Shown here: piece by piece, positions 1 through 64,000 of the stretch
Layout of the letters: every line of letters starts with the position of its first letter
How positions within the stretch are numbered: the stretch's first letter is position 1
DNA from: Perkinsela sp. CCAP 1560/9
Taxonomy: Eukaryota; Protista; Euglenozoa: Kinetoplastea
Length of the DNA: 64,000 bases
Assembly: GCA_965644495.1 (NCBI GenBank)
Contig: CBFFSA010000041.1
Span: 1-64,000 of the forward strand
Reading direction: 5' to 3'
Notes under the pieces: model-generated
Told to the model about the DNA's origin: nothing
Database searches by the model: none
The model's input: only the letters and a program-made list of their open reading frames with translations
Translations under genes and position numbers: made by a program

Positions 1-3000
1 CCTCTTTCTTCCTCCCAGCACCTCTTCCGGTAGACAACGAAAACAACCCGTCGATCCCACTACCGATCGGTGAACTTTACACTGCCGGAGTGGTTGAAAG
101 AGAGGATGGTGTTTATAGCATAGGGGAGATAATTCAACCCACCGAAAATCAGGAAGGTACGACAGAAGGAGGATACGAGCCCGACAATGTCAACTCGATC
201 GATCCGCATGCCAGACACGACGACTTAGAAAGAATTTGCTTCGACGAAGAAGTCGATTCTGGACGGCTATGCACTGAGCTTGGGTCTATGTCACCGCAGT
301 CTCACTATCCGATTCCCGCCGATCATTTGTGGAATGCCTCGAAACATGTCAAAAAGGGAGCGATGTGCACCATCGCATGGACATTCGATAACCGAGACCA
401 GATCAATATATCTATTGGCAAAGTTACCAGCGTGAATAGGAGAAAAGGTGCCGCCAAATTGAACTTGCAATACAAAGGTATTGCAGGCCACAAGATCGAT
501 GAAGAATTTTTCGGAACGCTGCCACCACAAGAAACGGTTAGAGTGTACAAAATTATATGGCACTGTACTCCACCGCCCCCAGAAACCTGTCCACCGAAGC
601 TGAACCAGTCGATCCCGCACATTCCCAATGCAGCCCTTCCCGTCCCTGATTGGACTGACGACGATCTGGACCGAGCACCTATCCCAACATCACGAGTTAT
701 GAGGCCTGAGTTAATACCAGGCGTCATCGCCACATACCGAGAAATAATGAGTGACTACGCGAACAGCCCTTACCCACAAAGACACAAAATCTGGCACGCG
801 GTCCTCTCGGCCATGAAAACATCCTTAGCTACACTTCGACAACAATCCAATCGCAACAGACGTCGGCGACCATTCCCGCCGGAGGAAACAGCGCGAGACT
901 CAGCCCAACAGAATATGAAAGATGGGAAAGCACTTTTGGATCGTTCGAATGGAAAAGAAGACAATGGAGACGAACTTTCGGAGAACAAGGGAGACCTCAC
1001 GGCTTCTGATAAACGAGCCATTAAAAGAGCAACACGGCTCGTGATAGAAGGATATGCCAGGAAAGGAGCTCAAGTGCTTGACCGCAAAATTGAGAAGCAA
1101 TACTTATCCGAAGAAGAGACATTCAAGAAACTTCAAGACTTACACCCACAAAACCCATACGAACTTGATCTTCCATGTGACGCCCACCTAATAGGCGGAC
1201 TCACCCCTACTGAACTCCGCTCTGCTGGGTTGCGCCTCGCCAAAGGAGCTAGCCCCGGACCAACTGGTACGACGGACACGATAGTACGCATACTCATCGA
1301 TGACCCTGTATGCTGCGGGAGTCTTTGCCACATGATTCAGGACCTGATCAATGGATTTCTCACTAAAGAACTGATGCGCCGATTAACACGAGCAAGGTTA
1401 ATTGGTATTCCCAAGCCTGATGGAGGCATCCGCCCGATCGCAATTGGTGAAGTCCTAATGAAACTTTCTGGCTTGGTCCTTGTTCAGCGATTTGAACCCA
1501 CCCTGCAACCGCTATTTGCGCCGCTCCAACAAGGAGTTCTATCTAAGTCAGGCTGCGAGAAGATTGTACATCGGCTAAACTCCCTATATCGCGACGGCTC
1601 GTGCATCCTATCCGTAGATGTAAAAAACGCCTTCAACTCCCCATCGCGACCAGCTCTGGCGAAAGCCGTATATGGTCTTGCTACATTGAAACCCTTCCAG
1701 AGGTTTTTCCATGCTGAATACGCAACGGCATCTGAGTTGCTATACTACGGAAATCAAGGTCACCATGTAGGAACAATTCCAAGCACAAATGGTGTCCGAC
1801 AAGGGTCCACACTTTCATCGGTTTATTTCTGTGCCCTATTGCAACCAATCCTTGAAACTCTGTCTGCAGAGCACCCTGATATCACAATCAACGCTTATGT
1901 CGATGATGTAACTATTGCGTCAAAAAACCCCGAGCGATTGGCCAGTGCCTTCTCCCGACTAAAAACGCTTCTAGAGGAACAAAATCTAATAGTTGCTCCC
2001 AAAAAATGTGTCTGGTTTGGCGGACTGGAAGAAGAACCATTACCACAAGAATTAGAGAGCGCCGGGGTAATCACCAAAAAAAAAGCAACAAAAATCCTTG
2101 GGGCTTTCATCGGGGACGACAAATCGGTCAGCGAACGCCTAATACAGTCACTGACGAAGCACAACGACAGCTTTCGACGGCTCAAATTGATGGGGGTTAA
2201 CAATGTATCGTGCAATCTGCTTTCCAGATGTATAAACGTTAGACAGGCCTACCACCTCCGTGCACACAACCCCACCGCTTCAGCTGAACTAGCGACCCGA
2301 TTCGACAAAGAGGTAGAAAACGTTCTTACATCATGGTTCGGACATCTCTCGGATGAACAAATCGCGTTGCTGCGAATGCCCACAAAAAAAGGAGGACTTG
2401 GCTTGACAGACTGCTCTTCCACGCGAGAGGCCGCGTACCGCTCCTCATGCCACTCTGTTCTTGAGCGCCCCATAAACAATTCAGCTCGGACAGATGGAAT
2501 CAGGGAGCGAAATGTTGGATCAGCGGACCACCTTCAGAGCAACATACCTCCGGTAGACGAAACCACGACGGCGGCTCAAAAGCACATCAAAATTTGGAAA
2601 AAGATGACCCGCGAGCAATCAAACATAGCGAAGGTACTCGAAAAAGTAACACACAAAGGCAATAACGGATGGACGAACTCTGACGCGCGACTCATACCAT
2701 CACACCTGTTCAGTCTCGCCGTCATGCCCCGATTGGGAATCGCTCACCCAGATCTGCCATCACACATCACATGCCCCGGCTGCAGAATTCTTCTTGACTC
2801 CGATTCAATCTTGACACACATCATGGGCTGTACAAAATGCGGTGGTCTCAATGCCACGACTAAACACAACACTCTGGTCAACTTCATTTACGAACTCTGT
2901 ATGAAAACAGGCATTCCGTGCGAAAAGGAGCCCCGTGCACTGTCAACTTTCCGCTGCACACAATGTAACGAGATCGTTAACCCCAATCACCGAAAACTTC

Positions 3001-3519
3001 ACGAGAAAACGTGTGGTGGGCGGTCGTTTCATCGGTCCGGTCCTGACATTGTTATATATTGGGCAACCGGCGAGATATACTACGATCTAACAGTCATCCA
3101 CGAATTGGCACCCTCAAACCTTGACACAAAGTGTGCACATTTATTCCGCGACGCCTGTCGACGAAAACATGACACATACGTCAAGACCGGGAAGATCATG
3201 GCTGAAAGCTTTCAATGTATACCTGTCCTCTCAGGGGGTGCAATGCATTCAAACACGAAGGCTCTTATGGATGCTCTCGCAGATGCCTGTGGAATGCAGC
3301 GCAAACGCGTTTATGCCGAATTTCAGCTATTGTTGCAGGAGCTTAATGGGGCGGTAGCATATTCACAGCTGAGTCGATACCTTCGCAAGGAGGACAAAAC
3401 TCGGGAACATGCCTTCTAAAGCACGGAACAATGCGCCTTCGCCAGTGCACTGATTTCAATTCGCTGAGAATCTAACGCTGAGAATCTAAGAACATATAAT
3501 ATAAGAATGAAAAAAAAAA
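1..3519 (+). mobile_element. Family F element: ORF, short 3' UTR and A10 tail (3510-3519)
   Basis: ORF stop at 3419, ~90-nt UTR, oligo(A). Confidence 0.75.
3..3419 (+). CDS. RLE-type (CRE-like) non-LTR retrotransposon polyprotein, family F; frame is open to the window's left edge (5' incomplete)
   Basis: RT motifs (GIRPIAIGE, DVKNAFN, GVRQGS, YVDD), CCHC finger (CPGC..HIMGC..KHN) and RLE motif (SGPD..YYDLTVIH..RK); no stop from position 3 to the annotated GTG at 90. Confidence 0.9.
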   Translation, partial: SFFLPAPLPVDNENNPSIPLPIGELYTAGVVEREDGVYSIGEIIQPTENQEGTTEGGYEPDNVNSIDPHARHDDLERICFDEEVDSGRLCTELGSMSPQSHYPIPADHLWNASKHVKKGAMCTIAWTFDNRDQINISIGKVTSVNRRKGAAKLNLQYKGIAGHKIDEEFFGTLPPQETVRVYKIIWHCTPPPPETCPPKLNQSIPHIPNAALPVPDWTDDDLDRAPIPTSRVMRPELIPGVIATYREIMSDYANSPYPQRHKIWHAVLSAMKTSLATLRQQSNRNRRRRPFPPEETARDSAQQNMKDGKALLDRSNGKEDNGDELSENKGDLTASDKRAIKRATRLVIEGYARKGAQVLDRKIEKQYLSEEETFKKLQDLHPQNPYELDLPCDAHLIGGLTPTELRSAGLRLAKGASPGPTGTTDTIVRILIDDPVCCGSLCHMIQDLINGFLTKELMRRLTRARLIGIPKPDGGIRPIAIGEVLMKLSGLVLVQRFEPTLQPLFAPLQQGVLSKSGCEKIVHRLNSLYRDGSCILSVDVKNAFNSPSRPALAKAVYGLATLKPFQRFFHAEYATASELLYYGNQGHHVGTIPSTNGVRQGSTLSSVYFCALLQPILETLSAEHPDITINAYVDDVTIASKNPERLASAFSRLKTLLEEQNLIVAPKKCVWFGGLEEEPLPQELESAGVITKKKATKILGAFIGDDKSVSERLIQSLTKHNDSFRRLKLMGVNNVSCNLLSRCINVRQAYHLRAHNPTASAELATRFDKEVENVLTSWFGHLSDEQIALLRMPTKKGGLGLTDCSSTREAAYRSSCHSVLERPINNSARTDGIRERNVGSADHLQSNIPPVDETTTAAQKHIKIWKKMTREQSNIAKVLEKVTHKGNNGWTNSDARLIPSHLFSLAVMPRLGIAHPDLPSHITCPGCRILLDSDSILTHIMGCTKCGGLNATTKHNTLVNFIYELCMKTGIPCEKEPRALSTFRCTQCNEIVNPNHRKLHEKTCGGRSFHRSGPDIVIYWATGEIYYDLTVIHELAPSNLDTKCAHLFRDACRRKHDTYVKTGKIMAESFQCIPVLSGGAMHSNTKALMDALADACGMQRKRVYAEFQLLLQELNGAVAYSQLSRYLRKEDKTREHAF

Positions 3520-3537
3520 CTATAAATTTAGATATAA

Positions 3538-4730
3538 ATTTAGAGCTCATTCTGAACCGAAGCAAAGAAGCGAACTTACATTTAGAGAGTACGAATGACT
3601 ATGTGAATCCTTACCTTTTCCGCTACACCCTAATGATGCGACTTGGAATAAGTCTACCGAAAGCGCCAATAAACGTCGTATGCCCGGGATGCTGTGGTCC
3701 AGAAACATCTTTTAGTATTATTCCACATATCGCAGGATGCTCGAGATGCTCAGGTATGAACTGCACTCGTAAACACTCTCACATCGTGCGCTATCTAGCT
3801 GACTTGTGCGCGAAGGCAGGACTTCCGTGTGTTATCGAACCGCGAATTCACTCCTCATTTTATTGTACAAAGTGTAAATGCTCTATTTCTGCGGAGGTTT
3901 CTGACCAACATCCATGTAAGGCGCGCAGGATTCGATCTGGCCCCGACCTCGCTATCATGTGGCCCCATATGGGAGAAGTCCTCTATGATTTCACAGTGGT
4001 TCACACTTGCTGCAACAGTTACAAGAAACAAACAAGCAACTACCTACTGCAGCAAGCCCAGGAAAGGAAGTTCAAGAAATATGTGACAGAGAAAGGTGTG
4101 GACAGTGAGGCATTTCGTTGCATCGCCGCCTCAGATTGTGGTGTGTTGCACAACGACACAAAACAACTATTAAAGGCGTTGGCTCAGCGCGCGAATCGAA
4201 AATATGAAAACGTGCGTGAGGCTTTTCAGCTGGAACTTGAAAAGCTATCGGCTTACACGGTAGTGTCTCAACTCCGAGATTACATCACCGATGAAAAGTG
4301 GATTGGGAGTTTACGACTCTAAAAGAGTTCACTACCACACGTATATCTCCGTACAAATAAGTATTGATTAGTTGCCTTCGAATATATTAGGTCCTTTCGA
4401 ATGTATTAGATACTGCTACTTCTGCATTGATTCTTCATCACGTTTGACAACAATTGGCGCGTATACAATAATTGATCCGGGAACTGTTCTTTTTTACTTT
4501 GAGGCTTTGCTGGTTTCGAGGGGACAAGTGTCATCCATGCTGTTTTATGCTGTTTTATGTGGTCCAACATATATTCGATCATTGAAAATTGTTGATCTTA
4601 CCATGTGAATGGAACGATGCGTATTGCATCGGTACACGAACATTGCCCCGTAGTTTGTTCAAATTGGTTTCTACGGATAGTTGCCGGGGATTTCCAGACG
4701 GCGAGTAAGTTCAAAAAAAAAAAAAAAAAA
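3538..4730 (+). pseudogene. 5'-truncated family G RLE element (finger + RLE to stop 4322, 3' UTR, poly(A) 4713-4730)
   Basis: Near-identical to 20822-22016; CPGC..HIAGC..RKH and SGPD..LYDFTVVH..RK motifs. Confidence 0.85.
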
Positions 4731-7700
4731 GCGATGACCGTAAATTTCTGGTAGAGTGAAGTTCGAGTTGTGTCATCGCAACTTTCCTTTTGCGAGTGGA
4801 AAAAGGTTATAAGTCACTAGAGTAAAATAATGTATAGTATAGTATGCTAAAAGTATAATTACATGGTTCCCCCCGGAGGGGGCAAAATCAGGTACATATA
4901 TGTATATGTGCCCCGTAGGGCCACGGTCAAAGAATAAATGTTTTCTTCAAGCAATTCTTTCCGTAAACTCTAAGGATAACCGATCACCTAGGCGACCCTT
5001 GGAAACACGAAGGCAACACCAACAGACTATTAAGGACAGCACCCTCGGCGAACAAACGCCGACACGCTCTCAGCCAGCCCACCAGATCCAATCACCTCCA
5101 AAGCATTCCTCCGGCACAAAACCCATGACTAGCGAAACTGGTTGTTCCGAAGCACAATCGGACGGTAGGCGCGAAGACTTTGGCAACAGATATGCCCCAC
5201 GAAACGGAAGCGACAAGCCCCCACCACTTCCGCAGAGCGCTCCCAAACACCGCATCTGTCCTGCTGAAGGATGCGCCTGGCGCACGATTGCACATGGAGG
5301 GTCTTGGCAAGCATATTATAACCACGTAGCGTACCACCACAGTACCGGCGTCCCGGCTGCATGGTGGGCAGCGGAAGGCAAGTTCCTTTGTGAAACGTGC
5401 GGCAAACACTACACGCTCAACCGTAAAACTACGCACCCGAAGACCTGCATCGGTCAATCAAGTCAAGCAGCACAAATGTCAGTAGATATTTTTTCGCAGC
5501 ACTCCATCGTAACAGAAACCGCCGAATTACCTACTTTGGCAAGTGTCTGCACACTCGAGAAGAGCACATGTAAAGACGTGCCCCACCGATGCCGTCAGCT
5601 GTGGGCGGAGATCTTAACTAGCGCTTTGAAGGCAGCACTACAAGAAAACTCAGTAGCGACATGGACACTCCTTGCCATGCTCCCAAAGTGTGTGTTACCG
5701 GCCCCTCGACGCGGAGGGCGTAAAGGCTACATGGCGTACTCATCCCACGTTCGAAAGTGCATGGAGCGATGGATGGCAAAGGAATACACTCAGTTGTGGA
5801 AAGAGGCAGCCGCTAATAGACGACAACGAAACCCTGACCCCATTTCGGAACAACATGAGGCCCAGAAAGCCGTCATCCGCGCAGAACTTCTAGTCAGACA
5901 AGGTGAATTCTCTAGAGGTATGGCTGCCTTAACCGCAGCGCCGATGGCAGATGAAAACGAAGAAACATATGCGAAGCTGTTGGAGAAGCATCCGGCACGT
6001 CAAACTACTACGGAAGCCCTCGCCGACCCTCCACCACATGTCAAACATTTGAACCTCGAAGAATCCGATATTAAAGTAGCCATAAACAGTTTTCGTCGAG
6101 GATCTTCAGCAGGTACGATGGGTCTCCGCCCGGAACACTTACAATCCGCGCTTCTTTCCTACGAAGACAAGAATGTTCACCCGCTTCAGGAACTCACAAA
6201 CCTAGCTAATCATCTTCTTTCTGGCAAAGCACCCATCGAAGTACAAGCATATTTCGCAGGTGCGCGACTATGTGCGCTCAAGAAGGGGGAAAACGACGTT
6301 CGCCCTATCGCAGCGGGGGAGACTATTCGTCAGTTAGTGAGCAAGGCCGCATGCAGTAGTGTCCGAATGAAAGCGGGGAAATACTTTGAAGCACAACAAT
6401 ATCGAGTGGCCACCCGAGCAGGGGCAGAACGTATCATTCACCTTTGTAGGCTTGCAATGGACACTGACACAACAAATTCCGATATAGTTTTATGCAAAGT
6501 TGATTTGTCCAACGCATTTAACAACGTTAGCCGTGACGCATTCATCAGTCTCACCAGAGAGCACTTCCCGGAATTGTCCATATGGGTAGAATGGTGCTAC
6601 GTCGAAAACAGTAGCTTAACTTACGGGCACCGTTTCGTACCGTCCGCGGAAGGGGTACAACAGGGCGATCCCCTCGGTCCTCTTCTCTTTTCCTTAGTCA
6701 TGTTGGAGGTTACCAAACAAATTCAGTCGTACACGGAACTTCTTCTAAACCTGTGGTACTTAGACGATGGAGTTTTTATAGGGAAAGCAGAAGAAGTAAG
6801 AAAAGCCCTCGACATACTTGATCACCTCGGACCAGGTCAGGGACTACACCTCAATAGCAAGAAATGCGAGATCATCACACTACCCTCATCTGCACACCAA
6901 ACATCTCTTTTCCCAGATATACCAAAAGACAAGCAAAACACAGAAGGAAATTTCGACATCCTAGGAAGCCCTATCGGATCCCACAAACACTGCGCCGAAT
7001 ACCTCATGACCAATGCGATCGAACCAGCAGAAGATACTTTAGTTGCTTCCAGTTTAATTGAGGACCCGCAGGTCGCCATGGCACTGATACGACAATGTGC
7101 TGGCTTTTGTCAACTGGTCTACGCCCTACGTACAACACCCCCACAATGCATACAACGCGTTTGCGAACATCTAGACAATTCACTGTTGAGCACAGCTGAG
7201 GAAATACTTTGCCCACTGAACGCCCCTGCCCGCGCTCAGATCCAACGCCTGAAGAGACACGGAGGTTTCGGTCTGCGTTCATCGGAAATGTACTCGTCTT
7301 CAGCTTACGTAGCATCTGTGGTGTTCGCAGCAAGCAAGGACGGATGGAATCCACTGGACGCGGAAGGTTTTTCACCTGCCGTCAACGACGTGAACGCAAA
7401 AGCCGGAGGCACTCTCGTAGATCCCGAAACGGGTCGTTTCCTTTGCCCCACCACCCAACAGCGCGACCTATCACATCCCTCTTTTCCCCCAAAGCCACCC
7501 ATTCACTCTTCCACACAGGTCGATACAGCCCGCGAGCCATCAGACACCGGACCTTTTTTAGATGCTGACCCGCCGTTGGGCGCTGACCTTGACATAGATA
7601 TTGACCCGCCAGAATGGGACGAAAGTATCATCCCACGTCAGAAAGATATCATCCGCGCTATAGGGGAAAGGGAGTTTAATATAGCATACTGTTCCGCTGA

Positions 7701-9543
7701 TACGCGAACGCGAACCAGATGGGTATCACAATCAGGGAAAGGGGCTAGCAGCTGGGCATTCGTCACCCCATCGAAGGACCTGGGCTATGCATTCAAACCC
7801 GCGGAGTTTCGAACCTTCTGTCGATGGTGGTTGGGGGTGGATGTATACGGAGAAACTCGTCCATGTCCCTCGGATGAATGCAAACTCCCTCTGGGTTAAG
7901 TTCTTAGTGTTTCTGATCCCCTGAAGGGGATCACGCACTCGTGTGCAAACATGGACAAGGTATAATAAACCGGCACAATTCCCTGGTTGAACATTTTTCC
8001 TCCTTCTGCGGGCATGCCTCTTTGGCACCCCAACGAGAGCACAGTCTTGGCAATCGAGGTCCCGGAGGGGAGCTCACCAGGCCAGGCGATGTGTTTCTCC
8101 CCACGTATTCCAAGGCTAAAGGCATGGTCCTTGATTTTGCAGTTACCCACGCTCAGCAAACTAAATACACGGACAAAGTTCGTAACGCTAGCTGGGTAGC
8201 TGCAGGATCATTCGTCGAGCACTACGCAGAGGAAAAAAAGGTGCACCAACGGTTGGAGGCTGAGGAAGCAGGCCATGAATTCACAGCCATGGTGGTAGAG
8301 AGCTATGGCTCCTGGAGCGTGAGCGCAACGTCCGTTCTAAAGGGAGTCGGAAAGAGGCGGGCACAGGCCTCAAATGGGACCCTTACGGTCCGGTGCGCAG
8401 GAGTCCACGCGCATTATGAATCTTCTTTTGCGTTCCACGCTTGATCGGGGGGCCTTGTTTCGTCCTCACAAGGGCGGGAGGAGTCCTGCTAAGCTCCGCG
8501 CGAGGTCGTTGAGACAGTTGTTGCTGCGTATGGAAAAGGGGGCGAGGCTGGCAGTGGTGTGGAGATACGGGTATAGTGATGATTTGAAGTTGTGGGAGGG
8601 GGTCTTCGAACGATGGCTTGGCTTGTGGCGCATTCGATACACCGATCGCCCGCGTGAAACACTTCCGTTTCCCCCTTTAAGTCCTTTGATCGTTCTCTGC
8701 GCTGCTCGTGTTTTCAAACCTTTTTCCCTGTCCAGCAGAAAAAAGCGACATCGCAAAAGTAGGGCATTGTCCGGCAAACGTGCTCTTCATGACTCGGAGG
8801 GTCCTAGAGGCCCCGCTGTGAAGGGAAAGCTTAACGTGGCAACCTTGAATGTGACTAGTCTAAAGCTAAAGGGTGAGGATGAGTTTAGTTTGAGAAAGTG
8901 CGGGCACCTGTATGAAGTACTTAATTTTATGAATATGAAAGGAATCAATATTCTGGGAATGCAGGAGACAAGGTACAGATTTTCGTCTTCTGAAAAGTCG
9001 GAGGTACTTTGCCGCAAAGTACATTACCAGAATTCGGAATATTTCTTCAACCTCATTACAGCTCGCGCGAAGGATGCGTACAATGGAATGGGCATCGTAA
9101 GCTCAATGCCTATGTCCAAGGTATTTCGAGTAAGTGAAAGGATCATGGTTGGTGAATTTGAGATGGAAGACGGAGTTGGGACAGTTGTTAATGTTTATGC
9201 TCCTACAAGAGATTCTTCGGAACTCGCGCTATCAACATTTTACGGAGATTTAGAAAAGTGTTGCACAAAAGCATTAGAAAACAATCTGCGACGCCCTCTT
9301 TTCGTGATAGGAGATTTCAACGCCCCCTTAACGCTTATATCAAACAAAGAAATGGACCCACTGGCTGTTGCTCGTCTCAAAGGTCTTTCCTGTGCTATGG
9401 GATGCAAATCCGCGCATAGTCTGTGCCCTAGTAGTAGGAAGTGGACCTGTGAGCTGCCAAACAAAACTTTGCGTCAATTGGATCATATATTTATAAGCAG
9501 CCGATTCGCATCAGCCATTCAGCGCCACAAGGTCGTAAAGGCA

Positions 9544-12500
9544 ACAACAACAACAACAACAACAACACTGATATAATCAGTTAAGGGGTTAATATTTTCC
9601 CTTAAACATCTTCACACCTTAGATTAAAAACACTGACCACACAACTGTTTGCCATATCTCAAATTTAATGTTTGTTTTAATGAGTCCTCGCATAATGATG
9701 AGTCTTTTCATTACAATAAACAAGGAAATGGAACCACCAACGCCCCTAGAGTTCAACGCAAATTGAAGGTATCAACTACTTGAGCGCTAAAATAAAACAA
9801 TACAACTAACATATAAACATGAACATAAAACTTATAACCTTATATATCTACAATAAATAATAAATATAGTAATAAGAATAAAAACAATCTGACAGAAAAA
9901 ACATGAATAAGAGCTGCTCGCCTTGTCCGGGCTACAAAATCGCTACTCAAAATTTGAAATTAGGGGGGGGGAATATATTTCACAAGATTTCAAATACCAT
10001 TAGTCACGTGAAACGCGTTCTGTAGAATGCTTTCTTTTTGTTTGTGGGCTTCGCAGCTTTGGTTTAATTTCACTTTTCCCGTCTATATTTGTCTGAGCCT
10101 TTTGGTTCTTGTTGTTTCGTTGAAGTTTTAGACGTTCTGGATCTTCGCTTCGCGTTCGTTTCGGAATATTATTCATCACGTCGTTTTTAGATGATTCCTT
10201 TGTTTTTACTTTGGTGTCACGTTTAGTTTGAAATTTTTCTTTTGGAGGATATTTTTCTTTTGAAGGATTGGGGTTCCTCTTTCCTGCTGGGTGATTGTCA
10301 ATACCCTCACGGGTGCTAATTAGTCTCTTCCCTATCACATTTCCGGAGCATCGCCTATAAGTGACGGCGTTGGTGTGATCAAGTGTTCCTGCTTCCTTGG
10401 AAAGCCAATCCGCTATTTCATTATGGGGGTTCCCCTCGTGGGCGCGAACTTTTACGCAAAACAAATTTTTCGATCCTGATTCAATTTTGATACAAATGTT
10501 GCACAGCTTTCGTAGGATTTCTGGATTTTGAAAGTCACTAAACCCTATCAATCTATTGCGGTGCCTGTGGATGTGAAAAAATTCCCATATGTAATGCGAA
10601 TCTGTGTGTACAACGATGTCTGTTCCATAATCTTTGGAAAATTGAAGTGCCTCAATCACCGCATAAAGTTCAACCGCTGTAATTGTACTTTCAATATCTT
10701 CCGGGGGCTTTTTGCTTACCATGACTTGATCAAAACCTTGTCCCAAAATATAAAACCCAGACCCACCTACAGATGCACCTTTCTTTGTGGATAGAGAACC
10801 ATCTGTATATATATGCAATTCACCTTTACGCCGAGCGTATGGTTTGGGACCTTCTTCTACGAATTGTGACGCTTTTGTGTTAGTGATTGCAGAAATTTTT
10901 CTTTCCCATCCAGATTTATTGAACTGTGTGTATGAAGGTCTTGGCTCCAACCGATCGCGAAGTTGATCAACTTTCTTTGCCCATGACGTTCGACTTACTG
11001 GATAATACAGCATCTCTGCTGTACTTAAATTGAGATCTTTCGCGCATAATTCGGAGACTGATCTATTTTTACTGGAATCTTCATCGCGCCATGACATTGT
11101 ATTACAGAAAACTGGTGAATGTCGTACTAAATGCCCTATTGAACTTGCTCGCTGACATTTAGAGACTGTACTGAGCTTGTTTTCTCCCTGATACAATGAT
11201 TCAAGACGCATGCTTCGTTGACCGTCCCAGGATTTATGTACGCAGCACACTATTCGTCTCATTTTAGAAATTTCAGTGTCCATTTTCAGTAAATCGGAGG
11301 TCGAGATCTTCCACGTGCTACAACCATAGGAAATAACTGGCATAACTAAAGTTTGAAATATACGAGTGCGGCAAAGAATTGAAAGAGGTGAGTTCCAAAC
11401 TGGACGCAGCCTGTGCATAGTATACCACCCAAGTCTAATCCGGTCCCTTGGGGTTGATAAGTTATCTTCGGGGTTTGTTGCATTACCTAAGTACCTATAT
11501 GTCTTCACTTTTGGTATTAGACCGAGGGAAGGCAAGACAAGTTCCTCATTTGTATCGGGACATTTTCCGATTGTCATCCATGCAGTTTTATTTATTCCCA
11601 TGTTCATTTTTAAATTTACTTTTCCTGCAACTTCTGCTAATTTTTCAAGCATATTTCCGAGTTCCTGCTTTGTATGCGCAAATAAAGCAATGTCATCTGC
11701 ATAATTTACATCCGAAATTCTAATAGCTTTTTCACCTCGACTTTTTGTTCCCGTAGAGTGCGTGACCAAGCCGTATGAGTTTTTATCAATTGCAGTTTCA
11801 AGAACGCGATCAAGAACCATAATAAATATGTAAGGGGCAAGAACATCACCCTGAAGTGTTCCCGTTGAAATTGGAAATTCTTCAGTGTTTCCGTATGGAG
11901 TCCTGATATACGCTCGTAAATCTGTGTAAATAGACATTATGACTCGTTCTAGGTTTTCAGGGATACCAAAAGCTTGCAGAGCTGCTCGAATAGCCTGCCA
12001 TGTAACCGATGGAAATGCTTGCTTAAAATCCACAAACCCGACAACCACACCACTACCCCTCATCGCCTTGGACGAAATTTCATTAAAAACCGCTTGTGCC
12101 CCATTTGTGGAGTGATGGGGGCGAAATCCAAATTGATTAGGACGCAGCATAGATTCTACCGCAGGTTGTATCCTTGTTAACACCATCCGGTTAAGCAATT
12201 TTACGACGTGATTCACTATACAAACAGGTCTCCAGTTGATGATTTCGCTAAGATTCCCCTTCTTAGGTATCGGAATTTGAAGAATTGTTTTCCATGAATC
12301 CGGAGATGCCCCTGTGAGGTAAATTTCATTCATAATTTCTAGGAGGATGCTGGATAGCTCGTCTTCTTGAACGATGGATCTTAAAACTTCTGCTGGAATA
12401 TTGTCAGCTCCAGGGCATTTTCCATACTTCATCTTAGAAATGGCATCCATTAATTCCACTTTTGTAAACATTTCGTCTAGTATAGGAATCTTGCACTTAC

Positions 12501-14374
12501 TAGAAGGCGTAAAAGCAAAGGATTGTGAGGCTATCGAGAGTGTATCTGTACTGTGAAAATGATTTCGTACAGCTATCAAGCCTTTTTGTGGAGAATCTCC
12601 GAAAACGGGAAAGTCCTTCTTATGTTCTCCAAGCATGGTTCTAATTGCTTTAAAAGCGGATTTAGGTTTTCGCTTTAAATCTTTCTCGATATTGTTGCAT
12701 TCAGAAATAATACATTCGTTCATTTCATTTGAATAGCGTTGTTCGCATACCTTAAATTTTTCCTTGTTTTTTGCGAGCCGTATTATTGACCCTAAGTTGA
12801 GATTATGAGTATTTGGTGATTTCTTTTCCTCAACGCTGCTAGCTAGTTTTGGAAGAGTTTTCGATGCAGCGATCAATGAGGAAGAGAATCTGCCCCATCG
12901 ATTAGTTTCTTCGGATTCTTTCTGGGATCTTTTACATGGAGCACGCATAGCTGCTTTGACACTTGCATTAAATTTTTGACTTGTTTCTGAATTTTTAAGA
13001 GAGTCCCAATATGGCCTATCCTCCTGTTCTCTGGCCTTGGTTTTCCAACGAATTTGGAAATTTACAATGACTGCACAATGGGGTGTCGGACAAGGGGCCA
13101 TCATTACTCGTTGTAAACGTACAGCTGAACAAAAGCGCGAATTAAAAACTATGTGATCTAATTGTTTTGTCTTCCCGTCTGGGTTTTTTCTGGTTGGTGG
13201 AAAACGAAAAGTCCATTTCCGAGGCGAGGTACAGGTCTCGTGGGCTGATTTCGCACCCAAACTCTCAAGAAACTCTCTTAAAGCCTTAGCTCTCTTTGAC
13301 GAGCATTTTCGGCCCGACGGATTCTGTAGAGGAGCGTTAAAGTCACCACAGATAATTTTTAGTGCTGCATTAGACTCGTGCCAAGCGTCAAACAGTGACT
13401 TATTAAAATCCTCCTGAATATCTTGTTTTGAAGAAGCAATGGGGGAATAAACATTGAATAGCGTTGCTTTTGTGCTTCCAAAACGAACCGTCCCTTTCAT
13501 AATTCTGTCAGAGACCTTTTCAACAAATAATTGCATGCGGCTAATAAATGCCATACCATTATATCCATTTATTGCGCTCATAAGATATACATGTAGCCAA
13601 ATGCCTTCAATATAGAGTTTACGATGAACTATCGGTTCGCTGCTTTCAAAAGTGAGCCTAGTTTCTTGCAATCCAAAGATAGGAGCCTTACAGCTCTTCA
13701 TAAAAACAACCACCTTTTGCAATCTGAGACACTTCCGCAGAGCGTTTACATCAGCGCTTTTAACCTTCAACGTGTCAATATTTAAGGTACCGATATTCAA
13801 CCCCTCGTTCATAGCTGATATCATGGGCTTCTGCTCTCGGACGCCGCGCCGAGAGCAGCATTTGCGATTCCTAAACCTTTTGCGATATACCTTTACCTTC
13901 AGAGTTGCTACTTTTCCGCCTTGAATTAAAATTCGGGAATCCTTCGGAGGGAATGGAAAAAGACAATCCTTAGCTACATCGTATCTGATCAGGCTGGACC
14001 CGTTCCCACACGATATAACCGTCCCTTCCCATAGCCTCGTACACTTATCATACGTAGTACACCACGCGACAGCAAAGCGCTTCCCTGAAGATAAAGATAA
14101 AGCCAGCCGGCTCAGGGCCCGCGGCCGGAGTAAAGCTACTCCCTCTCTCTGCCGAGGAGGCAAAAAGAGGTTTCCCCGCTTGAACGTGGCCCTTCGAAGT
14201 TTGTCCTGGATCAAAAGCAAAGATTCAAAGGGTCCGGACGCCTCCGCCCGAATTTTATCAATTTCCATTAATAAAATTTACAAGCTTAATAAAATTTACA
14301 AGCTTAATAAAATTTACAAGCTTAATAAAATTTACAAGCTTAATAAAATTTACAAGCTTAATAAAATTTACAAG
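9544..14374 (-). mobile_element. APE-RT-RNase H element Y, full length, (GTT)n tail, 5' 18-bp array
   Basis: (CAA)n at 9542-9567 on +, 3' UTR 9568-9999, intact ORF; inserted in X with target deletion instead of TSD. Confidence 0.88.
10000..14268 (-). CDS. Y polyprotein (1422 aa): N-terminal small domain, APE endonuclease, RT, RNase H, basic tail
   Basis: APE motifs TLNI, LQET, NVYSP, GDFNA, QLDHI; RT QGDVLAP, YADD; RNase H YTDGS..VEL..HTDS..VRAHEGNPHNEIAD. Confidence 0.92.
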   Translation of the reverse strand: MEIDKIRAEASGPFESLLLIQDKLRRATFKRGNLFLPPRQREGVALLRPRALSRLALSLSSGKRFAVAWCTTYDKCTRLWEGTVISCGNGSSLIRYDVAKDCLFPFPPKDSRILIQGGKVATLKVKVYRKRFRNRKCCSRRGVREQKPMISAMNEGLNIGTLNIDTLKVKSADVNALRKCLRLQKVVVFMKSCKAPIFGLQETRLTFESSEPIVHRKLYIEGIWLHVYLMSAINGYNGMAFISRMQLFVEKVSDRIMKGTVRFGSTKATLFNVYSPIASSKQDIQEDFNKSLFDAWHESNAALKIICGDFNAPLQNPSGRKCSSKRAKALREFLESLGAKSAHETCTSPRKWTFRFPPTRKNPDGKTKQLDHIVFNSRFCSAVRLQRVMMAPCPTPHCAVIVNFQIRWKTKAREQEDRPYWDSLKNSETSQKFNASVKAAMRAPCKRSQKESEETNRWGRFSSSLIAASKTLPKLASSVEEKKSPNTHNLNLGSIIRLAKNKEKFKVCEQRYSNEMNECIISECNNIEKDLKRKPKSAFKAIRTMLGEHKKDFPVFGDSPQKGLIAVRNHFHSTDTLSIASQSFAFTPSSKCKIPILDEMFTKVELMDAISKMKYGKCPGADNIPAEVLRSIVQEDELSSILLEIMNEIYLTGASPDSWKTILQIPIPKKGNLSEIINWRPVCIVNHVVKLLNRMVLTRIQPAVESMLRPNQFGFRPHHSTNGAQAVFNEISSKAMRGSGVVVGFVDFKQAFPSVTWQAIRAALQAFGIPENLERVIMSIYTDLRAYIRTPYGNTEEFPISTGTLQGDVLAPYIFIMVLDRVLETAIDKNSYGLVTHSTGTKSRGEKAIRISDVNYADDIALFAHTKQELGNMLEKLAEVAGKVNLKMNMGINKTAWMTIGKCPDTNEELVLPSLGLIPKVKTYRYLGNATNPEDNLSTPRDRIRLGWYTMHRLRPVWNSPLSILCRTRIFQTLVMPVISYGCSTWKISTSDLLKMDTEISKMRRIVCCVHKSWDGQRSMRLESLYQGENKLSTVSKCQRASSIGHLVRHSPVFCNTMSWRDEDSSKNRSVSELCAKDLNLSTAEMLYYPVSRTSWAKKVDQLRDRLEPRPSYTQFNKSGWERKISAITNTKASQFVEEGPKPYARRKGELHIYTDGSLSTKKGASVGGSGFYILGQGFDQVMVSKKPPEDIESTITAVELYAVIEALQFSKDYGTDIVVHTDSHYIWEFFHIHRHRNRLIGFSDFQNPEILRKLCNICIKIESGSKNLFCVKVRAHEGNPHNEIADWLSKEAGTLDHTNAVTYRRCSGNVIGKRLISTREGIDNHPAGKRNPNPSKEKYPPKEKFQTKRDTKVKTKESSKNDVMNNIPKRTRSEDPERLKLQRNNKNQKAQTNIDGKSEIKPKLRSPQTKRKHSTERVSRD

Positions 14375-14375
14375 C
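14268..14375. repeat. 6 x 18-bp tandem array (TTAATAAAATTTACAAGC) at the 5' end of Y
   Basis: Directly readable perfect repeat abutting the Y ATG. Confidence 0.97.
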
Positions 14376-17300
14376 TCTCTTGGGCCTTTCTATTTACACT
14401 CTCTTGGGCCTTTCTTCGAAACAGTGAAAATCGTCAAGCATTTATTACCAAAGTTCACTCTCAATCTGAGAAGGGGGGTAATATCAAGCAAGGGTGGGAA
14501 CGACTTTCGAACAGTATAATAACCGCCGCCAAAAATTTTAAGAAGCCACAAAAACGTACGATAAACAGAGAACCTATTAAGCATGTGAAGATAAATAACC
14601 TGCGGGGCCTTTATCAGAGAAGCAGACAGAAGACTACGTTTAATGAGTTAATAAAAGAACATAAAAAAGATATTGAACAGACCATTTCGGAAGAATGCTT
14701 AGAACTTGAGAACAAGCTTCGCAAGAATCACTCAAATCCATGGAGAACTCTTCGGCAAATATGTGGACAATACCGTACTCAGTTCAATACAAATGGTGAG
14801 ACGCGTGATATGAAACTACAAGCGATCGGTGAACATTTCTTAAAATTCAGTAATTATGATGCAGGAGATCCAAATATCAGTTTCGACCCTATTCCACCAT
14901 TATTCGTGCCGATCGAGGGTGGCCCATTTATTGTTGAGGAGTTGACTTTGTCAGTGAAGCATTTTGGGAGAGGACGAGCACCCGGAAGCGACGGAATACC
15001 TATGGAGGCCCTACAAGCTATCGCAAGTCACGAAGTTCTAAGAGAGCATCTTTTAGGTATAATAAACAAAGTTTATGAGACCGGGTCTACGGATGAAGCT
15101 TGGCGAATGACACTCCAGATACCCATACCAAAGAAAGGGGATCTCACTGACATTTCAAACTGGAGGCCGATATGTGTGGTGAATAGCGTTGTTAAACTGA
15201 TGAATCACATGATTCTTTCACGCATTCGGCCCAGCGTAGAAGGTTTCCTACGCGATAATCAGTATGGGTTTCGGCCAAACAGATCTACAGCTGGCGCCCA
15301 AATCATTATGAACGAGGTTAAAACCAAGGCTTTTCGAAAAGACGGAATAATGGTAGCCTTTGTAGATTTTGCTAAAGCATTTCCCTCCGTATCCTTTGCT
15401 GCTATAAAAGCCTGCCTAAATGCTTTCCGAGTTGGCAATCGATTGTCCACCACAATCTTGTCCATCTATCGCGACTTGAAAGGAACAGTTCGAACGCCGT
15501 TTGGTAATACTGAACCTTTTCCAATCACCACAGGGATTCTACAAGGGGATGTATTAGCTCCCTATCTATTCGTTATGGTGATGGACAGGATTCTACACAA
15601 GGCTCTCGACGACGGATCAGATGGTGTTCTTCTGAAATCTAGAGGTACACGAAAGCGAGGGTTAAACGAAAAACGACTGAGTGATATCGATTATGCCGAC
15701 GACGTCGCGCTATTTAGTGATTCGAGGGAAGGTTTGCAAAATATGATAAACAGCGTTTCTCGGGAAGCAGTCAAAGCTAATCTACGACTTGCGGTTGGTC
15801 AAACGAAAACTGCATGGATGTCTTTTGGTAAAGTTGCACGTTCCGAAAACGACCCCGTCATCTACAACAACAACTTGGAGGTACCAAAGGTGGGGTCATA
15901 CAGGCATCTGGGGCAACGTCAAGATCAAGATTTTTCTTCCACCGTAAAAGATCGATTAAAGCTTGCATTGGGATCACTCCATCGTTTAAATGGAATTTGG
16001 TCTTCTCCTCTAAGTGAAGGGATGAAACTTCGACTTTATGATGCCTTAGTTTACCCTGTGCTGAATTTTGGAATGGGAGCAGTTCATATTTCTCAAAAGG
16101 AGCTCCGTAAAATTGATATTGAGGTCAACACAATGAGAAGAATTGCCACCCGTTCAAACAAAGTTGATGAGTACGGGTTATGCTACCCCAACGCTTCTCT
16201 CTATGTTAATACCGACCGGTTTTCTACTATTCATAAAGTACAGCGAGCAAAACTGGTGGGACATATGATCCGTCATTCTTCAGACTTTCGGGAACTGATT
16301 CAATGGAAACAACGTAGCAACGCTAGATTACCTTCCCCAAGTGAAGCTTGTGTTAAAGATCTTGGCATTACTATTGAACAAGCATTGGTTTACGCCATGG
16401 ACCGCGAGCATTGGTTCAGAATTACAGAACAACTTCGTGACAACCTTGAACCAGCTGCAACCTATATAAAATCTGGCACGCAAAAGTGGAGAACCGCCGT
16501 CACAAAAGCCAAGAAGACTAAAGACTTGCGCGAGTTACAGTATATTGAAGAGTCAACGGATCCTTTCCCTAACTTTAAAGCTATGCAGATATATACGGAT
16601 GCTTCTATTAAGAGTATGGTTAGTTCTCAGGAAATTCGAAGTGGCGCTGGTATTGTGGTTATACCAACGAAAAAAGATCCAATAAGATGTTCAATCCCAC
16701 TGGAAGTTACAACAATTGAGAGAGCAGAACTTCAATCGTTTTATTTAGCTCTCAACAAATTGCCAGAAAATTCATGCGCGTGCTTGTTTCACACAGATTC
16801 GCATTACGTTTGGGACTTCTTTCACAATTTACGAAATAAACGGCGCATTGTGGGATACACTGGGACAAAAAATGGCGACCTAATGTATGATGTGGACGCA
16901 AAGCTCAGGTTACTAAAATTCCATTCGTATAATATATATTTGTGCAAGGTAAAGGCGCACATTGGAAACAAATGGAATGAGGAGGCAGATGGTCTAGCAC
17001 TTTTGGCATCACGAAAAGTGGCACGGGCTCCGACCCAAAAAAGGAGAAAAACGACTGCTAACTCGGAGGATAGTGAGAATTCACAACCGTTATGGTCTTT
17101 GAAAGCCTTACTCAAAAGGAAGTCCCTTGGAAATAAGCAAGCACGAGACATTCCATCATCCAAGCGCGAAGCTGAGGCGGAAGGGGTATTTCGAGGGAAG
17201 GTTGCGAGAGCTGGCGGTAATAGGAAACCGTCTAAGTAAGGAGAGAATTGATGGAATTATTTCTTTGCCAACTTAGAATACCTTGAGGATTATTCATAGG

Positions 17301-17620
17301 TTATCGGAAAAATATTGTTTGTTTGTACCGTATCAGACACATATAAACTCTGAACGTGGAAGCGATAGATGAAAGCTTTCAAGGTGTAAACATTAAGTTT
17401 TTCAACCGACTTTACGTCGGTCTTTTGGATTGGATTGGATATATTGGGACCCTTACGGAAAAGCAGGCTACAAATAAATTGTATGCCGAATTGAATGTGA
17501 CCCTCATGCGAGCACAGGCTCGTATGATGGTTACACGCATGGCTGTGCCCGACCCGAACGAGCCCATCACGGAAGGATAGTGTCGGACCCAACGGATCCT
17601 ATGGTGGTGACATAGGCCAC

Positions 17621-17850
17621 GGGTGCTGGTCGGGTCGACAGAGTCTATGCTCACGCCTAGCCCGCGAGGGCTAGGTACCCCAAGTGAGGTAGTACACGGG
17701 TAGTGAATCTCCTCCCCGTCGGCCAGCATCCTGTTTCGCGACCGTGTCGCTGTCGACACAGGCCCGCGCCTGCGCCCTCCCATATAGCAAGGGAAGGGTT
17801 CACAAGTCAGGCCGTGGAGTGGTCGAAAGACCCGGTCCGGAACGCGCGGA
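17621..17850 (+). ncRNA. Conserved structured 3' UTR module (A copy 1); further copies at 27653-27881, 28200-28388 (partial), 32281-32514, 36858-37086, 44292-44520, 44760-44988, 54710-54938 and 63700-63930
   Basis: Shared by five divergent families; several helices with compensatory changes and a GNRA-capped hairpin. Confidence 0.8.
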
Positions 17851-18044
17851 TGGATTGGGCGTGGATTGCTTCCTTTTTTATTATTATTGTTATCAGAATC
17901 ATAAATAGCTTAAGGCAGGTTGAATTACTAGTTTTGGGCCACAACATGTGAAATTGCTAATTTGATTGCTTGTTTACAAATGATATACCCCCCCCCCAAT
18001 GGACCTTCATGGTTCATGTATTGGGTAATAAAAAAAAAAAAAAA

Positions 18045-19577
18045 GCGGACGGGGTCCTGGGGTTTGGAGGTTGTCCCTATAATTTTGGAAGGTTATGGAT
18101 GTTAATCGGTTAACAGCTCTTTATTCTCACGCCTTGTTTTTTCGGAAGCAAGGTTCCCCAATGTGAGGTAGAGATGAGTAAAGGTTTCCTTTGCTCTGCG
18201 GTTAGCGCCTTAATGTTTTTTAGCCGCGTCACTGTTGACACGGCCCTACGCATCACGCCTAGTTGCTCTACACTTCTAGGTACACAAGTTGGTCTAGGGC
18301 AGGGGTTAAAAGCGTAACCTGCGTAGCTCGTGTGAGCTTGTAAAGGGCGTGGCAGTGGACTGGTCATCTATTGCTATCGTTATCCTTTTGTGAGTTCTGG
18401 GATGGTATATGAAAAATTATTTTACTATGTGATTGGGCATTTCTTTGTTATTTTATTTTGATTGTGTGACGTGTGTGTGGGCAGGTTGGCCGAGGGTTCC
18501 GGTGGGGGGGAACCCCGTTAACAACGTGACACATTATTATTGGTTCTATGCAGGCTTTCTTTTGAACTATGTTTGTGCATGTGAATTCTATCTATATATC
18601 GTATTATGTGTTCTTTGATTTTGGGACGATTTGGAAGTGTGATTATATTAGTCATATGTATTTACTTTATATGTATTTATTTTTTTGAGGCTTTTGGGAG
18701 ATATGATTCAGGTACGTAATCACCTCCAGGCTCTTATTCTGTTGCTATCTGGTTTTTGATCGAACTACGGCACTGCCCGGTACCAAACATAACAAGGTAC
18801 TAAACAACTAGGGTGAGTGACCTGCATGCTTATTTTCATGTTTTCTTATTCTACATTTCACATTGTAGATTCTTTTATTGCTGTCCGGTTTCGATTTGAT
18901 TGTGGCACCATCCGGTACCGAATATAACAAGGTACTACACAACTAGGGTGACTGCCACACAGGATTTTTTTTCGGTTCGCGAGGCGAGTGAGTGTTCCTT
19001 ATTGTAAGACCTTTCCTTATTGTAAGACCTTTCCTTATTGTAAGACCTTTCCTTATTGTAAGACCTTTCCTTATTGTAAGATTTACTTATATTTGTTTGT
19101 TACTTATAAGTTTCATGGAGCCCCCTCGGCTTGGATTTCTAATAGTCCACGTTTTGAAATTTAGCCGAGGGGCTGTTATATATTTGCCTGCTGGCCCTTC
19201 GTGGCACATAGTTTCTTCGAATTATGATTTGTATTCAGAATTTTACATGGGATGGGTATTTACTATTATCTTATATATCCTTGTTAGGTTGTTATTTTAC
19301 TTTGCTTTAAGTTTTTGTGCCCACCCACCAAGCCCCCAGCCATTTGGCCGAGGGTTCCGGTGGGGGGGAATCCCGTTAACAACGTGACACATTATTATTG
19401 GTTTTATGCAGGCTTTCTTTTGAACTATGTTTGTGCATGTGAATTCTATCTATATATCGTATTATGTGTTCTTTGATTTTGGGACGATTTGGAAGTGTGA
19501 TTATATTAGTCATAGGTATTTACTTATATTTGTTTGTTACTTATAAGTTTCATGGAGCCCCCTCGGCGTGGATTTCA
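18045..19577. repeat. AT-rich non-coding segment with internal direct repeats (18486-18666~19343-19524; 18777-18820~18912-18951; 19081-19139~19518-19576)
   Basis: Visible near-identical blocks; no credible ORF. Confidence 0.7.
18995..19081. repeat. ~4.8 x 18-bp tandem array (TTCCTTATTGTAAGACCT)
   Basis: Directly readable perfect repeat. Confidence 0.95.
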
Positions 19578-22016
19578 CAAGTAAAAATCTTCGCATTCAT
19601 CGACGACATAAACCTAGCATCTGAGGACCAACTTTGAACACATGGAAGCGGGAGAACATCTTAGTGAGGCACAACGTCTGGAATTGGAAATCGACCGTCG
19701 CTCGATAAGGAATGCACTACAAGCGGCCAAGGCGGACAACCTCAGCAAGGCAACAAGAATTCTAGACAATATATACAAAGATTCATTCCTCAATGCTGAT
19801 GAGAAGTCGAACAAGCTTAGCGACCTTCACCCCAAAGGTCCCTTACCACAAAACATCGATGGAGACTTCCCTCGAATCGGGGTAGTTGATCAATCGGAGT
19901 TGCGTCAAGCGACGGCAAGGCTATCAAAAGGATCATCGCCAGGGCCCACAGGATTCAGTGAAAACATGATGAGACTTCTAGTAGAGGATGAGGAATCGTG
20001 TCTCGCACTCTGTCACATGTTCCGCGACGTCATCAACGGAGATCTCGCAGAAAACGTTCGTCAACGCCTAACTCGCTGCAGGATCATCGCGTTAGCAAAA
20101 CCTCAGAACGGGATACGACCAGTGGCAATGGGAGACACTATCCTCAAGATCTGCGGAACGATTCTTTTAATGCGACACAGCAATACAGTGGTTCCAGAAG
20201 GTTTTCCATTACAGTGGTTCCAGAAGGCCCCTCCCTGCGCTACCCAACCACTTCCATTAGAATCTTTGGGGGTAAACTTTCGGACGGATGCCATTAAGAT
20301 TCTTGGTGCTTACATTGGCGCGGACCAGGTGGTAGAAAGTTTGCTTCTTCAAAAACTCGAGAAACACAAATGTCTGTTCCGCAGACTCCTAAAGATGGGT
20401 CCGAGCAACCTCTCACTGGCCATTTTGCGACGCTGTACAATTCCGCGACACGATTATCATCTTCGCGTACACAGACCGAATGCCACTCTTCATTTAGCGC
20501 ATGTTTTCGACACAGAGGTGGGTAAGGTCTTGGAAAAGTGGTGCGGAGCTGACTCCAATGCTTTGCAACTCGCAGCACTTCCAAAAAAATTTGGTGGTTT
20601 AGGTATCACATCCACGATTCTGAAACACAAGTACTTCTTTGAAGCTGCCCAAACATCTATCGAAGAGCACCCAAAACCCATTAACGCTCCGGTAGGTTAT
20701 AAAGGTAGCGACAAAGGTCAGAAGAAAATGCAGGATCGAAAAGAGGTGGCACGAAAACTTCTGAAGAAGAACTTAAACACGGAGTATGAAAAGCAAGTCG
20801 CAGAACTTAAGAAACATTCGCATTTAGAGCTCATTCTGAACCGAAGCAAAGAAGCGAACTTACATTTAGAGAGTACGAATAACTATGTGAATCCTTACCT
20901 TTTCCGCTACACCCTAATGATGCGACTTGGAATAAGTCTACCGAAAGCGCCAATAAACGTCGTATGCCCGGGATGCTGTGGTCCAGAAACATCTTTTAGT
21001 ATTATTCCACATATCGCAGGATGCTCGAGATGCTCAGGTATGAACTGCACTCGTAAACACTCTCACATCGTGCGCTATCTAGCTGACTTGTGCGCGAAGG
21101 CAGGACTTCCGTGTGTTATCGAACCGCGAATTCACTCCTCATTTTATTGTACAAAGTGTAAATGCTCTATTTCTGCGGAGGTTTCTGACCAACATCCATG
21201 TAAGGCGCGCAGGATTCGATCTGGCCCCGACCTCGCTATCATGTGGCCCCATATGGGAGAAGTCCTCTATGATTTCACAGTGGTTCACACTTGCTGCAAC
21301 AGTTACAAGAAACAAACAAGCAACTACCTACTGCAGCAAGCCCAGGAAAGGAAGTTCAAGAAATATGTGACAGAGAAAGGTGTGGACAGTGAGGCATTTC
21401 GTTGCATCGCCGCCTCAGATTGTGGTGTGTTGCACAACGACACAAAACAACTATTAAAGGCGTTGGCTCAGCGCGCGAATCGAAAATATGAAAACGTGCG
21501 TGAGGCTTTTCAGCTGGAACTTGAAAAGCTATCGGCTTACACGGTAGTGTCTCAACTCCGAGATTACATCACCGATGAAAAGTGGATTGGGAGTTTACGA
21601 CTCTAAAAGAGTTCACTACCACACGTATATCTCCGTACAAATAAGTATTGATTAGTTGCCTTCGAATATATTAGGTCCTTTCGAATGTATTAGATACTGC
21701 TACTTCTGCATTGATTCTTCATCACGTTTGACAACAATTGGCGCGTATACAATAATTGATCCGGGAACTGTTCTTTTTTACTTTGAGGCTTTGCTGGTTT
21801 CGAGGGGACAAGTGTCATCCATGCTGTTTTATGCTGTTTTATGTGGTCCAACATATATTCGATTATTGAAAATTGTTGATCTTACCATGTGAATGGAACG
21901 ATGCGTATTGCATCGGTACACGAACATTGCCCCGTAGTTTGTTCAAATTAGTTTCTACGGATAGTTGCCGGGGATTTCCAGACGGCGAGTAAGTTCAAAA
22001 AAAAAAAAAAAAAAAA
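19578..22016 (+). pseudogene. Family G RLE element, 5'-truncated, with in-frame deletion of the RT core (ORF 19642-21606), poly(A) 21997-22016
   Basis: GIRPVAMGD is followed almost directly by the post-YxDD region (KILGAYIG); 18-bp duplication at the deletion junction (20184-20201/20210-20227). Confidence 0.85.
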
Positions 22017-22259
22017 GCGATGACCGTAAATTTCTGGTAGAGTGAAGTTCGAGTTGTGTCATCGCAACTTTCCTTTTGCGAGTGGAAAAAGGTTATAAGT
22101 CACTAGAGTAAAATAATGTATAGTATAGTATGCTAAAAGTATAATTACATGGTTCCCCCCGGAGGGGGCAAAATCAGGTACATATATGTATATGTGCCCC
22201 GTAGGGCCACGGTCAAAGAATAAATATTTTCTTCAAGCAATTCTTTCCGTAAACTCTAA

Positions 22260-22904
22260 GGATAACCGATCACCTAGGCGACCCTTGGAAACACGAAGGC
22301 AACACCAACAGACTATTAAGGACAGCACCCTCGGCGAACAAACGCCGACACGCTCTCAGCCAGCCCACCAGATCCAATCACCTCCAAAGCATTCCTCCGG
22401 CACAAAACCCATGACTAGCGAAACTGGTTGTTCCGAAGCACAATCGGACGGTAGGCGCGAAGACTTTGGCAACAGATATGCCCCACGAAACGGAAGCGAC
22501 AAGCCCCCACCACTTCCGCAGAGCGCTCCCAAACACCGCATCTGTCCTGCTGAAGGATGCGCCTGGCGCACGATTGCACATGGAGGGTCTTGGCAAGCAT
22601 TTTATAACCACGTAGCGTACCACCACAGTACCGGCGTCCCGGCTGCATGGTGGGCAGCGGAAGGCAAGTTCCTTTGTGAAACGTGCGGCAAACACTACAC
22701 GCTCAACCGTAAAACTACGCACCCGAAGACCTGCATCGGTCAATCAAGTCAAGCAGCACAAATGTCAGTAGATATTTTTTCGCAGCACTCCATCGTAACA
22801 GAAACCGCCGAATTACCTACTTTGGCAAGTGTCTGCACACTCGCGAAGAGCACATGTAAAGACGTGCCCCACCGATGCCGTCAGCTGTGGGCGGAGATCT
22901 TAAC
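22260..22904 (+). pseudogene. Family A internal fragment (zinc-finger region)
   Basis: Near-identical to 4974-5618. Confidence 0.9.
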
Positions 22905-23283
22905 CTCGGCAATTTTCTTCAACCTCGGCAATTTTCTTCATTTCAGTGCTCCGGATGCCAGAATAGTGTAACCGAGGAAAATCTCACAGAACACCAGCGC
23001 AGCTGTCGCGGCAGTGTCCGCAGATCTGGGCCCGACCTTATGATCTACTGGGCAGACGGTCCGATGTATTATGACCTAACTGTAGTTCACGAGTTTTCAG
23101 CAGCTCACATAAACAAAACGCCTCAAAAAATGATGAACGAAGTCATCACGAAGAAACGCGACCGTTACGTAACTTCTGGGATGATTGCGAATGATCGTTT
23201 CATGTGTATCCCTGTCCTTTCGGGTGGAGCGCTACATAAGCATACAAAACGTCTATTAACAGCTTTAGCAGATCGTTGCCTTA
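22902..23283 (+). pseudogene. Family H RLE-domain fragment (related to F)
   Basis: PRQFSSFQCSGC..H..C..RSGPDLMIYW..YYDLTVVH..KK..CIPVLSGGALH aligns by eye with the F C-terminus. Confidence 0.8.
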
Positions 23284-23628
23284 TTTAGAATTCAGGAGCG
23301 ATGTCTGACCCAGATGGAGCGATAACTCTAGAGCGCCCAAAACTCCCTTTCAGCTCGGGCTGTCGATCCACCAGGTTCAATTTCTCCTTACGCTTTTTAA
23401 GACTGAGAGGATAAAAATGGAGGCTCTCCAAGAAGACGTGCAGAGCGGCAGTATTAGGGAAGTTGGAAAGAAGTGTGAAGGTGAGTAGTCAAAGGCTGCG
23501 AGTTGCAGCAAACAGATCGTGCGTCCTTCTAATGTTGAAGGCTTGAAAGTAGTAGTGCTTGATATGCTTTTTTTTGTTTACTAAAAGTTTACGAAAAGAA
23601 TTGTACAATGGAAATTTTGATTTCTGAG

Positions 23629-23662
<34 letters not shown>

Positions 23663-23665
<3 letters not shown>

Positions 23666-23699
23666 TTAACGATAAAGATACAGTTTCTGTACCTTGTTG
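23663..23699 (+). other. Spliced-leader (mini-exon)-like sequence at the 5' end of B copy 1
   Basis: ACTTTAACGATAAAGATACAGTTTCTGTACCTTGTTG; carries the CAGTTTCTGTAC..TTG 3' half typical of kinetoplastid/diplonemid SL exons. Confidence 0.85.
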
Positions 23700-23735
23700 A
23701 ATTATTTTTCTTTCCCTATTTCTTTTATCCGGACA

Positions 23736-26700
23736 ATGAGGGAGGCTGATTCATGCGGCTCGACGACGATACGAGAAGATGACCTTTTTGCCCAAGAGGA
23801 GAAAACACACACGCCAGGCTCCTGGGACCAGTTTGAGGGTAATCAGCATCTTATCGCTGCAACTAGTACATACGATGAATCCCTCTACACGACGCCCATA
23901 CCAGAAAATATTACACCAGCCTGGCAAGACAAAATGGAAACGGCACTACAATCTTTGCACCGAGAGAAGCAGACACCTGACACGGGGATGATTTTATCGG
24001 CAGACGAAGAGAGAAATCATTCCAGCGTATCAAGAGACTGTGCCCCCAATACGTCTGGCAAAGGTCAAGAAGTAACAAGCCAAACCCCAGAGCGGTACGA
24101 ACCACATTCCATGGCCACAGCGAGGCTTCTCCCACGAAAAAGCCCTCTTTCTAGCCAAAAGTCGACGCCCAAAATTTTCGAGAGAGGGGTTAGTAAAGAT
24201 TCCAAGACTCGCCAACCAGCTAGACGAGACACAATGAGACGTCGCACCTGTCCAGTCGAAGTGTGCAACTGGAGCACCGCATCACACGGAGGGAAGTGGC
24301 AGGCCTACTACCATCACGTCGCAAGCCAACATAGCGATACTGTGCCTTCGGAATGGTGGGAAAAAGAAGGACGTTTCTTATGCCCCTCATGCGGCAAGCA
24401 CTATGATCACAATAAAAAAGCTTCCCATGAGGAAAAATGTCAAGACTCCTTGGGCTCTTACACCTCGTCGCTAACCTGTGAGCCAGAAACCGAAGAGGCT
24501 TCCATTTCCCAAATTTACAAGGATTCGCTCCCGTCTCTTGATTGTGTCTGCTCTTACGCCATCAACACATGCAAAGATGTACCATTCCGATGCAGACAAC
24601 AGTGGGCCTCCGTTTTGACTCAAACAATGGCTGCAGTGGTTAGAGAGAACTCGGTTGAGGCCTGGACACGCTTAGCGATGCTCCCAAAATGTGTCCTGCC
24701 CGCGCCCAAAAGAGGGGGACGAAAAGGAAATTCGTCCTATACCACGAAAACGAGCCAACGCATGGATCGCTGGGAATCCAGGGAATACGCGGCACTGTGG
24801 AACGAATCTGTTGCGCAAATGGTAAAGAAGCGGGAGAGGAGCGATGATGAGGAAGTGGACGAGTCCGGCAAGGCGGCGAAACGAGCCGAGTTGCTGGCCA
24901 GACAAGGGGAGTTTTCCCGTGCGATGGCAGCCCTTACAGCAGCACCGATGGCACCTGAATCCGAAGAAACTTACGAAAAACTCCAATCGAAGCACCCAGG
25001 TAGATTGCCTTTATCATCTTCCGTCACATTCCGACCCATAGAAGGAGAGCCTTTACATCTATCCGAAGGCGAAGTTGAAAAGGCACTACGCAGTTTCCGG
25101 CGCGGAACATCGGCTGGCACCATGGGCCTCCGCCCTGAGCATCTCCAGAGCGCCTTAGCAGCACACCCTGATGACAAGGTACAGCCGCTTTTCTATCTCA
25201 AGGAAGTCATGAACCTCTTGCTGTCCGGGAAAGGTTGTCTCCAAGTCCAGAAGTTCTTCGGCGGCGCCAGACTATGTGCCTTAGAAAAAGGAGAAAATGA
25301 TGTCCGTCCTATTGCTGCCGGCGAAACAATAAGGCGACTTGTGAGCAAAGCGGCCTGCTCCGCAGTAAAGGAAAAGGCAAGCAAACTACTCTGGCCTCAT
25401 CAATACGGAGTCGCAACACCTGCAGGGGCCGAACGCCTGATCCACCTGTGTAGGCACGTGATGGCCTCTCAGGCGGGAAGTTCTGATTTCACGCTATGTA
25501 AAGTGGATCTGCGAAATGCCTTTAACAACATCTCAAGAACTGCCTTTGCTGCACTTACGAGGGAGCACTTCCCGGAGCTCTCCCCGTGGGTTGAATGGTG
25601 TTACACCACCGAGAGTATTCTCACTTACGGTTTCCGTCAGATTTCTTCAAAGGAGGGTGTGCAACAAGGGGATCCGTTGGGTCCTTTACTTTTTTCCCTC
25701 GTCATGCAAATGGTTACTACCGAGATAGATCGACAACTTCCTGGTCTTCTTAAGCTTAATCTGTGGTATTTGGATGACGGCATTCTCGGGGGGAAGGCTC
25801 AAGACGTCAGACGAGCTTTAGACATCATCGAACGAGTCGGCCCACAGTGGGGCATCTTCCTAAACGCCAACAAGTGCGAGGCGATCACACATCCTGAATC
25901 CGCCGAACACCTGGACAGCTTCGGCAACATCCCGACGACTAAAAAGACAAGCGAGGGAAATTTTTCAATTTTAGGTAGCCCTGTAGGAACGACTGATTTC
26001 TGCACAGAATTTCTCCGTGAACACACCCTGTTGCCTGCTGAAGAATCCCTAGCCGCGATCGAATACATGGAAGACCCGCAAGTTTCCCTCGCACTCATCC
26101 GACAATGTGCTGGTTTCAGCCAAATGGCATATTCTCTTAGAACCACACCCACCAATTCCGTCCATGAGCTATGCGAAGAACTTGACACAGCAATACTACA
26201 TACCACGGAACGCTCTATATGTCCTTTAAATGAAGATGCTGCCGCACAAGTACAACGTCCAAAATCTTACGGTGGATTCGGGCTGCGCTCTTCAGCGATG
26301 CATGCCTCATCGGCGTACGTTTCCTCAGTCTCTTTCGCAGCGGATAAGGACAACTGGAACTCCCTCGACGCAAAAGATTTTGCTGATGCAGTACTGGACG
26401 TCAATTCACGAGCGGGCACCAGCGTCCTGGAAGAGAAAACCGGTCTAATTTCCCCTCAGCACGCTTCCTCTCTCTCTCACCTCAAAAAAGTACTGGGTCT
26501 CCGTGGATCAAAACGACCTCTCCCGGCGAATCTTCCCGTAGCACCACCCGGAGACACGACGACCCCTTACTTTGAACAAACGAAACTCGACCACGAGTTT
26601 TCATCTTCCAACGACCGAGTCGCACGCCAAAAGGTGCTCAGCCGTGCAATTTCTTCCCGCGAGTACACCGATGCATATCAGAAAGCTGATCCTCAAACGA

Positions 26701-27575
26701 GGGCACGTTGGATATCTCAATCTGGAAAAGGGGCAGGTGACTGGCTGTTTGTCACGCCCTCCAGGGAAAAGGGGCACGCCTTTACTAAAACGGAGTTCCG
26801 CACCCTGTGCACCTGGTGGCTAGGACAAAAAGTATATCCAGAAACACACCCCTGTCCCGTCTCAGGCTGCACGCTTCCGATGGGACCACAAGGAGACCAC
26901 GCATTGGTCTGTAAACACGACTACGGGATCTCTGCGAGGCATAATGCCTTGGCCCTCCAGTTCTTTGACGTTTGTCAAAAGGCCAATTTGTCTCCGAAAA
27001 GGGAGCACAGCCTCGGCAACAGAGGTCCAGGGGGGGCACTCACAAGACCAGGGGATGTGTTCCTTCCGAGCTACACGCTCGGTAAAGGCCTTGTCTTTGA
27101 TTTTGCGGTGACCCACGTCCAGCAACAGAAATATACGGACCTGGTCCGTTCTGCTGGCATGGTAGCTGCAGGGGCCTTCGCAGAGAAATATGCAACGAAC
27201 CACAAGCGTGGACAAAGGCAAGAGGCTATAGAGGCCGGGCATGATTTCACCGCCATGGTAGTGGAATCGTACGGATCATGGAGTCCGACGTCCCTCCATA
27301 TGCTGAAGAAGATCGCGGGAAAAAGAGCCGCAACATGTAAGGGTGATATGTCCGAGCAAGCGTCAATGTTTTTTCTTCTCCAGGACATGAACGTTACGCT
27401 CATGCGGTCTCAGGCACGAATGCTTGTAAGACGCATGGCAGACGTGTATATCCATGCCAGTCTCGCTTTACTGCACGAGGCACCCTCTGACACCACACCA
27501 AATCGTGCCAGCTGCGGACCGGCAGGAGCGATCGAGCCTACAGTGCCTATTCTCACGCCTCGCCTTCGTGAGTGA
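23736..27575 (+). CDS. B polyprotein: LsmAD-like, zinc fingers, RT, CCHC, RLE
   Basis: First ATG after the SL; GSWDQF..STYDESLYTT; CPVEVC..HH..H; WYLDDG; GDHALVCK..RHN; RPGD..FDFAVTH. Confidence 0.92.
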   Translation: MREADSCGSTTIREDDLFAQEEKTHTPGSWDQFEGNQHLIAATSTYDESLYTTPIPENITPAWQDKMETALQSLHREKQTPDTGMILSADEERNHSSVSRDCAPNTSGKGQEVTSQTPERYEPHSMATARLLPRKSPLSSQKSTPKIFERGVSKDSKTRQPARRDTMRRRTCPVEVCNWSTASHGGKWQAYYHHVASQHSDTVPSEWWEKEGRFLCPSCGKHYDHNKKASHEEKCQDSLGSYTSSLTCEPETEEASISQIYKDSLPSLDCVCSYAINTCKDVPFRCRQQWASVLTQTMAAVVRENSVEAWTRLAMLPKCVLPAPKRGGRKGNSSYTTKTSQRMDRWESREYAALWNESVAQMVKKRERSDDEEVDESGKAAKRAELLARQGEFSRAMAALTAAPMAPESEETYEKLQSKHPGRLPLSSSVTFRPIEGEPLHLSEGEVEKALRSFRRGTSAGTMGLRPEHLQSALAAHPDDKVQPLFYLKEVMNLLLSGKGCLQVQKFFGGARLCALEKGENDVRPIAAGETIRRLVSKAACSAVKEKASKLLWPHQYGVATPAGAERLIHLCRHVMASQAGSSDFTLCKVDLRNAFNNISRTAFAALTREHFPELSPWVEWCYTTESILTYGFRQISSKEGVQQGDPLGPLLFSLVMQMVTTEIDRQLPGLLKLNLWYLDDGILGGKAQDVRRALDIIERVGPQWGIFLNANKCEAITHPESAEHLDSFGNIPTTKKTSEGNFSILGSPVGTTDFCTEFLREHTLLPAEESLAAIEYMEDPQVSLALIRQCAGFSQMAYSLRTTPTNSVHELCEELDTAILHTTERSICPLNEDAAAQVQRPKSYGGFGLRSSAMHASSAYVSSVSFAADKDNWNSLDAKDFADAVLDVNSRAGTSVLEEKTGLISPQHASSLSHLKKVLGLRGSKRPLPANLPVAPPGDTTTPYFEQTKLDHEFSSSNDRVARQKVLSRAISSREYTDAYQKADPQTRARWISQSGKGAGDWLFVTPSREKGHAFTKTEFRTLCTWWLGQKVYPETHPCPVSGCTLPMGPQGDHALVCKHDYGISARHNALALQFFDVCQKANLSPKREHSLGNRGPGGALTRPGDVFLPSYTLGKGLVFDFAVTHVQQQKYTDLVRSAGMVAAGAFAEKYATNHKRGQRQEAIEAGHDFTAMVVESYGSWSPTSLHMLKKIAGKRAATCKGDMSEQASMFFLLQDMNVTLMRSQARMLVRRMADVYIHASLALLHEAPSDTTPNRASCGPAGAIEPTVPILTPRLRE

Positions 27576-28028
27576 GGTACCCCAAGGTGAGATAGGTAGG
27601 GATTCGGACTGACAGTCCTATTTCAGCACGAAGACGCCATGGTATCCAGGACGGGTGCTGGTCGGGTCGACAGAGTCTATGCTCACGCCTAGCCCGCGAG
27701 GGCTAGGTACCCCAAGTGAGGTAGTACACGGGTAGTGAATCTCCTCCCCGTCGGCCAGCATCCTGTTTCGCGACCGTGTCGCTGTCGACACAGGCCCGCG
27801 CCTGCGCCCTCCCGTATAGCAAGGGAAGGGTTCACAAGTCAGGCCGTGGAGTGGTCGAAAGACCCGGTCCGGAACGCGCGAATGGATTGGGCCTGGATTG
27901 CTTGTTTTTATTTTTACTGTTTCTTGTTTGTCGTATATACTTAGGGGAGATTGAATTGCTAGTTTTGGGCTTAGAAAAAAGAAAAAGAAAATATACTTCT
28001 GTGGAAATAAAAAAAAAAAAAAAAAAAA

Positions 28029-28699
28029 GACGGCTGCACGCAAACTCAAGAATATAGTATATAAGTTCTAAACACAATATCACTATAAGCTGAGTCAGCT
28101 TATAAAATTATATAGATTTCATTTTCGGGATAGTTTCTCTTTGAAAATTGAGAGAAGGGGGGAAGGTAAAAAAAAAAAAAAAAAAAAAAAAGCTCCTCAA
28201 GGGCTAGGTACTCCAAGTGAGGTAGGACATGGGTCGGGAACTAAAACTTCCTCCCCGTCGGCCAGCACCCTGTTTCGCGACCGTGCCGCTGTCGGCACAA
28301 GCCCGCGCCTGCGCCCTCCCATATAACAAGGGAAGGGTTCACAAGTCAGGCCGAGGAGTGGTCGAAAGACCCGGTCCGGAACGCGCGAATGAATTGGGCA
28401 TAAATTGCTTCTTTTTATTATTATTGTTATCAAAATCATAAATAACTTAAGGCAGGTTGAATTACTAGTTTTGGGATACAACATGTGAAATTGCTAATTT
28501 GATTGCTTGTTTAATAAAAATAAAAAAAAAAAAAGATTAAAAGTTTACGGATTGAAATTCAGGAGGGATTATATTTGAATAGGGTTTGTTAATAATTATG
28601 TACGTGTATGAACTGTATGCATTTTCGCGTGAAATTGATTTTATTCTTATGTGACAGTAAAAATATACTTCAAAAAAAAAAAAAAAAAAAAAAAAAAAA
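28029..28699 (+). other. Three consecutive short poly(A)-terminated cassettes (28029-28191; 28192-28534 = 5'-truncated 3' UTR module; 28535-28699)
   Basis: A-tracts at 28168-28191, 28522-28534 and 28672-28699. Confidence 0.75.
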
Positions 28700-31600
28700 G
28701 TGAATCTCACTTTTTACACCCACATCAAAGATCTCCGATGAAGCTCGGACGCTCAAATCCGCAGTGAAGGATGCTCTTTCCCACCAAGGTCGAAACACTT
28801 CCCCATCGAAAGGAGTGACCAAAGCGGACTCGCGCTCGTCAAGGCGAACACCGGAGCCCCGGACATATTTCTCTTCACCGCGACACGCCGCAAACCAAAA
28901 TAACTTCGCTGAAAAGACACAAACAAGAGAAGAGACTCGGGAATGTCCGGCCATGGGATGCACTTGGAGAAGTCTGCCGCACGGAGGGTCTTGGCAAGCG
29001 TTTTATAACCACGTCGCGTGTCGCCACGGAAACGGAGTTCCCGCTACCTGGTGGGATGCAGAAGGCCGATTTCTTTGCAACTTATGCGGGCGCCATTATG
29101 ACATCAACAAAAGGGAAGCTCATCCACAAGCCTGCAAAGGGAACGTTGCGAACCCCCAAATCCCATCGCGCGCAGCACACTCGAGCGACCCAAGCCACCT
29201 TCCGGGGACTCAAACTCATCACTCTGAACTTCCCTCGCTATCCTCTATCTGCACGCTGCGCCTGAACACTTGCAAGGACGTGCCTCCACGTTGCCGTCAA
29301 CTGTGGGGAGAAATTATCACCAAAGCAGCCCAAAACGCAGTCACCGAAAACTCTACAGCCGCGTGGACCCTATTCGCCATGCTCCCCAAGTGCTTACTAC
29401 CCGCCCCACACCGAGGAGGACGTAAGAACCACACAACTTACGCATCATACGTCCAGAAGTGCATGAACCGATGGCTCGCGCAAGATTATGTCTCCCTATG
29501 GAATGAAGCAGTAGACAACGCACTCAAGAAACAATCTGTAGCCCCTACAACCGTTCACGACGAAGAGGAAAAGGCAGCTATCCGAGCAGAGCTTCTAGCT
29601 CGACAAGGCGAGTACTCTAGGGGTATGGCTGCACTCACGGCGGATGCTATGGCGCCTGACGACGAAGACACACTCCTCAAACTTCAGAGCAAGCACCCGC
29701 CCCGACATCCAGACAGTGACATCATCGACTATACGCCTCCGCCCACAGCGCCCCTAATAATGGATGAACCCGTGGTAGCGAAAACTATCAAGAGCTTTCA
29801 CCGGGGTTCCTCGTCCGGAACCATGGGTTTACGACCCGAGCACTTGCAAGCTGTACTCCTGGCGCACGTAGATAACACCGTGAAACCCCTTACTGCCCTT
29901 AAAAACCTCGTTAATCATCTACTAGCCGGGAAAGCACCCCTAGAGGTACAACCATATTTTGCGGGAGCCAGACTTTGCGCGCTTGAAAAGGGCGAAAATG
30001 ACGTCCGCCCCATAGCAGCGGGAGAAACGATACGTCGATTGGTAAGCAAAGCGGCTTGCAATGCAGTGAGGAGCAAAGCCAGGGAATTTTTTAAGGGACT
30101 ACAGTTCGGCGTCGCGACACCGGCCGGTTCGGAACGAATAATTCACACTTGCCGGCACGCAATGACAAATCATACGGACAACCCCGACATGGTATTATGT
30201 AAAGTCGACCTAAGCAACGCATTCAACAACGTTAGCAGAGCAACTTTCTTGAAACTTGTAGGCGATCATTTTCCGGAATTGTTCCCCTGGGCTAGCTGGT
30301 GCTATACGACAACTAGTGCTTTGACCTATCGTGACCACACACTCCTTTCGGATGAAGGCGTCCAACAGGGCGATCCCCTGGGACCACTTTTCTTTTCACT
30401 GGTCTCCTTGGAACTTGCAAAAGAAATCTATCACCAGGCCGACCTGGACTTGCAGCTATGGTACCTAGACGACGGGATTCTCATTGGCAGGGCAGAAGAC
30501 GTCAGGAACTCGTTGGATACAATCGCCAGAGTAGGTCCGCGATGGGGCCTATATCTGAACATGTCCAAGTGCGAAATAATCACCCCCCCTGCCTCGGCTA
30601 ACGTTGTAACCATATTTCCGGACATACCCGACGCCAAAATAAACGTGTGCGGTAACTTTAGTGTCCTAGGAAGCCCAATTGGGTCCCCTGAGTACTGTAC
30701 TGAATATCTGCTGACACACGCGGTTGAGCCCGCTGAAATGGCCCTTGATGCCATAACCAGAATCCGGGACCCCCAGGTAGCCATGGCGCTAATTCGACAA
30801 TGTGCTGGATTCTGCAAATTGGTACATGCTCTACGAACGACGCCCCCGCAATCAGTTATGAACCTCTGCAAGCGGCTCGACGACTTCCTAATGCACGCGG
30901 TCGAATCCACTCTATGTCCTTTGCCTCCCTCCGCACGCGCCCAAATTCAGCGCTTGAAAAGACACGGAGGTTTCGGTTTAAAATCGGCGACCGTGCACGC
31001 ATCCTCCGCTTACGCCTCCTCTGTAGTTTTCGCGGCGGCCACGGACTCATGGGATGCTTCAGAAGTGGAGGGCTTTCTACAATCGATTGAAGACGTGAAT
31101 TCGAAAGTTGGTATCAGTCTACTCGACTCAAACGGACTCGTGCGTTCCATCCCGCGCCATAAATGTGAAGAACTCTCCCCCAAAGCTCGCTTCACCAAGA
31201 GATCTCGCGAGGGAGAAACCAGACATCCCTTTGAACCCGCAAATCCGCCTTCCCTTCCTCGTGACCGCGCATTGCCTCATTCCGAAGACTTTCCACACGA
31301 TACAAACCCCCTTTACGCATCCGAAGATTGCGTTGACGCGCAGCCACCCGACTGGGCAAGTAATAGCGTCCCCCGCCAAAAAGACATAAGTTACGCGATC
31401 TCTGCCACAGAGTTCTCGCACGCATATGAAAACGCCGACGCCCGGACTCGCGCACGCTGGGCTTCTCAGTGTGGTAAAGGAGCAAGCAGTTGGGCGTTCG
31501 TAACTCCTTCCAGAGACACGGGCCACGCCTTTAACCCCACAGAATTCCGCATCCTATCCCGCTGGTGGTTAGGTGTGCCCGTGTACGGGGAAGAAGGTAC

Positions 31601-32788
31601 ATGTCCCAAGGGGAACTGCACACTCCCATTGGACATACACGGCGATCACGCTCTCACATGCAAGCACGGGGACGGTATCATCGGCCGTCACAACGCCTTG
31701 GCCGATCACTTTGCCGATACTTGCAGTAACGCACGCCTAGCTCCCCAACGGGAAAAAAGCCTCGGGAACCGGGGCCCCGGAGGCGCTCTGACTAGACCCG
31801 GGGACGTCTTCCTTCCGAGTCTCTTCCTCGGGAAACCTATCGTGCTTGACTTCGCGGTCACTCACGCCCAGCAATCTAAATACACGGACACAGTCCGAAA
31901 TGCTAGCTGGGTGGCCGCGGGGTCCTTCGCAGAGCATTATGCCTCAGAGCAGAAAGTCCGGCAACGCCGTGAATCTGAAGATGCCGGAAGCGATTTCACA
32001 GCTATGGTGGTCGAGAGCTATGGCTCTTGGAGTGCCAGTGCTTTAGCCGTTCTCCGGAAGGTTGGAGAACGAAGGGCAAAAGCGTCCAACGGTATCTTGA
32101 CAGACGAGGCCTCTACGCTCCGTCTCGTGACCGACATGAACGTAACATTGATGCGTTGCCAGGCGCGCATGATGATTACGCGCCTGCCGGCTGTGGACCC
32201 CTTGCCCCCTTTAATCGAGCAATAGCACGATGACGGATGTGCAAGATGGGCCGCTCAGCCGGAACCCGAACAGCTGGTCCGGATGCTGGTCGATGCCGGC
32301 AGGGTCTATGCTCACGCCTAGTCCGCCAGGGCTAGGTACTCCAAGTGAGGTAGGACATGGGTAGGGAACTTTGTTCCTCCCCGTCGGCCAGCATCATGCT
32401 CCGCGACCGTGCCGCTGTCGGCACAGGCCCATTGCTTGCGCCCTCTCGTACAACAAGAGAAGGGTTACCAAGGCAAGCTGGGAGAGGTCGAAAGACCCGG
32501 TCCGGAACGCGCGAATGGTTCGGGGAAAGTCTGCCCCTCCTAGCCGAGGGAGACCTTACCCTCCCTGGAAAGCTGGTAAGATTGGTAAGGGGAAGTGGGT
32601 AATATGGGAAAGCATGTATTTGCTAGTTATATATTTTGCTCGTTTTCAAAATGGGGGGAAGTGAGGGAAAGAAGTTGAGCAAGTGGGAAAGTAAGTGAGA
32701 AAGTCATACCGTACATACATATATAAAGTTAGAACTCGTACTCTTCCCCCCCTATTATCTGCAAAAAAAAAAAAAAAAAAAAAAAAAA
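28700..32788 (+). mobile_element. Family C RLE element, 5'-truncated (no SL or LsmAD); open frame 28704-32225; poly(A) 32763-32788
   Basis: Frame starts mid-linker (AVKDALSHQGR ~ A ALKDAISRQQR); complete finger-RT-RLE region. Confidence 0.9.
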
Positions 32789-32791
32789 GAT

Positions 32792-32828
32792 ACTTTAACG
32801 ATAAAGATACAGTTTCTGTACCTTGTTG
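32792..32828 (+). other. SL-like sequence at the 5' end of D (preceded by extra GAT)
   Basis: Same 37-mer as at 23663. Confidence 0.85.
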
Positions 32829-32873
32829 AATTATTTTTATTAATTTGTTCTTTGTTACCCGGGTCGCGATCCC

Positions 32874-35800
32874 ATGCCCACATCCGTTGAAGAGCAAAAT
32901 CCGACCTTCGAGGAGGAGGCGTCGTCTCACACACTTGGGTCCTGGGATCAATTTGCGGCAAACAAATCTTTAGCGAAGGGACCTAGCACGTACGATGAGC
33001 TAATCTACACCACAGCCCTCCCTAATGATATTCCTCAGGACTGGGAAAAGAGAACGGACGAAATCCTTCGAAGTATGAAGACGGCAACGCAGGACTCAAC
33101 GCCAGATTTGGGGCATGCGAATGAACTATCAAGTGAAAGAACCGAGGAAGAGATACACTGCAGTGTGCGTCGGGACGATGAACCTTCCCCTTTCCATTTC
33201 GAGGGAACGCACTCAAATTCACCCAGCCAATTACAAACTTCAAACAGGGCTGTGAAGGAGAGATGCCTGCGTCGAACAAGGGGAATGGAAGGTGCCGTTG
33301 ACACAGAGAACGCGATGATGTTTCCAGACCTCACGCCTACTGAACTTGACTTCACAATCACAACAAAACGCAAAGGTAGGAGAAAGAAGAAACGAATAAA
33401 ACGAACGGCAACGACGTGTACTGACGGTACCAACTCTTCAAGCCCCGAGGGTGACGAGCACGAAGACAGCGTGACACCTGAGCCCACTCAAAACGGTAAA
33501 CAAAAGCGCCGCCGAGACATAGCGAAAAGCTTCTCGAATTATTTTCCTACGACAGGTCACCGGACAGACAAAACACCAAGCGGCAAATCCCAACTTCCTC
33601 CGTCTGTAGCCGCATTCCGCAGCACGCCTCAGGACTCTTTGAAAACTTGCCCAGTTAAAGGGTGCGTGTGGAAAACACTCGCTCATGGCGGCAGGTGGCA
33701 AGCTTACTACAACCACGTAGCTACAAGACACGCGAATGAAGTGCCCGAATCCTGGTGGACGAACGAAGGGCGCTTTCTCTGCCAGAAATGCGGGCGACAT
33801 TACGAAGAAGGCAAACGAGCAACACACGACAACGCTTGCAAAGGAACCTCGACTGACTCTGTAGCCAATCCCGCGAATAACTTGACGCAGAGTTCATTGG
33901 ACCACGGTTCGCGCAGCACCGATGTCTCACAGAGTGTCCAACCTCTTCCTTTACCATCGCTTTCTGATATTTGCATGACTCCTATCAACACTTCTAGGGA
34001 TGTTCCATTCCGATGCCGCTACCAATGGGCGAAAACGCTCACCGATGTATTATCCTCCGTAGCCAGCGAGAACTCCGTAGCGGCATGGACCCGTCTCGGC
34101 ATGCTGCCTAAATGCGTTCTACCGGCCCCGAACCGCGGGGGGCGCAAAGGTCGTCTTTCTTATGCCTCACATGTGACAAAAAGCCTAGAAAGGTGGGGAA
34201 AAGGGGAATTTACCGCTCTGTGGATTGAAGCGACCAAAAACAACACGAAGTCGTCGCACCCATCAACCAAAGACCAAGATCAAGACCAGGAGCTTGCGCA
34301 AGAAGTAAGAAGGGCAAAAGAACGATGCGAAAAACTTGTACGCCAGGGTGAAGTCTCTCGTGGAATGAGTGCACTAACGGCGGCACCCTTTGCACCTGAC
34401 AACGACGAAACGTACTGCAAGTTGATGGCAAAGCATCCCACTCGTGCGCAGGACTGCATGCTTCAAGATCTCCCGTACCCTAACGCACCTCCCTTGAAAG
34501 TAAACGAAGAAGAAGTTAAGCACGCTTTGGGCAGCTTTCGCAAGGGATCATCTGGCGGAACGATGTCGCTGAGAGCTGAGCACCTTCAGATAGCACTACG
34601 TGCCCACGTGGACGAGAAAGTACACCCTCTCACCGCTCTTACAGACGTAGTCAATGTGCTTCTTTCTGGAAAAGCTCCATTCGAGATTCAGGAACGTTTC
34701 GCTGGGGCCAGATTGTGTGCACTTCAGAAAGGAGAATGTGACGTCCGACCTATAGCCGCAGGCGAGACAATCCGTCGTTTGGTTGGTAAAGTGGCATGTC
34801 TAACAGCCAAGAAAAAAGCTAGTCGCTTGTTTAAAGGAATACAGTATGGGGTTGCCACGCCAGCCGGATCGGAGAGGGTGATCCACCTCTGCCGACAGAC
34901 TATGTCCCGCCATGCCGATGACACGAACTTTGTGCTATGTAAGGTGGACCTAGCGAACGCGTTCAATAGAGTATCCAGATCTGCGTTCATCGCCTTACTT
35001 CGCAAACATTTTCCAGAATTGTCAGCATGGGTGGAGTGGACCTACTCCACGGATAGTCTCCTAACTTACGGTTCCAGAACTCTTCCATCATCCGAGGGGG
35101 TTCAACAAGGGGACCCCCTAGGGCCTCTCCTTTTTTCCCTCGTAATGCTCGAAGCCGCGAAAATGATCAAAGAAGCACTCCCAGGCAGTCTCCAGCTTCA
35201 CCTCTGGTACCTCGACGACGGGGTAATAGCCGGTAAGGCCGAAGACGTCAGTTTCGCTTTAGAGACTCTTTCTCGAGTTGGTCCTAAGTGGGGTCTTCAC
35301 ATCAATACCTCTAAATGCGAAATAATAACGAACCCTGCCTCGGCACACCAAACTGCTCTTTTTTCCGATATTCCGGAACCCAAGATAAACCGCGAAGGAA
35401 ATTTTGACATTCTTGGGAGCCCCATAGGCTCTGCTCAACATTGCATAGATTTCCTTACGACACACGCCGTGGAACCGGCAGAAGAGACCCTGGAAGCTAT
35501 AGAAATGCTCGAAGATCCTCAAATTGCCTTGTCATTGATCAGACAGTGTGCGGGTTTTTGTCAAATGGTCCATTCGCTTCGAACTACCCCACCACATGAG
35601 CTTTCTGCACTCTGTCAGCGCCTTGATGAAGCAGTCCTCCATGCGTATGAATGGAATATATGCCCGCTTAGCTCCTCAGCTCGATCACAAGTTCAACGCC
35701 CGAAACGGTATGGAGGTTTTGGTCTCCGATCTGCATCTGCGCACCGCTCAGCGGCGTACGTGTCTTCAGTTGCTTTTGCTGCAGAGACGGATCGTTGGCT

Positions 35801-36815
35801 ACCGTCAGATGCAGAAGGATTCTCTTCCGCAGTCCTGGACATCAATCGCCGGAGCGGAGGCCCCGTAGTTGATCCGGACACGGGAAGAGCATTAGAGGAG
35901 ATCAGCTCCCCTTTTCCGACAGGATCTAGTCAAAGTACAGAAACGGACAATTCTTGCACCCCCCGTCAACGTGCCTTGAGCGACGCAATCTCGGCGCACG
36001 AATTTTCATGTGCGTACGCAGCGGCGGACAGTAGCACTCGCGCGAGGTACACCTCTCAGACTGGAGATGGGGCCAGCAGCTGGGCATTTTGCATCCCATC
36101 AACAGAGCTTGGCCACGCTTACACACCCACAGAATTCCGCGCCCTCTCCAGGTGGTGGTTAGGTGCCAAGGTCTACAACGAGTTGAGCACGTGCCCAATT
36201 AACACATGCCAACAACCTCTCGACCTCGAAGGAAACCATGCAGTGTCTTGCAAAAGTGGGAATGGACTGATCTCCCGCCACAATGCGCTCATTACACAAT
36301 TCACCGACACGTGCTCCAAGGCGAATTTATCACCTTCACGTGAGGTAAGCCTGGGGAACCTAGGGCCTGGCGGCTGTCCCACGAGGCCGGGCGATGTCTT
36401 TATTCCGGGCTATGAGAAAGCTCAAGGTCTGGTGCTTGATTTTGCTGTCACCCACGTTCAGCAACCTAAATACACGGACTTAGTCCGCAACGCTAACGGG
36501 GTGGCGGCAGGATCATTTGCGGAGCACTACGCCGCTTCTCACAAGGTGAAAGAGAGAGAGGAGGCGGAACAAGCAAAACATGTGTTTGTTGCCATGGTGG
36601 TAGAATCATATGGTGCTTGGAGTGCAAGTGCCCTATCAATCCTTAGATGGGTTGGGAAGCATCGCGCCTCATGTTCCCAGGGGACTCTATCTCAAGAAGC
36701 AGCTACCCGTCAGCTGCTTCAAGAGCTTAACCTCACCCTGATGCGTTCTCAATCGAGAATGCTTGTCTCACGCATGCCGGCTGAAGATCCACAACCGGCA
36801 CTTATTTTGCAGTAG
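32874..36815 (+). CDS. D polyprotein (1313 aa): LsmAD-like, basic patch, zinc fingers, RT, RLE
   Basis: GSWDQFAAN..STYDELIYTT..EEEIHCSVRR; KRKGRRKKKR; WYLDDG; RPGD..VLDFAVTH. Confidence 0.92.
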   Translation: MPTSVEEQNPTFEEEASSHTLGSWDQFAANKSLAKGPSTYDELIYTTALPNDIPQDWEKRTDEILRSMKTATQDSTPDLGHANELSSERTEEEIHCSVRRDDEPSPFHFEGTHSNSPSQLQTSNRAVKERCLRRTRGMEGAVDTENAMMFPDLTPTELDFTITTKRKGRRKKKRIKRTATTCTDGTNSSSPEGDEHEDSVTPEPTQNGKQKRRRDIAKSFSNYFPTTGHRTDKTPSGKSQLPPSVAAFRSTPQDSLKTCPVKGCVWKTLAHGGRWQAYYNHVATRHANEVPESWWTNEGRFLCQKCGRHYEEGKRATHDNACKGTSTDSVANPANNLTQSSLDHGSRSTDVSQSVQPLPLPSLSDICMTPINTSRDVPFRCRYQWAKTLTDVLSSVASENSVAAWTRLGMLPKCVLPAPNRGGRKGRLSYASHVTKSLERWGKGEFTALWIEATKNNTKSSHPSTKDQDQDQELAQEVRRAKERCEKLVRQGEVSRGMSALTAAPFAPDNDETYCKLMAKHPTRAQDCMLQDLPYPNAPPLKVNEEEVKHALGSFRKGSSGGTMSLRAEHLQIALRAHVDEKVHPLTALTDVVNVLLSGKAPFEIQERFAGARLCALQKGECDVRPIAAGETIRRLVGKVACLTAKKKASRLFKGIQYGVATPAGSERVIHLCRQTMSRHADDTNFVLCKVDLANAFNRVSRSAFIALLRKHFPELSAWVEWTYSTDSLLTYGSRTLPSSEGVQQGDPLGPLLFSLVMLEAAKMIKEALPGSLQLHLWYLDDGVIAGKAEDVSFALETLSRVGPKWGLHINTSKCEIITNPASAHQTALFSDIPEPKINREGNFDILGSPIGSAQHCIDFLTTHAVEPAEETLEAIEMLEDPQIALSLIRQCAGFCQMVHSLRTTPPHELSALCQRLDEAVLHAYEWNICPLSSSARSQVQRPKRYGGFGLRSASAHRSAAYVSSVAFAAETDRWLPSDAEGFSSAVLDINRRSGGPVVDPDTGRALEEISSPFPTGSSQSTETDNSCTPRQRALSDAISAHEFSCAYAAADSSTRARYTSQTGDGASSWAFCIPSTELGHAYTPTEFRALSRWWLGAKVYNELSTCPINTCQQPLDLEGNHAVSCKSGNGLISRHNALITQFTDTCSKANLSPSREVSLGNLGPGGCPTRPGDVFIPGYEKAQGLVLDFAVTHVQQPKYTDLVRNANGVAAGSFAEHYAASHKVKEREEAEQAKHVFVAMVVESYGAWSASALSILRWVGKHRASCSQGTLSQEAATRQLLQELNLTLMRSQSRMLVSRMPAEDPQPALILQ

Positions 36816-37291
36816 CCTAAACCAAGGCTCGCGGATCCCGGAATGTTCGAAGGCTGAGGGTGCTGGTCTCGTCGACAGAGTCTATACTCACGCCTAGTCC
36901 GTCAGGGCTAGGTACCCCAAGTGAGGTAGTACACGGGTAGTGAATCTCCTCCCCGTCGGCCAGCATCCTGTTTCGCGACCGTGTCGCTGTCGACACAGGC
37001 CCGCGCCTGCGCCCTCCCGTATAACAAGGGAAAGGTCCACAAGTCAGGCCGTGGAGAGGTCGAAAGACCCGGTCCGGAACGCGCGAATGGTTGAGGAGCC
37101 GCCTGCAGGCCGGGTGAGGCGAAGCTGAGGGAGACCTTACCCCCCCTGAAAAGTTGAAAAGTTGGGTAGGGGAAAGCAGGAAAGTAGGGAGAAAGGTGGG
37201 AAAAGTATGTCAAGAGGTGAGAAAGAGGAGAAAGAGAGAGAAAAATTTTCTTTATTTGCATAAAAACAAAAAAAAAAAAAAAAAAAAAAAA

Positions 37292-37497
37292 GACTTTTCA
37301 CTGCATTTCTCTTCAGGGAGGCGGCTTCGTGGGGGGAAATTGTTTGCTAGTTTGGGGTGGGCTGATTGCTTGTGGAAGGAGGAAAAACTAAGAAATTTAC
37401 ATACATTCATATCCCCCCCAATGGACCTACTTAGTTCGCATAATGGGTAATATAGAGGCAATGCCGCGTTTCATACATCTCCCCCCTTATTAATTGC

Positions 37498-37524
<27 letters not shown>
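37292..37524 (+). other. Short poly(A)-terminated cassette resembling the 3' extremities of families A and C
   Basis: CCCCCCAATGGACCT also at ~17992; CCCCC..TTAT..TGC(A)n ending also at ~32750. Confidence 0.6.
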
Positions 37525-37528
<4 letters not shown>

Positions 37529-37736
37529 ACGATAAAGATACAGTTTCTGTACCTTGTTGAATTAATTTTTCTTTCCCTATTTCTTTTATCCGGACAATGA
37601 GGGAGGCTGATTCATGCGGCTCGACGACGATACGAGAAGATGACCTTTTTGCCCAAGAGGAGAAAACACACACGCCAGGCTCCTGGGACCAGTTTGAGGG
37701 TAATCAGCATCTTATCTCTGCAACTAGTACATACGA
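37525..37736 (+). pseudogene. 5' 212 bp of a third family B copy (shortened SL 37527-37559), fused to G through CGA microhomology
   Basis: Matches 23667-23875 with a few differences; junction ACATA-CGA-AGGCAGG. Confidence 0.88.
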
Positions 37737-40267
37737 AGGCAGGACTTCCGTGTGTTATCGAACCGCGAATTCACTCCTCATTTTATTGTACAAAGTGTAA
37801 ATGCTCTATTTCTGCGGAGGTTTCTGACCAACATCCATGTAAGGCGCGCAGGATTCGATCTGGCCCCGACCTCGCTATCATGTGGCCCCATATGGGAGAA
37901 GTCCTCTATGATTTCACAGTGGTTCACACTTGCTGCAACAGTTACAAGAAACAAACAAGCAACTACCTACTGCAGCAAGCCCAGGAAAGGAAGTTCAAGA
38001 AATATGTGACAGAGAAAGGTGTGGACAGTGAGGCATTTCGTTGCATCGCCGCCTCAGATTGTGGTGTGTTGCACAACGACACAAAACAACTATTAAAGGC
38101 GTTGGCTCAGCGCGCGAATCGAAAATATGAAAACGTGCGTGAGGCTTTTCAGCTGGAACTTGAAAAGCTATCGGCTTACACGGTAGTGTCTCAACTCCGA
38201 GATTACATCACCGATGAAAAGTGGATTGGGAGTTTACGACTCTAAAAGAGTTCACTACCACACGTATATCTCCGTACAAATAAGTATTGATTAGTTGCCT
38301 TCGAATATATTAGGTCCTTTCGAATGTATTAGATACTGCTACTTCTGCATTGATTCTTCATCACGTTTGACAACAATTGGCGCGTATACAATAATTGATC
38401 CGGGAACTGTTCTTTTTTACTTTGAGGCTTTGCTGGTTTCGAGGGGACAAGTGTCATCCATGCTGTTTTATGCTGTTTTATGTGGTCCAACATATATTCG
38501 ATTATTGAAAATTGTTGATCTTACCATGTGAATGGAACGATGCGTATTGCATCGGTACACGAACATTGCCCCGTAGTTTGTTCAAATTAGTTTCTACGGA
38601 TAGTTGCCGGGGATTTCCAGACGGCGAGTAAGTTCAAAAAAAAAAAAAAAAAAAAGCGATGACCGTAAATTTCTGGTAGAGTGAAGTTCGAGTTGTGTCA
38701 TCGCAACTTTCCTTTTGCGAGTGGAAAAAGGTTATAAGTCACTAGAGTAAAATAATGTATAGTATAGTATGCTAAAAGTATAATTACATGGTTCCCCCCG
38801 GAGGGGGCAAAATCAGGTACATATATGTATATGTGCCCCGTAGGGCCACGGTCAAAGAATAAATATTTTCTTCAAGCAATTCTTTCCGTAAACTCTAAGG
38901 ATAACCGATCACCTAGGCGACCCTTGGAAACACGAAGGCAACACCAACAGACTATTAAGGACAGCACCCTCGGCGAACAAACGCCGACACGCTCTCAGCC
39001 AGCCCACCAGATCCAATCACCTCCAAAGCATTCCTCCGGCACAAAACCCATGACTAGCGAAACTGGTTGTTCCGAAGCACAATCGGACGGTAGGCGCGAA
39101 GACTTTGGCAACAGATATGCCCCACGAAACGGAAGCGACAAGCCCCCACCACTTCCGCAGAGCGCTCCCAAACACCGCATCTGTCCTGCTGAAGGATGCG
39201 CCTGGCGCACGATTGCACATGGAGGGTCTTGGCAAGCATTTTATAACCACGTAGCGTACCACCACAGTACCGGCGTCCCGGCTGCATGGTGGGCAGCGGA
39301 AGGCAAGTTCCTTTGTGAAACGTGCGGCAAACACTACACGCTCAACCGTAAAACTACGCACCCGAAGACCTGCATCGGTCAATCAAGTCAAGCAGCACAA
39401 ATGTCAGTAGATATTTTTTCGCAGCACTCCATCGTAACAGAAACCGCCGAATTACCTACTTTGGCAAGTGTCTGCACACTCGCGAAGAGCACATGTAAAG
39501 ACGTGCCCCACCGATGCCGTCAGCTGTGGGCGGAGATCTTAACCTCGGCAATTTTCTTCAACCTCGGCAATTTTCTTCATTTCAGTGCTCCGGATGCCAG
39601 AATAGTGTAACCGAGGAAAATCTCACAGAACACCAGCGCAGCTGTCGCGGCAGTGTCCGCAGATCTGGGCCCGACCTTATGATCTACTGGGCAGACGGTC
39701 CGATGTATTATGACCTAACTGTAGTTCACGAGTTTTCAGCAGCTCACATAAACAAAACGCCTCAAAAAATGATGAACGAAGTCATCACGAAGAAACGCGA
39801 CCGTTACGTAACTTCTGGGATGATTGCGAATGATCGTTTCATGTGTATCCCTGTCCTTTCGGGTGGAGCGCTACATAAGCATACAAAACGTCTATTAACA
39901 GCTTTAGCAGATCGTTGCCTTATTTAGAATTCAGGAGCGATGTCTGACCCAGATGGAGCGATAACTCTAGAGCGCCCAAAACTCCCTTTCAGCTCGGGCT
40001 GTCGATCCACCAGGTTCAATTTCTCCTTACGCTTTTTAAGACTGAGAGGATAAAAATGGAGGCTCTCCAAGAAGACGTGCAGAGCGGCAGTATTAGGGAA
40101 GTTGGAAAGAAGTGTGAAGGTGAGTAGTCAAAGGCTGCGAGTTGCAGCAAACAGATCGTGCGTCCTTCTAATGTTGAAGGCTTGAAAGTAGTAGTGCTTG
40201 ATATGCTTTTTTTTGTTTACTAAAAGTTTACGAAAAGAATTGTACAATGGAAATTTTGATTTCTGAG

Positions 40268-40304
<37 letters not shown>

Positions 40305-43300
40305 TTAACGATAAAGATACAGTTTCTGTACCTTGTTGAATTATTTTTCTTTCCCTATTTCTTTTATCCGGACAATGAGGGAGGCTGATTCATGCGGCTC
40401 GACGACGATACGAGAAGATGACCTTTTTGCCCAAGAGGAGAAAACACACACGCCAGGCTCCTGGGACCAGTTTGAGGGTAATCAGCATCTTATCGCTGCA
40501 ACTAGTACATACGATGAATCCCTCTACACGACGCCCATACCAGAAAATATTACACCAGCCTGGCAAGACAAAATGGAAACGGCACTACAATCTTTGCACC
40601 GAGAGAAGCAGACACCTGACACGGGGATGATTTTATCGGCAGACGAAGAGAGAAATCATTCCAGCGTATCAAGAGACTGTGCCCCCAATACGTCTGGCAA
40701 AGGTCAAGAAGTAACAAGCCAAACCCCAGAGCGGTACGAACCACATTCCATGGCCACAGCGAGGCTTCTCCCACGAAAAAGCCCTCTTTCTAGCCAAAAG
40801 TCGACGCCCAAAATTTTCGAGAGAGGGGTTAGTAAAGATTCCAAGACTCGCCAACCAGCTAGACGAGACACAATGAGACGTCGCACCTGTCCAGTCGAAG
40901 TGTGCAACTGGAGCACCGCATCACACGGAGGGAAGTGGCAGGCCTACTACCATCACGTCGCAAGCCAACATAGCGATACTGTGCCTTCGGAATGGTGGGA
41001 AAAAGAAGGACGTTTCTTATGCCCCTCATGCGGCAAGCACTATGATCACAATAAAAAAGCTTCCCATGAGGAAAAATGTCAAGACTCCTTGGGCTCTTAC
41101 ACCTCGTCGCTAACCTGTGAGCCAGAAACCGAAGAGGCTTCCATTTCCCAAATTTACAAGGATTCGCTCCCGTCTCTTGATTGTGTCTGCTCTTACGCCA
41201 TCAACACATGCAAAGATGTACCATTCCGATGCAGACAACAGTGGGCCTCCGTTTTGACTCAAACAATGGCTGCAGTGGTTAGAGAGAACTCGGTTGAGGC
41301 CTGGACACGCTTAGCGATGCTCCCAAAATGTGTCCTGCCCGCGCCCAAAAGAGGGGGACGAAAAGGAAATTCGTCCTATACCACGAAAACGAGCCAACGC
41401 ATGGATCGCTGGGAATCCAGGGAATACGCGGCACTGTGGAACGAATCTGTTGCGCAAATGGTAAAGAAGCGGGAGAGGAGCGATGATGAGGAAGTGGACG
41501 AGTCCGGCAAGGCGGCGAAACGAGCCGAGTTGCTGGCCAGATAAGGGGAGTTTTCCCGTGCGATGGCAGCCCTTACAGCAGCACCGATGGCACCTGAATC
41601 CGAAGAAACTTACGAAAAACTCCAATCGAAGCACCCAGGTAGATTGCCTTTATCATCTTCCGTCACATTCCGACCCATAGAAGGAGAGCCTTTACATCTA
41701 TCCGAAGGCGAAGTTGAAAAGGCACTACGCAGTTTCCGGCGCGGAACATCGGCTGGCACCATGGGCCTCCGCCCTGAGCATCTCCAGAGCGCCTTAGCAG
41801 CACACCCTGATGACAAGGTACAGCCGCTTTTCTATCTCAAGGAAGTCATGAACCTCTTGCTGTCCGGGAAAGGTTGTCTCCAAGTCCAGAAGTTCTTCGG
41901 CGGCGCCAGACTATGTGCCTTAGAAAAAGGAGAAAATGATGTCCGTCCTATTGCTGCCGGCGAAACAATAAGGCGACTTGTGAGCAAAGCGGCCTGCTCC
42001 GCAGTAAAGGAAAAGGCAAGCAAACTACTCTGGCCTCATCAATACGGAGTCGCAACACCTGCAGGGGCCGAACGCCTGATCCACCTGTGTAGGCACGTGA
42101 TGGCCTCTCAGGCGGGAAGTTCTGATTTCACGCTATGTAAAGTGGATCTGCGAAATGCCTTTAACAACATCTCAAGAACTGCCTTTGCTGCACTTACGAG
42201 GGAGCACTTCCCGGAGCTCTCCCCGTGGGTTGAATGGTGTTACACCACCGAGAGTATTCTCACTTACGGTTTCCGTCAGATTTCTTCAAAGGAGGGTGTG
42301 CAACAAGGGGATCCGTTGGGTCCTTTACTTTTTTCCCTCGTCATGCAACTGGTTACTACCGAGATAGATCGACAACTTCCTGGTCTTCTTAAGCTTAATC
42401 TGTGGTATTTGGATGACGGCATTCTCGGGGGGAAGGCTCAAGACGTCAGACGAGCTTTAGACATCATCGAACGAGTCGGCCCACAGTGGGGCATCTTCCT
42501 AAACGCCAACAAGTGCGAGGCGATCACACATCCTGAATCCGCCGAACACCTGGACAGCTTCGGCAACATCCCGACGACTAAAAAGACAAGCGAGGGAAAT
42601 TTTTCAATTTTAGGTAGCCCTGTAGGAACGACTGATTTCTGCACAGAATTTCTCCGTGAACACACCCTGTTGCCTGCTGAAGAATCCCTAGCCGCGATCG
42701 AATACATGGAAGACCCGCAAGTTTCCCTCGCACTCATCCGACAATGTGCTGGTTTCAGCCAAATGGCATATTCTCTTAGAACCACACCCACCAATTCCGT
42801 CCATGAGCTATGCGAAGAACTTGACACAGCAATACTACATACCACGGAACGCTCTATATGTCCTTTAAATGAAGATGCTGCCGCACAAGTACAACGTCCA
42901 AAATCTTACGGTGGATTCGGGCTGCGCTCTTCAGCGATGCATGCCTCATCGGCGTACGTTTCCTCAGTCTCTTTCGCAGCGGATAAGGACAACTGGAACT
43001 CCCTCGACGCAAAAGATTTTGCTGATGCAGTACTGGACGTCAATTCACGAGCGGGCACCAGCGTCCTGGAAGAGAAAACCGGTCTAATTTCCCCTCAGCA
43101 CGCTTCCTCTCTCTCTCACCTCAAAAAAGTACTGGGTCTCCGTGGATCAAAACGACCTCTCCCGGCGAATCTTCCCGTAGCACCACCCGGAGACACGACG
43201 ACCCCTTACTTTGAACAAACGAAACTCGACCACGAGTTTTCATCTTCCAACGACCGAGTCGCACGCCAAAAGGTGCTCAGCCGTGCAATTTCTTCCCGCG

Positions 43301-44667
43301 AGTACACCGATGCATATCAGAAAGCTGATCCTCAAACGAGGGCACGTTGGATATCTCAATCTGGAAAAGGGGCAGGTGACTGGCTGTTTGTCACGCCCTC
43401 CAGGGAAAAGGGGCACGCCTTTACTAAAACGGAGTTCCGCACCCTGTGCACCTGGTGGCTAGGACAAAAAGTATATCCAGAAACACACCCCTGTCCCGTC
43501 TCAGGCTGCACGCTTCCGATGGGACCACAAGGAGACCACGCATTGGTCTGTAAACACGACTACGGGATCTCTGCGAGGCATAATGCCTTGGCCCTCCAGT
43601 TCTTTGACGTTTGTCAAAAGGCCAATTTGTCTCCGAAAAGGGAGCACAGCCTCGGCAACAGAGGTCCAGGGGGGGCACTCACAAGACCAGGGGATGTGTT
43701 CCTTCCGAGCTACACGCTCGGTAAAGGCCTTGTCTTTGATTTTGCGGTGACCCACGTCCAGCAACAGAAATATACGGACCTGGTCCGTTCTGCTGGCATG
43801 GTAGCTGCAGGGGCCTTCGCAGAGAAATATGCAACGAACCACAAGCGTGGACAAAGGCAAGAGGCTATAGAGGCCGGGCATGATTTCACCGCCATGGTAG
43901 TGGAATCGTACGGATCATGGAGTCCGACGTCCCTCCATATGCTGAAGAAGATCGCGGGAAAAAGAGCCGCAGCATGTAAGGGTGATATGTCCGAGCAAGC
44001 GTCAATGTTTTTTCTTCTCCAGGACATGAACGTTACGCTCATGCGGTCTCAGGCACGAATGCTTGTAAGACGCATGGCAGACGTGGATATCCATGCCAGT
44101 CTCGCTTTACTGCACGAGGCACCCTCTGACACCACACCAAATCGTGCCAGCTGCGGACCGGCAGGAGCGATCGAGCCTACAGTGCCTATTCTCACGCCTC
44201 GCCTTCGTGAGTGAGGTACCCCAAGGTGAGATAGGTAGGGATTCGGACTGACAGTCCTATTTCAGCACGAAGACGCCATGGTATCCAGGACGGGTGCTGG
44301 TCGGGTCGACAGAGTCTATGCTCACGCCTAGCCCGCGAGGGCTAGGTACCCCAAGTGAGGTAGTACACGGGTAGTGAATCTCCTCCCCGTCGGCCAGCAT
44401 CCTGTTTCGCGACCGTGTCGCTGTCGACACAGGCCCGCGCCTGCGCCCTCCCGTATAGCAAGGGAAGGGTTCACAAGTCAGGCCGTGGAGAGGTCGAAAG
44501 ACCCGGTCCGGAACGCGCGAATGGATTGGGCCTGGATTGCTTGTTTTTATTTTTACTGTTTCTTGTTTGTCGTATATACTTAGGGGAGATTGAATTGCTA
44601 GTTTTGGGCTTAGAAAAAAGAAAAAGAAAATATACTTCTGTGGAAATAAAAAAAAAAAAAAAAAAAA
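37734..44667 (+). repeat. 6.9-kb near-perfect duplicate of 21095-28028 (G 3' end, spacer, A fragment, H fragment, SL-B)
   Basis: Constant offset of 16639 across all ORFs; only scattered substitutions. Confidence 0.95.
40302..44667 (+). pseudogene. Family B copy 2 (SL 40302-40338; ORF 40375-44214 broken by CAA>TAA at 41542-41544)
   Basis: Single nonsense change relative to copy 1. Confidence 0.92.
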
Positions 44668-45196
44668 TCTCACGCATGCCGGCTGAAGATCCACAACCGG
44701 CACTTATTTTGCAGTAGCCTAAACCAAGGCTCGCGGATCCCGGCATGTTCGAAGGCTGAGGGTGCTGGTCTCGTCGACAGAGTCTATACTCACGCCTAGT
44801 CCGTCAGGGCTAGGTACCCCAAGTGAGGTAGTACACGGGTAGTGAATCTCCTCCCCGTCGGCCAGCATCCTGTTTCGCGACCGTGTCGCTGTCGACACAG
44901 GCCCGCGCCTGCGCCCTCCCGTATAACAAGGGAAAGGTCCACAAGTCAGGCCGTGGAGAGGTCGAAAGACCCGGTCCGGAACGCGCGAATGGTTGAGGAG
45001 CCGCCTGCAGGCCGGGTGAGGCGAAGCTGAGGGAGACCTTACCCCCCCCTGAAAAGTTGAAAAGTTGGGTAGGTGAAAGCAGGAAAGTAGGGAGAAAGGT
45101 GGGAAAAGTATGTCAAGAGGTGAGAAAGAGGAGAAAGAGAGAGAAAAATTTTCTTTATTTGCATAAAAACAAAAAAAAAAAAAAAAAAAAAAAAAA
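44668..45196 (+). mobile_element. 5'-truncated family D copy (last codons, 3' UTR, poly(A))
   Basis: Near-identical to 36766-37291. Confidence 0.92.
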
Positions 45197-48100
45197 CTTT
45201 AACGATAAAGATACAGTTTCTGTACCTTGTTGAATTATTTTCTTTTTTCCTTTCCCCTTTTTGGTTCAACTAGTATGTCCTGCCGCGAACGTCCATGTAC
45301 ACACTCCTCAGAAAATGAAGCGTCCTTCGCAAGAATGGTGAACACAGACGACGTTACATTGAACGAGGCGGAGAAATCACACCTTCTTGGTAGTTGGAAT
45401 CAATTTGAGGGCAACAGACATCTCATCTCAGCTCCCAGTACCTATGACGAAAGTCTGTACACAACGGAAATCCCGAGGAATATCCCTGCAGAATGGCTAC
45501 GCCTCGCTGAAAAAAAATCAGACGACCGCGAAACACCGGACACGGGACACCACCTAGCCGAGAATGAGGAAATACAACACTGCGCAGTACAACGAAAGGG
45601 TACGACAGCCAACCTTGCAGCTAGTATTTCTACTCTGAAATCAGGGCCAGCAATCAACGCTGCACTGAAGGATGCAATATCACGTCAACAGCGCAATGCG
45701 GATGGGATCAAAGGAGTTTCAAAGACGGATAACCGATCACCTAGGCGACCCTTGGAAACACGAAGGCAACACCAACAGACTATTAAGGACAGCACCCTCG
45801 GCGAACAAACGCCGACACGCTCTCAGCCAGCCCACCAGATCCAATCACCTCCAAAGCATTCCTCCGGCACAAAACCCATGACTAGCGAAACTGGTTGTTC
45901 CGAAGCACAATCGGACGGTAGGCGCGAAGACTTTGGCAACAGATATGCCCCACGAAACGGAAGCGACAAGCCCCCGCCACTTCCGCAGAGCGCTCCCAAA
46001 CACCGCATCTGTCCTGCTGAAGGATGCGCCTGGCGCACGATTGCACATGGAGGGTCTTGGCAAGCATATTATAACCACGTAGCGTACCACCACAGTACCG
46101 GCGTCCCGGCTGCATGGTGGGCAGCGGAAGGCAAGTTCCTTTGTGAAACGTGCGGCAAACACTACACGCTCAACCGTAAAACTACGCACCCGAAGACCTG
46201 CATCGGTCAATCAAGTCAAGCAGCACAAATGTCAGTAGATATTTTTTCGCAGCACTCCATCGTAACAGAAACCGCCGAATTACCTACTTTGGCAAGTGTC
46301 TGCACACTCGCGAAGAGCACATGTAAAGACGTGCCCCACCGATGCCGTCAGCTGTGGGCGGAGATCTTAACTAGCGCTTTGAAGGCAGCAGTACAAGAAA
46401 ACTCAGTAGCGACATGGACACTCCTTGCCATGCTCCCAAAGTGTGTGTTACCGGCCCCTCGACGCGGAGGGCGTAAAGGCTACATGGCGTACTCATCCCA
46501 CGTTCGAAAGTGCATGGAGCGATGGATGGCAAAGGACTACACTCAGTTGTGGAAAGAGGCAGCCGCTAATAGACGACAACGAAACCCTGACCCCATTTCG
46601 GAACAACATGAGGCCCAGAAAGCCGTCATCCGCGCAGAACTTCTAGTCAGACAAGGTGAATTCTCTAGAGGTATGGCTGCCTTAACCGCAGCGCCGATGG
46701 CAGATGAAAACGAAGAAACATATGCGAAGCTGTTGGAGAAGCATCCGGCACGTCAAACTACTACGGAAGCCCTCGCCGACCTTCCACCACACGTCAAACA
46801 TTTGAACCTCGAAGAATCCGATATTAAAGTAGCCATAAACAGTTTTCGTCGAGGATCTTCAGCAGGTACGATGGGTCTCCGCCCGGAACACTTACAATCC
46901 GCGCTTCTTTCCTACGAAGACAAGAATGTTCACCCGCTTCAGGAACTCACAAACCTAGCTAATCATCTTCTTTCTGGCAAAGCACCCATCGAAGTACAAG
47001 CATATTTCGCAGGTGCGCGACTATGTGCGCTCAAGAAGGGGGAAAACGACGTTCGCCCTATCGCAGCGGGGGAGACTATTCGTCGGTTAGTGAGCAAGGC
47101 CGCATGCAGTAGTGTCCGAATGAAAGCGGGGAAATACTTTGAAGCACAACAATATGGAGTGGCCACCCGAGCAGGGGCAGAACGTATCATTCACCTTTGT
47201 AGGCTTGCAATGGACACTGACACAACAAATTCCGATATAGTTTTATGCAAAGTTGATTTGTCCAACGCATTTAACAACGTTAGCCGTGACGCATTCATCA
47301 GTCTCACCAGAGAGCACTTCCCGGAATTGTCCAGATGGGTAGAATGGTGCTACGTCGAAACCAGTAGCTTAACTTACGGGCACCGTTTCGTACCGTCCGC
47401 GGAAGGGGTACAACAGGGCGATCCCCTCGGTCCTCTTCTCTTTTCCTTAGTCATGTTGGAGGTTACCAAACAAATTCAGTCGTACACGGAACTTCTTCTA
47501 AACCTGTGGTACTTAGACGATGGAGTTTTTATAGGGAAAGCAGAAGAAGTAAGAAAAGCCCTCGACATACTTGATCACCTCGGACCAGGTCAGGGACTAC
47601 ACCTCAATAGCAAGAAATGCGAGATCATCACACTACCCTCATCTGCACACCAAACATCTCTTTTCCCAGATATACCAAAAGACAAGCAAAACACAGAAGG
47701 AAATTTCGACATCCTAGGAAGCCCTATCGGATCCCACAAACACTGCGCCGAATACCTCATGACCAATGCGATCGAACCAGCAGAAGATACTTTAGTTGCT
47801 TCCAGTTTAATTGAGGACCCGCAGGTCGCCATGGCACTGATACGACAATGTGCTGGCTTTTGTCAACTGGTCTACGCCCTACGTACAACACCCCCACAAT
47901 GCATACAACGCGTTTGCGAACATCTAGACAATTCACTGTTGAGCACAGCTGAGGAAATACTTTGCCCACTGAACGCCCCTGCCCGCGCTCAGATCCAACG
48001 CCTGAAGAGACACGGAGGTTTCGGTCTGCGTTCATCGGAAATGTACTCGTCTTCAGCTTACGTAGCATCTGTGGTGTTCGCAGCAAGCAAGGACGGATGG

Positions 48101-48660
48101 AATCCACTGGACGCGGAAGGTTTTTCACCTGCCGTCAACGACGTGAACGCAAAAGCCGGAGGCACTCTCGTAGATCCCGAAACGGGTCGTTTCCTTTGCC
48201 CCACCACCCAACAGCGCGACCTATCACATCCCTCTTTTCCCCCAAAGCCACCCATTCACTCTTCCACACAGGTCGATACAGCCCGCGAGCCATCAGACAC
48301 CGGACCTTTTTTAGATGCTGACCCGCCGTTGGGCGCTGACCTTGACATAGATATTGACCCGCCAGAATGGGACGAAAGTATCATCCCACGTCAGAAAGAT
48401 ATCATCCGCGCTATAGGGGAAAGGGAGTTTAATATAGCATACTGTTCCGCTGATACACGAACGCGAACCAGATGGGTATCACAATCAGGGAAAGGGGCTA
48501 GCAGTTGGGCATTCGTCACCCCATCGAAGGACCTGGGCTATGCATTCAAACCCGCGGAGTTTCGAACCTTGTGTCGATGGTGGTTGGGGGTGGATGTATA
48601 CGGAGAAACTCGTCCATGTCCCTCGGATGAATGCAAACTCCCTCTGGGTCCTGAAGGGGA

Positions 48661-51600
48661 TCCAATCCAATCCAATCCAAAATACCGACAAAGTCGGCTA
48701 AAATACTTAGCACTTTCACATCAAACACTTCCATCTCTATCACCTCCAAATTCAGAGTTTTTGTGCCTCCAATACTAGAGCACACAAACCGCATAAAGTA
48801 ATGGAATATAAAAACTTCCTCAAGGCATATTCTAGCACACGTACGGAGATACACAGCAAGCACTCACACTTACTTTGGTGTCCCCCTTCCACCGCCAGTT
48901 CTCGTAACTTTCTGGCGAATAACAACTCTTTCCTCTGCCTCACGTTTAGGCGCGGATGAGGCTTTCACTGCACGCTGACTTTTCGCGTTTCGTTTTGCAA
49001 ACTGCTGAGCAGTGGTTTGCGAATTTGAAGACTTTCTTCTCTTTATTTCAGGTTCGCTTACTTTCTTTCTAGATGCAGACAATGCGAGCGAGTCTGCTGC
49101 CTCGTTCCAAGGATTTCCCGAGTGAGATTTAACTTTACACATGTATATTTGTACCCCTTGACCCTTCAACGCGCGTAATTTATGGTCGATTTGATCCATC
49201 AAGTCTCCATTTGCAATTCCGATGTAGCCTACAACGCGAAAACGTGATCTTAAACTGTGAAAATATTGCCAAACGTAACAAGAATCAGTATGAAAAACGC
49301 AAGAGAGTGATCCTTCTGGAATTTTCGAAATAGCCTCACGAAATGCTAATAATTCGGCCCTCTCACTTGTTCCCACCTCCAACGGAATAGAGTAGTAATC
49401 AGGGTCACCCTTAATTTTCAAGAAAACAACACCAGCACCGCTACGCACCGTTTGTGTTCCGCGCAAAACTCTCACTGAACCATCCGTGTAGAAATGTATA
49501 GATTTAAGTTTGGGGAATGGCACGCTAGATTCTTCAATGAATTGTAGCTCTTTATAACTCTTGTTCTTGATAGCTGTGGCTTTCAATGCTTTCCATTTTT
49601 TTGTAGTAGCACGCTCGTAGTCAACCACTGGCTCAAGTGAAAGTTTTAGCTTTTCGGTGAGACGAAACCAATGTTCTCGATCTGTAGCATAAACCAATGC
49701 CTCTTCTAAAGTTATACCCAAGTCTGAAATACATGCTTCGCTTGGAGAAGGACGTCTCGAATTAGATTTATGTCTCCATTGCACCAGCTCTCGATAGTTC
49801 GAAGAATGTCTCAGCATGTGTCCGGTAAGTTTGGCTCTCTGAACTTTGTGAATGGTGGAAAATCGTGATGTATTTACGTAGAGAGAGTCTGTAGGATAGC
49901 AAAAACCATACTCGTCCAATTTGTTGCACTGAGATGCGATTCTTCTCATCGTATTAATTTCGACATCAATCGAACGCAACATTTTTTGAGAAATGTGCAA
50001 TGCGCCTGAACCAAAGTTCAGAATAGGGTATATAAGCACGTCGTATAGTCTGAGTTTAAGATGAGAGCTTAAAGATGAAATCCATATTCCTCGCATGCGG
50101 GCAAATGAGGACCAAGCAAGTTTCAAACGATCTTTGATTGTAGATGATGTTTCATTGTCTTGAAGATGCCCTAGATGTCGATACGAATCTACTCTAGGTA
50201 CCTTTTCCAGTTCTTTTGTCTGGAGATTCTTATTTGAGCCGGCAACCTTACCGAAAGGTATCCATGCGGTTTTTGTAACACCTACAGCTATCTTTAGGTT
50301 CGCCAAGGAAGCATCCTTTGACGTTTCGTCAATCATTTCCTGGAGACCTTCCTTTGTATCACTGAACAATACAATGTCATCTGCAAAATCAATATCAGAA
50401 ATTCGTTTTTCCTGTAGGTTCCGTTTTCTTGTCCCGCTTGAACTCAAAAGTAATCCGCGATTTTCCAGGTCCAGCGACTTATTAAGAATGCGATCCATAA
50501 CCATCACGAAAAGGTAAGGGGCCAACACATCCCCTTGGAGTATTCCTGTAGTTATCGGAAAAGAATCTGTGATACCAAAAGGTGTGCGGACTACTCCTTT
50601 CAGATTTGAGTACAATGACATGATCATTTCGGATAGACGAACGCCCACGTGAAATGCTTTCAGACTCGCTTTTATCGCAGCGAAAGATACAGATGGGAAT
50701 GCCTTTGCGAAATCAATGAACGCTACACAAACACCTTTATTCCGAAATGCCTTGGACTTTATTTCATTCATGATTGTTTGCGCACCAGCGGTAGATCTAT
50801 TTTGACGAAAACCGTATTGATTGTCTCGAAGAAGTGGTTCAACGCTGGGGCGGATGCGAGTAAGAATCATAAAATTCATCAGCTTGACTATACTGTTTAC
50901 AAGGCAAATAGGGCGCCAGTTTGAAAGCTGCGATAAATCCCCTTTCTTTGGAATAGGTATTTGAAGAATGACTTTCCATGATGCTTCGGTAACGCCTGTT
51001 TCATGCACTTCATTGATTAGCTCCAGCAATAAATCTCTAAAATCCTGATGTGTCGAAATTGCTTGTAAGGCCTCCATGGGAATACCGTCCCCCCCTGGGG
51101 CTCTATTCTTCCCGAAGTGCGAAAGCGAATAAAAGAGCTCCTCGGCAGTAAACTTGCCATCTGAAATTGGTATAAAGGGAAGATGTACTTCATTAAAAGA
51201 AATGTTGGGGTCTCCCCGATCGTACCCTGTGAAATTCATAAAGTGCTTACGTACCTCTTGGAGCTTATTTTTCTTTGCATTACCAGGCGTAGTGAAGGAC
51301 ACGCGGTAGGTTCCGCACACTTGCCGTAGTGTTCTCCATGGGTTCGAGTGGTTTTTCTTAATACTTTTTTCGAGCTCTACACATTCATTGGTGATTTCCG
51401 TCTCGACTTCTGCTCTATGCTCCTTAACCAGGCTCTTAAAAGTTGCTATACTTTTACTCTGTTGGTATAACTCTCTAAGCCCATGAGCCATGGACTCTCG
51501 TGCGGGCTTTCTATCAGAATTCCGTTTTTGTGGTCTGTGGAGCTCTCTGGCTGCTTGTAGAATGCATTTTGAGAGAGCTGTCCACTTGGTTGGTGCATCG

Positions 51601-54078
51601 CTATTTTGCTCATATTTCTTATGCACATTCTTGACGTACTCCGCTCGTTTTGTTTCATCACGAAGTTGAAACCAAGGAATGATTTTTGATGCCTTTGAAG
51701 TACTTGATTTCCACTTGATTTTTACGAGCGCTTGTTCACAGCAGTGCGTTGTGGGAATAGGTGCCATAATAACTTTATGACGTTGTATTGCAGAAGCAAA
51801 TCTGTTGCAAATACATATGTGATCCAATTGCCGCAAGACTCTCTTTGGCTTCTTGACGTTCGTTTGTTTTTCACTCTTTGGTGTGTTGTTTGGCAATTCG
51901 CATGTCCATGTTCGGCTGCTTGGACAGAGAGCATGAGCAGATTTGCATCCGATTGAACACAATAATCCCTTGAAACGTGCAATTGCATGTGGATCTAAAT
52001 CCTTATTGGTCAAAAGTGTAAGTGGTGAGTTAAAGTCACCTAGAACGAAGAGAGGTCTGTGTAAATTGTTCTCCCGAATTCCTGCGCAGCAGGATTCTAC
52101 ATCCCCATGGAACTCTGTAATCTCTGTCTCGGCAGAGTCTCTAGTAGGAGAATAAACGTTGACAATGTGTCCAACTCCGTCCTCCATTTCAAATTCGCTT
52201 ACCATGATTCGCTCAGTCAGTTTTGAAACATTAATCAGTGGAGTGCTGCTAATAACACCCATTCCATTATATGCGTCTTTAGCGCGAGCCGATGTGAGGT
52301 AAAGATGATAATCCGTTTTCCGGTAACGTACTTTGCGATGTAGGACTTCAGCCATTTCGGTAGATGAAAACCTGTAGCGCGTCTCCTGCATACATAGTAT
52401 ATGAACTCCTTTCCGATTCATAAAACCAATCACCTCATACAGATGAGCACTTTTTCGTAGAGAAAATTCATCATCACCCTTCAGCTTTAGAGTAGTCACG
52501 TTTAATGTTGCAATGCTGAGCATTTTCTTCACAGCGAGGTCTCTTGGACCCTCCGAGTCGCGTAGAAAACGTTTGCCAGACTGTTTCCTCGATTTGCGAT
52601 GTCGCTTTTTCTTGCGACAGACATCCCTAGGCACTCGCAGACGTGCTGCACACAGTACTACTACTGGATTATAAGGCGGAAAAGGAAGTGTTTCACGCGG
52701 ACGTTGAGCATAGCGCACTCGCCAACGACCATCATTACGAGGATATCCTGCACGGAAAGGACTCCAACGTTCAACGACCCCCTCCCATAGCTTAAAATCT
52801 GATGTATTCTCGAGCCTCCATACAACTGCCAGTTCGCACCCAGAAGACATCTGCCGCGCTAGTTGGCGCAACGACCTCGCGCGGAGTTTAGCAGGCCTTG
52901 ATTTACCCACAGAAGGATAGAACAAAACCCCCCGATCAAGCGTGGAACGCGAGAGAAGATTCATGATTTCAGTGGACTCTCGTGGCCCGGACGCGTCCGC
53001 CATTTTATCAAATTAAATTAATAAAAAGGTTGATCTTAATAAAAAGGTTGATCTTAATAAAAAGGTTGATCTTAATAAAAAGGTTGATCTTAATAAAAAG
53101 GTTGATCTTAATAAAAAGGTTGATCTTAATAAAAAGGTTGATCTTAATAAAAAGGTTGATCTTAATAAAAAGGTTGATCTTAATAAAAAGGTTGATCTTA
53201 ATAAAAAGGTTGATCTTAATAAAAAGGTTGATCTTAATAAAAAGGTTGATCTTAATAAAAAGGTTGATCTTAATAAAAAGGTTGATCTTAATAAAAAGGT
53301 TGATCTTAATAAAAATGTTGATCTTAATAAAAAGGTTGATCTTAATAAAAAGGTTGATCTTAATAAAAAGGTTGATCTTAATAAAAAGGTTGATCTTAAT
53401 AAAAAGGTTGATCTTAATAAAAAGGTTGATCTTAATAAAAAGGTTGATCTTAATAAAAAGGTTGATCTTAATAAAAAGGTTGATCTTAATAAAAAGGTTG
53501 ATCTTAATAAAAAGGTTGATCTTAATAAAAAGGTTGATCTTAATAAAAAGGTTGATCTTAATAAAAAGGTTGATCTTAATAAAAAGGTTGATCTTAATAA
53601 AAAGGTTGATCTTAATAAAAAGGTTGATCTTAATAAAAAGGTTGATCTTAATAAAAAGGTTGATCTTAATAAAAAGGTTGATCTTAATAAAAAGGTTGAT
53701 CTTAATAAAAAGGTTGATCTTAATAAAAAGGTTGATCTTAATAAAAAGGTTGATCTTAATAAAAAGGTTGATCTTAATAAAAAGGTTGATCTTAATAAAA
53801 AGGTTGATCTTAATAAAAAGGTTGATCTTAATAAAAAGGTTGATCTTAATAAAAAGGTTGATCTTAATAAAAAGGTTGATCTTAATAAAAAGGTTGATCT
53901 TAATAAAAAGGTTGATCTTAATAAAAAGGTTGATCTTAATAAAAAGGTTGATCTTAATAAAAAGGTTGATCTTAATAAAAAGGTTGATCTTAATAAAAAG
54001 GTTGATCTTAATAAAAAGGTTGATCTTAATAAAAAGGTTGATCTTAATAAAAAGGTTGATCTTAATAAAAAGGTTGAT
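48661..54078 (-). mobile_element. APE-RT-RNase H element Z, full length, (TTGGA)n tail, 5' 18-bp array
   Basis: TSD TCCTGAAGGGGA(TC) at 48649-48662 and 54078-54091; (TCCAA)4 at 48661-48680. Confidence 0.93.
48870..53003 (-). CDS. Z polyprotein (1377 aa): N-terminal small domain, APE, RT, RNase H
   Basis: ATLNV, MQET, GDFNS, QLDHI; QGDVLAP, FADD; YTDGS..RAEL..HTDS..VKSHSGNPWNEAAD. Confidence 0.93.
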   Translation of the reverse strand: MADASGPRESTEIMNLLSRSTLDRGVLFYPSVGKSRPAKLRARSLRQLARQMSSGCELAVVWRLENTSDFKLWEGVVERWSPFRAGYPRNDGRWRVRYAQRPRETLPFPPYNPVVVLCAARLRVPRDVCRKKKRHRKSRKQSGKRFLRDSEGPRDLAVKKMLSIATLNVTTLKLKGDDEFSLRKSAHLYEVIGFMNRKGVHILCMQETRYRFSSTEMAEVLHRKVRYRKTDYHLYLTSARAKDAYNGMGVISSTPLINVSKLTERIMVSEFEMEDGVGHIVNVYSPTRDSAETEITEFHGDVESCCAGIRENNLHRPLFVLGDFNSPLTLLTNKDLDPHAIARFKGLLCSIGCKSAHALCPSSRTWTCELPNNTPKSEKQTNVKKPKRVLRQLDHICICNRFASAIQRHKVIMAPIPTTHCCEQALVKIKWKSSTSKASKIIPWFQLRDETKRAEYVKNVHKKYEQNSDAPTKWTALSKCILQAARELHRPQKRNSDRKPARESMAHGLRELYQQSKSIATFKSLVKEHRAEVETEITNECVELEKSIKKNHSNPWRTLRQVCGTYRVSFTTPGNAKKNKLQEVRKHFMNFTGYDRGDPNISFNEVHLPFIPISDGKFTAEELFYSLSHFGKNRAPGGDGIPMEALQAISTHQDFRDLLLELINEVHETGVTEASWKVILQIPIPKKGDLSQLSNWRPICLVNSIVKLMNFMILTRIRPSVEPLLRDNQYGFRQNRSTAGAQTIMNEIKSKAFRNKGVCVAFIDFAKAFPSVSFAAIKASLKAFHVGVRLSEMIMSLYSNLKGVVRTPFGITDSFPITTGILQGDVLAPYLFVMVMDRILNKSLDLENRGLLLSSSGTRKRNLQEKRISDIDFADDIVLFSDTKEGLQEMIDETSKDASLANLKIAVGVTKTAWIPFGKVAGSNKNLQTKELEKVPRVDSYRHLGHLQDNETSSTIKDRLKLAWSSFARMRGIWISSLSSHLKLRLYDVLIYPILNFGSGALHISQKMLRSIDVEINTMRRIASQCNKLDEYGFCYPTDSLYVNTSRFSTIHKVQRAKLTGHMLRHSSNYRELVQWRHKSNSRRPSPSEACISDLGITLEEALVYATDREHWFRLTEKLKLSLEPVVDYERATTKKWKALKATAIKNKSYKELQFIEESSVPFPKLKSIHFYTDGSVRVLRGTQTVRSGAGVVFLKIKGDPDYYSIPLEVGTSERAELLAFREAISKIPEGSLSCVFHTDSCYVWQYFHSLRSRFRVVGYIGIANGDLMDQIDHKLRALKGQGVQIYMCKVKSHSGNPWNEAADSLALSASRKKVSEPEIKRRKSSNSQTTAQQFAKRNAKSQRAVKASSAPKREAEERVVIRQKVTRTGGGRGTPK

Positions 54079-54079
54079 C
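53018..54079. repeat. 59 x 18-bp tandem array (TTAATAAAAAGGTTGATC) forming the 5' end of Z
   Basis: 1062 bp = 59 x 18; one variant unit near 53316; lies inside the TSDs. Confidence 0.97.
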
Positions 54080-55113
54080 CTGAAGGGGATCACGCACTCG
54101 TGTGCAAACATGGACAAGGTATAATAAACCGGCACAATTCCCTGGTTGAACATTTTTCCTCCTTCTGCGGGCATGCCTCTTTGGCACCCCAACGAGAGCA
54201 CAGTCTTGGCAATCGAGGTCCCGGAGGGGGGCTCACCAGGCCAGGCGATGTGTTTCTCCCCACGTATTCCAAGGCTAAAGGCATGGTCCTTGATTTTGCA
54301 GTTACCCACGCTCAGCAAACTAAATACACGGACAAAGTTCGTAACGCTAGCTGGGTAGCTGCAGGATCATTCGCCGAGCACTACGCCGCGGAAAAAAAGG
54401 TGCACCAACGGTTGGAGGCTGAGGAAGCAGGCCATGAATTCACAGCCATGGTGGTAGAGAGCTATGGCTCCTGGAGCGTGAGCGCAACGTCCGTTCTAAA
54501 GGGAGTCGGAAAGAGGCGGGCACAGGCCTCAAATGGGACCCTTACGGAAGAGCAGGCTACAAATAAATTGTATGCCGAATTGAATGTGACCCTCATGCGA
54601 GCACAAGCTCGTATGATGGTTACACGCATGGCTGTGCCCGACCCGAACGAGCCCATCACGGAAGGATAGTGTCGGACCCAACGGATCCTATGGTGGTGAC
54701 ATAGGCCACGGGTGCTGGTCGGGTCGACAGAGTCTATGCTCACGCCTAGCCCGCGAGGGCTAGGTACCCCAAGTGAGGTAGTACACGGGTAGTGAATCTC
54801 CTCCCCGTCGACCAGCATCCTGTTTCGCGACCGTGTCGCTGTCGACACAGGCCCGCGCCTGCGCCCTCCCATATAGCAAGGGAAGGGTTCACAAGTCAGG
54901 CCGTGGAGTGGTCGAAAGACCCGGTCCGGAACGCGCGAATGGATTGGGTCTGTATTGCTTGTTTTAGTTTTTACTGTTTCTTGTTTGTAGTATATACTTA
55001 GGGGAGATTAAATTGCTAGTTTTGGGCTGAGAAAAAACAAAAGGTACATCTGTGGAAACAAAAAGAATTGCTAATTTGATTGCTTGTTTTCAACTCAAAA
55101 AAAAAAAAAAAAA

Positions 55114-55317
55114 GACACGTGTGTTTCGTGGCCTCCACGTCTCCCACCCTCGTACGGCAACCAAAAGTATTTATTACTGCTAACGGGGTGGGAGCGGAGG
55201 TGCAGGACCATACGGGCCTGGGTGCATGCGGATCGGTGAGTGGGGTAGGGAGTGAGGGAAGGGAAGTACGAGAGGGCTAAGAGGAGTAGGTGTGGAAAGT
55301 AAAAAAAAAAAAAAAAA
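55114..55317 (+). other. Short G-rich poly(A)-terminated cassette
   Basis: Lies between two A-tracts; purine-rich end resembles the C/D/E 3' ends (AGTGAGGGAA). Confidence 0.55.
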
Positions 55318-55356
55318 ACTCTTTAACGATAAAGATACAGTTTCTGTACCTTGTTG
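55318..55356 (+). other. Longest SL-like copy, 39 nt: ACTCTTTAACGATAAAGATACAGTTTCTGTACCTTGTTG
   Basis: Length equals the canonical 39-nt mini-exon; first A is ambiguous with the poly(A). Confidence 0.8.
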
Positions 55357-56165
55357 AATTTTTTCTATTTCATCTCTTTCCGAGGTACGGGTTAATTTTT
55401 ATGTCTGGTATCATCCCCCCCGCAGACACACTTCCTCCCATAGACGACAACAGCGGAAATCCGGACCACGAAGCCGAAGCCATGGAGACGGACGACAAAT
55501 GCTTAGAAATTAATGGCAGAACTCACCGACCGGGGTCTTGGGACCAATTTAAAGGAAACGAACATTTAATCACGGGGACGAGCACATACCATGAAGACCT
55601 TTACACGACCCCCATCCCTCAGAATATTCCTGAAGATTGGATCCGCCGAACGAACGCGATCGTAGGTGGGGTTAATGAAACACCGGACACAGGTCACACG
55701 GAGGTCGAAAATGAAGAGATGCAACACTCCGCTGTTATCAGGCAAGTAACGCCAGCGAAGAAGACGAAAGAGGCTTTGAATGCTACACAGCATCTAAGTA
55801 CACCACTCAAAACTGCTCTATCCGCCCAAGCACGTAGCAATGAGGACATTAAAGGTCACTCCAAGAAAACCCCTACTCCACGGAGAAATAAGCTCATCCG
55901 ATACCGGGTAGACCCAGAGACACCTTCACTCTTGCATCCTTATGAACTTATTCCGGGTCCATCTCAAGAGCAACCAGGAAGAAGACACGAAACCCAGAAT
56001 ATTGAAAACGCTGGCGTTAGCCTCGCTGAGCCCAACTCATTGTCCCAAGGAAAGTCTGCCGCGCTCCGAGAGTGCCCGGCCCAGGGATGTTCATGGCGCA
56101 GTCCGTCGCATGGCGGATCCTGGCAAGCCTTCTATAACCATGTCGCATGCCGGCACGGTAACAGC

Positions 56166-59100
56166 ATCAACCTTTTTGTAAAATTTTGCAAAATGGCGGA
56201 TGCGTCCGGTGCGCAGGAGTCCACGCGCATTATGAATCTTCTTTTGCGTTCCACGCTTGATCGGGGGGACTTGTTTCGTCCTCACAAGGGCGGGAGGAGT
56301 CCTGCTAAGCTCCGCGCGAGGTCGTTGAGACAGTTGTTGCTGCGTATGGAAAAGGGGGCGAGGCTGGCAGTGGTGTGGAGATACGGGTATAGTGATGATT
56401 TGAAGTTGTGGGAGGGGGTCGTCGAACGATGGCTTGGCTTGTGGCGCATTCGATACACCGAGCGCCCGCGTGAAACACTTCCGTTTCCCCCTTTAAGTCC
56501 TTTGATCGTTCTCTGCGCTGCTCGTGTTTTCAAACCTTTTTCCCTGTCCAGCAGAAAAAAGCGACATCGCAAAAGTAGGGCATTGTCCGGCAAACGTGCT
56601 CTTCATGACTCGGAGGGTCCTAGAGGCCCCGCTGTGAAGGGAAAGCTTAACGTGGCAACCTTGAATGTGACTAGTCTAAAGCTAAAGGGTGAGGATGAGT
56701 TTAGTTTGAGAAAGTGCGGGCACCTGTATGAAGTACTTAATTTTATGAATATGAAAGGAATCAATATTCTGGGAATGCAGGAGACAAGGTACAGATTTTC
56801 GTCTTCTGAAAAGTCGGAGGTACTTTGCCGCAAAGTACAATACCAGAATTCGGAATATTTCTTCAACCTCATTACAGCTCGCGCGAAGGATGCGTACAAT
56901 GGAATGGGCATCGTAAGCTCAATGCCTATGTCCAAGGTATTTCGAGTAAGTGAAAGGATCATGGTTGGTGAATTTGAGATGGAAGACGGAGTTGGGACAG
57001 TTGTTAATGTTTATGCTCCTACAAGAGATTCTTCGGAACTCGCGCTATCAACATTTTACGGAGATTTAGAAAAGTGTTGCACAAAAGCATTAGAAAACAA
57101 TCTGCGACGCCCTCTTTTCGTGATAGGAGATTTCAACGCCCCCTTAACGCTTATATCAAACAAAGAAATGGACCCACTGGCTGTTGCTCGTCTCAAAGGT
57201 CTTTCCTGTGCTATGGGATGCAAATCCGCGCATAGTCTGTGCCCTAGTAGTAGGAAGTGGACGTGTGAGCTGCCAAACAAAACTTTGCGTCAATTGGATC
57301 ATATATTTATAAGCAGCCGATTCGCATCAGCCATTCAGCGCCACAAGGTCGTAAAGGCACCAGTTCCCACAACGCACTGCTGTGTAATTGCCAGTGTAAA
57401 AATTAAATGGAGAGCAGTAAACCCGAAAGCTGCAAATAATTATCTCTCTTGGGCCTTTCTTCGAAACAGTGAAAATCTTCAAGCATTTATTACCAAAGTT
57501 CACTCTCAATCTGAGAAGGGGGGTAATATCAAGCAAGGGTGGGAACGACTTTCGAACAGTATAATAACCGCCGCCAAAAATTTTAAGAAGCCACAAAAAC
57601 GTACGATAAACAGAGAACCTATTAAGCATGTGAAGATAAATAACCTGCGGGGCCTTTATCAGAGAAGCAGACAGAAGACTACGTTTAATGAGTTAATAAA
57701 AGAACATAAAAAAGATATTGAACAGACCATTTCGGAAGAATGCTTAGAACTTGAGAACAAGCTTCGCAAGAATCACTCAAATCCATGGAGAACTCTTCGG
57801 CAAATATGTGGACAATACCGTACTCAGTTCAATACAAATGGTGAGACGCGTGATATGAAACTACAAGCGATCCGTGAACATTTCTTAAAATTCAGTAATT
57901 ATGATGCAGGAGATCCAAATATCAGTTTCGACCCTATTCCACCATTATTCGTGCCGATCGAGGATGGCCCATTTATTGTTGAGGAGTTGACTTTGTCAGT
58001 GAAGCATTTTGGGAGAGGACGAGCACCCGGAAGCGACGGAATACCTATGGAGGCACTACAAGCTATCGCAAGTCACGAAGTTCTAAGAGAGCAGCTTTTA
58101 GGTATAATAAACAAAGTTTATGAGACCGGGTCTACGGATGAAGCTTGGCGAATGACACTCCAGATACCCATACCAAAGAAAGGGGATCTCACTGACATTT
58201 CAAACTGGAGGCCGATATGTGTGGTGAATAGCGTTGTTAAACTGATGAATCACATGATTCTTTCACGCATTCGGCCCAGCGTAGAAGGTTTCCTACGCGA
58301 TAATCAGTATGGGTTTCGGCCAAACAGATCTACAGCTGGCGCCCAAATCATTATGAACGAGGTTAAAACCAAGGCTTTTCGAAAAGACGGAATAATGGTA
58401 GCCTTTGTAGATTTTGCTAAAGCATTTCCCTCCGTATCCTTTGCTGCTATAAAAGCCTGCCTAAATGCTTTCCGAGTTGGCAATCGATTGTCCACCACAA
58501 TCTTGTCCATCTATCGCGACTTGAAAGGAACAGTTCGAACGCCGTTTGGTAATACTGAACCTTTTCCAATCACCACAGGGATTCTACAAGGGGATGTATT
58601 AGCTCCCTATCTATTCGTTATGGTGATGGACAGGATTCTACACAAGGCTCTCGACGACGGATCAGATGGTGTTCTTCTGAAATCTAGAGGTACACGAAAG
58701 CGAGGGTTAAACGAAAAACGACTGAGTGATATCGATTATGCCGACGACGTCGCGCTATTTAGTGATTCGAGGGAAGGTTTGCAAAATATGATAAACAGCG
58801 TTTCTCGGGAAGCAGTCAAAGCTAATCTACGACTTGCGGTTGGTCAAACGAAAACTGCATGGATGTCTTTTGGTAAAGTTGCACGTTCCGAAAACGACCC
58901 CGTCATCTACAACAACAACTTGGAGGTACCAAAGGTGGGGTCATACAGGCATCTGGGGCAACGTCAAGATCAAGATTTTTCTTCCACTGTAAAAGATCGA
59001 TTAAAGCTTGCATGGGGATCACTCCATCGTTTAAATGGAATTTGGTCTTCTCCTCTAAGTGAAGGGATGAAACTTCGACTTTATGATGCCTTAGTTTACC

Positions 59101-60484
59101 CTGTGCTGAATTTTGGAATGGGAGCAGTTCATATTTCTCAAAAGGAGCTCCGTAAAATTGATATTGAGGTCAACACAATGAGAAGAATTGCCACCCGTTC
59201 AAACAAAGTTGATGAGTACGGGTTATGCTACCCCAACGCTTCTCTCTATGTTAATACCGACAGGTTTTCTCCTATTCATAAAGTACAGCGAGCAAAACTG
59301 GTGGGACATATGATCCGTCATTCTTCAGACTTTCGGGAACTGATTCAATGGAAACAACGTAGCAACGCTAGATTACCTTCCCCAAGTGAAGCTTGTGTTA
59401 AAGATCTTGGCATTACTATTGAACAAGCATTGGTTTACGCCATGGACCGCGAGCATTGGTTCAGAATTACAGAACAACTTCGTGACAACCTTGAACCAGC
59501 TGCAACCTATATAAAATCTGGCACGCAAAAGTGGAGAACCGCCGTCACAAAAGCCAAGAAGACTAAAGACTTGCGCGAGTTACAGTATATTGAAGAGTCA
59601 ACGGATCCTTTCCCTAACTTTAAAGCTATGCAGATATATACGGATGCTTCTATTAAGAGTATGGTTAGTTCTCAGGAAATTCGAAGTGGCGCTGGTATTG
59701 TGGTTATACCAACGAAAAAAGATCCAATAAGATGTTCAATCCCACTGGAAGTTACAACAATTGAGAGAGCAGAACTTCAATCGTTTTATTTAGCTCTCAA
59801 CAAATTGCCAGAAAATTCATGCGCGTGCTTGTTTCACACAGATTCGCATTACGTTTGGGACTTCTTTCACAATTTACGAAATAAACGGCGCATTGTGGGA
59901 TACACTGGGACAAAAAATGGCGACCTAATGTATGATGTGGACGCAAAGCTCAGGTTACTAAAATTCCATTCGTATAATATATATTTGTGCAAGGTAAAGG
60001 CGCACATTGGAAACAAATGGAATGAGGAGGCAGATGGTCTAGCACTTTTGGCATCACGAAAAGTGGCACGGGCTCCGACCCAAAAAAGGAGAAAAACAAC
60101 TGCTAACTCGGAGGATAGTGAGAATTCACAACCGTTATGGTCTTTGAAAGCCTTACTCAAAAGGAAGTCCCTTGGAAATAAGCAAGCACGAGACATTCCA
60201 TCATCCAAGCGCGAAGCTGAGGCGGAAGGGGTATTTCGAGGGAAGGTTGCGAGAGCTGGCGGTAATAGGAAACCGTCTAAGTAGGGAGAGAATTGATGGA
60301 ATTATTTCTTTGCCAACTTAGAATACCTTGAGGATTATTCATAGGTTATCGGAAAAATATTGTTTGTTTGTACCGTATCAGACACATATAAACTCTGAAC
60401 GTGGAAGCGATAGATGAAAGCTTTCAAGGTGTAAACATTAAGTTTTTCAACCGACTTTACGTCGGTCTTTTGGATTGGATTGGA
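56166..60484 (+). mobile_element. APE-RT-RNase H element X copy 2, full length
   Basis: TSD CGGTAACAGC(ATC) at 56156-56168 and 60485-60497; (TTGGA)3 tail. Confidence 0.93.
56193..60284 (+). CDS. X polyprotein: N-terminal small domain, APE, RT, RNase H
   Basis: Starts MADASG as Z does; MQET, GDFNA, YADD, YTDAS..RAEL..HTDS..VKAHIGNKWNEEAD. Confidence 0.93.
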   Translation: MADASGAQESTRIMNLLLRSTLDRGDLFRPHKGGRSPAKLRARSLRQLLLRMEKGARLAVVWRYGYSDDLKLWEGVVERWLGLWRIRYTERPRETLPFPPLSPLIVLCAARVFKPFSLSSRKKRHRKSRALSGKRALHDSEGPRGPAVKGKLNVATLNVTSLKLKGEDEFSLRKCGHLYEVLNFMNMKGINILGMQETRYRFSSSEKSEVLCRKVQYQNSEYFFNLITARAKDAYNGMGIVSSMPMSKVFRVSERIMVGEFEMEDGVGTVVNVYAPTRDSSELALSTFYGDLEKCCTKALENNLRRPLFVIGDFNAPLTLISNKEMDPLAVARLKGLSCAMGCKSAHSLCPSSRKWTCELPNKTLRQLDHIFISSRFASAIQRHKVVKAPVPTTHCCVIASVKIKWRAVNPKAANNYLSWAFLRNSENLQAFITKVHSQSEKGGNIKQGWERLSNSIITAAKNFKKPQKRTINREPIKHVKINNLRGLYQRSRQKTTFNELIKEHKKDIEQTISEECLELENKLRKNHSNPWRTLRQICGQYRTQFNTNGETRDMKLQAIREHFLKFSNYDAGDPNISFDPIPPLFVPIEDGPFIVEELTLSVKHFGRGRAPGSDGIPMEALQAIASHEVLREQLLGIINKVYETGSTDEAWRMTLQIPIPKKGDLTDISNWRPICVVNSVVKLMNHMILSRIRPSVEGFLRDNQYGFRPNRSTAGAQIIMNEVKTKAFRKDGIMVAFVDFAKAFPSVSFAAIKACLNAFRVGNRLSTTILSIYRDLKGTVRTPFGNTEPFPITTGILQGDVLAPYLFVMVMDRILHKALDDGSDGVLLKSRGTRKRGLNEKRLSDIDYADDVALFSDSREGLQNMINSVSREAVKANLRLAVGQTKTAWMSFGKVARSENDPVIYNNNLEVPKVGSYRHLGQRQDQDFSSTVKDRLKLAWGSLHRLNGIWSSPLSEGMKLRLYDALVYPVLNFGMGAVHISQKELRKIDIEVNTMRRIATRSNKVDEYGLCYPNASLYVNTDRFSPIHKVQRAKLVGHMIRHSSDFRELIQWKQRSNARLPSPSEACVKDLGITIEQALVYAMDREHWFRITEQLRDNLEPAATYIKSGTQKWRTAVTKAKKTKDLRELQYIEESTDPFPNFKAMQIYTDASIKSMVSSQEIRSGAGIVVIPTKKDPIRCSIPLEVTTIERAELQSFYLALNKLPENSCACLFHTDSHYVWDFFHNLRNKRRIVGYTGTKNGDLMYDVDAKLRLLKFHSYNIYLCKVKAHIGNKWNEEADGLALLASRKVARAPTQKRRKTTANSEDSENSQPLWSLKALLKRKSLGNKQARDIPSSKREAEAEGVFRGKVARAGGNRKPSK

Positions 60485-63400
60485 CGGTAACAGCATCCCT
60501 AATGAATGGTGGTACAGAGAAGGCCGTTTTCTATGCACCTCATGCGGACGCCACTACGACAACCACAAACGATCATCGCACACACACAGCTGCAAAGGAA
60601 CGAAAACCGTCGCGCTCCTTTCTCCCGAACTTCTTACTCCACCCAACGAAGTGAGCACCGCACCAACACCAGAGAACACCAACTTTGAGCTCCCACCTCT
60701 TCCTTCTGTCTGCTCTCTTCAGCTGAGTACGTGCAAAGACGTGCCTTATCGTTGCCGCCAGATCTGGGAAGAAATCCTCTCCTCCGCCATTCGGAACGCG
60801 GTCTCTGAAAACTCCTTACAGGCATGGACGCTTCTGGCCATGCTTCCCAAATGCGTTTTACCAGCTCCGCATCGAGGGGGCCGCAAAGGCCACATGGCAT
60901 ATGCCTCACATGCGTATAAATGCATGCAGCGTTGGGCGGAACAAGAGTACTCGGACCTATGGAGCGAAGCAATTGTAGCCTGTCGAAAAAAGCAAAAATC
61001 TCCAACGGAATTCCCTGACGAAGACGAGAAGGCAGCGATTCGAGCAGAACTCCTCGTCCGCCACGGCGAGCTCTCTAGAGGGTTGGCCTCCCTAACGTCA
61101 GATCCAATGGCGCCTGACGATGACGAGACATTTGAAAAATTGCTAGAAAAACACCCCCGTCGTCTTCAAATTGACTCGTGCGAAAACTGCCCGCCCCCGA
61201 ACTGCGCTCCACTGGAACTTGACGAACGCGAAGTTGCAAAGACGCTGAAGAGCTTCAACAGGGGTTCCTCTGCCGGCACTATGGGATTACGCCCAGAGCA
61301 CCTACAGGCAGCACTGCTCGTACACGGAAATGACTTTCTCCGATCCCTCACAAAGCTAACAAATCACCTCCTAGCTGGGAAGGCACCCTCTGAAGTACAG
61401 GCGCACTTCGCAGGGGCGCGCTTATGCGCCCTATCAAAGGGCGAAAATGATGTTCGTCCGATCGCTGCCGGTGAAACCCTTCGGCGATTAGCGAGCAAAG
61501 CCGTATGCAACGCAATCCGACCCAAAGCGAGCGAGCTCTTTGAAGGCAAACAGTACGGAGTGGCAGCGACAGCCGGGGCCGAAAGAGTCATTCACATGTG
61601 TCGCCTGGCCATGTCGTCCAATATGGAAAACCCGAACTTCGTCATGTGCAAAGTGGACCTACGTAACGCTTTCAATAACGTAAGCAGGGCTGCCTTCCTT
61701 CCACTAGTACAGGAATATTTCCCGGAACTCTTCCCTTGGATCAATTGGTGCTATTCCGACCCCAGCTCTCTTACCTACGGGGCCCGATTCATCTCCTCCG
61801 AGGAAGGAGTACAACAGGGCGATCCCCTAGGACCATTGCTCTTCTCGTTAGTGGCCCTGGAGCTCTCAGAAGCCATTAACCTTCAAACTGATATTCCCGC
61901 CCAACTCTGGTATCTCGACGATGGCGTCCTCGTTGGCCAGGCGCAGGAAGTTAGAGACGCCCTAGACACGATCGCCCGAGTAGGACCTCAATGGGGCTTG
62001 TATCTCAATACGTCGAAATGCGAAATTATTACTTCCCCCAGCTCGGCCCACCAGGCTGATTACTTCCCAGACATACCCGACGAGAAGATCAATTCGCAGG
62101 GGAACTTTGACATACTAGGGAGTCCTGTAGGATCCGCCGACCACTGCTCTGCTTATCTTCTTTCTCACGCCCTAGAACCAGCCGAGGATACCCTCGATGC
62201 CATCACCAACATTCAGGACCCCCAGGTCGCGCTTGCCCTAATTCGTCAATGTGCGGGGTTCTGTCAAATGGTGTATGCCATGAGAAGCACGCCCCCACAG
62301 TCCCTGATTCACCTTTGCTCCCGTTTAGACGACTTTCTCATGACCGCTATAGAGGCAATCATCTGTCCTCTGGACAGGTCAGCACAATCTCAAGCACAGC
62401 GACTGAAGCGTCATGGGGGATTAGGTCTGAGATCCGCAGCTCTCCACGCTTCCGCGGCTTACGTTGCATCCGTCGCCTTTGCCTCTGCCACAGATTCCTG
62501 GGATCCCACAGACGCTGAAGGTTTCTCGGAGGCCATCCTCGACATCAATCAGAAGGCCGGCACTGCTCTCCTCGATCCCCGAGGTCGTGTTCTCACGACT
62601 CCCAACGCCCCATGCGAGAAGGCCCTGAGCGCGCCGTACTCCTACCGGAAGAGAAGGCGCCCTCCGCCAGGGAATGATCCTCACCCCCCGGACGAGCCTC
62701 CGGGACATATTCTTCGTACGACTTCCCGCACGGCCAACACACCCACGGATGCCTACCCACTCTCGACTCCCCTCTACGGTTCTGAAGAATGCCAGGACAT
62801 GTTACCCCCACAGTGGCCCAAAGGGAAGATCCCGCGCCAGCGGGTAATCAGTTATGCTATTGCAGCCCATGCCTTTTCCCAGGAATATGAGACAACTGAC
62901 GCACGAACCCGTGCAAGGTGGATCTCCCAGTGTGGCACGGGAGCGAGCAGCTGGGCCTTTGTGACTCCTTCGAAAGACCTTGGGCACGCCTTTACCCCCA
63001 CACAATTCCGAACTTTGGCCCGTTGGTGGTTAGGCGTGGACATCTACCATGAAGATAGCACGTGCCCCATGCCGAAATGCTCGCTCCCCCTTGACAGCAA
63101 AGGGGACCATGCACTGTCTTGCAAACATGGCCATGGTATTGTGACCAGGCACAACGCTGTTACGGACCAGTTCGCGGACGTGTGCAGTCGAGCCCGCCTC
63201 GCCCCTCAACGAGAAAAGAGTCTCGGGAACAGGGGCCCAGGCGGGGCCCTCACCAGACCTGGCGACATATACTTGCCCAGCCTTTTTCTTGGAAATCCCA
63301 TTGTGCTTGACTTCGCGGTCACCCATGCTCAGCAATTAAAATATACGGACAAAGTCCGAAACGCTAGCTGGGTTGCCGCGGGGTCATTTGCCGAACATTA

Positions 63401-64000
63401 TTCCTCAATGGAGAAGGGCAAGCAGCGTCGAGAAGCCGTAGAGGCAGGATGCGACTTTACGGCCATGGTTGTCGAAAGTTATGGCGCCTGGAGCCCCAGC
63501 GCTTCAGCCGTGCTCCGCAAAGTCGGTGAGAGGTGTTCGCACGCCTCGGGGGGTCTACTTTCGGAAGGTGAGGCAACGAGCCGAATCTTCGCTGAACTAA
63601 ACATAACCCTTATGCGCTTTCAAGCGCGCATGATGGTTGCTCGTTCACCTTCCGAAGACCCCATCGCAACTCTGGAGGAATAGCCTCCAGAGCGGCCCGA
63701 GGCCGATCGAGCCGACAGTGCCTATCCTCACGCCTCGCTTTCACGAGCAAGGTACCCCAATGTGAGACAGGTATGGATTCGGAACATTCATCCGAATCCG
63801 GCGATCAAAACCCAACTTCGTGACCGTGCCGCTGTCGGCACATGCCCGCGCCTGCGCCCTCCCGCATAACAAGGGAAGGGTTCCCAAGCCAGGCCGTGGA
63901 GAGGTCGAGAGACCCGGTCCGAAGCGCGCACTGCTGGAAGAAGGGGTGGAGCACTCGCGGATTGATTTCTGGGGGGAAGTGAGGGAAAGAGGAGGGCAAA

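Follow-up and report, generated by a model that had tools for sequence, protein, structure and literature searches.

Several retrotransposons in a 64,000-nucleotide stretch of DNA from Perkinsela sp. CCAP 1560/9 (contig CBFFSA010000041.1; hereafter, the window) encode proteins that share one conserved block near their N-termini. The locus raises the question of what this block is, from where the elements obtained it, and what it might accomplish ahead of a reverse transcriptase (RT). The original prediction read it as LsmAD, the second conserved domain and the signature of the ataxin-2 family, which is connected with spinocerebellar ataxia type 2, ALS risk and trypanosome mRNA activation. The molecular function and ligand of LsmAD are still being sought, and a mobile element carrying the domain would offer a simple bait for its partner.

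The conserved block lies at six sites

A six-frame motif scan of the window found the block exactly at the six positions for which it had been claimed, and nowhere else in the window:

23817 to 24040, + strand: LsmAD domain of element B, placed by the motif scan; isolated block 25.6 bits against Pfam LsmAD
32937 to 33177, + strand: LsmAD domain of element D; Pfam LsmAD is the top match (20.8 bits, E 5.6e-4)
37678 to 37740, + strand: truncated B-type LsmAD block, which ends past the STY motif and covers profile positions 1-27 only
40456 to 40679, + strand: LsmAD domain of a second B copy, identical to B (dN = dS = 0) and within a duplicated segment
45389 to 45597, + strand: LsmAD domain of element A; Pfam LsmAD 22.9 bits, E 1.2e-4
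55533 to 55745, + strand: LsmAD domain of element E; Pfam LsmAD 22.9 bits, E 1.2e-4

The blocks of A, B, D and E can be aligned over 85-91 columns, with 27 invariant positions and a mean column identity of 62%, an agreement that chance would not produce.

The block belongs to the LsmAD family

Pfam LsmAD (PF06741) ranked first for all four isolated blocks, with scores of 20.8-25.6 bits and E-values of 1.7e-5 to 5.6e-4. Relative to the gathering cut-off of the family, which is 25 bits, the isolated B block lies above, and those of D, A and E (20.8-22.9 bits) lie below while still having LsmAD as their top match. In sister subfamilies from the same genome, the LsmAD scores are 34.8 (P0178), 35.7 (P0173), 30.8 (P0016), 29.7 (P0005) and 26.4 bits (P0003), and the ORFs of P0178 and P0173 contain LsmAD and RVT_1 together in a single protein.

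The converse search gave the same answer. A profile built from the four element blocks alone retrieved 544 matches at E<=1e-3 among 1.84 billion proteins, and Pfam LsmAD was present in 113 of the 120 that were scanned (71 of 73 in a first set and 42 of 47 in a further set); SM-ATX was present in 41 of those 73. When 20 element blocks were aligned with 40 cellular LsmAD sequences by hhalign, the match was colinear over the whole domain (84 columns) with a probability of 99.8% and an E-value of 7.9e-29. Of the motif residues, Q, F, N, Y and E never vary among 67 sequences from elements and cellular proteins, and W, E, T, T, E and V hardly vary. A word-indexed search with the N-terminal region returned the element itself only, and the cellular relatives required an exhaustive profile search. 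As the Pfam ranking, the reverse profile search and the profile-profile match all agree, the identity claimed for the block is borne out: on profile evidence, it is a genuine ataxin-2/Pbp1-type LsmAD domain. It shares with ataxin-2, Pbp1 and PBP1 the motifs G-x-W-[DN]-Q-F-x-x-N and STYDE-x-LYTT as well as the acidic end EE-x-x-[HYF]-S-x-V-x-R, but differs from them in its surroundings, since the element LsmAD stands alone before the RT, with no SM-ATX ahead of it and neither PAM2 nor a disordered tail behind it.

One profile match with a weak RVT_1 match, P0010, proved to be a rearranged copy of the same element family and not an independent fusion.

No solved LsmAD structure came up when the PDB was searched by sequence, either with the element profile or with a canonical LsmAD. 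An AlphaFold2 model of the N-terminus of element B (pLDDT 75, pTM 0.31) consists of five short helices without a compact fold; it agrees with the flexible, partly helical LSmAD described in the literature but is no structural test of identity.

LsmAD is joined to an R2-like element protein

The reading frames that carry the block, or that continue the same element, are as follows:

23736 to 27575, + strand: complete ORF of element B, from the ORF list; the RT occupies residues 532-736 of the listed ORF (RVT_1 65.5 bits)
32874 to 36815, + strand: complete ORF of element D, 1313 aa, from the ORF list
45275 to 48778, + strand: ORF of element A, with the C-terminal nuclease part cut off or disrupted
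55401 to 56165, + strand: 5' part of element E, as far as the first zinc finger
60480 to 63683, + strand: 3' part of element E, comprising the second zinc finger, RT and nuclease (RVT_1 63.3 bits)

The order of parts is LsmAD, a variable linker, two zinc fingers, RT, and a CCHC motif with a restriction-like nuclease, and the block begins 30-80 residues past the start codon. RVT_1 scores 57-67 bits in the element proteins; the CCHC motif, the nuclease-type motif (P-G-D ... D) and both N-terminal zinc fingers are putative assignments made by reading the sequence. The best solved-structure relatives of the element D RT are R2 proteins (8gh6, E 1.9e-7). Element E is broken after position 56165 by a nested APE-RT-RNase H LINE, and the frame of its LsmAD continues into a protein with Exo_endo_phos, RVT_1 and RNase_H. 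The element B protein is identical to P0001 from ENA contig ERZ24900291:ctg2829l, and all six element proteins that were traced lie on one assembly with RT ORFs downstream. LsmAD occurs in at least ten diverged subfamilies of this one genome. Judged from these architectures, LsmAD is the N-terminal module of a single protein belonging to an R2-like non-LTR retrotransposon lineage.

The same observations bear on whether the association might be an artefact, with the block being a host exon beside inserted elements or a chance motif. Nothing except the modest Pfam scores of single blocks speaks for this, and its probability is negligible. The leader, a short 5' UTR, ATG, block, zinc fingers and RT recur in this order in an uninterrupted ORF, in many copies and on several contigs; moreover, the real host PBP1 is located elsewhere, and the profile statistics are decisive. 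On these sequence data, the artefact can be regarded as refuted.

The elements are bounded by a spliced leader and poly(A)

Spliced leaders mark the 5' ends of the elements in the window:

23662 to 23699, + strand: spliced leader that opens element B; the poly(A) of the upstream copy (23633-23663) comes immediately before it
32791 to 32828, 37522 to 37559, 40301 to 40338, 45195 to 45232, and 55319 to 55356: the same leader-at-5'-end arrangement

Every full-length copy examined starts with a complete spliced leader and ends in poly(A), as had been proposed when the element RNA was described as spliced-leader-led and polyadenylated. In the window and two other contigs, the block follows 13 of 13 spliced-leader 5' ends. 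The presence of the leader at the start and of poly(A) at the end implies that the template being copied was a mature trans-spliced mRNA. The element 3' ends show no remainder of a leader gene, and the copies do not lie within spliced-leader RNA genes. Because a whole leader follows the poly(A) of another copy, with no leader gene 3' of the element, the leader must have arrived with the RNA. New copies sit immediately behind the poly(A) tracts of older ones. A literature search with the spliced-leader string found no paper. No element protein was seen in the MMETSP transcriptome clusters of the host, although a housekeeping protein has an identical counterpart among the MMETSP transcripts.

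These ends also place the elements with respect to the CRE clade. In common with R2-type and CRE-clade elements (SLACS, CZAR, CRE1/2), they possess a single ORF, zinc fingers, RT, CCHC and nuclease motif, and poly(A), and the CRE clade likewise shows spliced-leader association in a euglenozoan. However, CRE elements have a fixed insertion site inside spliced-leader RNA genes, which the window elements do not share, and the published anatomy of the clade consists of RT, RLE, zinc fingers and repeats, with LsmAD not among the parts. No named trypanosomatid element was found among the best 120 RT relatives. The label "CRE group" given in the original prediction is at most provisional: the single-ORF anatomy with its nuclease motif and poly(A) agrees with it, but the mode of insertion does not.

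The block is a conservation island

Mean pairwise identity within the block is 0.39-0.45, compared with 0.05 for the 20-70 residues upstream, which cannot be aligned, and 0.13-0.26 for the poorly alignable linker behind it. Among 20 element block sequences, 14 columns are invariant. In the few family pairs where it could be computed, the dN/dS of the block is 0.08-0.36, and dS is saturated in most. We argue from these sequence comparisons that purifying selection has preserved the block while many subfamilies diverged. The canonical LsmAD "EERG" has become "TPDTG" in the families of the window, and the AERIAREIE central helix, which is kept in other subfamilies, is degenerate in families A, B, D and E.

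Such degeneration, together with three of the four window blocks falling under the Pfam cut-off, would fit a passenger or relic, that is, a domain picked up by chance through template switching onto a PBP1 mRNA and functionless in the element. Yet a relic would hardly have been kept in at least ten subfamilies with saturated synonymous sites at a dN/dS of 0.08-0.36, nor would it be expected to show its 14 invariant columns next to an unalignable linker, or to be present in all 13 full-length 5' ends. As far as sequences can decide, this explanation is very improbable and close to refuted.

The domain was probably captured from host PBP1

The host PBP1 gene (P0025) lies among housekeeping genes on the same assembly, separate from the elements. 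Its LsmAD is 44% identical to the element B block over 84 residues (BLASTP, E 2e-20), and it is the best per-domain cellular match for most subfamilies. In the tree, all element copies fall into a single clade (99/98), which host PBP1 and one metagenome protein join in a larger clade (98/95), so that the elements do group with host PBP1. In addition, a P-[IL]-P signature behind LYTT is common to the elements and both host LsmAD genes. A single element clade that groups with host PBP1 suggests a single capture from the host. On this phylogenetic evidence, one acquisition event with an LsmAD gene in the host lineage as its source is strongly suggested, and the donor was most probably the host's own canonical PBP1. 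A common origin with the multi-LsmAD proteins of diplonemids is still compatible with the AU test (p 0.33).

Diplonemid PDZ-LsmAD-RRM proteins had appeared to be the closest relatives (E 1e-19 to 1e-23), but these scores were summed over two or three domains; per domain, the diplonemid proteins reach about 46 bits, versus 73 for host PBP1.

Host PBP1 carries SM-ATX, and a PAM2-like motif lies downstream in another reading frame, the gene being split by a frame change in the assembly and its frames having been read separately and unjoined. In the element proteins, Pfam searches gave no SM-ATX or LSM match at E<=1, and Pfam together with a motif scan revealed no PAM2. The comparison strongly suggests that only LsmAD was captured and that the Sm domain, PAM2 motif and disordered tail were left behind.

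LsmAD as a candidate docking module

The original prediction held that the element protein mimics Pbp1 in order to recruit MKT1, LSM12 or poly(A)-binding protein (PABP). The interactions mapped in the literature do not favor these partners. Binding of yeast Mkt1 maps to Pbp1 residues 491-549, and human DDX6 binds the LSm domain, not LSmAD. Human LSmAD alone was found to bind no RNA and to be poorly folded, and LSmAD improves the folding and RNA binding of the neighboring LSm domain, with LSm and LSmAD together binding U-rich RNA better than LSm alone. In flies, Lsm/LsmAD is neither necessary nor sufficient for mRNA targeting. In favor of a recruiting role, tethered PBP1 activates reporter expression in trypanosomes. 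A motif scan of the element proteins found no relevant HNPY-type MKT1-binding, FDF or polyQ motif. With the mapped binding sites lying outside LsmAD, and with Sm domain, PAM2 and MKT1-binding motif all missing from the element, the specific partners are unsupported.

PABP binds the PAM2 motif, and we know of no binding partner of an isolated LsmAD. We infer that LsmAD does not engage MKT1, PABP or DDX6 by way of the mapped sites. The direct ligand of the element LsmAD is probably whatever the LsmAD of host PBP1 contacts, for which the ataxin-2-type LSm domain is the only experimentally supported candidate. It is plausible that the element joins the PBP1/PABP mRNP by way of the LsmAD ligand, whatever that may be.

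LsmAD would then act as a protein-protein docking module. It emerges from the ribosome ahead of the remaining protein and could tie the nascent element protein to the PBP1/PABP complex, at the poly(A) end of the same mRNA from which that protein is being made. An element that lacks an ORF1 might in this way bind its RNA in cis and also reach the poly(A) 3' end, which primes reverse transcription, and docking might also bring the mRNA-stabilizing effect of the PBP1 complex. Overall, we lean towards LsmAD, probably from host PBP1, being the docking module of an R2-like element onto the PBP1/PABP mRNP.

Two other roles would be consistent with a conserved domain. LsmAD and the zinc fingers might bind the element RNA or an A-rich DNA target, thereby replacing an ORF1-type chaperone. 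The N-terminal region of R2-type elements houses DNA- and RNA-binding zinc fingers, the landing of new copies straight after the poly(A) of older ones would agree with an A-rich target, and the improved U-rich RNA binding of LSm plus LSmAD points the same way. However, the element is without an Sm fold, and the block is acidic rather than basic, which makes nucleic-acid handling quite unlikely.

Alternatively, the element LsmAD might be a decoy or counter-defense, competing with the LsmAD of host PBP1 for its ligand and so keeping element RNA from PBP1-dependent granules or repression, or disturbing a host pathway that restrains the element. A host-derived and conserved domain is to be expected here as much as for docking. 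Furthermore, a single domain without the granule-forming disordered tail or PAM2 resembles a typical dominant-negative fragment, and the structured and disordered domains of ataxin-2 oppose each other in granule assembly. Against this, a decoy needs neither fusion to an RT nor a position in cis, PBP1 is not known to restrict retroelements in Euglenozoa, and the MLLE domain of sister elements (see below) is a better fit to recruitment. We consider a decoy unlikely, and retain docking as the preferred role.

Sister elements carry an MLLE domain

In relatives that are 42-44% identical to the elements across RT and nuclease, the ORF also encodes a PABP-type MLLE domain. MLLE scores 46.8, 49.3 and 27.4 bits in P0197, P0199 and P0250, respectively, and LsmAD is absent from all three. 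The contig of one MLLE element has the 3' half of the spliced leader at its start and poly(A) at its end. These euglenozoan elements, known from metagenomes, likewise have an added module that belongs to the poly(A)-mRNP machinery, although its position is after the nuclease or before the RT, as opposed to the N-terminal LsmAD of the window elements.

LsmAD here and MLLE in the relatives indicate that the lineage took parts of both partners of the PABP-PBP1 pair, and the mRNP-docking reading is strengthened accordingly by the sister elements. A more general possibility, which we offer tentatively and with some doubt, is that euglenozoan spliced-leader-led, ORF1-less LINEs have repeatedly captured PABP-PBP1 pieces in order to dock the nascent RT on its own mRNP.

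Relation to known systems

A LINE can use the poly(A) mRNP for in-cis RNA binding, and human L1 requires a poly(A) tract and PABPC1. RLE-type LINEs gain extra domains, as illustrated by NeSL-1, a spliced-leader-targeting element with an additional protease domain. L1 and NeSL-1 thus recruit host factors in trans or carry unrelated domains, and to our knowledge none of these LINEs encodes any part of ataxin-2 or PABP.

Literature searches for LsmAD with retrotransposons, and for MLLE with retrotransposons, gave nothing relevant, and a 2026 survey of ataxin-2 chimeras includes no reverse transcriptase among them. The statement that no CRE/R2-group element with LsmAD is known is upheld to the extent that no prior description of an LsmAD and R2-like RT architecture was found. 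R2-like elements gain a new accessory domain, and together with the MLLE relatives this suggests that such elements rely on parts borrowed from the poly(A)-mRNP machinery of the host to locate their own poly(A) RNA. Should the docking reading be true, co-translational docking on the mRNP would be a previously unrecognized route to in-cis RNA binding, LsmAD would be an autonomous docking module, and the element could reveal its long-sought ligand.

That a selfish element took and kept LsmAD alone argues in itself for an autonomous module, and cellular genes provide parallels. LsmAD proteins without an Sm domain include diplonemid PDZ proteins with two or three LsmAD domains and an RRM (for instance Diplonema papillatum DIPPA_14428), a fungal triple-LsmAD kinase, and Ank-LsmAD and CCCH-LsmAD proteins; unlike the window elements, these are cellular genes without an RT. 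Their domain compositions demonstrate that LsmAD is a portable module able to function by itself. The diplonemid LsmAD proteins form their own clade (100/99) apart from that of the elements and host PBP1, yet have in common with the elements the histidine of EE-x-x-H-S-x-V.

An LsmAD domain in the element proteins

Six-frame scanning of the window for the motifs W-[DNE]-Q-F and STY-x-E recovered the conserved N-terminal block of the retrotransposon proteins at all of the predicted sites, and at no further site in the window:

23817, block of family B
32937, block of family D
37678, B-type copy, ending after STY
40456, second B copy, block identical to that of B
45389, block of family A
55533, block of family E

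Alignment of the blocks of the four families spans 85-91 columns, with 27 invariant positions and a mean column identity of 62%. The N-terminus had been described as otherwise unalignable, and an alignment of seven full-length proteins, of which three are encoded in the window and four on other contigs of the same genome, indeed reveals an island of conservation: mean pairwise identity is 0.05 in the residues preceding the block, 0.39-0.45 within it and 0.13-0.26 in the linker that follows, and climbs back to 0.5-0.8 in the zinc fingers, reverse transcriptase (RT) and nuclease.

Four independent lines of evidence leave very little doubt that the block is, as first proposed, an LsmAD domain of the ataxin-2/Pbp1 type. 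Whole element proteins match the Pfam LsmAD profile (PF06741) weakly, at 13-17 bits; for the isolated blocks LsmAD is the best match in all four cases (B 25.6, D 20.8, A 22.9 and E 22.9 bits), with only B above the cut-off of 25. Sister subfamilies from the same genome pass clearly, as judged from two of their ORFs, P0178 (1329 residues, 34.8 bits) and P0173 (1291 residues, 35.7 bits), both of which contain RVT_1 in the same ORF at 63-64 bits. In the reverse direction, a profile of the four window blocks only, searched against 1.84 billion representative proteins, gave 544 matches at E<=1e-3. Pfam places LsmAD in 71 of 73 non-element matches and the ataxin-2 Sm domain in 41 of these 73, and LsmAD is present in 42 of another 47 matches; the consensus is the classic G-x-W-D-Q-F-x-A-N ... 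STYDE-x-LYTT ... AREIE ... DEE-x-x-Y-S-x-V-x-R. Profile-profile comparison of 20 element blocks with 40 cellular LsmAD domains returned a colinear match over 84 columns (99.8% probability, E 7.9e-29). Finally, the W-D-Q-F-x-x-N motif, nearly invariant in cellular ataxin-2 proteins too, lies upstream of the start of the Pfam model and is therefore extra evidence that the Pfam score does not count. The central RAE-x-IA-x-x-I helix has decayed in A, B, D and E and is kept in the P0014, P0016, P0018 and P0178-type subfamilies, which, judged by sequence, form a bridge between the window blocks and canonical LsmAD.

Synonymous sites are saturated between element subfamilies. Where NG86 gives a value, the dN/dS of the block is 0.08-0.36, and for two subfamilies on a further contig, L002, block dN is 0.21 and dS 2.5. 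Together with the unalignable flanks, and with 14 columns that do not vary across 20 element sequences representing about ten lineages, these values show purifying selection on the block during diversification of the family.

Full-text literature searches returned nothing relevant on LsmAD with retrotransposons, or on MLLE with retrotransposons or reverse transcriptases. A 2026 survey of ataxin-2 chimeric proteins describes many fused domains, reverse transcriptase not among them, and the SLACS/CRE-type elements in the Diplonema genome paper and in a 2025 trypanosomatid mobilome survey are without an LsmAD-like domain. Among the best 150 of the 544 profile matches, only this family combines LsmAD and RT in one protein, and the architecture thus appears undescribed, as had been suspected. 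The precomputed database annotation of P0178 reads 'LsmAD (weak), RVT_1'; the signal was therefore already in public data, undescribed. The element is an R2-like LINE, known so far from one genome, to which a host-derived accessory domain new to such elements has been added. Acquisition of the domain is a clean, well-supported capture, relevant both to LsmAD function and to the way in which ORF1-less LINEs locate their RNA.

Element anatomy and insertion pattern

Each full-length copy has its parts in an identical order:

1, poly(A) tract of the upstream copy
2, 38-nt spliced leader, kinetoplastid/diplonemid-type core ACAGTTTCTGTAC
3, T-rich 5' UTR of 35-70 nt
4, ATG, then 20-70 variable residues
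5, LsmAD, then a variable Ser/Thr/Lys/Arg-rich linker
6, two zinc fingers and a conserved region
7, RT, linker, CCHC and P-G-D...D nuclease-type motif
8, 3' UTR and poly(A)

The window contains six occurrences of the leader core motif where 0.09 would be expected. Across the window and two further contigs, 13 of 13 5' ends that carry a leader have the block after them, which upholds the predicted spliced-leader 5' end. Since the whole leader stands at the 5' end and no leader-gene remnant follows the 3' end, the copies derive from trans-spliced mRNAs. The same two features rule out insertion into leader genes: CRE/SLACS elements insert there, whereas the LsmAD element carries the leader at its own 5' end. 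The nearest solved structures of the element RT are R2 proteins (8gh6, E 1.9e-7), and a place in the CRE/R2 group is putative.

Head-to-tail arraying was likewise seen throughout. In the window and on contigs L001 and L002, every full-length copy opens with its complete leader, which follows immediately on the poly(A) tail of a further copy; the junction has a variable 1-4 extra bases. Elements are stacked tail-to-head, which would fit use of the poly(A)/T tract in an older copy as the target. The features concerned are:

23633-23699, 32763-32828, 37498-37559, 40272-40338, 45171-45232, 55301-55356, poly(A)/leader junctions
28009, 28168, 28522, 28672, 37268, 44648, 55097, 5'-truncated copies right after poly(A) tracts
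90, 4900, 28764, 5'-truncated element ORFs, starting after poly(A) tracts

At the 5' end of one copy (L002 2917-2960) an inverted leader fragment lies head-to-head with a normal leader, and may have arisen by template switching or from a hairpin during second-strand synthesis.

Origin of the domain

All six traced element proteins map to contigs of a single ENA assembly, ERZ24900291, which also encodes a canonical PBP1 (P0025; SM-ATX and LsmAD) with COG4, PRP38 and TruD genes as neighbours. A housekeeping pyrophosphatase from a different contig of the assembly has 100% identity to an MMETSP transcript, which makes the host a marine protist kept in culture; by its leader type it is a kinetoplastid or diplonemid, and the one kinetoplastid known among the MMETSP transcriptomes is Neobodo designis. 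At this locus (L006 6001-8155, ENA ERZ24900291:ctg3964l) the gene call ends right after LsmAD, and a PAM2-like motif and a Pro/Tyr-rich tail follow in other reading frames, which were read separately and left unjoined; a frameshift in the assembly or an intron would account for the change of frame.

Against the element profile, host PBP1 scores 73 bits per domain and canonical SM-ATX and LsmAD proteins of other species at most 51. Of the other cellular proteins, only two approach it: P0023, a metagenome protein (76 bits) and the top match for some element subfamilies, and P0030 (63 bits). For most element subfamilies host PBP1 is the best BLASTP match (for element B, 44% identity over 84 residues, E 2e-20). 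P0030 is a second host LsmAD gene (L007 6001-7083; 360 residues, LsmAD 265-347) in which no Sm domain is recognisable. At the position following LYTT, P0025, P0030 and the elements read P-[IL]-P and other lineages L-D; P0030 has the P-L-P form found in elements.

In an IQ-TREE phylogeny built from 80 LsmAD domains over 89 columns, the 29 element sequences form a single clade (99/98), which groups with host PBP1 and one metagenome protein (98/95); diplonemid PBP1s and diplonemid multi-LsmAD proteins fall outside. The AU test, with only 89 columns, retains a tree joining the elements to the diplonemid multi-LsmAD proteins (p 0.33). We conclude that LsmAD was captured once, from an LsmAD gene of the host lineage; with moderate confidence, the donor was probably PBP1.

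Among cellular LsmAD proteins that have no Sm domain are P0008 (Diplonema papillatum DIPPA_14428), P0017, P0019, P0028, P0029; P0032; P0072, P0135; and P0123. They comprise diplonemid proteins of one family that combine PDZ, two to three LsmAD copies and an RRM, a fungal protein in which LsmAD occurs three times alongside a kinase, and ankyrin-LsmAD and CCCH-zinc-finger-LsmAD proteins, which makes LsmAD a portable module well beyond ataxin-2.

Possible role of the captured domain

The literature gives no function for isolated LsmAD. DDX6 binds LSm, not LSmAD, and the Mkt1 binding site on yeast Pbp1 is residues 491-549. Pfam and motif scans found no Sm domain, PAM2 or HNPY motif in the element proteins, so the partners named in the original prediction are unreachable via their mapped sites, and their recruitment by Pbp1 mimicry is not supported in the form proposed. 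In flies, mRNA targeting neither requires Lsm/LsmAD nor follows from it alone, and the region is thought to bind other RNA-binding proteins. The AF2 model of the element N-terminus contains five short helices and no compact fold (pLDDT 75, pTM 0.31), as would suit a docking segment that becomes folded once bound to its partner.

The nearest outgroup elements, from metagenomes, share 42-44% identity across RT and nuclease, and have a PABP-type MLLE (PF00658) in the same ORF, either after the nuclease or before the RT (P0197 46.8, P0199 49.3 and P0250 27.4 bits); LsmAD is absent from all three. The P0197 contig (L008) has the 3' half of a spliced leader at its start and poly(A) at its end; the P0250 locus is L009. 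Other relatives carry PDZ (P0255) or ubiquitin (P0211). In PABP, MLLE is the domain to which the PAM2 motif of PBP1/ataxin-2 binds, so related elements have between them taken parts of both partners in one complex.

We tentatively propose, at somewhat less than even likelihood for the scheme as a whole, that LsmAD, emerging first from the ribosome, would dock the protein, while still being made, on the PBP1/PABP mRNP that occupies the poly(A) end of the leader-capped mRNA encoding it. Docking would favour RNA binding in cis and bring the 3' end within reach for target-primed reverse transcription; it might also add the activating effect seen with tethered PBP1 in trypanosomes. Rivals to such docking are that LsmAD acts as a decoy against PBP1-dependent repression, that it has a role in nucleic-acid handling, or that it is a passenger of no function.

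Other repeats in the window

A second, unrelated LINE family of the ingi/L1 type, with APE endonuclease, RT and RNase H, is present in several copies:

10000-14268, minus strand, APE-type LINE
14180-17239, plus strand, APE-type LINE
48870-53003, minus strand, APE-type LINE
about 56166-60284, plus strand, APE-type LINE nested in element E

The nested copy breaks element E at about 56166, and the element resumes at 60480; the two are in frame, which yields a spurious ORF of 1664 residues. A perfect 18-nt tandem repeat of about 1.1-1.3 kb (52982-54318), encoding LILIKR repeats on one strand, adjoins the end of an APE-type LINE.

After three poly(A) tracts comes one and the same 50-nt sequence, whose ends are self-complementary (GCGATGAC ... 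GTCATCGC), and ORFs of 261-271 residues, for which Pfam gave no match, lie near it:

4731-4780, 22017-22066, 38656-38705, 50-nt sequence
3507-4322, 22186-22971, 38825-39610, ORFs

Together these are probably a further retroposon, or the 5' end of one. The segments 22186-27575 and 38825-44214 are a segmental duplication: wherever the two were compared, the second copy of B and the neighbour upstream of it show no difference from the first. A break in the ORF of the second B copy falls between 41544 and 41563.
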